Shown: positions 1-64,000 of the stretch, piece by piece | Position numbering within the stretch: position 1 is the first letter of the stretch | Layout: each line of letters starts with the position of its first letter | NCBI GenBank assembly: GCA_008632985.1 | Contig: QPGO01000019.1 | Location: 248,001 to 312,000 of the forward strand | Length of the DNA: 64,000 nt | DNA from: Psammoneis japonica | Taxonomy: Eukaryota | Reading direction: 5' to 3' | Program-made: the position numbers and the translations under genes | The notes under the pieces: model-generated | The model's input: only the letters and a program-made list of their open reading frames with translations | Database searches by the model: none | What the model was told of the DNA's origin: nothing

Positions 1-660
1 TGGGGAACAAACGGCACATCGATGGAAAGCTGAGAATCTGCTCTTTCCAACGGTGCCTTTACCGTGGTCTCTGGTAGATGTTTAGAGTGAACTAGAAACG
101 ATCAAAGTTGAAGTGATGTACATTTTACGTAGGTATTCATATGAAATGACGTGTACATATATTTATATATGACATTTAGGATGTACATAACGGGGTCATT
201 TCGTGCGTTCAGAGACACCGTCAGTAGGAAACAGTATGGTTCCTACGGGCGAAAGCGAATAAGACTAAAGTGCTTATTCGAAACCAAATACTTGGAATTT
301 TCGGTCGATAGTTGCGCATATTTGTACTAAAAACAATAAGGAAATGAACTGTCGGCGGACCCATTCTCGAAAATCAGCAGAATGGGTCTGTTTTGAGTTT
401 TCGAAAACCAGCTGTGTCGAAAAATCGACTTTCTGATCGTTTTTCGCATTAGGTCCGCCGACAGATCGAAAGAAAATGGTCGATTTTGGTATGTAAGGTG
501 TGCTCAAAATTTTAATTTGACCAATTTTGGGTTTAGAATAAGAGGTGGCAGGTGAAACAGTTTTACGTGCGGCATTTTTTTACCTGGTGTGGGCAGCAGG
601 TTTTGATTAACTCGACTCGAGCGAAGCGAGAGTCAACTCGCAAAAGTAACCCGGATGTTA

Positions 661-3590
661 AAGTGGGGAGAACAAACAACTCTGCACAAGCACCCATCAC
701 CAAAGGCATCTCCTCTCAAAAGGACAAGGAACAACATTTGAAGCAAAGTGCAACATGCAGACAAGGAGCTTGTGCCAAAACAGAGTGTCTGGCCACAGCA
801 CCAGTGGCTGCAACAAAAGGCAAAGCAGCAAAAAGCAAAAAAGATGCACAGAGAGCCAGAGGAAGAGGGGCAAGAGCCGGGGTGCAGAGAGGAGAGTGGT
901 GTGTGCTGTGCACTGAAGAACTGGGTGGAAGGGGTGAACAAAATGCCAAAAAGGGAAAATTGTGAGACTGTTTTGGGCACCAAAAGCAAGCAGCAGTTGA
1001 GAGATGCTCTGCAGCGTGTTGTGCTGTGACCCAGCAGCAAGAGAGCTGGCTGCTGCCCCCCAGCTGGCCCCAGCCAAGAAGGCCGAAGGTTGTCCACAGC
1101 CAAGCAGCACCCCACAAAGTGTTTTCAATGCCATTTTGGGGTGTGTGACAGCTGCGCCAGTTGAGATTTGCCTCACAATTTGGTGTGAAACAAAGTGTGG
1201 CGTGCAGACAAGGAGAGTTTGTGCAGAACCAGTGTGTCCAGCCACAGCTCTGATGGCTGCAAGAGGCAAAGCAAAAGAAGCCAGGATGGCACCACATGCC
1301 AGCTCTCACAGAGAGCCCTGCTGCGTGCTGCATCTTGAAGAAACAGGTGGAAGAGATGAGCAAGATGCCAAAAGAGAAACTTGTGAGACGGCTTTGGGTG
1401 CCAAAAGCACAAGCAGCTGAGATGCTCTACACAGCACAACCCAGCAAGAGCTCATTGCCACCACAGCAAGCCAGCTGAGAAACTCTGCATGTTGTCCATG
1501 ACCAAGCAACACCTTGCAAACTGCAAAGTGTTCTCAGCACCACTTTGGGGTTTGGCCCAGTTGTTGTTGAGAGCTGCCTCACAAAGAACTGCTGCTTTGA
1601 TGCTTGTCGCAGATCTGGAAAATCATCTCTTTGCAGCTTTGGCAAGGAGCTCCCCAGCATGATGATCATGAACAAAAGCAGCAGCAGCAGCAGCAGCAGC
1701 AAAAAAGCAGTGCTCTGTGTGTTGGAGCAGCAAGAAGCCAGAGCAACAACAAAAAGAAAAGACAAAAAGCACAGACAAGTTCACAGGCATGCAGCATCTG
1801 AGGTGGCCAGAAATGATCTCCAGCACATGCCAAAGCCCAAGGTGAGCAGCAGCAAAAAGCAGAAGCAGGGCAAGGAAAAACAAAGGCTTGCTTTTGTGAG
1901 GATGGCATGAGCAAAGTCAAGAAGCCACAGTGCCAAGCTTTTCGGATGAATTGCACAATTTTTGTTAAGAAATCAAAAACAAACAGGAAAATCGGCGAAA
2001 GCGTCATTGAGACATCATGCCGTAAAGTGAGACACCGGCGGCACGCATCATTGTGGATTGTGTGCTGCAGTTTGTTGCGTGGTGCCTGCGAAGCACACAT
2101 ACACATCGATGTATGTCGGTAATCCAAACTGAAAATTGACCCATTACCTTTCTGTCTTTCTTCATAATTGTGGACGTCACTTCACAGCGCACATGGGGGA
2201 GATTTGTGGCGCACATGGAAGCAGAATGACCCCACAACGTCAGCAGCTCTTTATGATGTGCACTGCAAACTTTACAGCGCACATGGGGCCACTTGCTAAA
2301 GGATGACCGTCTGCGTCAGCAACGTCGTTATGCACGCTAACCCACACCATTTGACGACCTGCCTTACGTGCAGCCCAGCGTACAAGCTGCGTAGAACGCG
2401 TGTTGCCATGCGTGGTCAACAGCCTCTAAGTAATCTTGACGGTGCGAACTCCGCCGTTAAAGCACATGAATTTGTTTCTATTTTGTACATGATTTGTAAA
2501 GCAAGAGACCGGACACGCGACGACTCCTCATTTTTTCAAGGGATCGCGCATCATTCATCAAAGCACCACACACCATGACAATCGGAGCGCCGCTTGTTGG
2601 ACCATTGACGATCCTTTCAACAGCACCAACGCTGTCTGCCAGTCTTTGCCTTCATGTGTAAACAGCTTGTGTTGCTTTTTCGAAGGCAAGCGGCCAATTG
2701 TAAGGTGAAAAAAGGATTTTGCATTGACACCACGGTTCGAGACTCATTTTCGCTCTCTGTCGCAATCGAGCTACACTGTGCTTTTGTTTCGGCATCTCAC
2801 TCATTTTCTTTGACATGTTCGTCTTTATAACTCATGTGGAGAAGCTGTTGAGCAACGTGTCACCCCCACGGATGAACAACATCTCACAGTTTCGTGTCGG
2901 TGTCGACACCATTTCTTTTCAACTCATGTTCTTCCTTGTGTCGGAATGGGGCTGTGGTGTGTCCTGCGCTCTCTTTTGGACTGAACCAAGCAAGCTGCAG
3001 TTGACACTTTCACGAACAATGACAGTTGCAATGTGCAATGGGTTGGATGTTGATGTCCATGACCTTGCCGAGTGCCGGTTGGCAGTGCTCCCTCGTTCGG
3101 GGACCGAAAACTGGGGCAAATCTTGGCGACGTGGAAAGTGTGCGATTGGAGTGTGAGCGAGGAGGCTGGAATGTTGCGCAGACAACTCTTGAGGCTGTGT
3201 GCCAAAGAAAGGCATGTTTGCATTTAAAGCAGCATTGATGCATCATGCATTTGCAGCACCGGCATGACAAACAAACTGACAATGTCATTCTCCGTCTCCA
3301 TCTTTCCCATCCAGGTGGTGTCTCATTTTTTATTCTTGGCCAGTGATGAGGGGCAATGCACAAAATTTTAGTGCTTCTCTCGGGCTTCAAGTGATGGACA
3401 ATGCTTTGCACGAGATGCTTGCATCGTGTGTTTTGCGTCACGCGCATCCTTGCCAGCGGGCGACCCCAAAGTGGATCATTGGCGTGAATCAGCGCTTGTC
3501 GAAACATGTGACAATTTGGCGAACTGCAGCAGCATGCATCATCACTCATCGTTGCAACGATCAATCGGTCATTGGGTTGATTGGCAATCG
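661..3590. repeat. TpA-depleted degenerate repeat block 1
   Basis: I count only 2 TA dinucleotides in 661-1980; TG/CA-rich; contains a diverged ~420-bp internal duplication and a (CAG)n tract at ~1678-1700; a short TA-containing interlude at ~2320-2500; ORFs are Cys/His/Gln-rich with no recognisable domain. Confidence 0.75.
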
Positions 3591-5543
3591 GCGGCAGATT
3601 TTAGAGCTATGATTTTTGAAATTTCGTCTCTGTCTTCATCCACGCCACGCACCTACCGTACCATCACATTTCGTGCCGTCTGTTATCCCCCTCCATCACG
3701 TTTCGTCTTCGAGGTATCTATGATATATGTGCATGGTTATTTATAAATGATAAGTTCGTCCCGTCAGAAGCCCTACGTAGACTGACGTAAAACGCAGTAC
3801 AAATTTTAACGGTGTTCGTACCACGCATGGCAACAGGCTCGTGCGTAGATTGGTTCCGGAGCTTGTACATCCTGACAGACTTATAAATCCTTGGTCCTCG
3901 CAACATCCGCCGTGCCTCGGCAAGTCGGGTTCGAGCTGGGCGGGGCTTGAGATCTGCTGGCGTACATCGTGACTCAGAGCTCCGTGGTGGCGAATAAAAA
4001 AATGTGTGACCTGGAAAAAATGTGACGACGTCGTGTCCACGTATGGATGCGTCTGTTGTTGGAAACACGTAACGTAGGTTAATTAACTACTATGACAAAT
4101 GATGACGTCTTATATTTAACGGGTATGTTTACGTCAGACAGCCGTAAAATGACGACACTTTGTTTGTGACGATATCACATTCCAGAATAGAGACACGTGG
4201 GTATTGACGTTTTGAATGCCCTAATGACGGGAACAATCACAAGCAGTTTATTTAAAGGGCGTAAATAGTGGTCGTCAGTTTTCGTATCATGTTTTTTACT
4301 TATGACAAACATTGACATCATTTTCCATTTTCTTCAAAATCGTATTGCCTATTTATCCTATAGCCCTTCGCATTCAACATGTTCCCTGTAGAATTCTACA
4401 GGACCGTTAAATTGTCACTTCGAAAGTTTACTGACGTGTAACCAAACATTCATCCACGAATACTTTTGCATAGGATGAATTTTTGAATTCATAACCAGTA
4501 TCACGTACGCAATACATAGGGCTCGTACACTTGAATTCCTATCATGTATCTTTTTTTACTTATGGAGGATTCCCCGAGGCCGCTCATTTTCTCAGCTTCA
4601 TCGCTTTTGACATCGCGAACACGCAGTTGGAAGAAGGACCCTTTGCTCATGATCAAACCATCCCTTTGCTTCACTCTTCACACCTCACACTAATACATTC
4701 ACCCATATTTCACCCTCTGGCTTTATTGGAGACACACAGCTATTTTCACTCCTCCGTAAAGCTTTTTCATGTAAGTCGCCATCAAACCGAATTGTTTTTT
4801 TTGTGTTTCTACGTAGTTTCTACGTGGGAATTAGTATGGTACGTGTTTTTGCGAAAGAATCAGTTAGGCCCTTTTTTCAAATCAAACATACACTTTAGAC
4901 TCTAGCTTTCTCTTTGATGTGACGGTTTATGGATTTGTTTGTTCATTCATTACATGTACATCCATACAGTATCTCTTTAGCAGAGGACTCGTTGTTTCAC
5001 GTTCAGATTTATTTGTTGTTTTTGTGACGAGGTGATGTGATGTTTTGACGGGACTTGGGGATGGCCTCTGTCTCTTGAGTATGTTTCGCATTTACGCCCC
5101 CCGCCACAGTTCCTCCAGAGGAATTCATGTAATGCAAAGACCTTTAACTCCATGGAGTGCGAAGACAATCTGATTGAGAGATTAGGGTCTCGTGTTTTTT
5201 CCTATCGTCCTACAGTGTAGAGTGCGGACTATCTGTTGCGTGTTGCGTGCTGTTTTTCCGTGTTAACTAATCACGTTCCGCTTCTACTTCTCTTTCCGCA
5301 GCATACTCATACCTCACTCTCACAAGAATACGTAACTCTACGACTTCTCTCTCATTGCTATCTCTAACGAATCCGCACCAAGAACAACTTTCAGAACAGA
5401 AGACCCATCACCTCCACACGCAACTTTCTACTGAATCTTCTGATATCCTTCTCGCATCCATCCAGAACCAACCGAGGTATCACAAGATACTCTTCACGCA
5501 TTACTACCAAACTTTTTTGCAATAAAGCTTCACCCAAATTAGA

Positions 5544-8004
5544 ATGACTGCAGCAGAATGGCCCCAAATGGATGCCAACAATGGGCATGATCTTTTCGGA
5601 GGCGATCTGTTCGGCGATGAGCTGATTGATATTTACAACTCTGTGGCCGCAGTTGATGCAGGCACGACAGAAGTCAGTCCAAATGGTGAGTTTTGTTCTG
5701 TGAGCTACACGGATGAAATGATCCCGTTGCCTCTAGAGCGGCTTCTCGTCATGGTGGTCCTTTCCCAGATCAATGGGTTATCTGCTCGTTGTTTGAATCT
5801 GAACCATAAATATCTGTGACGTGTAGTCGTATCATTCGGGTTGTCAGCAGTTTCGTGGTTTGACGTCATTAATGTCCCTAAGTACCGTGACGTCAATTAA
5901 CGTCCGTTTAACTGTCAACGCTCACACTTTTGGTCCCTTTTCTCAGAAATCCCGAGTCTTGTTGTGCCATCGACTGGCGAAGATGCTCACCCTTCCAACT
6001 CAATGGATGATGGACTTGGAGCCTTTCGTCCCAGTACATCGTTCAACGATTTGGCCGCCCTACTACCACCATCGAGTACAGCGGTCGCCCCCGCAACGGT
6101 GGTACCAGTGGCAGCTCAAGCTGCCAGCGGTGGTCCAACCAAGAGGGGTTCGAAGAAACGCGATTCAAACTCCAAGGATGGTCCCGCGTCCAAGAGAAGG
6201 GCGACTGGACAAAAAGCTCGCGGTGGACCCAGCGGTGGCCGTCGTGGTGCAAAGGCGACCAAGCAGGCTGGCACTGCAGCCTCGTCTGCGGGACCAAAGC
6301 CAGAGACGCCGTCTGCTGGACAAGCAGCCCTCAAGCTCAGGAAAGACCGACAGGCACAGGCTTCGAACCGTAAGGTGAACGGCAATACACCCAACCCGTT
6401 AGGCAGTGCTTCAGGAGCACCACAGAAGGCAAAAGCAGTTGTGAAACCTGGTGTTCGCGCTCAGCCGCCTGCAAAGCCACATCCCGTGCCTTCGGCTCCT
6501 GTCTCTGTTGTTCCACGGACTGTCAGTCATACAAAAGGCGATTCCATCACATCTGACGCCGCCGCTGCTACGGCTGCAGCTGCTGCCGTTGCGGCGGCTG
6601 CAGCTGTGGGTGCTCCAACTCCCGCCACTGGTCCGGGGGCGACGACGGAGGCGGATTTCAAGTCGGTTGCACAGGCCGCTGTTACCAATCTGATTCTTAA
6701 TGTGGGAACCGAGAATAAGGTCACCACTGGAAAACCGGAGGAAGGCAAGTTCAAGGGCAAAATCGACACGAGTACGGCTCACATTAAGGCATTGACGAGC
6801 AGCAATTGGGTTACCGCTTGTGCCGGTGCAACGGATAGCTCCTCCGCAGCGGCAACTGCCGCGGCTGCGGCAGTAGCTGCCGACTCAAAAGCCAACAACA
6901 GAGCAAAGAGACAGAACCTTACACCGGACGAGCGCGCACGTCAGAATCGTGATCGCAACCGAGAGCACGCAAGGAATACTCGTCTGAGAAAGAAAGCCTA
7001 TGTCGAAGAGCTGAAGCGCACCCTAACCGAGTTGGTCTCTCAGCGCGACGCTGCCGAACTCGAGAAGCGCCACACCGCACAACGGGAATTCGAACAGCGA
7101 GAAGTCCGCTTCCGTGTGATGGAAGAGTTCTTGAAGCTACGAGGTCGTAACGAGACTAACTTTGCTCGCTGGGTGGCTATCCTTGAAGATGGTTTCTCCT
7201 TGACTCTTCCCGTGACGGACTACCGCAAGATGGTCCATGGCGATAAAATTGCGTCCCCGAGTGTCTCAGAGCAAGTTCTCGATGGTCCCACAGACGCCAT
7301 GGCGGATTCTTCGAATCTTTCCAGTCTCTTGCAGACCCTTGGTACGCCCTCTACCAGCGGCTCGTCAACTGGCCCTGTTTCCATCATGTATAGTTGCGAC
7401 AGGAAGGATTTCTTCATGGATGGATGCAACGCCGTCCTCGAGTGGAACGCCACCTCGCTAGGTGCCACCAGCAAGGTAAGAGTTGCTTTTCAGATAGAAT
7501 GCTTTGGACTTTTCTAGCGGCGAGATAGTCGTGCTGATGCGACATTTCCTCTTTTTTCTTTGACAGGGTGCCTCCGCGGAACTGAAACTCAAGGGCACCA
7601 TGCATGCAAAATTTTGTCCATCGTCAAACAAGTTGGTGTCAGCAAAGATTTGCTTCGATACCGGCAACGTTGTAGCTCAGCTGCAGCACATCAATGCTCC
7701 TTTGGCATCAGTTGCGAATATTGCCTCAGCCAAGAACAGCGATCCTGTCGCAGCAGCCGCGGCGGCCGCGCAAGCTGCAGCAGACGAAGCTGATGCTCTT
7801 CTTGATTCGCTGCAAATGCCGCAGCTAGCAGATGCGGTGCCGACGGACATCACCGTTGTGCCTTCTTCTGTTGCTGTCTCTGTGAGTTCTTCCGACAAGG
7901 AAGATTCCTCTTCCGACGAAAGCGTCGAAGACGCTGCCGGGAAACTTACGGCGAAGAATGCATCTGGCGTCCCAACAAGACGAAGCACAAGGAACAAGGA
8001 GTAG
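5544..8004 (+). CDS. bZIP transcription factor, 3 exons (5544-5685, 5947-7475, 7567-8004)
   Basis: Basic region RARQNRDRNREHARNTRLRKKAYVEELKRTLTELV followed by heptads; GT-AG introns 5686-5946 and 7476-7566 keep the frame; probable 5'UTR intron 4771-5301 (gtaagt...actaat...ccgcag). Confidence 0.92.
5817..5895. promoter_or_regulatory. Cluster of CRE-like bZIP sites in intron 1 of the bZIP gene
   Basis: TGACGT at 5817 and perfect TGACGTCA palindromes at 5861-5868 and 5888-5895. Confidence 0.45.
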
Positions 8005-8692
8005 ATTTTTCTCGGGACGAGCTAGGGGACCTTACATATTTGGTTACTACATTGCACATCTACTGCACATCTACATTCATTTCAGAAACAAAAAACTGCG
8101 TATTTTGGAGGATACTGAAGACTCCATTGAGCGAAAAATTCTCTTGAAGCATTAAAATGGAGTTGCGTTTTGCTCTCTTGGCTGACGGTGATGAAGCTGA
8201 AATAGAACAAGGCGATTCAGTATTCATTATACATGTACATTATTTATCTCACCAAACCTTTAAAATACCACATAAAAATAAACCTTCATATTTTACCCTA
8301 CTGATGGCTTTCTTCAATACTCAGTTTGCAAGTATGATTTTGTGAGCGCCGCTTTGAAAGGACGAAACTTGTACGAAAGTATTCAAACGCAATGGTGATT
8401 GGTGCATCATTTCCAGCTTCGTGCAGTGTTTTTTTCGAAGCTCTCTCTAGAGAAAGCTAGTTAAACAGGATTCGATGGCTTTTATGCAGGGGAATTTTGG
8501 AGTAGCAGCTGAAGTGCACCTTGCAAAAGTTGATTGGACGTTTTTTGGTTTGGTCCGCCTACTGGTCGTGCGTGCGTCGTCCGTCCGCGCACTCCCTCGT
8601 TGTCTGTCTGTCTGTCTGCACTCCGGATGCGTCGCGTCCGTCAACGAAACCACGAAACAGTGTCACAAAAACTGTGAAAAGCAGCGAGAACC

Positions 8693-9350
8693 ATGAGCAG
8701 TTCAGAACACGACGCCGCCGCTGCTACAAATCCGCCGCCACCACCTCCAAATTCTCAGGCATCGCATACACCGAGTCTACCAAATACAGGTGGTATTTCG
8801 TCAGGAGAGGATGGTTCTCTCACGACGAACGCCGCGACTTTGACCATTACAGAAACGGCAACTCGACCCCCGGAAGAGAATGAGGTCCTGCCGTTAACTC
8901 TCCATGCAAGACCGACTGTCACCTGGTATGTTCATTTCTGCTTAAGCTTTATGCGAGTTTGATAGATTCTTGTCGTCAGGGAATTCGTACTTGGGAGTCT
9001 TTTGAATGTGTGCGCGTGTGTGCTCTCTGCTCTGCATGTTAACAAAATTCTTACGTGTTACACCCCTCCTATCCTTTCCCAATACTAGGGCAGAAGGTGT
9101 GAGAGACAACGAGGGCCTCGGCCGCAAGTCATCAAAACGATGCTGCATTTTTCACAAGCAACGTGACTTTGGCGAATCCTCAACTGATTCATCCGATTAT
9201 GATTCAGACCGGAGCGGTTCTAGCAGTGCCAGTGGTGGGGCGGGTGGTGACGATGGGGACAAAAAGATGCAGGCCGGGAGAAAACACAGACGAATTGCTC
9301 GACCAAAGAAAGGGAAGAAAGTTCCAGACTACCAACGCTATCATGCTTAG
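8693..9350 (+). CDS. PPP1R11: Protein phosphatase 1 inhibitor-3 (Ypi1/PPP1R11 family), intron 8926-9088
   Basis: PP1-docking-like motif RPTVTW joined across the intron to [23 protein letters not shown], followed by an acidic/Ser stretch; this is the family signature. Confidence 0.9.
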
Positions 9351-9853
9351 TTTAGAGATTGTGAGGCCTGCTCTCTCTACCGGTAGAGTGTGTCTGCCAG
9401 AGATTGTTTATAGCAGGATCAAAAAATTAAACATCCTCGGTTTCTAGAGTTGTACTTGTAGCTCCAGAAAATTCCGCAAATCATGGACTAGGAAGTCTTG
9501 GAGGGATTTCCTGCATCTCGATTCAGGTCTGTCATCCGCAGCGTGACTCGGCGAGATCATTAATGTCGCCTTCTCTGCATCTGTTTCCGTTGAAAGCAGT
9601 GACAATTGTTTCAAATGCTCCGCCGTCCCCCATGACGCGGCATTGCTACAATTGTGTAGCAGCAACGCAGATACGAGTCTGGAGTCTGAACAAATGTATT
9701 AAACTAGCTAGAAGGCCAATCCTGCATGTATGCGATTCGGCACGGCGCAGCATCGACAACATTAGTAAGAAGAACTTCTACAAAAACTAAATTCTTCTAT
9801 AAAAACTAATCAAAGACAAAAATGTTCCCCTTGAAATACTCCATCAATCTACC

Positions 9854-12093
9854 TTAGCATTGTTTCTCGCCTTCCAGTTCGTCATTTGATATAATGACGC
9901 TGTGGGGCGCCGCTTTGTGGCAGCCAGCATTACCCACCTTCGAAACAAGGTTTAAGAATAGACACGTCATTGTCACAGAGAAGAAAGTCAACACGGTAAA
10001 GGAAACAACTCTTGGGAGAGCAATCATTGCAGACAGCCGAAAATTTGAAGCTACACCAAGAAAACGTGGTAATGCTCTCCAACCCGATGGACCACTAGGG
10101 CGAGTTGGATCAAGGTGAAAGGTCCATTTCTGGTTGACTAAGAGAGGCGTCTTCTTGAGAGAGATGTTGAAACCGATGTGTTCACAACGCTGTCCATCAG
10201 CCCCACTATCGTACTTGGCACCATGTGTAATATCCAAGGGATACAACGTTGCGCCGTTGAAAGCTGAGGCAACCTCGTAGCTCTCCGAATCTCCCCAATC
10301 ACCTTCCCGCAAAAAAATTCCTTGCGGAACACTCACACAATCACAAACGTTGTGCCAGAATAAAGGCCCGTTTTGACAAAACTTCTGATGCACAGTCCAC
10401 AGCATGTCATGAATGGGACTCATTGGCGGCAAAGGACGAAATGCAGAGTAATCATACGGAGTGTCCATGGAGCCAAAGGAACCTGGAAACTGCAAGGATG
10501 TGGAACATTACAAAAAGGCGTGAATACCGGGTGATACCCGAAAATTCTACACATGCAATATCCATAGAACACACCCACATCACTCACAACTTGCCGCCCA
10601 GAACTAGCTACTGCTTGATCCGGTGTCGTGCCCAGCGTATGCAAAATGCCAAACGGAGAGAGCGAAACAGCTAGATCGAGGTCTACAACCAGCATGTGGC
10701 TATACTCGTTGTACGCAGGATGGCCGAGGATGTATTCAATGAGGCGGTTGCGGTATGCAGCCATCTTAACCAACGTATTTTCTATATTGTGATAATGAAA
10801 GGCAACGAAATTAAGATATGATTCAGTATCTTGTTCGCATCTGAATTATCCATTCAAGAGAACTCACCTTTTGTATCGTAACGGTACGCGTGTTTTAGCT
10901 TACAATCCGGAGCTTCATCACAGTCAATTAAGTTCACATTGTAGCCTTTGGCACTTGATATCCATTCTTTAATCGTGTCTCTCGTTCCATCAACGCTATC
11001 GTTCTCAAACACCACCACAGATACCGATGAGAAGAAAGGTACGAGACCTTCTACGTTTTGGCGTAAGGCTTCCATGGCATCATTCGTGTCACGGCATAAA
11101 ACGTTTATGACAAGCCCACCAGGCTGGTGTTTGGCATAAGATATTCCATCCAAAACACCTTTAACATCTTCGGGTCATGTCTAGAAAGCGCGCCCGCACT
11201 GTTAACAACGACGAAGAGTTGTTGAGTTTTCACTTCATGACGTCGTAGATATGTAATTTTTCTCGTCATTATACCTTACCTCAGTGTCTTCCAGCTTGAC
11301 TCTTTAAGACAAAGAGTTTTTTCTACCTTGTTCTCGTGTTCGAGGCAAATACCTGACATAGCCTTTTATACACCGCGACAAAGGAAGCGAAACACACCTA
11401 TCTGAGTGTCGAATCGAGTGTACTACCATCGAAGAAACACAAGCCACATCAATCAATACAGGCACACAAAATGGAACTGGAACATAGCTGCTGTATGCCA
11501 CTAGGCTCGTAGATTTCATAGTTTCCCATCCAAATCACAGGATGCCATGCCCAGGACGGAAAAAAGAGCTGCAGAGAAGCGTTGGTGATTTGAATCACTG
11601 CAAAGGCCACGGCAAGTTTGATGCTATAAACAGCCCTATCTCGTGGGCACCCAACCTTGATTCTAGCTTTGTTTTTCTCGGTGTTTTTGTTGAGCATTTT
11701 GTAGTCTTTTTTGCTGATCAACGCTTTGGCTTCCAAGCATGTTAAAGACACCGAGCCCATGATCATAACTTGCCAGATACTCGTTCCAACCAACGAAGTA
11801 AGACAAATTTCGATAAAGTGGCACGTTCGCCACAATTGTGGAGTAAAAATGAAAGCAAGCCTCAGAGAAAATATAGTCAAGAGCGCAATGAGCCCATTCA
11901 TCATCTTGCGACGTGCTCGCCACTTTGTTGGAGACCAAAAGGCTTTTCGTTCAACACTTTGTAGCTGCTCTGATGATTCGTCTTGGCAAGACGCTCCATG
12001 CTGTACAGATCTTTTATATAGCTTTTGCTCTCTTGACTCGACAGAATCATTCTTTGGATCAAAATCTCGACTGCGATAGATCAGCTTCGCCAT
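9854..12093 (-). CDS. Membrane-anchored glycosyltransferase-like protein (CAP59/GT-A-like), multi-exon, with apparent frame lesions
   Basis: N-terminal hydrophobic segments; motifs VFENDSVDGT, MAAYRNRL, LVVDLDL (DxD), SAFNGATLY, CEHIGF; apparent 4-bp ATTG duplication near 11450 shifts the frame; exon structure only partly resolved. Confidence 0.65.
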
Positions 12094-12637
12094 GGTGAGA
12101 CTTGGTCGAGCCGAAAAAAAAAATGTGGCGACGGGCACCCGTGCACATGCGAGTTTGTCACTATCGCCTATTCATATATCGCAACGGTTATCCTTCAAAA
12201 GTACAGTATCCTTTTGTGACACATATATTTTTACCCATACAGCATTGAAGCATACCGGTAGGTAGGCACAGAGATGACTCACGCGTCTCGTATCTACAGC
12301 CCTCTACACGTCGCTCGCGATCTCTAAAACCTTCAAAAATGAAGATTCGATGTCATACTTCTCTATGTGCATCGCGCACCAGCCAACCCTTAAATAAATC
12401 CAAACTGGCATGGCAGGCGCGATCCGGATGAGCGTACAGACCATCACCGCGGTGACAACGTACCGGTACGTACGTACGTAACACGTGAAAAAACCGCCGG
12501 AGCAGCCGACGATGACATCATTGACGCGCCTAAAGATTCTTCGTCGTTTTTTTGGACCGACCATTACAACAGAAGCTCTATTAGACTCTCTTCGATCATT
12601 ATCTTCTTCATTCATTATGCAGGGCTTAGAATAGGGG

Positions 12638-13880
12638 ATGAAGTTTAAAGATTATGTCACCTTGATTGCTCTTGTCGAGCAGTTTTCATTCTGTGAAGGA
12701 TTTCACGCACGTACAATATGCCAAAGAAGATTGATTGATGATTCTTCAGTTCACGCCTTTTCTCTGTTTGCAGAGAAGAATGAGAAGGATCGACAACTAG
12801 ATGAAAAGATTTCACAACAGCCTACAACTTCTTATCGATCCGGTTCACTCATGGCCGCCACGGCAGAAATTGGGCGTGTGCCTTATGGAGAGTCCTCGAG
12901 AAAGTATAGAAGAACTGTGTATAGTCACGAGGACTGGATAAAGCATCGCTCAGAAGATCGTCTCGCGCAGAATCTAAGCGGGATATTTTACAGTGGAATT
13001 GTGCGGCAACTGCAAAACGAATGCCTTCTCATCATGTCTATTTCAGCGGCTGTGTTGCTTTGGAACCAGGTGGTCTTAAATGGAGACGTTCTCAGCAACA
13101 TGGATCTTTCGTTGCCGCAATTGTCCTTGCCTGCGTTACCCTTTACCCTGTCAAGTCCAGCGCTCGGATTGCTCTTGGTCTTTCGCACAAATGCATCCTA
13201 TAGTCGATGGATGGAGGCTCGAACGCAGTGGGGAGAACGATATCTCAAAGCAGAAACATTATCCGAATGGCTGCAACGTTTACAGAAAATAAACAAGACG
13301 AGTCGCTGAATCGTCTCGGCGTAACCGTGTGGGTGCTCGTTCGGTCCATTATGAATCATTTGAGTTCGTCGGATGACGAACTAGATTATCAAAAGGAGAT
13401 CCACAAAGTACTCGGCAGCAACGATCCACTTGCTAAGCGAATGATTGAATCGCAGGATCGAGCTCTGTCTGCACTAATGGAAGTATCGTTGGCCCTAGAC
13501 AAGGTGCCAATCGATGAGAAACGTCGCGTCGAGATTGATAAATCGTCAGTCATTATGGGGACTGCTTAGCAGCTTGTGAACGGATATATCAACAACCCGT
13601 ACCTCTTGTCTACACGAGACATACAGCTCGATTCTTGAGCTTGTGGATGCTCCTGTTACCTCTTGGCCTCTATGAGACACTCCGTGGTTGGATCTTGATT
13701 CCAACCTTGGGAGTCCTTGCTCTTTTTCTTTTTGGCATCGAGGAACTTTCCGTTCAGCTGGAAGAGCCATTCTCAATATTGCCAATGCAACACTACTGTG
13801 ATGGAATCAGGGAACAGACGAAACAAATGATTGAATGGTCCGCTCAATCAGCATCAGATTCGAAAGGCATTGGTGAATAG
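12638..13880 (+). CDS. Bestrophin-like anion channel (UPF0187/VCCN1/BST type), probably plastid-targeted; two -1 frameshifts in G runs
   Basis: YRRTVYSHEDWIKHRS, LGLLLVFRTNASYSRWMEARTQWG, ACERIYQQPVPLVYTRHTARFL, FGIEELSVQLEEPF; signal peptide then CEG-F (ASAF-like); frame restored by one extra G at ~13232 and at ~13560. Confidence 0.85.
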
Positions 13881-14339
13881 CTCTCAACATGGTGTATCCT
13901 TGGTTGCTGACGATTCATTCAAGTCATCGTGGCTGTTCAGTCCCACTATGACCTACGGTAAGAGACCGAAGAGACAGCTCAATTTTCATATAAAAAGACA
14001 TAGCTACCGTACATAATTATTTCAGACGAGGGCGTTCCTCACGAACCGACCGAAAAAGTCATGTAACACCCAATACTCAGAAACTGCTAAGCACGGCAAA
14101 TTCTAAATAGATTCAATGATTCGTCGCCACTTTCTCCACTCTTCCTTTATATTATTTTCTTTCACTGTACGTCTGGTGATAGAGTAGGATCGATGCGGCA
14201 CTCGATCGAAGAAAGGCGTTTTCGGATGAGGTTTACAAGTTTGATGACACAAAAAATTAGCGTCAAATGAACCGTAGCAAACCACGGGACTACGAGTGAA
14301 AAAGTCAAATGACTTCTTGGAGACCAAAGGATGCTCGTG

Positions 14340-17300
14340 CTTGGCACTTGTGAAATGTCTCTTGAACATCTGGAAAAACAAACACTTGGAAAATGTCAAT
14401 CAACCAAACTGTGAGTAACCAACAGAGGCGACTGGTGAAAACATTCATAGAATCCTCTCAATGGCTCTCTGAATCCAACATGCATTTGTCAATGCCACAC
14501 ACAAATGAGGCAGGCAGATGCAACACTGCACTCTTCCCTTGCAGTGACCAGCACCCATCTTTCTTTGATTCAGTGAAGGTGCATTTGTCATGAGTGCAGT
14601 GTGGCAGAGAAAATTGCAGTGGATTCTCTGAGAAACATTTGCACTTCAGCAATGGTTGGCAAACATCAAAACAGAAGATAATTGCACATTGCACCCAACA
14701 GATGGCATCAACAGAGTCATGGATGAAAGGCAGCTCACTCATTCTTAGAGACACTTGCATGATTCAGCTCACACATTTGTGCATGGTGCTGCCACATGCT
14801 CTGCAAGTAGTTTTCCTGTTTGGCTGTGTTGTCATGGCACACTGCTTCTTGACTGGCTGCATTTGCTCATGTCTAGACATGCCTGCTTGACAAACATGTT
14901 GATTGCTTGATTCACTTGCATGCCTGTCAACAATGTCCAAGCAACCACCAACAATGTCACTTGTCTTCAGGGAACAATGACCATGATAAAAGACAAACAG
15001 TGTCACGAGTCAATGCTGGCACTCATTCCAGCCAAGCTGTGAAAAGACCCAGCCAGCAACATTTGCAAGAACACCATTTTGCACTTGAACTTTGTTTGAA
15101 AGCAGCAGCAATGCATGAGCACTTTGCTGCTTTGCATTTTCAGCACAACCCCCATTGCTCTTGTTGATCTTGATCATCTCAGCAGTTTTGACAAAACACT
15201 GGCTCTGCCATCACACATGCAACCTTGCCGTTGGCACTCATTTTGGCAGAAGATGGGTGCTGCCACTTTGCTGTCACACAATTTGAAAAATGTCAGAGTG
15301 AGCCGGGTTTGTTCCAAGCAGCTTGTTGGCAGTCTGGACAATGACGTGTCTTAGATGTGGCTGCTGAGAGGTGGCCTGATCCAGCTCCAGGTGATCTGTG
15401 ATCTGTCATGCAAGATGCCAGCCAAAAACTGCATTCAGCACAACAAGCTTCTTCAATTTTGATCATTTTGAACATGGAAAGGTGAGTGCACATGAAAAAA
15501 TAAAAGTGCTGCACAAACTCACCCTTTGATTTTGGAAAAATTGAAATTGAATGAGTTTTGTTGTGCCAAATGCAAAAATTGCTGGGCCAGTGATGGATCA
15601 TGCACCTGTGCAGGACACCTCGAGCTAGAACATGCCAGGTCCTTTTCACACTCCAGTGCTCGCTCTTTAAGTTTGTGGCACCAGAGTTTCTTGCCAGCAT
15701 GGCAAAGCTTGCAAGTGATTTCACAAACAGCACAGCAAAACAATCAGATTTGGTGCAACTGCACAGCACTTTTTTGCTGCTCTCTCCACAAAAAAAAACA
15801 GTCAAAGTCAGCACAGTGCTCTCATTTGAAAAATAAAAATTTCCACGCAGCAAGAGCAAAGGCAGGTGAGTCATCATCTGCTGCAGCTGGGCCAACAGTT
15901 TTGCACCAAATCATGAAATGAAAGCACTGCACTGGCCAGACAAAAAACATCAACTGCACACGCTCAGCCATTTGTTTTTGTCAGTCAAACTGCAAAGATG
16001 TGCACACTTTGCATTTTTGCAAATTTGTTGCTCCCATCATTTTTGTTTTTATGATCAGGAACAGAGTGGAACAAGGTGTGCTTGATGACTGGACACAAAC
16101 CCAGCTGGGTTGGTGCAGTTGCTGGCGCCCCTTCTTGTTTGGCATCAGGTGCCAGTGGGACCATGATGAGACCCCTTCTGATGGCTCTGTTGCTGCAAGT
16201 GGCTCTTCAACTCCTCCAAAGTTCTGAGTTGTGGAAAATTGCCAGAGCACTCCTGCCTCAGCACAGCACTCCACAAAGTCTCAAGCCATTTGTCTTGGAT
16301 CTGCCAGGGATGTTGAAAGTTCTCTTGCCCTCAAATCAAAATCCAGACCAAATGTGTCACAGCTCTGGTTGAAGCACACAGCAAAGACAATGACTGCAGC
16401 ACCTGCAGCTGGCTCTAAAGCCAGCCATGATGGCGCCAGTGTGTGCAAAGAGATGCATTCTTGATCCCAAAAATGCCAGTGTCACAACAGAGGTGTGTGT
16501 GGGAAGGGCCTCAGTCTGGCAAGTTTTGGCCCAAATTTGTCTCTTCCTGCAACACAACAAGAAGGTGACAGTTGTCAACTCACCACTGCAAAACATTGTG
16601 CCATCTCAGCAGTGGTGCAATGGCACACTGCATGAGAACAAGAGCAAGTGGGTGGGTCAACCTGGAGCATCATTGCTGCAAAACCAATCTCTTCAACATT
16701 TTGATGTTTGTCGGTGTCAAAAGCTCTTCAGCACACACACAATCTCAAAGTGCCGACAAATGTGCCAGACATCCCAGCTCATTCTCCACACCTGCAAAAA
16801 TCTGCAAAAAGGCAACAAAAGTGCAGTGGAAGCTGGCTCAGCTCTGTGTGTGGCAGACCACAACAAGAATGTGTGACAACACTGGTGGTGAGCCAAAGAG
16901 AGAGTTTTTCAGTGAGTGCAGGCATCACTCTGCACAATGGTCAAAGCAACAAACCTCGCGCAACATGACCACCTGCTGCTGCATCTCTGACACTCAAGCT
17001 TCTCTCTTGAGATGCCAGACATTCTGCTGCAGGGAATGCACAGCAGAGAATCCAGGGGTGGAGCAAGGCAGAGTTGAGCAGATGCAGCAGAGAGCTTTGG
17101 CAAAGCTGCCACCAAGAAAACACAGACAAATGTGGTGGGACATCCCAGCAACAGAAGACAGGGTTGAAGAATTCTTCAGGAAAATTGTTGACCCAAATGA
17201 CCCAAGCAACAACCAAAATGCGCACAAGCAGAGTGCTGCCAACAAGGAAAGCAAAGCAGCACCCCCCCCCCTGATTTTCAGTGACAGAGCAAGATGACAC

Positions 17301-20300
17301 CATGGCAGGCCAAAAGACTTGAGAGATGCTGTGCAAAAGGTGGCAGGACAAGCTGCAAGATCATGTGCAGATTTGCACCCTTTTCTTCAACAGAGTTGTG
17401 AGCTCCAGAAAAAATGACATCAACTCATCAACCTGTCATCAACTGCCTGCATGGTGGTTCAGTTCTGTGTGTGTGGTGCTGGGGGTGGCACTGACTTTGA
17501 ACCACGACTGCTTGGCCAAAAAATCTCAGTTTGCTTTTGCCCACCTTGCACAACCTGGAAGACCAGTTGTGACCACTCCCCTTCCAGCTCTGCACCCCCA
17601 CCTGCTCCCCCACAAAATCAATGCTGGGAATCTGTTTTGTTGCAATGGCAACAACAACTCTGACATTGCACATCAACATCAAAGCTGTCTGGCCATTGGG
17701 AGGCAGCTCCCACTGCACTCATTCAGCATGCACCTCAAGGAGGCTGAAAAATCAGTCTGCTCCAAACATGCTTGGCCTTGTTGCTGTGGTTAGAAATGCC
17801 TGTAAATTGGTTTTAAACATCCTGGGACATTGAGAGAAATGGATTCAAAGAGTCAACACTTTGCAAAGCACAGTGTGCCATGAGTTTGGAGTGCCAGCCA
17901 ACATGTTGGTTCTCAGCACTCAGCACTCAGCACACAAACACCAGATGCTGCCATGGGCAAGAAAGAGGTGCAGCGCAATGCATTTCTGAGAAATTGGCAG
18001 AACTGAGCTGTTGAGGAGCATGTGCCAATCTGGGACTTTTCATGATGAGCACAAGTTGATGGAGAGTGCAGTGGGTCAAAGAACAACTTTGGAGTGCAGA
18101 GCTTGCTTTGTTTTGCAGCAGTCAAAAATGTGCCTTTTGGCTCACATTGGCTGGAGCACAAACAATGTGCACATCAAGTGGGGGGCAGAAAACTAAGCTG
18201 CCAACAAAACTCAGCAAAAAGTCAAGCATGGTCTTGAAACAGAAGTCAACTGAAAGAAAGCAGAGTCTCAACTGACACCAGTGCAGGGTGAGAGTGCAAC
18301 AGCACCCAACAAGAGCAGAAAACAGTTTTGCTCAGCCAGATGAGAGCACAGCTGCCCCAACAAAAGGCAAAAAACGCTGAATGGGAAATCTGCAAGAATG
18401 ACAGTCACTGAGACAACAATTTGGCATGCCATTGATGGTGGTGACAGATTGAAGCCATCATCTGAGCTGCAAATGCTTGGCAAACTTGTGATGAGCACAT
18501 GTTGCAGCAACAAGGATGGTGCAACAGAGTTGCCAGAGTGCACTGACAAGGTCAGCAAAACAAAAAAGAAGCAACACATGTGCCTGGCAGCACCTGGGAA
18601 GCCTCTCATGTTGGATCTGAAAATTTTCCAGTGCTGCATGTGGTTGCAAGGAAGCAGACATCTGCTGACCAAATTTGCAAGGCAACGTTGCACTCAGAAA
18701 TGGGCAATGCAATGCTTTGACCTCTTGCAAAGAACAAACGATGATGCCACATTTTCTTGCAAAATCCATGGACCTCCGCCAGTGGCACCAAAGGTTGTTG
18801 CTTTGTGAGAGTGTGCCAACACCTCTTTTGATGGTGTGCCATGATGCATGAGCCAGCTCTTTCAAGTGCCCAGCTTTAAAAAGCACAGCGCAATTGTTTC
18901 CAAAGAGTTGGCATCAGGACATGTCAAAAATTGAGTTTCAAACTCCACATGATTGGCATGCCCAAGAACAAGAAGTTTGCAAAAGAACAAAAAATCTTCT
19001 GCCACTGGCAGAGAAACAAGTTTCAAGCCCAGCCACTGGAGAAGCAGAGGCATTGTGCCAGAGAAGTGGAGGTGTTGTTGATTTGCAAGGTGTGTCTTTG
19101 CATTCAAATGCTGTTTGATCTCACCATTTGGTGGAAACTGTTGTGGTCTTCTTGAACACAGCTTGCTCATCAACTCAGCCATTTGTTGCACCTCTTTGGC
19201 AACATTTGCAAGTGGGTCTGAGCATTGACACAACATGGCAGTCATGGTGTGCCTGGTGCAGAGATGTCTTCTAGAAGCTCCTTCATGTGTGTGTGTTGAT
19301 TCTCAAGTCAGTGTTGTCGGAGGGCAAAGCATGAGAGATTGCACCTGGCTGCATTGCAGTTGACATGAAGGATGAAGATGGGAGCCCAGGGGAATCAAGT
19401 GAAGAGAAGGAAAAAAAAAACCTGTCCAGCTGGGCATTTGGAAAAAAGCAGGGTTAAAATTTCAAACAAAACACACCTGCAACAGTGGCTTGAAGTTGTT
19501 GCCTTGTGTTGATGTTGTCTCAACTGAGAATGAGATTGTGGTGGTGGCCAAAGGAGCAACTGTTTTTCAAAGGAGCACACAAAGCAAGAAGAAGTTGAAG
19601 ACAAGCAGCGCACAATGCAGGTTTGACAACAGTTGATGAGGCATCAGCAGCATGACAGCTGCCAACTGATGGCCACCACCTTTGTTGAAAGATTGCAAAA
19701 AAAAATGTTGACATTGGCACAAATTTTGTGTGCCAGACACCCACACAGATTTCTGCACTCATGAAAACAACTCATCTCCACAAAGCCAGTGTGCTGCTCT
19801 GAGATGCTGTGCTCATCTGCACGTGCACCGACACAAAAATCAAACCCACCCAGTCCATTGTGCGCTGATTTGCAAATCTGCTGAAGAAACTCTGCACCTG
19901 ATGCCAAAAATCACAAAATGCACCATGGTGTGTGAATTTGGAGAACTGTCACTCTGCAATCATGATGATTTGACAAGCTGCGCTGTGCAGCCTTGTCAAA
20001 CATTGTGCACCATGTCTGATCACATTTTGTCCATCCAGTGTGAATGGCCATGGAAGGCAAAAACAACTCTCTTCTTCATCATCATGATTGTTGGTCAACC
20101 CAAAGCATCCTTGATGTGGTGTTTTTGCTGCAGCAGAGCCAGAGGGTTTTGAGTGTGCCAAGTGCAACAATGTGTGGATGCCAAAGATGCTGGGAATGCA
20201 CCTTGCAATGGGCTGTTTGAGAAAACAGAGGCTTTGTGTTGAACACTTTGTGGCAGCATGCAGTGGTCTGGAAGCCTCTTTGTGCCAAGTGCTGCCTCCA

Positions 20301-22880
20301 TTCTCTTGAATGCACTCAAGAAAATGGCAAAGCAAGAGTGCAAAGAAAGACATGTGGCCATTGACCAGTTCAATCCAGCAAGAACAAGCTTCTCTTTGTT
20401 CAATGCTTTGAAATGGCACTCAAGAAGCAAACAATTTTGGTTGATTTTTCCTTGGCAGAGTGGAAAAACAGTGGGGCTTGCTGCAGCAACATCACCAAGG
20501 CTGCTTGACAGTGCAGCCTGATGGCACACCCATCTGACCACATGCTGGAGTGTGTGGCTCAAGTGGGTCAGGAGAAGTGAGAGGCAATTCTTGAGAAGTC
20601 TGCCCCAACAGTCAGTTGCAGGCAGCAGGTGTGCAAGAGTCATGGGGCCCTTTTCTAGGGATGGTGGTGACCCATTTGTCAACCCACTCAAACTTTGCTG
20701 TTTAAAAGAGTCGTTGTAACTTTGAGGGCTGGCTGTTGTGCTGGGTGGGTTTTGCACCATGCTTGTGCACCAGAAAACCATCAAACAATTTTCAGCAGTG
20801 CTGCTTTGATCTTTGTTGTCTTTTCATTGTGGCAAACCTAAAATGCCCAGCTGTGCCAGGCACTGAACTCAGGTGACCCATGAGCTTTTCTAAGAGAGAC
20901 AAGTGCAACAATGGAAAATGAATGCTGCTCACCTCTCTGCAGTGCAAGAGTGTGTCAGAAAGTCAAGAGGATGTGTGAAATGTGGGGTGGGGCTTGCAAT
21001 GTTGAGATCACAACTGCAGGCATTCTGGACAACATTGTCAAGTGAGCAGAAGAGAAGATGACCATGCAATGGTTGTTTTGATTTTTGCATTGCTCTGCAT
21101 CTGGTTGTTTTGATTTTTGCACCACTCTGCATCTGACAAAGGCCTCTGTGTGCCTCTTTTTCTGTCAGCATTGAAGCTTGTGTTCTCATGCACAGTGCAC
21201 TCTCATCACATGGGATGCAGGTTGCTCACAGCTGACTTTTTTGCTGACTGGCTGTGTCCATGATCACCAGCAGGAAAGAAGCTCTCACAGAGAAAGACAC
21301 CTTGTTCCAAAAAAACCAGCAATGGGAAATTCACACATGTGAGCAGATTCATGGAATGGACCATTCATGACAAACAGCATTGTTTTGGGGACTGCGTCAA
21401 TGGCGCTGTGGACAATCATTGCAAACAGTGTTGAGCACAATGGCAATGGTGCCAAAAGGGATCTCAAGGGAAAGGGACAACAAAGCTGGTGCTTGCAGAC
21501 AAAGTGCTCTGCAAGACTTGGCTGCATGTTGTTGAAGGTTTGAGTCTTTTTAGCTGGATGGTGTCCAGCTCAAAAAGTTCCAGAACATGCCCATGTTTGC
21601 GGCGGCACAGATGTTGTCATTGTGCACCACTCAAGTGGGAGCCAGTTTTGGTTGGGGACTGTGCAACAGCCCTTGTCTGGCACTCACCACTTTCAGCAAT
21701 GCAGATGCTTGCTCTGGTTTGCCACACTCAAAGGTTGTTGGCAGAGATTGTTTTGAATGTTTTCACACTGAGAGGCAAAGGATTTGAGTGATCCCAAGTG
21801 AGACCCAAGGGCAAGAATGGAGCAGATCAGTTGGTGCTGGATCCACTTGGAAATGCTGACAGCCTTGTGAAGAGTTCAGCAACCTGTTCCGCAAAAGCAC
21901 TGAGTCCCAATTTTTCAGCTTCCCCACCACAGCCAGAGCTGCTGCATCATGTTTTGCTCCTTACATCTGATGATCTCAGCATGTTGGGGTGTGCCACCAT
22001 GCACTTTTTTACTCCTTCCATTGACAAAGCCAGAAAGAGTGTCAAAACATTTTCTGGCATCACTGGCAAGCAGGTTACCACCACAGCTGCCTTTGTTTGG
22101 CTCAACTTGCCCCAGTCACAAGATGAGCAACATGGGCACTCATTTTGCATTGGCTCCACTCTTGATTGGGTGCCTTTTCTTTTGCCTTTCCCATTCCAGA
22201 TTGCTGGCAAGCTCTTCTTGTCATTTTCTTTTTCCAAAACACAAAATGCTGATGTTTTGACTGGCGAGCACATGAGCACAAGGTGGCTGAGTGGTGTGCC
22301 TTCATGCACGGATGGCTGGGGCATGCATTGGCTGAAAACAGTGCACTGTTGAGTGCCCCCAAATGATCTGCCAGCTGCAGCTCCCTGTCATCACTTTTGC
22401 CACTGGCAGCAGTGCTGTCTGATGGTGCAGCACTCTCAGATGATGTGTGGGTGGGAAGACTCTCATTTGTCTCTGTTGCCACTCCAGAGCTCCGCTGGCC
22501 AGGGCCTGAACAGAGCTGGCTGGCTCTGGGGCACAACAGACTGCACCTGGTGTGAAACATGCAGAGGTCGTGCTGGGTCGTGCACAGCAGCATCTCAGCT
22601 GACCAAACAGCCATTTCAGCCTGGAGCATTGCAAACAACAACAACAGCTGTCTCACACAAGTGTCACTTTCCCAAGTGTGGTGCTGCACCTTCTTCCTTT
22701 TCTCTTTCTCAAAATTGTGGCAATTTTGTTTCTGAAAACTCACAAAGTTTTGGATTTTCTGACCATGATTTTGAGGTTCTTCTCAGAGCGCAACCAAGAT
22801 GCATTCTAGCATGGGGGTCACAGTTGGAAGACGAGAGATGAAACAATTTTTGTTGCACAAAGAAGACACAGACATGGTAT
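14340..22880. repeat. TpA- and CpG-depleted degenerate repeat block 2 (unclassified TE relics)
   Basis: About 8.5 kb with very rare TA (mostly within TTA/TAA) and rare CG; dense overlapping Cys/His-rich ORFs in all frames; no domain I can recognise. Confidence 0.75.
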
Positions 22881-23873
22881 TGCTTGTTTGTTCATTATTG
22901 TTATAAAGTGGCAGGCCTCCGAGTAAGTTTCACACGCCATGGTGCAGTGTGTTTTTTGGTGTGGGTGCTCTGCGTGCTCAGGTGCAGATCTACAAAGTAC
23001 GCAACTGAGTGCGCGCATGCCCCCCGGCCAGAGGGTGTCACGCGCGCCCACGGTGCTCGATCGAAGAAGGCCTTTTCGGATGTCACTGCAGAGAGCTTTA
23101 ATGTCGTTATCGCTCTGTGGCGTGATAGTAAATTGTGTCAGACATTGCTGAATCCTTAAGTAAATCAATCACTATCTTTTTCAAGACAATTTTTCATATT
23201 CTGTGTTTAACGACTATATCGCGTCACCATTTTTTCTATTTAGGAATGCCGCACACGACCGCCTAAAAAGACTCGGGTTAAGTAAATGTGCATCTTAGGA
23301 TTCGTATATTATATAATGCCCAAAATTGGCGTTGTGTACACTGTGTACCATTGTTTACGAATCACTTTTCCCGTTATTTCAATTTTTGGCCGCTCCTCGT
23401 TCGTGAGTCGAAAGAATTTGATTTTTCGAAGGGCTCATCTTCTACGTTGGTGTCAGGTACATTTTCTACGGGAACTCCTCAGAACCACGTAGGCAAGTTT
23501 GAAATTTTGTGTCTTACCGGCGAACGTTCTCATCGTTGCGAGTAATACAAACGCGATGCTAGCAATGCGCATGCAGAGGGGGTTCTGATTACACAAAACA
23601 ACAAAAGCAAACACATTCAACACATGGCACGATCGAAGTTATTCTAAGAAAAGCAAAGAACGCTCATCTTGATTACAGCAGCAAACAAAAGTGGGGTGTA
23701 CCAGGTATGATTCCTCCGTGTTTGTTAACTTCTGGAAGTAAATTCAGAAAGTGCACATTCCTGACATGCGAGAAAAAAATTCGTCAGTGACATGATATCG
23801 CGATTCGTGTCGTGAGTGGGGTTCGGGATTGAAAATGTGCCTCATTCTTTTTTCTTGTGGAACTACTTTACAG

Positions 23874-25701
23874 ATGAAGCTACTCACCAAGCTATATACG
23901 CTGGTGTTATTGGGCTTGAGTCTCTGCTACATTCAAAAGGCCCATGCCACGGATGAACTTAGGCTCAATGCACCAGAGAAGAAAGTAGCAACATCAGCAC
24001 TCGAAGAAGGTGGTGGTGGAACGCGAAGCTCCAGACCATCAACCTGCTGCCCCTGGTGAACGCCATGGCGTCTTCGTAGAGACCCTAGCGTTCCCAGCGT
24101 TGAATGCAATTGATTTAAATCCAGCCACACGTTGGTCGAGTGCATACTCGAGCGATCAGTGGATCTGGGTCGAAGTGTCTGCGCCCTCCACCATTAATCG
24201 GGTCGTCATTGAGTGGGGCCCAGCCTATGGGACTCTCTTTAGGATTCAGACATCGGAAGATTCCTTCTCCTGGACGACACGCAAGACTGTGTCGGGCTTT
24301 GGTGGCGTGGATGTGATTGATTTGGATGAGCCTGTCACGGGCGCCAAGTTTGTCCGCATGAGGGGGGTTCAGTCGGGCGCCTTTGGCTATTCCATTCGTG
24401 AAATGGAAGTCAGGGGGATTCTGGGTCAAGGAGGGGATGAGTTTCCCACGGTTGACCTTCCTCAACTCTCAGCTGTGGCTTCGTCCGTCCAACCAAATAC
24501 AGCTTTCGTTCCCTTCAACGCCATTGATGGATTAGGTAATACACGTTGGGGAAGCGAGTACAACGATGAGGAATGGATCTATGTTAATTTGGGTCTCAGC
24601 TATCCCATCCATGAAGTTATTATTGCATGGGAAGCGGCATTTGCCAGTCGGTACCGCATCGAAGTGTCAGATGATTTGGTTACCTGGCGAACGGTGTACA
24701 CCGAGTCCAACGGACAAGGAGGAACTGTCACCAACGAGGTGGCCGATGCTACGAACGGCACCTATGTCCGCATCTATGGTGTTGAACGTGGCACTCAGTG
24801 GGGTTACAGTATTTGGGAGATGCAAGTGAGAGGAGACATTCTGAACCCTGCCCCGGACGATGGCATTGTGAAAGCTAGCGGTGTCGCCGTGGCGTCAAGC
24901 GTTGAGTTTGATGATCCCATGCTTGTGGCTAGTAATGCCGTTGATGGAAGGATGGACACTCGTTGGGCAAGTCAGCGCACTGATGACCAGGATATTTACA
25001 TCGATTTGGCCAGTCCTCGAGAAGTCAGACGAGTCATCTTGCGTTGGGAAGCTGCCTATGCCAGTGAATACCGAATTCAAGTCTCAAACAATACTGCTTT
25101 CTTGACGGAAGGTTTATATTTGACTGGGACGGGTGGAAACCAAACCATCAATCTAGACGATTACCCGGGTATACCGGAAGACGAGTACCCGGTTGGCCAG
25201 TTTGTTCGCATGAAAGGCATTCGACGAGGCACTCGATGGGGATACTCCTTGTATGAGTTTGAAGTCTACGTCCCTGGGTTTGAGGATCCCAATCCCGTCA
25301 TCCCTGTACTTCTCAACATTGTTGGTGTGGATGTATCTTCCCTTGGCCCGGAAAATCCGCCTCTCCTGGGAGAATATGCCATCGATGGAAGATTCGATAC
25401 GCGTTGGGCAAGCGCAAGAGAGAACAACGAGTACATTACAGTCGAGTTGAGCGCTACCTCCACCATCTCACAAGTGGAACTTTATTGGGAAGTTGCGTAC
25501 GGCTCAGTGTATGAGATTCAAGTGTCAACGGACGGCAACTTCTTTACTACTGCCTTTTCACAAACCAATGGGCAGGGTGGGGTCGAGACCCTTGATCTAC
25601 AGGATGTCACTGGAAGATATGTGAGAATGTTTGGATTTAACCGTGGAACACAATATGGATTCTCCTTGTGGGAGATTAGAGTGTTTGGCAACACGATTTA
25701 A
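23874..25701 (+). CDS. Secreted protein with four F5/8 type C (discoidin/CBM32) domains
   Basis: Signal peptide MKLLTKLYTLVLLGLSLCYIQKAHA; four repeats of ASS...AID(G)...TRW.S...W..A(Y/F)...S.D...GYS..E; two apparent frameshifts at ~24020-24076 (a third frame reads KLQTINLLPLVNAMASS). Confidence 0.88.
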
Positions 25702-25974
25702 AATGCGTTGCAAACTCGAGAAATGGTGAGAAGCGATGTTTCGGGAGAAGCATCTCAGTGTTTTTGTTTGCCCTTTTTGTATGGGAACATGCAGGGCGTT
25801 CATCGTGAATATTTTGTATTTTATCGGCGTTGCATTGGGCGGAGAAAGTGCATATTGTAATAACAAACCAAGTTTAAGTGTTGAAATTTATGTGACGAAG
25901 TTTTTATATTGTTTGCTCTGTCTCTATCTGCAAACGGGTACCGCCAAGCGCTGCCTAGAGCAACTTAAATCGAT

Positions 25975-28900
25975 TTACCGGTACCGAAAGCCCCTGCGTG
26001 AGCTGATTTCATTATCGTACTTCCTTTTTTTCGATTCATCACTGAGAACGTCATAAGCTTCCTGAATGCGACGGAACCTGTCGGTCGCTCCTTCCTCCTT
26101 ATTCTTGTCTGGGTGGTGTTTCAACACCAACTGTTTCAGGAAATTTCAAATGGAACAAACGACCCAAAGAATATGAGTTATCATGGAACGATACATCACT
26201 AATCACTGAGCATAATCAATTTACTTTTATAACTCACCTTGCGATACGCCTTCTTGACAGCTTGCAGTTCAGCGCGGTCACGAAGTCCGAGAACTGCATA
26301 GTGGGTGGCGTTTTCATGAAATACTGGGTTCAATGGAGCGCTTGACGGGTGCTGTTGCTGCCGACCCTGACTATTGCTTGAGTTCTCTCTGTAAGACGAA
26401 GACCGTCCATGCGAAGACTCCTCGCGTCGTGCAGAAGCACCCGTCGGTGCCGAACCGCGTCGAAAGGACGACGGACCCTTTCCGCCAAACGAGTCCCACC
26501 GACGCGAACTGGCCCCTTGTTGGTTGTACCAGCGCGCACGGCGTTGCTGGGCGTCGCCTCTGCCAAATTGGTTCTTGTACCAGTCCTCGCGTTCCTTCCT
26601 GAGATTTTCTGCGGCTCTTGCCGCGCTCTCAGCCTTCTTCTTGGCCTTTTCAGCATCCGCCAACTCGGCCTTTACCTTGCCGATATCTGCAGCAGAGACG
26701 TTGATCGGCATGTCAAATTGACAGGGAGTATTCGTTGCGGAAGTTGCTCCCTGCTTGGCGTCCTTCACAAGCTCGAGATACCTCTTGTATTCTGCAATTG
26801 CATCGTCGAATCGATCTAAACGAGTGTAGCATCGACACCTCCTCAGCTTTGCCTTCATGTAGAGCGAGTGGATCCGTAGAGCGGCCGTGCATTCCACAGA
26901 AGCCTCGAGATGCTTGTTCATAGCCATGAAACAAGCGGCGCGGTTGCACGACAATACAGCATGGAGTCTACCTCCAGCATTCGGGTGGTCGCCGTAGAAA
27001 TTATTGACCTCCACACCTTCCCCATCAATGGCCATAACTTTCGCATACTGCCTGCAAGCATCTTGGTAGTTGCCACTGCTATAGAGAGAATCGCCAATCT
27101 TCTTTCCAGAGATGGTACGCGATAGCTTGTCCTGCTCACCAGGTAGCCACGAGAACTTTGCCCGGTATGCGTCACGATCTTGAACTCGCTGTTGACCAAT
27201 GCTTGCTTCAAGAGCCTTGGTGGCAGCGGTCGCTTCCGTGTGCTTCTCTTCCAGTCGCAAGGCACGAAGATACACGGGCAACATTGAATGGGGGAGGCGC
27301 AATGCAGCCTCAACAACACCCGTAGCATTAAGTTTCTTGGTGGAACTGCCATTATGCAATGAAGCCCGGTCAAAATAGTTTGTCGTCAACACCTTGGCAG
27401 CAGATACACCGGGAAAAGGATTCAATTCAGCCAGTGAATCCTTGAAAACACCATCCAACGCAACCTTGGCAGCCGCATATCGCTCGCAATGGAGAGCAAC
27501 TTCTCGCCAACGACGAAGAGATGCCAGCAGATTCACCTTGTCTGCGTGCAACTTGTCATTCCCCGACGCAATCTCTAGGGCAACCGTTACTCGGTTGAGA
27601 CATTCCATTTGGTTCTTTCGATTCAAATCCGGAAAGGGACTCGGAACGGTATTGTGGAACTTTTCAATAAACTTGATGGCGTCACGACACCGCTTTACTT
27701 GACTCCTGCAAAGTGTAGCATCTGTTCCAATTTGGTTCAAGTAGTTCTCCATCTGCTTGTTGCTGCGACATTCCGTTAGTATCAACTTCGCCGTGTCAAT
27801 TGCAAAGATAAACGCCTTGTCAGCGTCATCCAGTCGAGCCAGTCGCAAAAAGGCCTTGCCCAGTCGCAAAAAGAGCTTGGCCTTGAGCGTCGGTCCACCC
27901 TCAGTCGTTGTTGTATGCACATTGTTGCTCGCCGACACATGGTGAAGCGCCACTTGACAATCTTGTGCCGCGGCATCATTGGCGCCAATCATGAGAAAGG
28001 CTGCCGCTCGATTGGCCAAGAGCACGGCATACAGGTCATCCACGTTGCGAATCGTGGCATTCTTGGTGTGTGCGGTAATGGCTTCCGTGTACTTGGAAAT
28101 GGACAATTGATAGTTGCATTCCGTATAAGCAGTTCGAGCCTCATCACGAAGGGATACAATTAGAGCATTGGTTCCAGAATAATCCACGTTGGACTCCTCC
28201 GACGTGGTCGAGTAGGAGGATTCCATCGACGGCGCCGCCGCTACAGGCGGAGCAGCAACACTCGGAGCAGGAGTAGCTGGCGGTGGTGGAGACCTGTTTT
28301 GACCCAGCATGGACGACGATGCCATTTTCTGCTGCTGACGTTGTTGCACTCGTGCACGTCTCTTGAGAGGAGACTTGATGTTCTTTTTCGGCTGTGGCGT
28401 AGAGGTTCCAATGTTGAACAATGGAATGTTTGGCTTGGGCGTGTTGCCCTCAAGGTCCATATCAACCGGCGGAGTGGAGGAAACGGGAGGGGTAGAGGCT
28501 ACCGACTCTGGTGTAAGTCCTGGTGCCACAAAGCGCGTAGTTGAAGCCTGTGGCTGTGGTACTTGTGGAGCATACGGTTGCTGCTGCGGCTGCTGGGTCG
28601 GTGGTGACGCCGCCGGAGAAACAAACGGCTGCTGCTGCTGAGGTTGTGCTGCCGGTGGTGATGCTGCTTGTGGAACAAACGGCTGCTGTTGTGGTTGCAC
28701 TACTGGGGGCGACGCCGCGTTTGGCGGTACTTGAGCAACAAATGGCTGCGCTTGCGGAGCATATGGCTGCTGCTGCGGCGGTACAGGCGGGGGTGACGCC
28801 ACGTTTGGCGGTACCTGAGGAGCAAACGGCTGCTGCACCGGTTGTTGTTCCGGGGGAGCCTTTTTGAAACTTTTGCTCTTTTGCCAATCACGCCGAGCCT

Positions 28901-30200
28901 TACAAATGCGTCGTCGAGGTGCAGGTTGGGTACCATGACTAAAGACTGGTGCCTCGACTCCTTGTGGAGCAGCCGGCTGCTGCATTGGTGGAGCTGTAGC
29001 AGTCGTTGCAGTAGTAGGCGCCGGCTGCTGCATTGGTGGAGCTGTAGCAGTCGTTGCAGTAGTAGGCGGTGATTGCTGCATTGGTGGAGCTGGAGCAGCT
29101 GTAGTAGGGGCCGACTGCTGCGTAGGAGTTGCCGTCGTACGACGCATCTTGCCCTGTTGTTGCTGCGGCGGCGGCGGCGGTTCTTGTTTCAGTGGAGACT
29201 CGTTATTGTTGTTTCCCAAATCCCCCATGGCCGCCGCCGGCGGAGGCGAAAAGAGCCGTGTCGTTGGATCATACAGCGGAGCTTGTGGCGAAAACAGGGC
29301 GGCCCGTGGAGGCGGTGACGGAAAAAAGCCCGTCGAGGGCGGTGACGGTGCAGTATACGGCGATGGAGTATCATCCACCGAGACGGGTCCAACGTTGCGA
29401 TTGGAACGCTGGGGAGTAAAGTCAGCAGTATTGGTAGGAGGAGGAGGAGTATCGACCGAACAGGGTCCCGTGGCTCGTGGAGGGGTCGACAAAGGCGTCG
29501 TCGTTGTTGTTGCTGGCGGTGGGGCATTTGCAGCTGTAGTTGGTCTTGTTGGCGTATTCTGCTGTTGCTGCTTTGGTAGTGCAGCGGGACTCTTCTTGAA
29601 CGACTTGGTACCCATGCTACGCTCACTCCGTCCTCGTCGAAAAACACCTCTCAAACCTGAACTCTTGCTTTCTGAATTTGGAGCCGGAGCGACTTTGGAT
29701 TTCGGATAGGGCGACATGGATCTCGTTCGGAACTTGGGGACACGCCGACCACTTCTCGAACGCGAATGTACTCTATCTGGACTCCCATGGGCAGGCGGAG
29801 GAGGAGAATTGTGTCTGGAAAACTCTTGCAACGGCACCGAAGCGTTTGTAGGAGGAATCGTTGCGATAGGTTTTGCATCGACATTGTTTTCCTTTTCTTC
29901 CGAACGATCTTGTTGTTTCTCCTGCTGCTGCTCATGTACTCCAGAAGTACCATCATTCACTTGAGCATTGTTGTTGGTATTGTCAGTGACGCTGAGACCT
30001 TCCATGAGCAACATGGCTTCCGTCATGCTTCGAATCGTCTCGTCGTTGAGATTCAAATCGTGCAATCGTCCCTGAATCATTTCGGCTAATCGATTGACGT
30101 TTTGTTCGGACGAAGCTCCAATCAGATGAAGCGACTTTAATAGAGATGACAAGTCAACAGCGTCCTCGCGACGGGGCGTCGCCGCTGCTGAAGGCGTCAT
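25975..30200 (-). CDS. TPR-repeat + C-terminal DnaJ protein (DNAJC7-like) with long Pro/Gln-rich N-terminus; intron 26131-26237
   Basis: TPR motifs (LLANRAAAFL, LSCNRAACFM, YMKAKLRRCRCY); J domain HYAVLGL...VKKAYRK|LVLKHHPDKN...FRRIQEAYDVLSD. Confidence 0.92.
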
Positions 30201-30649
30201 GGTTGGATAGATATACAAGTTTTTGTTGTTCAGTGTCGGCTGTCACGGTGAAATAATTGTGTTGTGTGAAAGACGAAGAGCCAGACGGACACTGGCGAGT
30301 TTCGAATTGTCCGTTGACTTTGGTATAAAAGCTACGTAGGAAACGGTTCTGGACTCGCCCATCTCCATCCCGGAACACGAATTGATTCGTAAAGCGAGAA
30401 TTCCGTTGCCTCTTGGTTATCTAATGGTTTGATAATAAAAACTATAGTAAAATATATTAAATAATGAATAATATTTATGTATTCGTGTAAAAGACATTGT
30501 GTCAGAGAGGGCCGGCGCGTAGCAACGTCATGAAAATCCGTTCAGATAACGGTAATATTCTCGATTCAGAAATTCCGTGGATGATTCAATCGGCTTCTCT
30601 CTCCAATGAATCGTTGCACGTGAACTCCTCTGGGTAGTTCCCCCCCGAC

Positions 30650-33600
30650 CAATGATCTCAATTCACCTCGAGAGTGAGAGTGAGATGGATGCATTTTTTT
30701 GCCGATGACACAGCAATGGACAGGTTAAATGTCACGCAAATGTGTTGATGGAGATTCGCGCCACCAGCGGCTCTCCACAGAGTCGAGCAAGGCAACACCA
30801 GATCACACAGCACAGCTGCCCATTTTTTGTGGGAGAGCAGCCTTGTGCCACTCTCCTCGCCCAGGCAAATGGGAACAGCAGGCAGATGCACCATGACAAA
30901 GACACCAAGAGTTTCAAAGGGAAAACTTTCTTGTGTCTTTGTTTGGGAGGTGTGGCACACACCACTGCCCCATGGTGTGTGCTCCACCCCTCTCTTTGTG
31001 GCTCTCTTTTCATCTGGCAGTGCATTTTCTGTGTGAAGCTCTGCATGACTCAGCAAAGTCCTCTTTGCTGGCAACTGTCTGGCGCAATTTCAAGCACACA
31101 CCACTCTGTGTGTTTTGTTGCAATTTCAAGATGGCGGCTGACTCTGCATTTTGTTGTTTTGCACTTCTCACCAGTGCTCTTGTTTGGGGTTCATGTTCAG
31201 CACACTTTCAACTCCTTGTGGGGTGGGTGGGGGCTCTGATGCTTCAATGGCATGGGGATCTTTCAGTGCTTCTTTGTGGCATTTCTTCACCTTGCCATCA
31301 TCTTTCTTTGCCTCTGCTCTTTGTCATTTGCCCCATTGTTGGATGTTCCTGGGCACCCCAGGAGCTTTTCTCTTTCTTCATCATTTTCAAGAAGCACACT
31401 GTCCTGAGAGGTGGTGGGCACATGTTCTTTGGTTCAATGCAGTGCTCAGCTTTGGCACTTCCCATGTGGTGTGGCCAGGGGCTTGCTTCTGTTGACTTTT
31501 CAAAGAACTGCAACTTTGTTTGCTGCACAAAACAAGCATGCATCTGGCTGGCTCCTCTCATTTGATTTGAAGCTGTGGTGCACATCAGGTGCTGTCCTTT
31601 GACATTGAGCTGAAAGAATCAGATTTGAGGTTGTCCCTCTGCCACCCTTTTGGGCGCTGTGGAACGTTGGTCCACCACAGTTCTTGGTGTTGGTGTGTGG
31701 GCAGCAGTGGGACAATGGTGTGGTCAATTTGTGCTGTGTGCCACCACCCAGTTTTCAGGAGCCCCTTGATGGCAAGACCAAGAGGAGCTGCTGGTTTGCA
31801 CAGGACCAGATGCCCATGCTCAACCTTGGATGAGGAGAATGTCCAACTGGCATTGTTGTGCGTTTTCCACTGATTTAAGAAACTGGGTTTCATCAAACTT
31901 TTCATCCATGTCATTGCAAACAATCCATGCTCACATTGAGCTAGACCAGAACTCCAGTGGTGGGTCATCCAACAAGGCCACGAGAAGCTTGGGCCAGTGA
32001 GATTTAGCTCCATTTGGATGTCTCAGGACCAGTGCGTTCTCTAAGACTTGCGTGCATCTGGGATTGCTGTGTGCAACACACAAGCTCATCCTTCCTCTCT
32101 CCAGCAGCGTCAGGCTCTAATCTCGCAATGGAGTGTCAATCAATGTAACACACAGCATCTGTTGCAGCAAACTCATTTTGCCTGCTGCACGCAGGCTCAA
32201 GAACATTCCTTTGGATTGCAATGGCAGACAAAGCCAGCTCTCGCAACCAGCCGAGCCACTGCTCCCATCTAGAGATTCCAGTCCTGTCCACTCGAGAGTC
32301 GGGTGCTGCCTCCGTGAGCGTCTCAAGGCTGACGGGCACCAAAAGACTTTGGCGGCAAACTCATCAATGTCAGGTGCACACGGAGCGTTCGAGTGATTAA
32401 AAAGGTCCACAACAACATTGCAGGGGAGGACATTTTACATCTCATTCCCAATCATTCAAGGCCATTCGTTTCTTTCATGACCTCTTTCTTGAAGCAGTCA
32501 TTTCTTGTGGCATCATTTCAAAGAAAAAGGATGAAATCATTGGCATGTGTGATGAGGGTGTGGAGGCACTACGATCGTCTTCAAGCTCTGGCAGAGCAGT
32601 GGCTCTCTTGAAGTGCCACTGGCCAGCCCAGCAAATCCAACTCACTGATGCACAGCCCAAAGGCTACAGACATGCTGCGCATGGTGGCACTTGATGGCAC
32701 AAGCAGTCTAATGGACAAGCTTGTTTTTCAGTGCTTTGCAGTTGTTCTCAGATGCTGCCTTGAACAAACCTGACAAAATGTGGCCAAAGACCCGGCGTTC
32801 TTCAGCCCACACCTCCAGTGTGCCCAAAAGATCCCCCTGCTCTGTTGCAGACACTTTCTCCCAAATTCGTCGCCCTCCAGAGTTGACTGCCACGACTGTC
32901 TTTACAAATGACTCTAAATCATCCGTTGAACCGCAGCGGCATGGCAAACCCCGGATTGCAGCTCTCACAACGGCTTTGCTTCCATGCCAAAAGGTGCCCT
33001 CGAACGAGGAAGCTTTGAGATGCAAGTCTTGAACAAAGGCAAAGCCCCAATCAATGAGGCAGAGCTTTCCATCACTGTCTTCCATCACATTTTCCGGTCG
33101 TGTGTCTCAATGGTTTGCACCAGCAGCATGCACTCGTTTCAAGCAATCCAAAAGATGAGCAACATTCTGGACCAAAAAAGTTCCAGCAAATGGATGCAAC
33201 AGCTTGTCAAAAAACAGGGCGTTGCCTGAAACCCCAGAGCATCTCAGCAAGCCAATGACTCCTGATGCATTGAGGTGATCCATTGTTCCTTTCTCATGAT
33301 CTGCAAGTTGCTCAAAACCATTCTTCATTGCCTTGACGGCACCTTCCAGACCCCCCAGTCTGGCTGCACACACCTTGCTGGCAGCCCCTTCCCCCACACA
33401 AGAACAAACCTCAATTCTTTCTCCTTTGACATCCTTGTCAAACTTGGGAAACTCATGTCCAAGTTCAGAGGATGTCTTTGACAGCATTGTCAGAAGCTGA
33501 CGCTGCCCATCACACCCAGGATTCAGTGATGCGGGCCCTGAAATCTTGGCAACAAATTGACCATCATTTCCTGATGCCTCTGCCCAGCACATTGACTTTT

Positions 33601-36600
33601 CATCCAAACAGCAATGAAAAAGTGCTGTGCAGACCTTTTGTCTTCCCCTCTGCATGCAGAGCAATCATTCACCACAGTCAACAATTTCCATTTGATCAAC
33701 ATCGTGGCACTGTTTCTTCTGTTCGAAAGCGATTGTCACATCACACTTTGATTGTGGCATTCTGACTTTGTCGGGAGAGGCCACGAACGGTTCACCGCGT
33801 GTGAAGCTTCTGTCATGGCAAAGTCGGGTTCAACTCCTGATGAACATCCATCATCCAGTTTCAGCCAGTGGTCCGATTTAGTCCAGAGCAATCTCTGACA
33901 AACAGCCCAGCCTTCAGCCAAGGCAGAGTCTACCAACTTCTTTGTCTCTTTGAGAAAACAAGGATGATGAATGTTGTTCTCATCTTTGGATTGGTCTGGC
34001 GCATCACCCTGGAAAGCAGTCGTTGCCACTGAATCAACCAAAGGAAAGAAGAAAGGCGCCCCCAAGGAAATTCGATTTTGTGCGATCAGAGAGGAGAATG
34101 CATGACTCTTGGACACATGTGATGGAGTTCTTTTCGGGTGCCCTCGAGCTTCAAGAATGCGATGTTTGATGACCAGCGCCTCAAGAGTTTGTTCTGCCTG
34201 CCGTTTGAATGAATCAATCACTTCGGATTGCTGCTGATGAGAAAGCGTGTTGCTCAAGTGTCAGGCCACGGGGTTGGAAATGTGAACTTCCTTGAGTTCA
34301 TCAAAACTCACCCCAACGAGCATCGAAGGCAAACAATGCCCATTGTTGCACAACACGTCCGCTGACATTCCTGCCACAGTGTTGTCCACCCCCCGACTTT
34401 TCATCCAGTCCATGAGCTCATGCGAGCTTTCAAACCGTTTGTCCTCCATCTTGACGAGGACCGGAGCTGATTTTGTGTGAATGTGGCAACAACGACAAGC
34501 AACAAGCAACAGTTCGACGGAGCACGGTGATCCCATGCCCCATGGCCGTGCGTCCTGCCATCATTGTTGCGGGCGCTTGAATGAAATGGGCGTTCGTGCT
34601 CTGTAAATTGTTTGTTTTGTTGACGCTCTGCACAGCACCTGTCCACAGCAGGCGTTGTTGTGGATTGAAAGGACAAGCAGGCGTTGCTGTGTTCACCACA
34701 GTCAGTGGCTCCCAGGAGTCATGTGTTTTTTTAGATTGACATCAACATTGATGGCCCTCTGCCAACACTGGCTCTGCCACCGCCACTGCCGCCACCATGC
34801 CTGCTGACACAGCAGCAAGAACAGTTGACAAAGAAACAGCAATTCCGCACCAGAATTGAAACAGATCCTTTCACTTTTCCAAAGGTGCCAGGGGCATTTT
34901 CCTCACATGAAAAGCATGAGGGAAAAGAAATGCCATTGTTGGTGTCTCTCAGCAAAACAAAATGGCGTCTTCTTGTTTGACAGTCAGCTGGTGCTGCTGG
35001 AGTCACTCAACAAGCACGCAGGACTTGAGTGCTTCATCTCATCTTTTCATTCTTTGACAGTCATCTTGCTCATGTTTTGAATGAAACAATGCCAGGAAGG
35101 AGAAGTGCAGTGAGAAGCAGCTGTGGACATGGTTGCCCACCACATGAGTGAGATGCCAGAGACACCACCCACTTCTGCAACCCTTGGGTTGATGGCTTGG
35201 ATGTTCCAGCCAACTTTGCTGAGAAATGAAATGAAACTGCAAAGATGCCAATGGGCAATGATGCAGGTGCAACTGCTGACAAAGACTTGCTTGAATCACC
35301 AAGTTTTGGAAAGAACAAGATGCAGGGTGCAGCACTGTTGGAGAGTTTGCAGCCAGAGTGTGTCGTGGATGCAGAGATCTCAATGACCTGACCAAGTGCT
35401 TCTTCAATTGGCAAAGAAGCTCTTGCACACATTCAAAAAAAAACATCAGTTTGCTTTGCATGTTTTGGTGCTGTTCAAGTTCAAGGATGATGGGAAACTT
35501 TAAAATCAGTGAGGACACTCACAAGTGCAAGGGTGCAATCATGTTTGGGGTGCCAACACAGCTTTGCAGAGCCTGCTGCCACATGGTGCATTCTGTGAAA
35601 TGTTTGGAAAGTTCCTGAGTGGGTGCAAGAAGGAGCACACATTGGATGAGAAGAGAGGGACTGTCAATGAAAGCTCAGCAGATCTCACATCCCTGTGGGG
35701 CACTGCTGTGCAAGTTGATTCTGAGGTGTGGGCTTTGGATGACAGATGACAAACAACATCTTTGTGTGGTTTTGGACCATGCCCCAACAGAACTTCATGG
35801 CATGATCAGTGTCCATTGATCCTCTTTCAACATGAGGAATTTCAAACTTGGTCATTGCAGCACTGCAGACAAATGTGATGATTCAAAAGCCAACAAAGCT
35901 GGGGGATGGCTTTTAGTGAAGAACATCAGTGCAAGTCCCAAGGGCTGGATGATGTGATTCTGGGCTGGACTTGGAGCATGGTTTGCCCTTTGTGCAGGGA
36001 GAAGTCCATGATTGGCAGCAGCTGTCTTTTTTTTTGGGCAAAGGTGCACAAGAAAGCACTGCCTCAAAAAAGCATTGTGAGCAACTGGCTGGCATTGTGG
36101 AGGAGCACATCATGCAGCAGCAGGTGCTGACAAGCCATGTGGAGGAGAGGGGTGTTTCAGCCCTTCTTGTGGTTTCCACAAGGGCTTGGTGACACACATG
36201 GTGGCAGACCCTGCGCTCCTCCTCCCATCCATTGCTGCTGTTTTGAGGAGAGGGAAATGGGGTGCGGGGAGTGTTCTCAACTCTGCTGGCACTTTGGCAG
36301 TGTTGGCAACCACCACCATGGCTGCACATTGGCAAGTTTGGATCCAAACCAAAGCTTCATTTGATGCACTGCCATCTCATTGAAGTGCTGTCAATCTGAT
36401 GGCAAATGAGCACATTTTGCATGGAATGGTGAAAACTTTTAGTGGGACATTGTTGGAAGGGCAAAGCACTTTCCTTCTGATCACAATGCAGTGCTTTGCT
36501 TGCACAATCTTTCATGCCAACACAGAGTCTTGTTGACAAAAAGGAGTCATGGCTCTGGCCAACACTTCATGAAGCTGTTGATTCCATGCAACCAACATCC

Positions 36601-38330
36601 AGTTGATGAGCTGTGCTCACTTGCAACAACAGAGCTGAAAGAACGGGGGTGACATCAACCATGATGAGAGTCCTGCCACATGTCACCACTTTGAGACAGC
36701 TGGAAGAGATCACAAACACCATGAGTGCTCTTGTCAATGACTTCTTAAGTCAGACTTGACATGATTTTGACTGCTGGCTGCAGGTGATGCAATTGAAAAG
36801 AAAGCATGAGAATTGGGCATGTCATGGGCAACTGTTTTAAAAAAATGCTCTGGCAACATGCCAAAAGGAAATGGCAGCCACAATGACATCTAAATTGGGC
36901 AGCACAAAGCTTGTGCAACAAGCAACGAATGGCAAATGACAGAGCATTTTTTGGTGATTTGGATGGCCAATGCAACACCAGCAGAGTCAATGTGGGACCA
37001 ATCACCAGCTTGTTTTGCATGATGGGAAAATGTGCTTTTTTCCCTGAGAACTTTTAGCTCCCAAAAGCAACACCAAAGAGTGGCCTTCAGCTCCAGCTTT
37101 GCAGCCATGCAGCACCCAACAATGATGCTGAAGTTGCACCGCCTTTTCACAAACTGTCTCCTGGAACTCTCCTGCCAAATCTCAAGAAGGTGTTTTTCTT
37201 TCATGTCATGGACAACAATGTGTCACTGACACCTGTTCTGGAGAAGAACATTGAACAAGGCAAACTCTCTGTCAGTGGACCAAGCCTCAAATGACAAGGC
37301 TTTTGATGCACTCTGTGACAAGTGTGCTGTGTGCTCGAAGCTTGAAGAGTCAGTGTTGTGTTGCTTTGTCAAAGAGAATGCCTTGAGTTGGATGCACTTC
37401 AACCCAGTGCAATCATGTTTCAAGATCCACAGCAGAAAAGCAAGGTTTAGAGGCTGACAAGCAGTGCCTGATTCCAACCTCAAATTGCAACAAAGGGAAA
37501 GAGACTGGGGTTGTGAAATGCCCTGACAGAAAGGCCCATCAACAGGAGAATGAGGGGAGAAAACAATGCAGAACAGCAGCAACAACAATGGCCGTGATTT
37601 TGTGAGAAGCGCACTTGTTGCAAAGTTGCCCAAGAGACATCAGACATGCATCAAGAGTGCAGGATGCCAAATCCAGCAGCAGATGGCAGATAAAATGGCA
37701 AAAGAGAGAGGAGAACAAAAACGGCAATGTGTGCCATGGTGGGTGTTGGGGTCGGCAGCCCACAGAGGAGGATGGATTGCTGATGCTGCTCTTCATGCCC
37801 CAGTCACAGACTGAAAGGAGCAGTGCATCAGCTGTGGTGCTGACAAACCATGATCTTCAGGTGGATGGTGGCCTGCAGTGCCACAATCAAGTGGCTGATG
37901 CTGTGGAAGAGCTGCAGAACAGTTTGTGCGAGGCACATCAACAACCCCCCTGGGCGGAGAGGGACGCACAGCAACAACGTGCCCAAAGCAACAATCTGGG
38001 TGTGGCGCAGCTCAGTCAAGACACGTGTTGTTCAGTTGCATGCAAGGAGGGTCATGAAGGCGAGAACAACAGATGTTGCAGCCCACTTGGAAGTTGACCA
38101 ACCAGCAGTGTGCCTGTGTTTTGCCGCCACATGTGCTGGCACAACAATGAGATCAATTTTGCAGCATGAGAGACACTGACCCTGTGATGAGTTCCCTCTC
38201 ATAACATGTGTTGCAGTGTATGAAGCAAAATCAAGGGTGCAAGCTCTGTTTTAACTTTCCTGCTCACGCTGCGGCACCCCACACAAAGTGCATGCAGCAG
38301 TCTCGCGCCAAATCAGATCGGACGGACGGA
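30650..38330. repeat. TpA-depleted block 3 (CpG-poor flanks, CpG-retaining core ~32040-34700)
   Basis: Abrupt loss of TA after ~30640 and return at ~38330; core contains the kinase pseudogene. Confidence 0.75.
32708..34449 (-). pseudogene. Degenerate protein kinase with N-terminal helical and possible PD-(D/E)xK-like segment (Crinkler-like architecture)
   Basis: G-loop CVGEGAASKVC, AVK lysine, H*DTRPENV (HRD with a TGA stop), LIDWGF, DDLESF; upstream VEPDF motif; in-frame TGA stops and one frameshift; Tyr absent. Confidence 0.75.
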
Positions 38331-38504
38331 CGGATACATCCCGAACCGATGACGTGTTGCTCGCGTCACTGAAAGAAAGTCAAGAACGCCTAGCGTATGG
38401 CTGGTCCACCACACAACTTTTCACACACATTTATTTCGATGGCGGAGGGAGATTTCAGATTGGTCAAAGCGAAAAAAGCAACACAACCTAACAACATCAT
38501 CACC

Positions 38505-39443
38505 ATGGCGTGTACGTCATCGTCACCTTTAATTGGAGTATTGGCTCTTCAGGGTGCCTTTGAAGAGCATCAGCAGTGTCTGGAAGCCGTTGGATGTCGT
38601 ACAATTCAAGTGAGTTGTAGTCCTCACAGTCACTTTTTTCTTACAAGAAGAACAATTCTCGATTCACTCACTCAATTCTTTTTATTAGGTCCGTACTCCA
38701 CAAGAACTAATTGGCATTGATGGAATTGTCCTTCCAGGCGGAGAATCGACTGCCATGGGTTTGATTGGAACTAGCAGTGGTGGTGGAGATTTATGGAAAT
38801 CACTCCAACAATTCGACAAGCCCACGTGGGGTACGTGTGCCGGCATGATTTTATTGGCGGAAAAGTGTGTCGGAGCCTCCGCCGTTATCGCACAAGGACA
38901 AGCCTGATTGGTGGTTTGAAAGTACTCGTGTGCCGAAACTACTTTGGATCGCAAATTTCCTCGTTTGAAATGCCTACACCGGGGCCACCGAATTCGAAAG
39001 AAGATTTTCCGGGAGTCTTTATTCGTGCTCCCGCCATTTTGTCGGTTGGACCCAATGTAGAGGTATTGGGAAAGGTTGTAGCAACACCGTGTCGACAAGC
39101 CGCAGTAGTGTTGCAACAATTGGATGAAAAGCTGGAGCGTGGAGAACAAGTCGCGGTAATGGGTGTTGTCGATGCGCTGGAACGAAACGCACATGGTTTG
39201 GAATACAAGGAGGTTGTGCAAAATGAAGCTGAAGAAGAGAAAAAGGATTCGCAGCTTGAAGAAATCCCAATTGAATTGCCTGGAGCGTCCCATGGGACCA
39301 ATGCACGCGAAGTGATTTGTGCGGTAAAGCAAGACAAGTTGCTGTGCACCGCCTTTCATCCGGAATTGACGACAGACTATCGTTGGCACTCGTATTTTGC
39401 CGACATGGTTAGAAAAGACATGGAAGATATAAAGAAATCGTAA
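38505..39443 (+). CDS. PDX2: Pyridoxal 5'-phosphate synthase glutaminase subunit; intron 38610-38688; one -1 frameshift at ~38905
   Basis: IGVLALQGAFEEH, LPGGEST, WGTCAGMILLA, RNYFGSQ, FIRAP, TAFHPELT. Confidence 0.95.
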
Positions 39444-39906
39444 TGAGGAGAAGGGTTGAAGTGAGTTGCGGATGCATGGAGAAGTAGTGGATAATGCTTC
39501 ACTACTTTTTGATCCACATTTTTGCCACCGAGAATGTAGTCGATCGATTCGACTTTTTGTATATGATCTTTATTCATTTTGTATATGAGTTAAAAATAAA
39601 CGTTCGAACTTTCCGTTGCATTTGTTTACTAAAATACTATGAAATGAATAGTTTATATCAGAAAGCTGTTGCTGCCGTTGAGATCACAAGGCGGATGACC
39701 CCAATCTGCTCACACAACCGACCTCACTCAGCAAACCCACAAAAACAACAAAACCAGTACTTTGCATTGACGGGATCGAGTTTCACAGGTACGATGCTTC
39801 AAAAATACATTTCAGTGGTGCTTTGCTTGTATGTGCTCTGGTCGATCTAACCATGCTTGTTTCGTGTTTCGGTGTCTGCAGGTCAACGACTGCATCAAAC
39901 CGAAAA

Positions 39907-40878
39907 ATGAGGCTTTTCAAGAGTATCTTTCTTGTCCCCATTGTAGTACAAGGCACGACATATTATTATGCTCCAAATCCAACTCCGTCGATAAAATACT
40001 ATTTCCCAACTCATTCGCCAACTCTGTCGGTTGTTCCCACGATATCTCCTGCCAGCAGCAACACTCTTACAGTGCTAGATGACAAATTCAAGCCATTCCA
40101 AAAGTGTGAGGGACCGTGTGTTCATCACGGTGATTGTGCTTCGGGTTTGTGTCAGAAGCGGTCCATGTTTGAGCCGGTTGCGGGATGCACTGGTGACGGG
40201 GAACGGGGAACCAATTATTGTTATGATCCTCAAGATGGACTTGCCGCTCCACAAGTGCCCGTTGGACCCATGCGTCTACGACAGGTATGTATGGAGTCTT
40301 TCCCCCTCAAACTACAATGCAAGCACATATGACGTCTTTCTAAATCCTTTCATGTGTCTCTCATTCCCTTTAGTATTGGGAAGATGGATTCATGTGGCAG
40401 GAGAACCCAAAGGAAATGTTTTGGTGCTTGGACGAAAGTGGCGGCGCTGGACGCAAACCAAAAGTGTTCGAATGCGATGATAGAAGCACAAAGTTTGAGC
40501 TGATTTATTCCAAAAATGGATATGGGGAACAAATCAAAGTGCACAAAGAGGACTTGTGTCTTGCAAGGACGGGAAGCACGCTTGTAACGTATGAAAAGTG
40601 CAACTCGACCAACATTGATCAACGGTGGCTTGCCAATTGGGTGTCCCGAAAGACCGATATTCGGCCCATTAATAAGCGTGACAAGTGTCTCACACAACAT
40701 CATGTAAGTTGAGAGTGCCTTTTGTCGATTGCCGTTCTTCGCTGTTTACTAATGCTGTTGCAACTGTTGTTCTTCAATCTTCTTCCTTTTGTAGCATCCT
40801 AAAAAGGGCGAAATTGTCAAAATCGAAGACTGTTGGACTGCACACTTTACATACACAGCCGACTGGCAAATCTATTAG
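39907..40878 (+). CDS. Frustulin-like cell-wall protein A (1 ACR domain + Trp-rich C-terminal domain); introns 40285-40373 and 40704-40794
   Basis: Signal peptide, Pro/Thr/Ser linker, CEGPC...DC...CQKR...GC.G.G...NYCYDP, then RLRQYWEDGFMWQE...CLTQHHHPK. Confidence 0.85.
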
Positions 40879-41014
40879 TAATGACCGTAATCATACCTAC
40901 TGCATCAAGGGGAGCATGTTGAAGTTTCGGAAGAAATCAAATTTAGAGATAGAATCCATGAGATCCTTAACTACGTTATGTCAAGCCACACTCGAGGTTA
41001 CATTCCGCTGCTTA

Positions 41015-42072
41015 TTAGAACATTTCCCAATATCCTGTATCAGTCAAGTGAGCGCGGTCGCATCCGTTAATGTACACGACTTCACCAGGCTTTGGATGCT
41101 ACGTATGAATGGAAGCGTAGACAAAAGGCAAGATTGGAGATGAGCACCAATGGAACATAAAAATAGCCACGTATGGATCAAACTCGATCAACTTACATGA
41201 TGCTGGCTCAAACAACCGGATCCTCGCGTAACCGGACGAATATCAAAACGTCGTGATACCCAATTTCCAAACCATTGCTGGCGACTATTCTCCTTCTCAC
41301 ATCGCTGGTAGGTAACATTGGTGTTTCCCGTTCTTTCCAAACATAAATTTTCATTGCGCACTTTGATTTGGTCTCCCATTTTCGTCGCCAAGTAGACAAG
41401 CTCGAACTTGGTGGATCGCCTGTCACAATTCTGGATAAGAGGTACACTACCCAAACCGTCATGCTCTAGACAATAAAATGTCTCTTCATAAGTCTCTTGC
41501 CAAAAGTATTGATGATTCCAATAAAGCCGTAGCCGAAACGACCCCGACGGTAGCTCTGGCACAAAGGGACCATCGTTAGGGTCGACACAAAAGTTGACTC
41601 CCGCCGCATCACCCGATCCGTCGCAGCCAATAACGGGTTCCAACAAGGATCTCTTTTGGCACACTAGTGTACCGCTACAATCAGTGTCGTCTCGACATGG
41701 TCCTTCGCACTTGTCGTATTGTCCCAAGCCCGTTTCAAGAGTTGCAACGTGGCTTCGTGACGGTGAAAGGGATGGTTCATCCGAAGGAACGTTACTTTGC
41801 GACGGATATGCCGTCGGAACCATAGACGGAAACATGGACGGACTCATGGATGGGGTCATAGATGGAAGTTGTGACGGAGACGTTGAGTTTTCGTCGAGGA
41901 AACCAAGGCGCTCTAGTGCGGCTTGCAGAACAGCAGTCGCCGTGGCGAGATCTTGTGGCACATTATCTGCGACCCGATTATCCCGGAGTCCTCGCCTCCC
42001 CAAAACACCAAACGGGTTGAAACAAAACATAATAAAAGCAAAATACCAATACATCACTGACATTGATTTCAT
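41015..42072 (-). CDS. Frustulin-like protein B; intron 41099-41196
   Basis: Signal, RRGLR propeptide-like motif, PSM(T/S/F/V)PS repeats, CEGPCRDDTDC ACR domain, RLRLYWNHQYFWQE Trp-rich domain. Confidence 0.85.
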
Positions 42073-42616
42073 TCTTGATGCTCGGGATGGAAGTGGTGTG
42101 TGATGTAGATATGCTACTTGTTGTTCCTTCCGAACGGGAAATGAATTTTGCGCAAAACGCACAACGCTACTACTCCATCGAGTGAATTGTGTGGATTGAA
42201 AAAAAAAAATGGGTGAGTTGTGACTTTACATGTAAGGATTTCGGTTGAACGAGGTGACATTCAGTGGGGCACTTTGCAAATTGTGAGCACAAATTGAGAG
42301 AAGGTGGGAACAAGATTGTTTCCGTTGAGGTGTTGAGTGAGTTATACAACATTGAATAGCAAATTTGAATGATGATTTATTAGTATATTAATAGTTATAA
42401 TATTTCAACGGCTTCTAAAAACTCCGCAACCACAAAAACAACGGATCGGAGAGAAGAAGTAGACTAAGTCAGTGTTCATTGTCAACCTCGTCATACTCAA
42501 GCGCTTCTGTATTGGAAACTTGATTGATACTCGAGACGTCGTTAAACGGAGATTCGGAGCAGCTGTTGGAATTTTCTTGGCAATAGAGAAAGACACCTCC
42601 ATCTCCAATTTCGAAA

Positions 42617-44209
42617 ATGTCAACGGTCAAGGGAAACAACATCGAAGAAGAATCATCATCAAGTCACCCCGAATACAATTTGATGAACGACATGAAACAC
42701 AACGCTCCTATTTCATCGAATCATGACAATATCATTTCCATTGACGATGCTATTGGTTAGTTGTTATGGCCTCATAGTTCTCCAGTACATTTTTTGTCAA
42801 CTCCCATTTTGTGACTGATCATCCTTTCTCATTCAGAATTACTTGGCTATGGCCCGTTTCAGTGTCGGATTCTCTGGGCAGCGGGGTTGTGTTTTGCAGC
42901 GGATTCCATGGAGGTGTTGCTACTCTCGTTTCTTTCCGTGATTTTGCAAAAGGAATGGGATTTATCGGAATCGCAATCATCGTTGATTACAAGTAGCATG
43001 TTTGTGGGTGCCTTTTGTGGTACACTCACACTGGGGATGTTGGGCGATTTAATTGGACGAAGGCCTGTCTTTACAATGACGGCGCTTATTATATGCATTT
43101 TTGGTTTCTTAACAGCCGTCTGCGACACATTTATGGAAGTGGTGTTGTGTCGATTTGCCGTTGGCTTTGGTGTTGGCGGGCTGACGGTTCCGTTTGACAC
43201 TCTTGCTGAATTTGTCCCGTCGTCTCGACGAGGAACCAACTTGTTGGTGATTGAATACTTTTGGACGGCAGGAACTCTTTTGGTTCCTGTAGCTGCGTAC
43301 GTGACGTTGGGTGACGAGAATGCACCAAACGAGTGGAGGTGGTTTGTCGTGCTTTGTGCCGTCCCTTGTTTGTTCTCCACAGTGCTTGGCCTGCTCTTTG
43401 TACCAGAGTCACCACGGTGGTTGCTTTCGAAAAACAAGCCTGATGAAGCTCTCGAGATTCTTCGAGAAGCAGCAACGCGAAACGGCAAGGATCATCTCGT
43501 GCTTTTTCCGACGGGGATTACGATAATTGACGAAGAAGAGGAAGGAGATTCCAATTGCTGCGACTTGTTGTCCAGCCAATGGAGACGCATTACGCTTTTG
43601 CTTTGGGTTGCTTGGGCTGGGTTTGCGTTCTTGTACTACGGGACCATTATCGCAGTGACTCTAGTATTCGTAGAAGAAGACCTTGGGGAGCAGCAGCAAG
43701 GATTCTCGTTTGACTATAGTGCGATTCTTACAAGTGCATCCTCGGAACTCGCTGGAACAACCTTGGTGATTGTATTGATAGAACGCATTGGACGCATCCC
43801 CTCGCAAACCCTCTCCTTTATTGGTGGCGGATTTTCCGGTCTCGTCCTGTGCCTCTTGGCTACTCAAGAGGATGCGATACGATGGCAATTGATTGTATCC
43901 GCCTTTTTGGCGCGCATGTTTTTCATGGCGGCAAGCTGCACCACATGGATATCAACCGCTGAAATCCTAACCACCGAGATTCGATCGACCGGACATAGTG
44001 CCGCAAATGCGGTGGCTCGTGTGAGCGGTGCTATCAGTCCCTTTGTCGTTTCGAATACGACGCCGTTTGCCGTGATTGGTGCGATGATTCTTGGCGTGAG
44101 TATTTGCACCGGCGCCTGTACATGGCAGCTTCCGGAAACCATGGGGAGAGTCATGGGTGCAAAGGATCTCCATCACGGCGACAAGAACGTTGGAGCCGGG
44201 ACGGAATGA
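42617..44209 (+). CDS. MFS transporter, SV2/SVOP-like; intron 42756-42836
   Basis: IDDAIE|LLGYGPFQ, FAADSME, LGDLIGRR (motif A), AEFVP..RG, PESPRWL, IERIGR, RSTG, LPET; about 12 hydrophobic segments. Confidence 0.93.
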
Positions 44210-44349
44210 CGGCACATCGTTTAACAGCAGCGTTATTTTTCCTTCTACAGCAATTGTACTCAGTCCCCGCCCTAAGACTCACTCATCGTCTGCGGTTCAG
44301 CCCTCACTCGCTCCGCCGTGGGTCGTCCTTGCTGTGGTGAAAAGAAAAG

Positions 44350-45873
44350 CTACACAGCCAACACTATCTCGAAAAAAGTGCTGACGACAAGGAGTGCAAT
44401 GGCCCAAGCTCCCCATTTAGTTAGGGAAGAAGAGGATGTGTTAACACAAGAACATTCTCCCATCTCTACGACTTGTTCGGTGGCCATCATTCCCTGGTCC
44501 TCGTGCTCCAAATGATGACAATGCACCATGACTTTGGAGACAAAGGACATTGGTTGATATCGAATGACAGCATTTTTCATGATGGTATCATGCCAGTCCC
44601 CAATCTTGTCGTATTCTGTCTCTGAAATATCGATCAACTGGAAGGGGTACACGTGCTGATGGTATGGATGTTTGCCGTCTCTAATCTTGATGCGGCGCTC
44701 CACAACCGCGCCAAGATGAGATTGATGAAAGACGAGCGACTCGTCGTATTTGATTCCATTCACGGCCTTGTCTTCGAATTGTGTGGAACAGGAACACCCA
44801 TTATCTGGTGGAGTTGAGACTAAACTTGTAAGGTATGGGGGATAATCAACACGCCAGGGCTGTATTGTATCGCTCTCTACTCTCACGGACGACGTTGCCA
44901 AGGTCCCAATCACTGTATCCCCATTTTTCATTTCAAATTCAGTAGAGGTGTCCATGCATCGGACCAAGAGATCCGCTCGACCAGCAGCTCCAACTTGAGC
45001 TTTACGAATAACACGCGGTACGTCTGGAACGTATATTCCGTCCTTGGCCAAGAGCAGCATCTCGCATCCTTGTATGGCAAGATCCAGTGTATCACGCTTC
45101 CAGGCTGCATAAATGATTCGCAATCTCACCCATTCACCAGAATCCAATGTAAGGACGGGCTTTACCTGTCCATTAATGGTCAAATAGTTACCGTTATTGT
45201 TGTTGGAAACCGAAAACAAGCCATCGCCCGTTTTCTCTGCAATTTTTTGAATCTCGTTCCAGTCCATTTGTTGCATGACCATGATGACATTTCTAGCATT
45301 ACCAACTACGTCAGGGACAGTCCCCGGTTCATCTGCCACCACAACAGCCAGAGCCGCTCCACCAGCCACATGCAAGGCGGAACTTCCGTGTCGGTGCGGG
45401 TGCAACCAGTGTGTTCCCGCCATGTGCTCGGGTGGGACTTGAAATTGGTATTGAAACGATTCACCCGGTTTTACTACGAGACTTGTATCGTCCGATGGAA
45501 GTTCTCCCGATATGAACAGACCATGAAAATGAAGATTGGTTTCATCGGGAGCCGACAATTGATTGAGTGTAAAGCCAATAATACCCTGATCATCGTCTTC
45601 TAGTGCATTTGTAAAGTTTACCGACACGACATCTCCGGCTCTTATAATCAAGGTGGGTCCAGGAATTGTCCCATTCAATGTGCGTGTTGTCATTGTATAG
45701 TCGGGTGTTTCAATCGTTGTCTTTATCATTTGTAGGGAAATGTTGAGAAAGCCCGAAACAGACGATTCCACCACGGTTGGTTGCATCATCAATTCTTCTT
45801 CTCGAGACGACGAAACGGACGACGACAACCATAAAACAACACAAAGCGACGCTCTCCGGACGTATGATTTCAT
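44350..45873 (-). CDS. Multicopper oxidase, secreted, with C-terminal hydrophobic (TM/GPI-like) tail
   Basis: Four Cu-binding motifs: NLHFHG, WLHPHRH, HPYHQH, HCHHLEHEDQGMM; intronless. Confidence 0.93.
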   Translation of the reverse strand: MKSYVRRASLCVVLWLSSSVSSSREEELMMQPTVVESSVSGFLNISLQMIKTTIETPDYTMTTRTLNGTIPGPTLIIRAGDVVSVNFTNALEDDDQGIIGFTLNQLSAPDETNLHFHGLFISGELPSDDTSLVVKPGESFQYQFQVPPEHMAGTHWLHPHRHGSSALHVAGGAALAVVVADEPGTVPDVVGNARNVIMVMQQMDWNEIQKIAEKTGDGLFSVSNNNNGNYLTINGQVKPVLTLDSGEWVRLRIIYAAWKRDTLDLAIQGCEMLLLAKDGIYVPDVPRVIRKAQVGAAGRADLLVRCMDTSTEFEMKNGDTVIGTLATSSVRVESDTIQPWRVDYPPYLTSLVSTPPDNGCSCSTQFEDKAVNGIKYDESLVFHQSHLGAVVERRIKIRDGKHPYHQHVYPFQLIDISETEYDKIGDWHDTIMKNAVIRYQPMSFVSKVMVHCHHLEHEDQGMMATEQVVEMGECSCVNTSSSSLTKWGAWAIALLVVSTFFEIVLAV

Positions 45874-46264
45874 GCTTATGAAATGGAATTGTCAGAAAGA
45901 TAAAAAGTGACGTTGTTATTGATTGCGGCGGCAGCAGAATTGGCCATGGTGAAATGCCGACAAAAAAATCGCGATCTTCCGGAGATTCGACTAACACGAC
46001 TCGCCTGAACCCAAACCATATCGCTCTTGATCTAAAGTAGACTACTAACATTATTTTCTTAGCTTGTTGGACTTCTTTTTCTCTACGAAGAGTTTACTAT
46101 ACCTAAATCCAGAAAACTCTATTGTTGATCGTATTTTACTACCAGAGTAGCTCTGTTTTGGTCAAGCAATGATCTTACCACATATAACAATAAACTTAGC
46201 TCCTATTGTGCTTTATAATACTGCACAATGGCGGCAGAGCCTTTCTACAACATGCACTCTTTTT

Positions 46265-47617
46265 CTAATACAATTCCCAATATCCCGTGGTGGTAAAGTG
46301 TGCCTGCCAGCAATTTTGAATGAAAATGAATTCGCCAGGACGCGGATGCTACAAAAGACACGGTAGAGAAAGAAGAACAGTTCAGATGACTCCAGCACAA
46401 TGATTAGCAGCTCTGTCATGGTGGCGACGGTACACTTACATGATGCTGCGTAATGCAACCCGCTCTTCGGACAGGCCGAATATCAAAACGACGACTCAAC
46501 CAGTTTCCCTTCCAGCGCTGGTCTCGATCATCTTCATCGCATCTCTCAAAGGTTACATTTTGATTGCCCGTCCGGGTGAGGCAAATGGAACTGCCTCGTA
46601 CCCGAATCATGTCACCGCTGCCCCTCAAGTATACGAACTCGTACCGGGTGGAACTACTCCTGCAATTTTGAACGACGGGAACCGAGCCAGAACCGCCCTC
46701 TGCCACCATGCACCATCGTGACTCGGAACTCTCTTCTTGCCACAAGTATCCTTCTTCCCAGTACTCTGCGGAAGAAGAAGAAAAAAGAAAATCAAAAGTA
46801 AGTGTTCATTGTCACCAATGACCATCATTATGACAGTGGATCCAATCCCAACCCAACAAACTTCAATGGAAACGAGGGACCTACCTTTCAATCGAAATGA
46901 ACCACCGGGCAACTGCGGTATTTCCGGGCCGTCGGCTGGATCCCAGCAATAGTTCTCCGATTCTTCGCCTTCGCCGTCACAACCCTGTACAGCTTCCCAT
47001 GCCGATCTTCGTTGGCATCTGAGATTTCCAAAACAGTCGGTATGATCATCGCACGGCCCTTCACATTTGCGAAAGGGTCGCTCGTCTTGATCCAACAATA
47101 TCAGATCCGAACGACTGGGCGCTTGGGACGGAGACATGGTTGGAGCGGGACTAGTAGTGGGACTTTGTGAAGGAGTCCGAGTGGGCGGAGCTGTCGTGGG
47201 CGACAGGGTTGGGAAATTGGTGGGCGCGGGTGACATGGTGGGTGCTGAACCCGTGGGCGCCGCCGTCGGGGTTCCCGTGGGAGACCGAGTGTTGGGATCA
47301 TAACAATAATCTTCTCCCTCATCGGGATCGCCATCGCACCCAATTACAGGCTCATCAGCGCGACGCTGCTCACAGAGTAGGCCATCCCGGCAATCATCAT
47401 CGTCGTCACAATCACCTTGGCACGGACCAAGGCCTTCCTCGGGCCATTCCTTCACACCCTCTCCTTCTCCATTATCACCAATGTGTTCAAAAACTGGTTT
47501 CGTGGGTTGTAGAACCCTTTTCCTCTCAACTTCATCTCCAGTATCCTTTTGTTTCGCATCGACAAGAACGTCACAAAGCAAAACAAAAACTAAAGGCAAA
47601 ACACAGAGAAACCTCAT
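46265..47617 (-). CDS. Frustulin-like protein C (2 ACR domains + Trp-rich domain); introns ~46767-46884 and 46349-46438
   Basis: CQGDCDDDDDC (canonical C-E/Q-G-D-C-D), PT/PS linker, CEGPCDDHTDC, YWEEGYLWQE. Confidence 0.88.
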
Positions 47618-48413
47618 GGTTACACCGTGTTGTGTGTACGGGGACAAAAACACACGATTGACAATTGGATTCCTCGTCGATCTCCAGGTCAATGTCAACA
47701 CAAGCTAATTGTATTCAATATAGGTTGGAGTGACAGAAAGATAAAAATCAATGGAAACGACAACAATTTGTTAGACTGTTCGAGTCAGAAATCAATGGAT
47801 ACCGCACACGCACAGCCACAACAAACGCGGAAAAGTAACATTATGTAGGAAACGACAACCAACGAAGCGACTTTCCCACTTTATTCGAGCCAATCCAAGG
47901 ACTTAGTACCGCGTGCTTTGGTCAGTACAAGAGAGAAGTACTTGCTTACCTTTTGTAGACCTAACACACTTGCTCTACAGTCTACAGTGATGACGATCAA
48001 GTGGATACCCAGTGGAGGATCGCGAAGAAGGTTGTGAACGGTTGAACGGGATGATGCGTTGTTGCATTTTTTGGAATTTTGGATCGCGCCGTCGCCGTTG
48101 AGACAATTCTGACGTCTACAATCCTGAATACATTCAATTTATTTGAAAAATCTGAAGATTCATTCAACACTACAATCATGGATAAGGTTAATACCCACTG
48201 TAGCCTATTGTGTACATCCATATTGTGCATCAGAATGTCTTCCATTTCTTCGCTACTGTACACAGAAATATTGTGAGCGTACACCATTCTCCTCCTGACC
48301 GACATACTGTAGCTACGTAGAGTAGCTAGCTAGAGAGGTCTAGTAGTAGCTAGAGTAGAGCTAGAGTTTCTATTTGCACTAACTTAGTCCCTCTCTCTAG
48401 AGCTCTAGAGCTC

Positions 48414-48414
48414 T

Positions 48415-48450
<36 letters not shown>
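48414..48450. repeat. (AG)n microsatellite preceded by a CTAG/TAG-rich low-complexity tract
   Basis: Directly visible. Confidence 0.9.
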
Positions 48451-48726
48451 TTTTGTTAACCGCACACACAAGCCAGAGATAAAGATTCGAATAAATAGTT
48501 GAATTTCACAGACTTTAAAATGCAGGGTACACAATAATTCTAAACCAAAGACGCAACGTCGCCTCATCCTTGACAGCAACACACCCACCAAAACTTTGGA
48601 ACACATCTCAGTGTTAAGTCTCCAATATACACATCTTCTTCACCAATTCCATTCAATTTCACATCATCGCAAACCAAGACGTGACGTCCCCTCATCCCCA
48701 AGGCAGCAGAAGCTGTTCCCAAAAGA

Positions 48727-50239
48727 TCAATACGGGTTCCAATAGCCGGTGTAGGTCATGTGAGAAAGCTTGCAATTAAATGAAGTAACAATTTCCCCGG
48801 TTCTTGGATGATGGTGTTGCGTCACGCAGTTCCCCGGCTTCTTCGCCGGGCGAATATCAAATCGTCTTGATGTCCAGTTCGCTAAGAACCGTTGGTTTTC
48901 TGTTAGGAAAGTCGGAGAGAGGATGAAGAACAGTTCAGAGGCGCGTTTGAGTAAAAAAAAGCAAATCACAACTCAACTAGAAAAGACAAAATGTCATGTA
49001 CATACCATTGTTTTTGTCGCATGATTTAAAATAAACAGCGTTGGACCGAGTGCGTTCGAGGCACCTGTCTCTACCACGGACTTTGATCATGTCTCCCGGC
49101 CCAGGTACGTACACAATCTCAAATTTGGTGCCCGATCCGCAGCTGCGAATCTGTGGTGGTGAAGAGTCTTTCAAACACCACTTTGCTTCGCTCTTGGTCT
49201 CCTGCCAAAAGTATCCTCGTTCCCAATATAGCCTTAAACAGAGAAAAACAAAGCCAGCATGAGATCAACCCTTGAAACATAGTAGATACGAGCTATGCCT
49301 TTTGACCTACTTCAAACGAAATCCAGGAGCGAGCAATTCAGGAGGAGCCGGGCCATCACGCGGATCGTAGCAATAATTTGCACCAGCTTTTCCATTGCCC
49401 TCGCATCCTGGAACATACTCGAATCCACTACGTCTTTGGCATAACAGCCCACCTCTGCAGTCCTCGCGTTTCCTGCAGTGTCCTTCACACTTATTGAACG
49501 GCTTCTTCCGATCGTCAAGGATAACCAAGTCGACACGCGTTGGAGACATGGTCGGAGACCTTGTCGGAAACTCGGTTGGAGATGCCGAAGGCGATAAAGT
49601 TGGCGCTGGAGAGATAGTAGGCTCTCTAGCGGTAGGAGATAATGTGGGTGGCGGCGTTGGCGCTGGAGTGTTGGGATCATAACAGTAGTCACGGCCTTTC
49701 TCCGGGACTCCACTGCAGCCAATTACATGCTCGTTGCCGTCACGTTGCTTGCATTTCAAGCCATCTCGGCAATCCCTATTTCTATCACAGTCACCTTGGC
49801 ACGGTCCAAGGCCTTCACGAGGCCACACTTTGCCATTGACAGGGCTTTTGTTGTTTCCTACGTATTCGTAAAAGACCGGATTGTTGGCACGTGTCACGGG
49901 AAACGGGTTGTTGCTGTTACGATTAAACGCATCGACACCATCCGTTTGAACTTCTTCTCCATCAGCATACGCCTTTCTTTTCTGAAGCACCGATGGCCTT
50001 CCCCGTAAACCTTGTTCTGTGGTTGTTTTTTCCTGATTCCTATGGATGGCACCATCCAATTCCGATGGCGGGGTAACAGATTTGACGTCGGGAAAAGTAT
50101 TTCGTTTTTCTTTTGTCAACCGTGATCTATCATTCTTTGGTTTCCTTGTCTTCTGTAATGACGTCTCGTCGGCATTGCAATAATGAATACCCAAAGCAAC
50201 TAAGATCACAGTTAATACAGCTAAAACAGGAAGCTTCAT
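48727..50239 (-). CDS. Frustulin-like protein D; introns ~49233-49310 and 48900-49005
   Basis: CQGDCDRNRDC, CEGHCRKREDC (basic variant), LKLYWERGYFWQE, CVTQHHHPR. Confidence 0.88.
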
Positions 50240-50901
50240 TTTTGATCTATCTTCTCAGAAGAAAACAGGGTTGGAATCGTTTGACAAACCACTTGACTGT
50301 TTAGCGAGAATATTGAATCTGGTAGTAAGAACCAAAAAAAAGAAAACGAGGTGAGTGACTCACGAACACAACCAGGACGAAACATGATTGTCACAGCCAT
50401 ACGAATCCATCAACTCTTCCACAGTAAGCTTAAAATAGTCTTTAACACGGATATAGCCGATTGTCAGCACCATGGACTTTGTCAATTCCTCACTTTGTTC
50501 GCTTACCTTCTCGGTTGTGTTGCTTCATGGGCTGACTGCTTCTGATGAATTCGGATTTTGAATTTATTTTGCTGTGAAAGTCAAAAATTTCAGCAAGCTT
50601 CAGGTTTATATACCCTTGATATGATACATATCATTGCAATTGGAGAAATTTCATTAAAAGCTGTATACACAAAAAACACTCTTTATTCAATGTCTGCTCT
50701 TTAAAAGCGATATCAACTGTTCCAACGTAAAAATTTGTAAATACTCATGAAATCACGTAGATCAAATTTCTTCACAAGACTCAGCTTTATGCATGATAGC
50801 GGCATTTCAAGATACGAATTCAACGGACAATCTCGGGATCCTCCGATCGTGCGATGCCGCAGCGCAAAGCGAGCAGGCGGGCGGATAGGATACTATGAGT
50901 A

Positions 50902-51481
50902 CCAGTAAAAAACCGAATTGAGTCCTTATTTTTGCCAAATGTTGAATCGCCAATAGTTGCCTCATATTGGCCTAAAACTGACCATTTCTTTTCATTTCCT
51001 AGCTTTTCATCATCTCTAAATAACTTCTTTGATGATAGTTGGTTGTGGAAAGGGCTTGGGATTAGCTTAATCTTGCTTCAAAAGTTGCACCTTTTTCGCG
51101 TAATGACTCAATTCGGTACCCCTGTAAATTTCTACGTGTCAAGTACCAGAAGAAATTCAACAAATCTCCGAAACGATCAACACACGGAGGAGTGATGATA
51201 TATGATGTTCGTGTCTTCATAAAAAAATTACATGAGAATTGTTGAATCTCGTTTTCGCTTCAAAAAATACAAACGACCATGTTCGACGGCAACGGGAAGC
51301 CGGAGAAAACTGAAACACCCAAATCCAAACACATGGTCAGAAGCAGCAGCGATTGAAGATTGTCATAGCAACAAAAACTGTTTGATTACTTGTTTTTTCC
51401 ATCATTTTATTGATCGATTCAACATATGGGTCGGATAAGGACTCAGTTCAGTCATAAGGACTCAATTCGGTTTTTTACTGG
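50902..51481. mobile_element. MITE, Tc1/mariner(pogo)-like, TA target duplication
   Basis: Perfect 30-nt inverted repeat including flanking TA: TACCAGTAAAAAACCGAATTGAGTCCTTAT (50900-50929) and its complement (51454-51483); AT-rich non-coding interior; subterminal partial copy at 51435-51451. Confidence 0.88.
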
Positions 51482-51791
51482 TATGGTAGAGATATAGATA
51501 GAAAAGGTGCCACGCTACGTACGTACGTCGACGGTTTGCTTTGGCTCGGTTATTGATGCCGATAGTGCAATGTTTGCGTAGTTTCAAGTTTCAAGTACTC
51601 TATTCTCTAGACCTACAGTAGTCAAGCTCCCTAGTAGTTGAGCAAAGAACAACTGCAAGTAGGGGTCCGCTGGAGTCTATTTTAATTAACCTACTATACA
51701 AACTTCCCTGCCTATTAAATTTTTACAGGAGTTAAATAAACACAGAAGACTACCTGTACAAGTCTCCAGATTTCACCAAACACGAGTGCCT

Positions 51792-53094
51792 TCAATACCT
51801 TTCCCAATAGCCTGTGCTTGTGAAGTGAGCAAGGTTACACTCGAACGATGTAACAACTTCCCCTGCTTTCGGGTGATGATGTTGAGTGATGCAGTGCGTC
51901 GGTTTGTTGGCCGGCCGGATATCGAATCGTCTGGATGACCAGTTTGCCAAAAAGCGCTGGTTGATGTTGGTAGGTTCGCAATCTCGAAACGACACAGCGT
52001 TCGCTCTCGTACGTTCCAGGCACCTGTCTCTGTCACGAACCTTGATCATGTCTCCGGGCCCTTTCATATAAACAATCTCAAACTTCGTTCCTGATCCACA
52101 ACCGAAAACCATTGGCGGCGAAGTGTCTTTCATGCACCACTTTGTTTCCCTATTGGTCTCCTGCCAAAAGTATCCACGCTCCCAATAGAGGCTGACAAAC
52201 AAGGGAAAGGAAACAGACAAAATGAGACTGTTTTCTTTTTGCCTGCTGAAATCGAACAAGGATTGAAACGTACCGTATACGAAAGCCAGGCGAAGGTAGC
52301 GCCGGAGGAGCGACACCGTCAAGGCCAGAGTAACAATAATTCACGCCAGGGCTTCCTGCCCCTTCACATCCAGGAACAAACTCATAACCGCCGCGCCTTT
52401 GACAGCGAAGACGCCCGCGGCAATCGTCGTGATCCCTGCAATTTCCTTCACACTTGTTGAAAGGTTTCATCGAGTCGTCAAGTTCCACAAGGTCGACACG
52501 AGTTGGAGACGCAGAGGGTGAACCTGTCGGAAAGTCGGTCGGAGAAGCCGAAGGCGCCAATGTTGGTGCTGGAGAGCTAGTTGGCTCCGAAATAGTCGGA
52601 GCAGCCGATGGAGTTGCTGTCGGTGCCGGGGTGTTGGGATCATAACAATAATCTTCTCCTTCAAGGGCGACTCCATCGCAACCCATCACGGGCTCGTCGC
52701 CGCTACGACGCTCACAGAGCAAGTCACCAAAGCAGTCATCGTCATCGTCGCAGTCACCTTGGCATTCTTGTAGCCCATCGTCAGGCCATTCTTTGCCATC
52801 CACAGCTCTTCCATTGTTACCAATGTATTCGAACACTGGGTTTGTTTGCTTCAAAACCGCATTGTCCAGATTCTTGACCGCGGCACCCTCGCTGGCTTCA
52901 TCTACGTCTTGTACGGGAGTGTCCTGCACGCGAACGCCAGTGGCGACATGTTCGTTCAACTGAAGCGACCTCACGTCTTGAGGATTTTCTTTTTCGGCTC
53001 GTCGCACTTGCGCAGTGCCACTGCAGCAACAAAGAGCGGCGAGGACCAACGTCAAGACGACAGCAAACCGAGAGTTCGTCGCGACTCTCCTCAT
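51792..53094 (-). CDS. Frustulin-like protein E; one intron ~52192-52273
   Basis: CQGDCDDDDDC, CEGNCRDHDDC, LYWERGYFWQE, CITQHHHPK; closest to D. Confidence 0.88.
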
Positions 53095-55469
53095 TTTACC
53101 TATCAGGAAGGAAGTGACCAGAGGAAAAAAGAAATAAACTGAGATTTTGAAAGTGACGTCGAAACTTCTCCAGCATGCGCAAGAGGTACGTTTCTAGTCG
53201 CGATTCGAGTGTGTTCAATCATCACTTACCTTCTCCTTTCCAAAGTTCTTCGCTTATGCTTGAGAGCAATCAGATGTTGATCCTTTACCTACAAGCTGTT
53301 GATCGGCTTTCTACTCACCTCAGAAGTGCGGAGTCAGAACTGCATCGGTCGTGTATCCGCCAAAAACTTTGTGCGAAAAGAGTGGTCCGTGCCGAAGAAG
53401 AAACGCATTTTTTTGGTGGCTGATTTCCACATTTTGAAATTTTCAATCTTGCAAATTTGTCGATAAAGTCCCGCCTAAATATTCCGTTTTACTGATCCTC
53501 ATAGCATATATATTTGGCCAAATTTTACGACACAATCATAACATTTAGATCCGAATATTACGAAAAGTTGCTCACATACGACATCGTACTGTACTGTATG
53601 TACGACAGTACTGCAGTCATTTCATCGTCATTTACTCTCTTCATAAATGTGATTATAAAAAACAAACTTTTACATGGTTATCTTTCGTAATGAGCCAAAA
53701 AAGTAATATTCACATCTATTTTCGTATAAACTTTAACGGAACAGAGTAACGGAAACGTTGGATACTGCCTGCGCGCTGGTTTGTTGCACAACTTGAAACT
53801 AGCTACTCTAGTAGTAGAGGAGTCTACGTGTACCGGTACATAAAGCCCTACTGTACCACACTCGACTCTCGGCCGGGCCGATCGACTTCACTCACCTCCC
53901 GTACAATTCTACTGTACGATCCACGTAGTCGTATGCACCGGCACGTGCAGGGCCCCACTGCTGGCGGAGCGAGGCGAGGTCTCTCAGCAATGTGCCGTCC
54001 AATCTGCAAATCCAATCTCTCGAAGTGTGGGATGCCCACAACTTGGCACGTGTGTGTCTGCAACAGGGACACAATCATCCTGTCAGAAAGGGGGTGTCTC
54101 ATGTGAGGTGCAAGTTGAGTGTTTGCTTTGTGCACAAACAACCCCCCCCCCCCCCGTCGCCCAGTCTGAAAGGGAATGTCTCATGTGCCGGGCAGCAAAT
54201 CGTGGGTTGAGTCGCACTTGCTTCATGGCACACTTTGGGACAAGAGCTGCTGACTGGCAAGCTTTTGCAGTGGTTGTTTTGGCATGGCAGTCTTGGCCCA
54301 TCTCCCAAAATCTCGGGTGATTTCCCACCCCTCCCCCACTGAGACGCAATGATGCATTGTGCACACCAAAATGCGCTGTGTTGGCAATTTGCATTTGTGC
54401 CAGAACATTGGGTGAAACACCTGCTGTGCATGCTGCCTGCCACCACATGCTGCTTGTTGGAGCACTTGTTGTTGCGTGCCTGTTTCTTCATCAGAGGCCG
54501 CAGTTGGTGGCGCCCACTTTCCTTCGTAAATTTTTTAATGTGCGCTGTCAAAATTGTTGACAAGCAAAATTTGAAATCTTCCGGCAACAGCGCTCAACAA
54601 ATTGCAGTTGTTTTTTGTGTTTCATCTGATGTCTCGCTGGCTTTTCTTGCACAAGCTTCAATCAAAAATGCACACAATGTTCAGTTCAATTGGAGTTGAC
54701 ATCTGTGTTTTGTGATGCATGGTTTGGTTTCCTTTTGATGGTCGTCAATTTGAACTTGGTTTCTGCTTTGGCCCTCCTCAACTCACATGTGTGTGTGTTT
54801 GCACGTGTGCAGTCTACTTCCTGCATGTGCGTGACCCACCCTCCATTTTAAATTTCTCTCAGTGCTTCCAAGATTTTCACAGCCGCTTGGTCTGCAGCAT
54901 TTTCAGCATTTTTTTCACATGCACAATTTTCCACACACTTTGTGACAGTGCATCCTCTCCCCAAAAGTCAAAAAGCAAGATCATGCACTGTTGTGATTCA
55001 TGTGGATTCTGCGTGTGGTTGCAAATCTGCAAATCGACAACCGGCCATGGCGGTGAAAGACTTCACCCCGTTGGCCGATGACAGCAGCTCAATGCATGGT
55101 GAAACCTGGGCACAGCTTGAGTTTCATGATTGTGGGTGTGCTGTCACAAATCTGCCGCATCCTGAATGCTGAGCTGCTGGTGTGTTGTTGTGTGCACACA
55201 TGTCATGAAAAGTTCTTTGCCACATGTGACACTCTTCAAAAAAGGCATGCACAAAAAGAGCTTCGTTGGTTTTTGATGCACTCACTTGCGTTGCATCCGT
55301 CTTCTCCAACATTTGTCCAGATCCAGAAAGACTGCAGAGGCAGATGAGAGTGCTGGGGAGGCAACCCATTGGAGGTTGCCTGAGCTGTCAAGAGCTCATT
55401 TTCAAAGGCTTCCCAAGTCTCTCCACTGTTTCTGGTCCATGCTCTAAACATGTCATCAATGAACCATCC

Positions 55470-55837
55470 TGTTGAACCGACGAGTCAATGGCGGCAAACG
55501 GGAATCTTATAAAGAATCCTCCGCTCTCGTCACACTCGTCCTGGTTGCTTGTGCGGCTGTGGTTTGCCCAGAAGATTGCTCAACACAAACTTCGTTTGCT
55601 TGTCAGATGTTTGTTTTAACAGATGCTTCCCAGTGCCGATCGACACAGATGACAAACCAGATGGTTCACTCTAAAGAGTGAGAATGTCGTTGCGTGAATG
55701 ACAGATTGATGACAAAGAAGACACAGTCATCAGAATGCACACGTCATCGGATTGTGCACGTGTGGAGCCTCACATGTCTTTCACTTCAATTCATGTGTGT
55801 TCGGGTCACTTTCACCCCGCACTCAAATGCTCCAACA
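55470..55837 (-). repeat. 3' LTR (368 bp)
   Basis: Aligns end to end with 62518-62886. Confidence 0.96.
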
Positions 55838-55849
55838 CACTCCTGCCGC

Positions 55850-57280
55850 TCACATCGATTGTTCTTGAACGTCGCAAGCGGGAACAGCGCCCTTTGGAAT
55901 GACATCGTATCCTGTCACATTGGGAACACCTGTCCCTTCCACACTCAAGTCAGCTTCGGTGCTGCAACACCACTGCGTCTGATTGGGATTCAAAAAGTCG
56001 AGCATCACATTGAATGAATCGGTGACACCTTCGACACAACGCACGAATTGGGTCACACAGTCACGTCGGATTTGTTCCTTCACGACATCGTCACTGAAGC
56101 CACCTTCACACTTGGTCTCCAGGTTCGCAATGACGTCCTTGATCCATCCATGGATTGCATCTGGACGCAACTCAAAAAAAGCCACTTGGCTGATGAGCCA
56201 CAGGCTTCCGCGATCAGATGGCCAGACAGTGTTGAGGCTGAAGAACATTGCCAGCTTGAATCCATCGTGTGCCACTCCATTGCCATCAATGGCCAATGAG
56301 TGCCGGACGAGATTGTCCATGTTGCGATTCCGCTGACGTGATTCAAAAGGATCCACGTTCAAATCCACAAGTCCTCCAACTTTGCCGTGGGCATCAACCC
56401 CACACAACAGCAAACCACAGGTTCGCGACAAGCCAAGTCGGTCAATGTCACTGCAGTCTGGTGCAAGCTTGAGCATGTTGCCTCACGATCGCCACTGGTT
56501 GGATCGCCTTGTGTCAAGAGCTTGCGGTCTGCCGGCTGAGCACTGCCAGCAATCTCAAGCAGCATGTGCCGTCTGGCTCTTGTTCCTGATCTTGAGCAGC
56601 CTCTGTTCCATGTCGTCGTGGAGAGAGAACATCGGTGTTGTGGCGGACACACAGTGCCGCATGGGAGGCGACCATTTCTTGTGCAGTTTGAAGACTGACT
56701 CCATGAGACCAAAACGTTGTCTCCACAGTCTCATGAACACCTCCTTGAATTGCTGACGGTGAGTCACGAATCACTCTTCCCAGCAAATCATGTGATGGTC
56801 CAGCGTGTCCATCGCTGAGACCGGCTCTTCGGCAGGTGGATCGCCATCTGCCATTTCTGCGTTTGTGTTGTGACTCGGTGCAAACGCTCTTGTCCAAAGG
56901 GAGAGTTGGTCCCTTGCTCGTTTGTGCGCTCTTGTGGCGCGTTCTTGGAGAATTTCCTCCTTTCTTCCGTTCCATAAATCCACAGGAAGACTGTCGGCAC
57001 GCAGGTCGCCCATCCTGATGAACTCATCCTTGATGCTTGCATCAATTGCGCAGGCGCCCACCACCTCTAAAAAATGGTTGTTCAGCCAACGATTCAACAC
57101 TGTGCCTGTTGTGTTGTGAGTGACATGTTCTTGTGGCCTTTTCTCATTGCACAAGTGCCGCGTGGCCCTTTCTTGGTGCACCGCTTGGTTGATGAGGTCT
57201 CCGACACGTTCGTTTGGTGCCGCTTCTAACACGGCGCTCAGGATGGTTTGATCAATGTCCACCTCCTCGTCGTCATTCAT
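55850..57280 (-). pseudogene. Additional ~476-codon ORF between pol and the 3' LTR, unknown function
   Basis: ORF-track pieces 56771-57280, 56555-56767 and 55850-56476 share one frame, broken by three TGA codons; protein-like composition. Confidence 0.65.
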
Positions 57281-57375
57281 TGTCGACCGTTGTTGTCATG
57301 CGAAATGTGATTCGCTCCGGAGAAGATCGCACGATTGTCATTCTCCGGGTGCCAGGGATCTTTCACCCACACGCA

Positions 57376-60300
57376 TCAGAATTCTCGTCTGACATCACAA
57401 ACAGGTGTCTCACCTGTCACCATCAGGACTTGACGTCCCATGACGGCTCGTTTGAATTTTAAAAACTTTTCACCTTGCAATGGCTTGGTCATGAAACCTC
57501 CAATCATCGCGTCGGCAGGACAGCACTCGATGGTCAGGTTGCCCTTCTCGACTTGGTTGCACACGAAGAAGCATCGCATGTTCAGCGCTCTGGAATGCTT
57601 GCCTGCGCTCCGACGAACGGCATGGGATGTTCTTGTCGATGGGACATCCTTGGTGCTCCACAAACAGCTTCGTCCATAGGATCATGGTCATTGCGTCGTC
57701 AACACCCACCAGCTCGGCTTCTGTGCTGCTTTGGGTGTTCAATTTCTGTCTTCGTGACATGGCTTGCATCACTCCATCACCCATTGTCTTCACTGCTCCA
57801 GTGTGGCTCTTGAAATCTGGATGCACCGCGAAGGATGCATCGACATGTCACTTTGTCACTCGGAGATCTTTTGCGCTCAGGGCAGCCACCTCGTTGCGCA
57901 CTCGATTCAGACACTTGAGGCACCAGATGAGCTTCGCCCAGTCTTTGTTGGTGGGCTCTCTTGTCCGTGTGCATGATGCTGATGTCGTCGGATGGACGTC
58001 CATGCGTCCACGTTTGGATGCGAACAGTCCTTTCGCTGCCCACGTGTGAAACATCTGTGCTTTCTCTGGCGGCAATTTTGTTCCACCCACCTCAAATGGG
58101 TTCTCCCCTGCTGGTGTCACAGCAAAATCTGTGCTCTTGATCTTTTCTGGAAATTTGTCAATCACAGATCCGACACACTTTCTCATGTCTGCCATCACCT
58201 TTCCTTTGTCGGTGAAGTCCAGGATCATGCCGAGGCAGTCATGTTTCGGACCCCTCGTTGCCACGACTTCGCCGTGACTCCCGTGCTTCCTGTTCAACCA
58301 GTTGAGGAACTTGTCATTAACTTTTGGGTTGACGTGGCTTGACAGCAAGTTGTCCACGTGAAATCGCACTGTGCGCTGCTTTCCGTTGACAACTCGGTTG
58401 GCAATGCACGGGTCACATGGGTTGAACTTGAACCCCACCCTTTCCAAGTCTTTACGGAACTTCTTGCACCACAGCAGTGCGGCAACAAGCATGCCACAGA
58501 TTGCTCTGATGACTTGGACGTAAAGGACTCTCTTTCCTTTTTCTAGGACCACGTGCGGTCCATGCAAGTTCGGATCAATGCTTGCCAGCATGTCCACAAG
58601 TGAACCTGCAATCTTCATCATGATTCGTTCCTTGCCTTCCTTGGGTTCTGGAACTTCTGTTTGAATGAATGCGTTGGGGATGTCAGCGCTCACAACATTG
58701 CGTCCCTCGTCTGCATCGATCACCGCAGTCATCAGGATTCCTTCCAATGATGCTGTTGGACTGGCTGATTCGTCTTTGTCCAGCCATTCTCTGGATGGTT
58801 TCCCGTTGTGTGACATCCGCCCTTTGACGCGACCATCGCGTTTCTCTGCAAGGAACATCAGGGCTCTCATTGCCTTCTTCCTCTCGGTCGGAGTCATGCT
58901 TTTCACTGAAACCGGTTGGAAGCAAACTCGGTCGTGCAGTTGTTTCATTTCTTTCCGTGAGGCATCATGTCCTCGCTGTCCAAACAGTTTGAGACCTTTG
59001 TGTGGTGGATGTTGCTGACCAAACGACATCTCCTTTCCTGCTTGTGCTCTGTCGTTGTGTTCGCACATGAAAAATGCAGTGACCAATCCTTCTTCACAGT
59101 CACAGTCTGTGTCGTCTTGTGGGTTGGGACTCCCATTGGTCAGGACATTGTGGCAATGCTCAAGCTTTCCCAGCTCTTGTTCTTCTTCTTGGGTTCTCGC
59201 CACTCCTGCAAAGCGGACTTTCTTTGTCGTGTCACTTGTCTTTGCTTTTGCATTGCAGCTGCGTCCTGATCTTGTGGCTCGGCTTGTTGTTTCTGCCGAT
59301 TCTTCTGGTTGTTTCATCTCTTCTTGGCATTGATTTGGACTGGATCCATCTTCTGCAAGGATCTCATTGGTTTCTTCGTGTTCTTCGTCAGATTCACATT
59401 CGTCGTTGTAATCGTCATTGTCATCGTTGTCGCTGTTGCTGTCGCTGTCGTTGTCGCTGTCGCTGTCGTTGTCGTTGTCGCTGCCGTTGTCGCTGTCGCT
59501 GTCGCTGTTGTCCACTCCTGCAGTCCAATCAGTGTCACGAAGATTGTCGCCACATTTGCCGGTGAACTTGAAGTCCTTGATGCCTTGACGAGAGGCCATG
59601 CGTTCAACCGCCCGAACGTGGGTGTCGGTTAAAGGGACTGCAGTGCATTTGCAGGGGTTAAGAAGTTTCCCTGTGTGGAGATTCACAGTGCAGTTTCCCC
59701 TTTTGTCCGTGTCGCAACAGGGGCGTGGGCAGATGCTGTCGATCCCACGTGTTTCCATTGCATTTGTGGGGGAATTCTCAACATGTGAAAGAACAAATTC
59801 GCTGAAAGTGAAAGCAAAATGCTTGTTGCAGTCGAGATTTCTGCGTTGCAAGATGGCATGTGGACTGCAAATGTCCAAGATGCCCTCCTTTTGCGGGCGC
59901 ACATTCGACATCACAGTGTTCTTGATTGCCACGTGCTCACACATGAGCTTGGGCATTGCCTTGTGTGGCGCGTGTTGAACGGCAGCTCTTGTCCGTTCCT
60001 CAATGGTTTGAACACTGCGCTCGACTTCAGGTGCGTGGTCCTTGGTGTTGGCACTGACAAGTTCAATGTCCATGCCGTCCGCAACGTCAGAAAGCATCTC
60101 TTTAAATTCAGGATCACACTCGATGAAGTCAATCTTGAAGGAAGCCTTGTTGCATTGGCGCAGAATGGTGTCCAGTGCGTCACACACGTGAACGTGCTTC
60201 TTGGACTTTAAACGCACGCTCGCTCAACATTTGATCATCTTGTCAATAGAATGGAGCAGCTTGACTCCACAAACCTCCATGATGTCAATGCATGGAGCAG

Positions 60301-62434
60301 TGCTGTCCTTCTGTCTCTCACAAAGTTCTGGCGGCAAGGAAACAATGTCGTTCCTCTCATGGGAACGGCGGGCGCGTTTGGATTTTCCTTTCACTGCGTC
60401 CACAGGTGGACCCCAAATGGCCACCATACGATCGGCGTCTTTGGGAACAATGTCGACAATCTTGACTTGGTTCGATCGCAGGAAGCACTTGCAATCCCAC
60501 ACACTGGGGATGCCAGCCTCGCAGTGGAATCAGAGAGCCTCTTTTGCCCTCGCGATCTCGCGTTTTGCATGCCCTTTTGAGTTTTCTTTGGCAGTCGGAA
60601 TCGCTGTCCCAGCAACACTGCCTGGCCCGCGCTTCTTGCGCTTCGATTGCTTGGATCCTGTCATGTTCATGTTCACATGTTGCTCTGCTTCTTGGAGCTC
60701 CTTCACGTGATCTAGGAATCCCTTGCTTGGTGTAAACGTGCATGGGCCAATGCTGTTTGCCTTGAACACTGCGACTTGCTTCCCCGACTTCTTGTCCAGC
60801 AAGCGGAATTCATCGGCTGCTTGCGTGTCATGGGTCACGTTGCACTTTTTCTTGACGTCTCGTAAACTGAGGATGTTCGCAATTGCATTCTTTGTCCCGA
60901 GTTTCATGTCACCCCATCCTGGCATGGTGCAGTCTTCATCCAGCGTGTCCACTCCTGTGTTTGTTGACAGGTCGATCTTGACCTTTGCTGGTCTGATGCT
61001 GTGCACGAGGTTCCCACTCGCTGCCATGCCAAGGGTGGATCCATTGTCGAGGATCAATTCATCTGACTCGATGTTTGATGAGCTCTGGTTCATGCTGACC
61101 TGTGTGCTCTCGTTCGTCACTTGCAAATGTGATGAATGCCAAGACCTTCTGTTTCCATTGGACCGCGACAACCTGACGCCACTGATTGAATCAACGCTTG
61201 TGTTGTCGTCTTCTGAACTGTTTTTGCCAGTTCGAGCCTGTGCGTGGCTTTGTCCCGGCAGTTCGGGCTTCTTCTTGGTGTTCTTGAACCACTTGTCACA
61301 GGGGATGTCGCTTCAGTGTTTGCACTTGTTGGACTTGTGCCCCCCCACACCACAACAAGCACAGATGATTGCCTTGTCTTGTGTGGTCTGTTGTGCATGA
61401 CTCTGGTCCTTCTTGTTTTTCTTGTCTTGATCGTTTCTTTTCAATTCGTTTCGCTTCCCGCTTCTTTTTTGTGGATCGTTGTCCTTGGGATGATTCAATG
61501 ACATGTCCACTGCCGAGTCCAAATCCTTCGGATGCGTGTCATTTCCGAGACTGCAGTCTCATGCCAGACTCTTCTCAAGACTCTTGTGATGGCAATCATC
61601 GCTGTTCTGAATGAACAGACATGTCGTCCATGTCTCGCATGCATCCTTCTTGAGTTTGTCCTTTTGTGTCCTGGTTCCCATGGTGCACTCCTTGGTGTTC
61701 TCGATGAAACCGTCAAGGAATCTATCTCCCATTCCTTCTTTAGCAGCATCGCGTTGATTCTTGAATCGCAACAAGCAGTCATTTAGTGACTCATGTTCTT
61801 GGTGTCTGACGTCAAGCAAGGCAGACAAGGCCTTGGTGAACGTGTGGAATGGGTGACGACCTCTCATGGAGTCGCATGTCAGGGACTGCATCAGTTTCAA
61901 TGACTTGATCGGGTCATCCCTGATCGTGTCAAAACTGGGATCTGCCTCCACCCACTGTCTCATTAGCTTGGAGCAGTGATCGTCTGAGATCGTTGCAGCA
62001 GCCTTTGTCTTGTTCTTCTCAAACTCTGAGAGCTTTCCACGGCACTCGCCCAGTTCCGCCCTGCACTCATGGATCAACTGTCTGTTCTCGAGCTCTCTGT
62101 CTGCATCGTCTTTGGCTGCAGATGCCTTCAGCACTGGTTTCTTGCCACTGAAATCCTTGCAGTTCATGTCTTCCAGTGAATGGGTTAAGTGCACGCCCTG
62201 TTCGCACTCCTTCTGGATGCAACGCACTGGCTTTGTCTTGACTTGCTTGAATGTTGCGTTGCAAGAGTTGCTGTTCATGGAGGACGGATGGAATTTCATC
62301 TCCGTGGTGCAGTTCTTGCTGTTGAATGCCTTCTTCTTTGAGTTGGAAGATTTGTGGCCTTTGCTGCTGTTGCCGCGACCATTGTTGCGGTCTTTTCCTT
62401 TTCTGTGCGGGTTGCTCGACCCTCTGTCACTCAT
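57376..62434 (-). pseudogene. copia gag-pol polyprotein, disrupted
   Basis: Zn knuckle CACCGVGGHKSNKC, protease LILDNGST, integrase core (ECDPEF...HAPEVERS), RT SADIPNAF and FHVDN (from FHVDD), RNase H DASFAVHPDFKSHTG, STEAELVG, FMTKPLQG; several stops and frameshifts. Confidence 0.93.
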
Positions 62435-62517
62435 TGCACAGGCTGCTGATTGTCTCCTTTTAGACTGCAGACTTTCCAGTTAACAAGCACTTGTTGCTTG
62501 TGACTCTTTAGAGTGAA

Positions 62518-62886
62518 TGTTGAACCGACGAGCCAATGGCGGCAAACGGGAATCTTACAAAGAATCCTCCGCTCTCGTCACACTCGTCCTGGTTGCTTGT
62601 GCGGCTGTGGTTTGCCTGGAAGATTGCTCAACACAAACTTCGTTCACTTGTCAGACATTTGTTTTAACAGACACTTCCCCAGTGCCGATCGACATGGATG
62701 ACAAACCAGATGGTTCACTCTAAAGAGTGAGAATGATGTTGCGTGAACGACAGATTGATGACGAAGAAGACACAGTCATCGGAATGCACAAGTCATCGGA
62801 TTGCACACGTGTGGAGCCTCACACATCTTTCACTTCAATTCACACATGTTCGGGTTGCTTTCACCCCGCATTCAAATGCTCCAACA
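62518..62886 (-). repeat. 5' LTR (369 bp)
   Basis: Aligns end to end with 55470-55837. Confidence 0.96.
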
Positions 62887-64000
62887 CATCCACAGCACAG
62901 GAGGTGCAGGGTGAACTTGGTCATGCAGGCGGTGGTTGTTCCCATGGCCATTCTGGTGAGTGTGTTTTGTGGCACTCAACATGTTTTTTGTTTGCTCACG
63001 TGCTTTCTTTCTGTGTTTCATTTGAGTTGCAGGGGTGGAGCTGGGTGTTCAATGTCTTGCACCATGTGGGTGCTCAACATCTTCTTGCACCGTCACACAC
63101 CAGTGTCCATGTTGCTGTGGAGTCAGTGGCGCCAGATGCCCTGGTGCACCGGCAAGTGTGTGTTGCTGTTCATGTCAGTTCATCTGTGTTGTGCTCTCAC
63201 AACATTCTCTTTGCTTTTTGGCAATGAATGAGGTGGATCAGAGCAACAGCACTTCTGCTGCAAACTTGCATGCTCCAGAATCAGCAGCGTTGGATGCACT
63301 GGTGAGTCCATGTTGCCATTCCCATGGGTTGTGTTGGTTCATCCATGTCACACTCTCACAACATGATCCACTCTTTTTGGCGCTGAATGAGGTGGAACAA
63401 AGCAGCGGCACTTCAAATCATGGAACATGGAACAGCAGAGCTCCTGCTGCAAACTCGCCTGCTCCAGAATCAGCAGATGCACCGGCAAGTCTACATTGCC
63501 ATTCCTGTTGGTGGTGTCAGTCCATCCACATTGTGCTCTCACAACATGTTCTGCACTTTTTGGCAATGATCAAGGTGGCTGCCAGCAGCAGCACTTCAAG
63601 AAAGCGAGCTGCAACTGCTGCTGCAATCTCTGGGATGTTGTCTCCATCAGCGCCATCTAAGAATTTAAATGCAAACAACAAAACAAAATGTTTGTGGCAC
63701 AGTGCAAATGATTTTAATTTGCAGGTTCTGCAGGGACAGAGGGCGGGCACTCTCACAGGGAAAACGTGCCCCTGTTTCACAGTGAAACAATTTTCCTCAC
63801 AGGGAGGGGGGGTTAGATCCCACAGCATGAAAATGTTCATCTGCCACAGTTGACAGGTTCTGCAGGAACAAGGGTGGGCACTCTCACAGGGAAAATGTGC
63901 CCCTGTTACACAGTGAAACAAGTTTTCCTCACAGGGAGGGGGGGTCAGATCCCCAGCATGAAAATGTTCATCTGCCACAGTTGACATGTCATTGCCAGCT

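What the first reader, a model, noticed from the sequence alone, without database searches (positions are those of the whole stretch)
55470..62886. The LTR pair records independent post-insertion hits on either strand
Seen: by manual alignment the two LTRs (identical at insertion) differ by about 10 reciprocal TG<->CA double changes (e.g. CCCAG/CCTGG, TTTGC/TTCAC, GATGT/GACAT, CATGTGTG/CACACATG, GTCAC/GTTGC). There is also one direct TA/CA pair (TTATAA/TTACAA), about 4 CG->TG/CA changes and about 4 other substitutions, while over a dozen CpGs persist in both. Inference: the swaps derive from ancestral TA mutated on opposite strands in each LTR. This places the process on integrated chromosomal DNA rather than on the RNA/cDNA intermediate, where ADAR/APOBEC-type editing would be strand-biased. 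LTR-divergence dating would overestimate age.
Basis: partly seen in the sequence, partly recalled or inferred. Interest (0 to 1): 0.88.

Follow-up and report, generated by a model that had tools for sequence, protein, structure and literature searches.

The report
TpA-erasing hypermutation of diatom retrotransposon
The two end-repeats of a jumping gene in a diatom genome show that, after insertion, the host DNA lost almost every TA step to TG or CA on either strand, a rare kind of targeted mutation so far reported only in one other alga.

Summary
LTRs 55470-55837 and 62518-62886 have TG…CA ends and an intact 5-bp target duplication (CATCC). They differ at 30 of 370 columns: 10 reciprocal TG/CA swaps, 1 TA/CA, 4 CG/(TG|CA), 4 other substitutions and 1 indel. 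16 CpGs persist in both.

- TA observed/expected is 0.07 in the element, while CG is 0.77.
- Of 16 conserved Tyr columns, 1 is kept, 10 are Cys (TGY) and 3 are His (CAY). A host gene shows 0 Cys/His at 7 such columns.
- CpG decay predicts only 0.12-1.2 swap columns.

The host is a diatom. TA loss is confined to repeat domains with sharp edges and depends on flanks: RTAY is lost most, YTAR least. Four of 80 related copia loci from metagenomes show the same Tyr-to-Cys/His loss.

The closest known case is TpA-only hypermutation of integrated viruses in Bigelowiella natans (2026 preprint). This looks like a new member of that kind. The direct test on family copies was only partly possible, because no genome is held.

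The parts
55465..55469 (.). Target-site duplication CATCC, left copy
   Evidence: the same 5 bases directly precede the left LTR and directly follow the right LTR.
55470..55837 (-). Left LTR (the 3' LTR in the element's own orientation), 368 bp, TGTTG...CAACA. It holds 7 TG and 3 CA at the 10 swap columns.
55838..62517 (-). Internal region of a decayed Ty1/copia-type element. TA o/e is 0.07 and CG o/e 0.77. Open frames occur in all six frames because TAA/TAG stops are gone.
57848..60223 (-). Longest open frame (791 aa, P0001), the polyprotein part with a copia-type reverse transcriptase. Tyr is 0.3% and Cys 3.8%.
59373..59511 (-). 12-bp-period tandem repeat that encodes an acidic Asp/Ser/Asn linker of the polyprotein
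   Evidence: the homolog P0002 has an acidic stretch at the same place.
62503..62517 (-). 15-mer at the primer-binding position next to the 5' LTR. It is complementary to an LTR-internal segment (55665-55679, 62714-62728).
   Evidence: Any function is inferred only.
62518..62886 (-). Right LTR (the 5' LTR in the element's orientation), 369 bp. It holds 3 TG and 7 CA at the 10 swap columns.
62887..62891 (.). Target-site duplication CATCC, right copy
54001..55464 (.). Older TA-free flank into which the element inserted (TA o/e 0.05, CG o/e 0.41)
   Evidence: TA occurs about every 10 bp up to 53932, then not again before 54500.
62892..64000 (.). Older TA-poor, CG-poor flank with short tandem families (TA o/e 0.08, CG o/e 0.26)
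14501..22750 (.). Old repeat domain that has lost both TA (o/e 0.05) and CG (0.09), with TG and CA near 1.9. No recognisable protein remains.
30751..38250 (.). Old repeat domains (30751-32000 and 32251-38250), TA o/e 0.03-0.06, CG 0.14-0.29
751..2000 (.). Old repeat domain, TA o/e 0.03, CG 0.14

Best explanation
A Ty1/copia-type LTR retrotransposon inserted once into a diatom chromosome (5-bp duplication, LTRs identical at that moment). It was then hit, as integrated double-stranded DNA, by a context-specific transition process that turns TpA into TpG or CpA.

Either base pair of the TA step can change, so the same ancestral TA now reads TG in one LTR and CA in the other. That gives the 10 swap columns, and about 10 more sites probably changed to the same state in both LTRs and are now invisible.

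The process is confined to repeat or mobile-element DNA and spares neighbouring genes. It runs roughly 350 times faster per site than background substitution. It prefers R-TA-Y sites over Y-TA-R sites. It is distinct from, and faster than, the methyl-CpG decay that also acts on these repeats.

Shown: the TA-to-TG/CA direction, the post-integration timing, the use of both strands, the domain restriction and the flank dependence.

Inferred: that this is an active, targeted host activity of the kind measured in Bigelowiella natans. My preferred chemistry is enzymatic deamination of adenine in DNA at TpA (about 45%). Oxidised thymine (5hmU/5fU) mispairing with G is second (about 20%). Domain-specific failure to repair a general lesion is third.
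For: - Anatomy and tally of the LTR pair.
- TA o/e 0.07 against CG 0.77 in the element; genes have TA 0.4-0.8 and CG about 1.
- Conserved Tyr columns: 16 in all, 1 kept, 10 Cys (TGY), 3 His (CAY), 2 Phe. The control gene has 7 such columns: 4 Tyr, 3 Phe, 0 Cys/His. An earlier MAFFT version gave 14 columns: 1 kept, 9 Cys, 3 His, 1 Phe.
- Of 79 single-step replacements at conserved columns, 28 are TA-type, 13 CG-type, 12 other transitions and 26 transversions. The control gene has 0 TA-type among 18 single-step replacements (21 replaced columns in all).
- Models: 0.12-1.2 CG-derived swaps expected; TA hits 1.93 per site per copy against 0.0054 background, a ratio of 354.
- Flank rule: TA survival is 0.004/0.02 for RTAY, 0.06/0.07 for mixed flanks and 0.30/0.40 for YTAR (old domains / focal element). 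CG shows no such rule.
- The flank rule was replicated against 69 related loci as baseline, and in four independent TA-poor loci (Fisher p = 2e-13).
- Domain edges are sharp.
- Of 80 related copia loci from metagenome contigs, the four with the lowest TA o/e (0.16-0.38) have Cys/His at 6 of 9, 9 of 10, 5 of 10 and 11 of 14 conserved Tyr columns. The other 76 have 0-3.
- Family contigs of one coded run differ from this copy mainly by transitions (A>G 123, T>C 119, C>T 167, G>A 146 places; the 8 transversion types 11-24 each). The 40 rows shown include 8 TG/CA swaps and 6 places where all covering contigs (1 to 8 per place) read TA.
- Precedent: TpA-only A>G/T>C hypermutation at about 6e-7 per site per generation in integrated viral DNA of B. 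natans (bioRxiv 10.64898/2026.01.13.699255; abstract, Results and Discussion read).
Against: - The direct test on the 10 swap columns in other family copies is incomplete. Only one column is visible in a truncated table, no genome is held and no other LTR copy lies in the window.
- Among the rows shown, places where all covering contigs read CG (10) outnumber those where they read TA (6). CpG decay is therefore also active in this copy, and up to about 1 swap could be CG-derived.
- A homogeneous TA model predicts 0.12 untouched TA columns, but 3 are seen. The fit needs the flank heterogeneity.
- The run that was laid may be the sample the window was assembled from, so it may not be independent.
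- The survival baselines (host DNA, related elements) are proxies for the unknown ancestral sequence.
- A simple single-strand TAY rule is only partly borne out. The product ratio is 1.56 in old domains and 1.21 in the focal element, against 1.14 in control DNA.
- No enzyme, modified base or real-time mutation was or could be observed here.
Confidence: 0.85

Rival explanations
1. Classical methyl-CpG decay. The swap columns were CpG at insertion, and 5-methylcytosine deamination hit opposite strands in the two LTRs.
For: - CG to TG/CA does occur here: 4 LTR differences, old domains with CG o/e 0.09-0.29, and 10 places where all family contigs read CG against TG/CA in this copy.
- Diatoms are reported to methylate transposable elements (PMC9998398; abstract and passages seen).
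Against: - 16 CpGs are intact in both LTRs, with only 4 single hits. That predicts 0.12 swap columns, or 1.2 at the higher Arg-codon rate.
- It would require an ancestral LTR with CG o/e about 1.55 and TA o/e about 0.15.
- CG density in the element is 0.83-1.02 of that in genes.
- 13 of 14 Tyr codons (leaving aside the 2 Phe columns) went to TGY/CAY.
- The flanks of the swap columns fit the TA rule; P(6 or more of 10 in R_Y) = 0.009 under the CG model.
Confidence: 0.05
2. A genome-wide TpA-to-TpG/CpA mutational bias with no targeting. Repeats simply drift to equilibrium because nothing selects for their TA.
For: TA is also under-represented in the gene-bearing parts of the window (o/e 0.4-0.8).
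Against: - The TA rate in the LTRs is about 354 times the background rate of the same LTRs. At that rate, unconstrained TA in unique DNA would have vanished.
- Yet intergenic stretches keep TA about every 10 bp right up to the domain edge (53500-53932).
- The related element L064 shows the same bounded depletion inside normal flanks.
Confidence: 0.07
3. Assembly or base-calling artefact. A DNA modification at TpA in heterochromatin makes long-read callers write TG or CA.
For: - The sequencing platform of the assembly is unknown.
- Only 0.44 of the sampled 31-mers of the stretch are held by the one run that holds it.
- At some places no contig supports the window's letter.
Against: - The same Tyr-to-Cys/His loss and the same flank rule appear in four independent metagenome contigs from other assemblies.
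- Contigs of the run carry the same kind of TG/CA swaps among family copies, and 98 of the 674 contigs laid are at least 99% alike to the stretch.
- CpG decay and other damage (frame breaks, Asp to Asn) accompany it.
Confidence: 0.03
4. Editing of the RNA or cDNA intermediate (ADAR- or APOBEC-like) before integration.
For: A-to-G changes next to U/T resemble the 5'-neighbour preference of ADAR, as discussed in the B. natans preprint.
Against: - Both LTRs are copied from the same template, so pre-integration editing cannot make them differ. The intact CATCC duplication shows one insertion.
- Both strands are hit at the same columns.
- TA loss per copy estimated from the LTR pair (about 0.85) matches that of the internal region (0.93). 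Little is therefore left for a pre-integration share.
Confidence: 0.02

Closest known systems
TpA-specific hypermutation of integrated NCLDV and virophage DNA in Bigelowiella natans (Mettrop et al., bioRxiv 10.64898/2026.01.13.699255; abstract, Results and Discussion read; supplements closed)
   Same: - Only TpA is hit, giving TpG or CpA depending on the strand.
- The process is restricted to foreign or integrated DNA and runs orders of magnitude above background.
- The long-term signature is TpA-depleted, CpA+TpG-enriched clusters that include reverse-transcriptase CDS.
   Different: - The host here is a diatom (stramenopile), not a chlorarachniophyte.
- The target is an LTR retrotransposon, and loss is near saturation (TA o/e 0.07, against 0.45 in their NCLDV region).
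- A flank rule (RTAY > mixed > YTAR) is seen here. A term search of the preprint's main text for flanking, context, trinucleotide, tetranucleotide, diatom and stramenopile found 0 occurrences.
- Here the evidence is historical (an LTR pair), not real-time mutation accumulation.
Repeat-induced point mutation (RIP) of fungi
   Same: It is a DNA-level, dinucleotide-specific transition process that ruins integrated mobile elements and leaves genes alone. It inflates LTR divergence.
   Different: - RIP, as I recall it, converts CpA/TpG to TpA, so TpA is gained and GC falls. Here TpA is lost to TpG/CpA and GC rises: the mirror image.
- Dependence on duplication and on a RID-type methyltransferase could not be tested.
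Methyl-CpG decay of silenced transposable elements
   Same: A palindromic YpR dinucleotide decays to TG/CA on either strand. It is also at work in this window's older repeats.
   Different: The target dinucleotide differs (TA), there is a flank rule that CpG loss lacks, and in the focal element the decay is much faster.
ADAR / APOBEC editing of retroelement RNA or cDNA
   Same: Clustered transitions that inactivate retroelements.
   Different: Those act before integration and are strand-biased, so both LTRs would carry the same changes. Here the LTRs differ and both strands are hit.

Membership tests
Ty1/copia LTR retrotransposon | Direct long terminal repeats with TG...CA termini | tested here: met
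   TGTTG...CAACA, 368/369 bp.
Ty1/copia LTR retrotransposon | 5-bp target-site duplication | tested here: met
   CATCC on both sides.
Ty1/copia LTR retrotransposon | Copia-type reverse transcriptase (Pfam RVT_2) | tested here: met
   The element's own frame scores 20.5 bits, below the 31.6 cut-off. This is expected after the decay. It aligns at 43% identity over 821 columns with P0002 (E 7.5e-199). 4 of 4 homologs tested carry RVT_2 above the cut-off.
Ty1/copia LTR retrotransposon | Integrase encoded upstream of reverse transcriptase | tested here: inconclusive
   Pfam found no integrase domain in the element or in the 4 homologs. The order is suggested only by a D...E-like stretch that I recognised by eye.
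TpA-specific hypermutation of integrated foreign DNA (B. natans type) | Changes fall on TpA and give TpG or CpA | tested here: met
TpA-specific hypermutation of integrated foreign DNA (B. natans type) | Confined to mobile or foreign DNA, with the neighbouring host genes spared | tested here: met
   and the control gene.
TpA-specific hypermutation of integrated foreign DNA (B. natans type) | Rate orders of magnitude above the local background | tested here: met
   about 354-fold, estimated from the LTR pair itself. This is an inference from divergence, not a measured rate.
TpA-specific hypermutation of integrated foreign DNA (B. natans type) | De novo occurrence in living lines; episodic activity | not testable with these tools
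   Needs mutation-accumulation lines or population resequencing.
Fungal RIP | C-to-T at CpA (or a related context), producing TpA gain and AT enrichment | tested here: not met
   TA o/e is 0.03-0.08 and GC is unchanged at 0.47-0.51 in the affected domains.
Fungal RIP | Dependence on sequence duplication and on a RID/DNMT4-type enzyme | not testable with these tools
   No genome is held. Passages of PMC9998398 say that some diatoms have DNMT4 of unknown function.
Methyl-CpG decay as the source of the swap columns | Enough double CpG hits to give 10 swaps | tested here: not met
   0.12-1.2 expected.

The most novel reading that the evidence does not exclude
Diatoms, and apparently other environmental hosts of this copia lineage, possess an active genome-defence activity. 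It recognises integrated or silenced mobile DNA and converts TpA steps, preferentially in R-TA-Y, to TpG/CpA on either strand of duplex DNA. It shares its chemistry, and perhaps its ancestry, with the Bigelowiella natans system. If so, it is a SAR-wide mirror image of fungal RIP, carried out by a natural DNA A:T-to-G:C editor.
Probability: 0.45. Interest if true: 0.85.

Novelty: new member of a known kind. Interest (0 to 1): 0.72.

Why it matters
- Breadth. It extends a mutational defence first reported in 2026 in one chlorarachniophyte to diatoms, a major phytoplankton group, and to LTR retrotransposons. Traces in independent environmental contigs suggest the process is widespread.
- Timing and strands. 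The LTR pair is a natural internal control. It shows the process acts on integrated DNA, on both strands, about 350 times faster than background.
- Dating. LTR-divergence dating is inflated about seven-fold here (7.9% against 1.1%).
- Annotation. Affected repeats lose TAA/TAG stops and Tyr codons. ORF finders therefore report long spurious frames in all six frames, and domain searches fail (0 credible Pfam hits in 54 ORFs from the TA-poor domains other than the focal element).
- Enzyme. The flank rule (RTAY) constrains the search for the enzyme. A natural TpA-directed A:T-to-G:C activity on duplex DNA would interest the base-editing field.

Tried and rejected
- Whole genome: none is held, so the family-wide and all-LTR-pair tests were impossible.
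- Other LTR copies in the window: none found by blastn.
- Ghost repeats after purine/pyrimidine recoding: none beyond the LTR pair, the paralog genes and a small tandem family.
- Pfam on 54 ORFs from the TA-poor domains other than the focal element: only 5 weak hits, all below cut-off.
- Runs X2 and X3 gave essentially no cover (1 and 0 contigs laid). No conclusion is drawn from that.
- Clustering of same-strand outcomes (processive single-strand deamination): runs tests z = -2.24 to 0.40 across the seven TA-poor domains (about 0 in the focal element and in the largest old domain), no stronger than in the gene regions (-0.68 to -3.75).
- Strand bias relative to transcription: Tyr to Cys 10 against His 3 and TA>TG 19 against TA>CA 9. 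The second count is biased by which changes alter amino acids, so bias is not established.
- A single-strand TAY rule predicting which base pair mutates at mixed-flank sites: supported in old domains (product ratio 1.56 against 1.14 in control DNA), weak in the focal element (1.21).
- An LTR pair in the TA-poor metagenome locus L064: no direct repeat of 60 bp or more in any of the 4 TA-poor loci.
- Earlier notes of this scan: nothing on this genome or on look-alike sequence. The hits for 'TpA depletion' concern phages and have no bearing.
- My recollection that the RT motif YVDD had become HVDN was wrong. The intact homolog already has HVDD; only the Asp-to-Asn change is a difference.
- I did not scan metagenomes for LTR copies. 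The best relative of a host gene in the protein collection is only 65% identical, so the species is unlikely to be there.
- Two-base inversions, UV photoproducts at TpA and GC-biased gene conversion were considered. I rejected them because none explains loss that is domain-restricted, TA-specific and made of transitions only.
- Literature: searches found no account of TpA hypermutation in diatoms. Only the B. natans preprint turned up.
Full report
**What is there**

The two direct repeats are real. They begin with TGTTG and end with CAACA. The same five bases, CATCC, precede the left copy and follow the right copy. So this is one insertion with an intact target-site duplication.

Between the LTRs, on the minus strand, lies a decayed polyprotein gene.
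- The longest frame (57848-60223, 791 aa, P0001) gives only a sub-threshold RVT_2 match (20.5 bits against a cut-off of 31.6).
- It has 41 relatives at E <= 1e-5.
- It aligns at 43% identity over 821 columns with P0002.
- 4 of 4 relatives tested carry RVT_2 above the cut-off.

The element is therefore Ty1/copia-type. An integrase domain was not detected by Pfam, so the domain order is not confirmed.

The window's ordinary genes are intron-poor: four F5/8 type C domains, a multicopper oxidase and an MFS sugar transporter. All named relatives of the transporter are diatoms (Epithemia, Seminavis, Nitzschia, Mayamaea, Amphora and others), with a best identity of 65%. The host is a diatom that has no close relative in the protein collection.

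**The observation**

The LTR alignment has 370 columns, of which 30 differ:
- 10 reciprocal TG/CA double changes;
- 1 TA/CA pair;
- 4 CG against TG or CA;
- 4 other substitutions;
- 1 one-base indel.

CpG is kept in both LTRs at 16 columns and TA at 3.

In a purine/pyrimidine alphabet the pair is 99.2% identical. A pair of paralogous genes in the same window has 4 such swaps among about 257 differences, most of them transversions. The pattern is not chance.

**Which dinucleotide was ancestral?**

TG/CA swaps are symmetric. They fit either an ancestral CG that lost C or G, or an ancestral TA that gained them. Five lines of evidence favour TA.

1. Composition. In the element, TA observed/expected is 0.07-0.08 while CG is 0.77-0.78. 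CG density is 0.83-1.02 of that in the neighbouring genes.

2. Polarity from homologous proteins.
   - At the 16 columns where at least 60% of the aligned relatives (of the 34 used) have Tyr, the element keeps one TAC. It has 10 TGY (Cys), 3 CAY (His) and 2 Phe.
   - At 27 conserved Arg columns 18 are kept, 13 of them still CGN, and 5 are CAA/CAT/TGG.
   - In the host transporter gene the 7 conserved Tyr columns read 4 Tyr, 3 Phe and no Cys or His. A MAFFT version gave the same picture.
   - Of 79 single-step replacements at conserved columns, 28 are TA-type, 13 CG-type, 12 other transitions and 26 transversions. The control gene has none of the TA type among its 18 single-step replacements (21 replaced columns in all).

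3. Rates.
   - The 16 intact and 4 singly hit CpGs imply a per-copy CpG loss of 0.11 and 0.12 expected CG-derived swap columns. Even the Arg-codon rate (0.28) gives only 1.2.
   - The Tyr-codon rate (13 of 14, leaving aside the 2 Phe columns) explains 10 swaps from about 23 ancestral TA. That is an ancestral TA o/e of 0.77, a normal value: 80 related elements have TA o/e mostly 0.5-0.8.
   - A CG origin would need an LTR with CG o/e about 1.55 and TA o/e about 0.15.

4. Flanks. TA loss depends strongly on the flanking bases and CpG loss does not (see below). The 10 swap columns have 6 R_Y, 3 mixed and 1 Y_R flanks. The likelihood ratio is 7 for TA, and P = 0.009 for six or more R_Y under the CG model.

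5. Other family copies, partially. Contigs of one coded run were laid at 80% likeness, and 674 family contigs fitted.
   - They differ from this copy mainly by transitions.
   - Among the 40 best-supported rows there are 8 TG/CA swaps, 6 places where all covering contigs read TA and 10 where they read CG.
   - At swap column 55807 all 6 contigs read T. The partner change at 55808 is not among the fully supported rows, which implies TA in some copies.
   - The table was cut (653 rows not shown), and the run may be the assembly's own sample.

I conclude that at least about 9 of the 10 swaps descend from TA.

**Timing and strands**

The LTRs were copies of one template, and the target duplication is intact. 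Their differences therefore arose on integrated DNA. The same column reads TG in one LTR and CA in the other, so either base pair of the TA step can change.

Per-copy TA loss estimated from the LTR pair (about 0.85) is close to that of the coding region (0.93). Most of the damage is therefore post-integration.

TA sites took about 1.93 hits per site per copy against 0.0054 for background substitutions, a ratio near 354. LTR divergence is 7.9% raw and 1.1% once YR-type changes are set aside.

**Surroundings**

The window falls into two kinds of DNA.
- Gene-bearing parts have TA o/e 0.4-0.8 and CG near 1.
- Repeat domains (751-2000, 14501-22750, 30751-38250 and 54001-64000) have TA o/e 0.03-0.08.

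The older domains have also lost CpG (o/e 0.09-0.41) and have TG and CA near 1.6-2.0. The focal element, nested in such an old domain, still has its CpGs. TA loss is therefore the faster of two separate decays.

The edges are sharp. For example, TA occurs about every 10 bp up to 53932 and then not again before 54500. The TA-poor domains other than the focal element contain many open frames in all six frames but no credible Pfam match (54 ORFs). This is the expected result of losing the TAA/TAG stops and the Tyr codons.

**Flank rule**

Survival of TA, relative to non-depleted DNA of the window, for old domains / focal element:
- R-TA-Y: 0.004 / 0.02
- mixed flanks: 0.06 / 0.07
- Y-TA-R: 0.30 / 0.40

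ATAT and GTAC are extinct (0 against 115 and 127 in control DNA). CpG survival shows no such rule.

With 69 related, undamaged loci as the baseline, the focal element gives 0.019 / 0.050 / 0.274.

A single-strand T-A-Y rule would explain the three classes. Its prediction about which base pair mutates at mixed sites is borne out in old domains (product ratio 1.56 against 1.14) but only weakly in the focal element (1.21).

Neighbouring sites choose their strand independently (runs tests). A bias relative to the coding strand is not established.

**Elsewhere**

80 related copia loci were fetched from metagenome contigs.
- Most have TA o/e 0.5-0.8.
- CG varies independently, from 0.15 to 1.3.
- The four loci with the lowest TA (L070 0.16, L059 0.26, L044 0.30, L064 0.38) have Cys or His at 6 of 9, 9 of 10, 5 of 10 and 11 of 14 conserved Tyr columns. 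The other 76 have 0-3.
- These four also follow the flank rule: 0.23 / 0.55 / 0.88, Fisher p = 2e-13.
- L064 shows the depletion bounded by normal flanks.

The search patterns required two intact motifs, so damaged copies are under-sampled. The hosts of these contigs are unknown. They are independent assemblies, which argues against an assembly artefact and for a process wider than this genome.

**Known relatives**

The closest known case is a 2026 preprint on Bigelowiella natans. I read its abstract, Results and Discussion; its supplements are closed.
- In mutation-accumulation lines, two integrated viral regions mutate at about 6e-7 per site per generation, some 1000 times the background.
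- The changes are almost only A>G/T>C, and all fall on TpA.
- The genome holds TpA-depleted, CpA+TpG-enriched clusters that are enriched in reverse-transcriptase and DDE domains.
- The authors propose an ADAT2-like DNA adenine deaminase.
- The main text does not mention flanking context, diatoms or stramenopiles.

My searches found no report of this process in diatoms.

Fungal RIP is the functional analogue but chemically the mirror image, since TpA is gained there (this is recalled, not tested). Methyl-CpG decay also acts here, but it cannot account for the swaps. RNA or cDNA editing cannot make the LTRs differ.

**Mechanism**

I commit to a host activity that targets integrated or silenced mobile DNA and makes A:T-to-G:C transitions at TpA on either strand, preferentially at RTAY.

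- Shown: direction, timing, strand symmetry, domain restriction and flank dependence.
- Inferred: targeting by chromatin or small RNA, and the chemistry.
- Odds on the chemistry: adenine deamination to inosine about 45%; thymine oxidation with G mispairing about 20%; domain-specific repair failure or something else for the rest.

Nothing in the sequence distinguishes attack on A from attack on T. The two views predict the same products.

**Verdict**

This is a new member, in diatoms and on LTR retrotransposons, of a kind of hypermutation described only recently in one other alga. The added details are the flank rule and evidence of environmental breadth.

Noticed in passing
62503-62517 (- strand); 55665-55679 and 62714-62728 (+ strand): The 15-mer TTCACTCTAAAGAGT sits on the element's sense strand directly after the 5' LTR, at the primer-binding position. 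Its complement lies inside both LTRs (3 matches, 0 expected). An LTR segment complementary to the primer-binding site recalls self-priming elements such as Tf1 (recalled, not tested). All three copies keep their TA, which is in the resistant CTAA context.
   Followed up: partly
2501-3500: A 1-kb stretch that is TA-poor (o/e 0.13) but CG-normal (0.82), like the focal element. It may be a fragment of another young mobile element or a solo LTR. Two ORFs there have no Pfam match.
   Followed up: partly
46625-47704, 49307-50254, 52150-53193: Three tandem paralogous genes on the minus strand with no Pfam domain. They are 68-72% identical in DNA with an ordinary, transversion-rich substitution spectrum. 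I used them as a control.
   Followed up: partly
26199-30242 (-) and 5901-7517 (+): Long open frames of 1347 aa and 538 aa in normal-composition DNA with no Pfam family.
   Followed up: no
63164-63600 and 63722-63986: Short tandem families (periods of about 183-189 bp and 131 bp) in the old flank. Copies differ by TG/CA swaps, CG/TG pairs and one TA/CA pair.
   Followed up: partly
L055, L037, L065, L045 (metagenome loci): Related copia elements with strong CpG depletion (o/e 0.15-0.32) but normal TA (0.63-0.77) and intact Tyr columns. In other hosts CpG decay occurs without TA loss, so the two processes are separable.
   Followed up: partly
59373-59511: A 12-bp-period repeat encodes an Asp/Ser/Asn-rich acidic linker in the polyprotein. 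The homolog P0002 has a Glu/Asp-rich stretch at the same position.
   Followed up: no

Follow-up and report, generated by a model that had tools for sequence, protein, structure and literature searches.

A diatom Ty1/copia-type retrotransposon lineage predicted to prime reverse transcription with its own RNA

Some LTR retrotransposons start minus-strand DNA synthesis not from a host tRNA but from a piece of their own transcript. In the parts of the literature cited here, such self-priming is described as proven for Tf1 and as proposed for the Tf1/sushi group, to which Tj1 and Tcn1 belong (PMC4600332, PMC7175516). In Tf1, the RNA's initial 11 bases pair with the primer binding site, and RNase H cleavage falls between bases 11 and 12 (PMC7175516, section concerned). 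For copia elements, the relevant part of Neumann et al. 2019 predicts self-priming in the plant lineage TAR and cites an earlier proposal for Houba and Osr-1 (PMC6317226). The same part deals with half-tRNA-primed elements, namely copia, Ty5, Osser, and Bianca, whose sites correspond to a conserved segment inside tRNA-Met or tRNA-Ile. The fungal copia element GalEa carries a conserved hairpin site instead of a primer binding site, and the section consulted states that no complementary LTR sequence was found (PMC5445492). In the literature surveyed we found no bench demonstration of copia self-priming, and the open-access full texts searched yielded no report of self-priming in diatom elements.

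Here we describe an element from a 64-kb stretch of DNA (the whole stretch analyzed, hereafter the window) together with its relatives in metagenomes. From sequence comparison and modeled RNA folds, we argue that a diatom copia lineage probably uses its own RNA, as Tf1 does, to prime minus-strand DNA synthesis, a reading to which we assign a probability of roughly 0.8. A sequence-only reading of the window had already proposed self-priming for this element and knew of no description of it in copia. Such descriptions exist, namely the published prediction for TAR and the earlier proposal for Houba and Osr-1 (PMC6317226, in the part cited above). The diatom/marine clade is a new lineage of a known priming kind, not a new mechanism. 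TAR resembles it in being a copia lineage (Houba and Osr-1 included) predicted from sequence to self-prime, as far as the cited part of that source describes it; compared by description, the two differ in their hosts, a land plant in one case and a diatom in the other.

The element lies on the minus strand of the window (Table 1). Its LTRs begin with TG, end with CA, and are accompanied by a 5-bp target duplication, as in other Ty1/copia elements. Because the same GGATG flanks both LTR copies, the LTR boundaries are fixed to the base. The two LTRs are approximately 92% identical, and 20 of their 30 differing columns belong to 10 swapped dinucleotides that read TG in one LTR and CA in its counterpart; in several of the remaining differences CG is opposed to TG or CA. 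This looks like the decay of the same CpG sites on opposite strands, with many other CpGs left intact. Leaving CpG sites aside, the LTRs diverge by only about 1.6%, which makes the insertion younger than their 92% identity suggests. At the other end of the element, the junction between polypurine tract and LTR (R-GGAGTG followed by TGTTGG) is kept in most related loci, the LTRs being otherwise unalignable.

Table 1. Positions of the retrotransposon's features and of neighboring host genes in the window
Feature	Position	Strand	Basis or remark
5' copy of target-site duplication, GGATG	62887..62891	-	identical to the 5 nt after the 3' LTR
5' LTR, 369 nt, TGTTGG...CAACA	62518..62886	-	direct repeat with 55470-55837
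Inferred U3 (promoter part of LTR), 158 nt	62729..62886	-	upstream of putative first transcribed base 62728
Putative self-primer, transcript nt 1-15 (start of R)	62714..62728	-	perfect complement of 62503-62517
Putative primer binding site, abutting the LTR end, no TGG	62503..62517	-	complementarity and predicted leader duplex
gag-like open frame, 291 aa, from first ATG	61562..62434	-	no Pfam match
Degenerate pol (protease-like, integrase, RT, RNase H), same frame as gag	57436..61312	-	tblastn of intact relatives
Polypurine tract (plus-strand primer site), ends GGAGTG, adjoins 3' LTR	55838..55851	-	read in the sequence
3' LTR, 368 nt	55470..55837	-	second copy of the 15-mer at 55665-55679
3' copy of target-site duplication, GGATG	55465..55469	-	matches the 5' copy
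Protein with four F5/8 type C (discoidin) domains	23989-25701		host gene
MFS sugar-type transporter	42815-44209		host gene
Multicopper oxidase	44350-45891		host gene

The window copy is dead because its gag-pol frame is broken by in-frame stops (at 61561, 61315, 60532, 60226, and 57850) and by a frameshift near 57611-57615. Its coding region can be read by tblastn with intact relatives: residues 14-1219 of one of them (P0041) match 61192-57512 at 39% identity, and the match is colinear. The window RT scores 20.5 bits against RVT_2 (PF07727), below the cut-off of 31.6, and four long relatives reach 34.7-45.4 bits, which is above this curated Pfam threshold. Moreover, the window RT region is 55-60% identical to hundreds of metagenome proteins (marine and other) carrying PF07727, and these relatives include one named from the diatom Cylindrotheca and one Ty1/Copia polyprotein.

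The order of the domains is best seen in an intact relative with a single 1,676-aa frame (L004), which holds a CCHC knuckle followed by a DSG protease motif, a D-D-E region, the RT, and finally the RNase H. For the stretch upstream of its RT, a fold was predicted with a pLDDT of 84.3 from an alignment of 27 relatives, and the best PDB matches of this fold are retroviral integrases (E 2.5e-8, probability 1.0). Pfam did not detect the integrase, even at E up to 5, and a profile made from the polyprotein alignment gave only two weak, irrelevant matches among PDB sequences. An integrase placed before the RT is the copia order. Protease, integrase, RT, and RNase H follow each other in this way in the intact relative L004, and the window copy is colinear with P0041. 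The assignment to Ty1/copia, which had first been made from the letters of the window, is therefore well supported, both by the relatives above the RVT_2 cut-off and by the integrase fold upstream of the RT.

As for the host, all named relatives of the window's MFS transporter come from diatoms (50-58% identity), and we thus take the host to be a diatom. The element shares several features with the diatom CoDi elements of Maumus et al. 2009 (PMC2806351), namely the diatom host, the order PR-IN-RT-RH, and the TG/CA ends of the LTRs, and also the 5-bp duplications and the abundance in marine metagenomes. By host and described features, "CoDi-like" is a fair label, and the window element is an inactive copy of a diatom Ty1/copia-type (CoDi-like) LTR retrotransposon. 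The main text of the CoDi paper (PMC2806351) does not treat primer binding, tRNA, or priming; the only "PBS" in it is a wash buffer.

The proposal of self-priming starts from the junction of the 5' LTR with the leader. The 15 nt directly after the LTR (62517->62503) match the reverse complement of 62728->62714, a segment inside the 5' LTR, without a single mismatch, and this LTR 15-mer occurs again in the 3' LTR at 55679->55665. All positions given in the sequence-only reading proved correct, and so did its remark that the TGG expected of a tRNA-type site is missing, since 62517->62503 starts otherwise. The bases flanking the 15-nt complement are unpaired on either side. When the full 64 kb were searched for the 15-mer with up to two mismatches, exactly three sites were found; the number expected from 100 shuffles is 0.17, and none of the 100 reached three. 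The element thus has a site that abuts its LTR and is complementary to a segment of this very LTR, as is characteristic of the self-primed class. Judged by its sequence, the pair has the geometry of Tf1 self-priming. The LTR copy of the 15-mer begins at an A preceded by TC, which agrees with the initiator-like (TCA) context that had been pointed out before.

To look at relatives, we used 80 metagenome loci taken from an RT-alignment scan of contigs (RT identity 43-60%). All of them were drawn with two RT motifs and therefore represent one clade. Together with the window element they make up 81 sequences of 369,174 nt, in which every perfect inverted pair of at least 12 nt with a gap of 40-450 nt was listed, with no motif or position presupposed. 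This gave 52 pairs. In 44 of them (from 41 sequences), one arm lies inside the LTR and the other, the site arm, begins at the LTR end (position 0 or -1); pairs of this kind are 13-19 nt long, mostly 15. The eight others (seven of 12 nt and one of 14 nt) lie elsewhere and are approximately at chance level. Inverted 13-mer seeds occur 153 times, compared with 2.05 on average and 7 at most in 20 shuffles. After near-identical copies were collapsed, 33 distinct versions remained, the window's included. In a 34th case (L025), the contig opens with the site, whose partner is located in the 3' LTR.

The pair is missing in 40 of the 80 loci, most of which seem short or begin inside or after the LTR, and a relaxed scan of 15 pairless loci (16-mers with up to two mismatches, upstream of gag) returned nothing. 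Many of the junctions stand after the 3' LTR, since the assembly of metagenome contigs has collapsed the two LTRs into one; the junction of LTR and site itself is unchanged by this. Signs of such collapse are widespread in the 80 loci (L001-L080): in many contigs the order is pol, LTR, site, gag, or the ends are identical. Many relatives with the signature retain an intact gag-pol frame (1,600-1,890 aa), which makes the pairing a feature of seemingly functional elements.

The 33 versions were brought into one register by numbering as nt 15 the arm base whose partner is the first base after the LTR (+1), and the pairs were counted by these coordinates. Nt 2-14 form Watson-Crick pairs in 33/33 versions, with three to four pair types at each position, and nt 15 pairs in all versions except one (32/33). 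At the edges pairing falls off: nt 1 pairs in only 16/33 versions, nt 16 pairs with the last A of the LTR in 16/33, and the positions further outward are paired in 4, 5, and 1 of the 33. From these per-position counts it follows that the duplex has a fixed length and sharp edges. Covariation can also be followed between single elements, as the window element and one relative (L024) differ by two pairs that are changed on both sides (nt 9 with +7 and nt 10 with +6). The arms hold no G-U pair, which is partly built into the method, as perfect 12-nt seeds were required. None of the 33 sites starts with TGG, hence there is no complementarity to a tRNA 3' end. The prediction that complementarity would be kept in relatives is thus borne out (33 distinct versions, all Watson-Crick at nt 2-14), and self-priming gains support from a pairing that persists across relatives with differing sequences.

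Nt 1 itself is an A preceded by C in 29/33 versions (TCA in 19, CCA in 9, and GCA in 1). The CA at nt 1 is an initiator-like context that stands at a fixed 15-nt distance. Together with a pairing that ends at this point, it gives indirect support to nt 1 as the putative 5' end of the mRNA. At the other edge of the duplex, the family falls into two parts. In 16/33 elements (e.g., L003, L024, L036, and L080), the arm extends by one T that pairs with the terminal A of the LTR; in the other 17/33 (e.g., L001, L008, L015, and the window), pairing begins right after CA. The primer may thus be 16 nt long in the 16 elements of the former kind, with the last LTR base copied from the primer.

The duplex also appears when whole leaders are folded in silico. 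It is part of the minimum-energy fold in 33/33 leaders, with 11-15 of its 15 pairs formed. In the window leader, the duplex of arm and site is worth -21.1 kcal/mol, its pair probabilities are 0.41-1.0, and the fold loses 17.4 kcal/mol if nt 1-15 are kept unpaired. The fold of this leader as a whole has z = -3.87 and is more stable than all 200 shuffles. A consensus fold of the 33 leaders, on the other hand, contained 0 pairs; it was built on a MAFFT alignment in which the 5' arms were out of register (the leaders measure 87-245 nt), an alignment that the pair counts given above did not use. Two further candidates were dropped: a conserved TATA-like box upstream of the arm, for which no consistent motif could be seen by eye, and a second conserved helix beside the duplex, which is present in the window fold only.

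These observations suggest the following cycle. Transcription would start at the A at 62728 inside the LTR, and nt 1-15 of the transcript would anneal to 62517-62503 directly after the LTR, as the complementarity and the predicted fold indicate. Annealing could take place either within one RNA or between two co-packaged RNAs. By analogy with Tf1, we infer that the element's RNase H would cleave the RNA behind nt 15, or behind nt 16 in those elements (about half) whose nt 16 is paired to the last A of the LTR. The freed 3' end would then serve as the primer, to be extended by RT through U5 and R. In retroviruses, the tRNA primer is copied during plus-strand strong-stop synthesis. If plus-strand strong-stop DNA likewise copies the primer here, the site would be rewritten from it in each cycle. 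Strict Watson-Crick pairing and a sharp edge at the putative RNA 5' end would follow from such recopying. The likeness to Tf1, Tf2, and Tj1 of the Tf1/sushi group (Ty3/gypsy) consists in a post-LTR site that is complementary to the element's own transcript start, which is putative in our case. The diatom lineage differs from them in its RVT_2-type RT with the integrase before it, and the gypsy-type order was not found; from Tf1 itself it differs in a duplex of 15 nt instead of 11. As far as sequences tell, the lineage would work like Tf1 yet stands outside the Tf1/sushi family.

Could the pairing instead be a long-range structure of the leader RNA, serving packaging, dimerization, or translation control, with some other RNA as the primer? 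We consider this improbable. It is true that the leader folds are stable and that the link of the duplex to priming is a prediction from sequence and fold. Moreover, the hairpin that takes the place of the primer binding site in the fungal element GalEa is described as having no known role in the part of the source cited (PMC5445492). GalEa resembles the diatom lineage as a copia element that lacks a tRNA-type site and has a short structured motif right after the LTR. As far as that part of the source goes, the two differ in that an LTR complement is present in every case of the diatom lineage and hairpin potential is no family feature there; the combination of a palindromic site and no LTR complement, which sets GalEa apart, is not what we find. 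Against a leader structure speaks the place of the downstream arm, which begins at the LTR end (position 0 or -1) in 44/44 LTR-linked pairs. A minus-strand primer has to be located right there, since the end of U5 is set by the 3' end of the primer. An alternative tRNA-type site with TGG is missing after the LTR in all 33 elements, and a pairing that is all Watson-Crick, sharp-edged, and fixed at 15 nt fits a copied primer better than a selected helix.

It is considerably less likely still that a fragment of a host tRNA (a half-tRNA) matching the 15-mer acts as the primer and that the complement in the LTR is incidental. Half-tRNA priming is known in Ty1/copia lineages according to the part of PMC6317226 cited above, and the hemivirus-type elements (copia, Ty5, Osser, and Bianca) share with the diatom lineage a site without TGG. 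Their sites, as described there, differ from those of the diatom lineage, which vary between elements and have their match in the LTR of the same element. A host primer would hold the site constant, whereas we see 33 different sites, each perfectly matched by a segment at the equivalent place in the LTR of its element. Rfam gave no match in the LTR and leader of the window (62300-63000, E up to 10). The window and 16 related loci contain no tRNA gene (0 in each search) with which the 15-mer could be compared. Least credible of all is that the complementarity arose by chance or as a by-product of the quasi-palindrome, which the sequence-only reading had raised as a caveat. That caveat is correct insofar as the window motif is indeed nearly self-complementary. 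It can nevertheless be dropped, as the local hairpins of the window motif are weak (-2.3 and -1.9 kcal/mol vs -21.1 for the duplex of arm and site) and palindromes are not a property of the family, the longest one averaging 2.5 nt in the 33 arms vs 3.5 in shuffles. The three sites in the window against 0.17 expected, and a recurrence in relatives far above that in shuffles, speak against chance as well; the scan, the covariation of the 33 versions, and the counts of 13-mer seeds together refute it.

Self-priming by the transcript's own 5' end thus stays the preferred reading, and it has several consequences. Outside the Tf1/sushi branch of gypsy elements, self-priming is not known to have been proven. 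So far, copia self-priming has been a sequence-based prediction for one plant lineage, to which a second copia clade from an unrelated host is now added. The comparative support is unusually clean, with a fixed 15-nt register, a start at A, covariation at every position, and sharp edges, and it yields a concrete prediction for transcript-start data from diatoms. In practical terms, tools that annotate elements by a site complementary to a tRNA will overlook these very common marine elements or place their bounds wrongly, and a rule based on the pairing of LTR and site could find and orient them. The lineage also bears on the old idea of self-primed early LTR elements, which is raised in the section consulted of PMC3601003. 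More speculatively, and in our opinion rather unlikely in this strong form, an abundant marine Ty1/copia clade may do without host tRNA primers, with primer and site forming a private, fast-changing key. It would be private and fast-changing (33 versions in 33 elements) because the element's own first 15 bases rewrite the site in each cycle. If true, such a key would isolate lineages from each other and would come with the loss of a conserved tRNA-type site that host small RNAs can target.

The DNA around the element shows some features of its own. Just upstream of the insertion site, 63164-63989 contains tandem-like repeats, namely three copies of approximately 92-124 nt with a spacing of 159-183 nt (71-76% alike) and two 119-nt copies with a spacing of 131 nt (82% alike). 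CpG observed/expected is 0.20 in 16001-24000 and 0.43 in 32001-40000, compared with 0.7-1.0 elsewhere in the window, and judging from base composition these two CpG-depleted 8-kb blocks may be older methylated repeats. Finally, three minus-strand frames of 315-359 aa without a Pfam match (46625-47704, 49307-50254, and 52150-53193) sit in a repeat with a period of about 2.4-3.0 kb and look like a tandem gene family.
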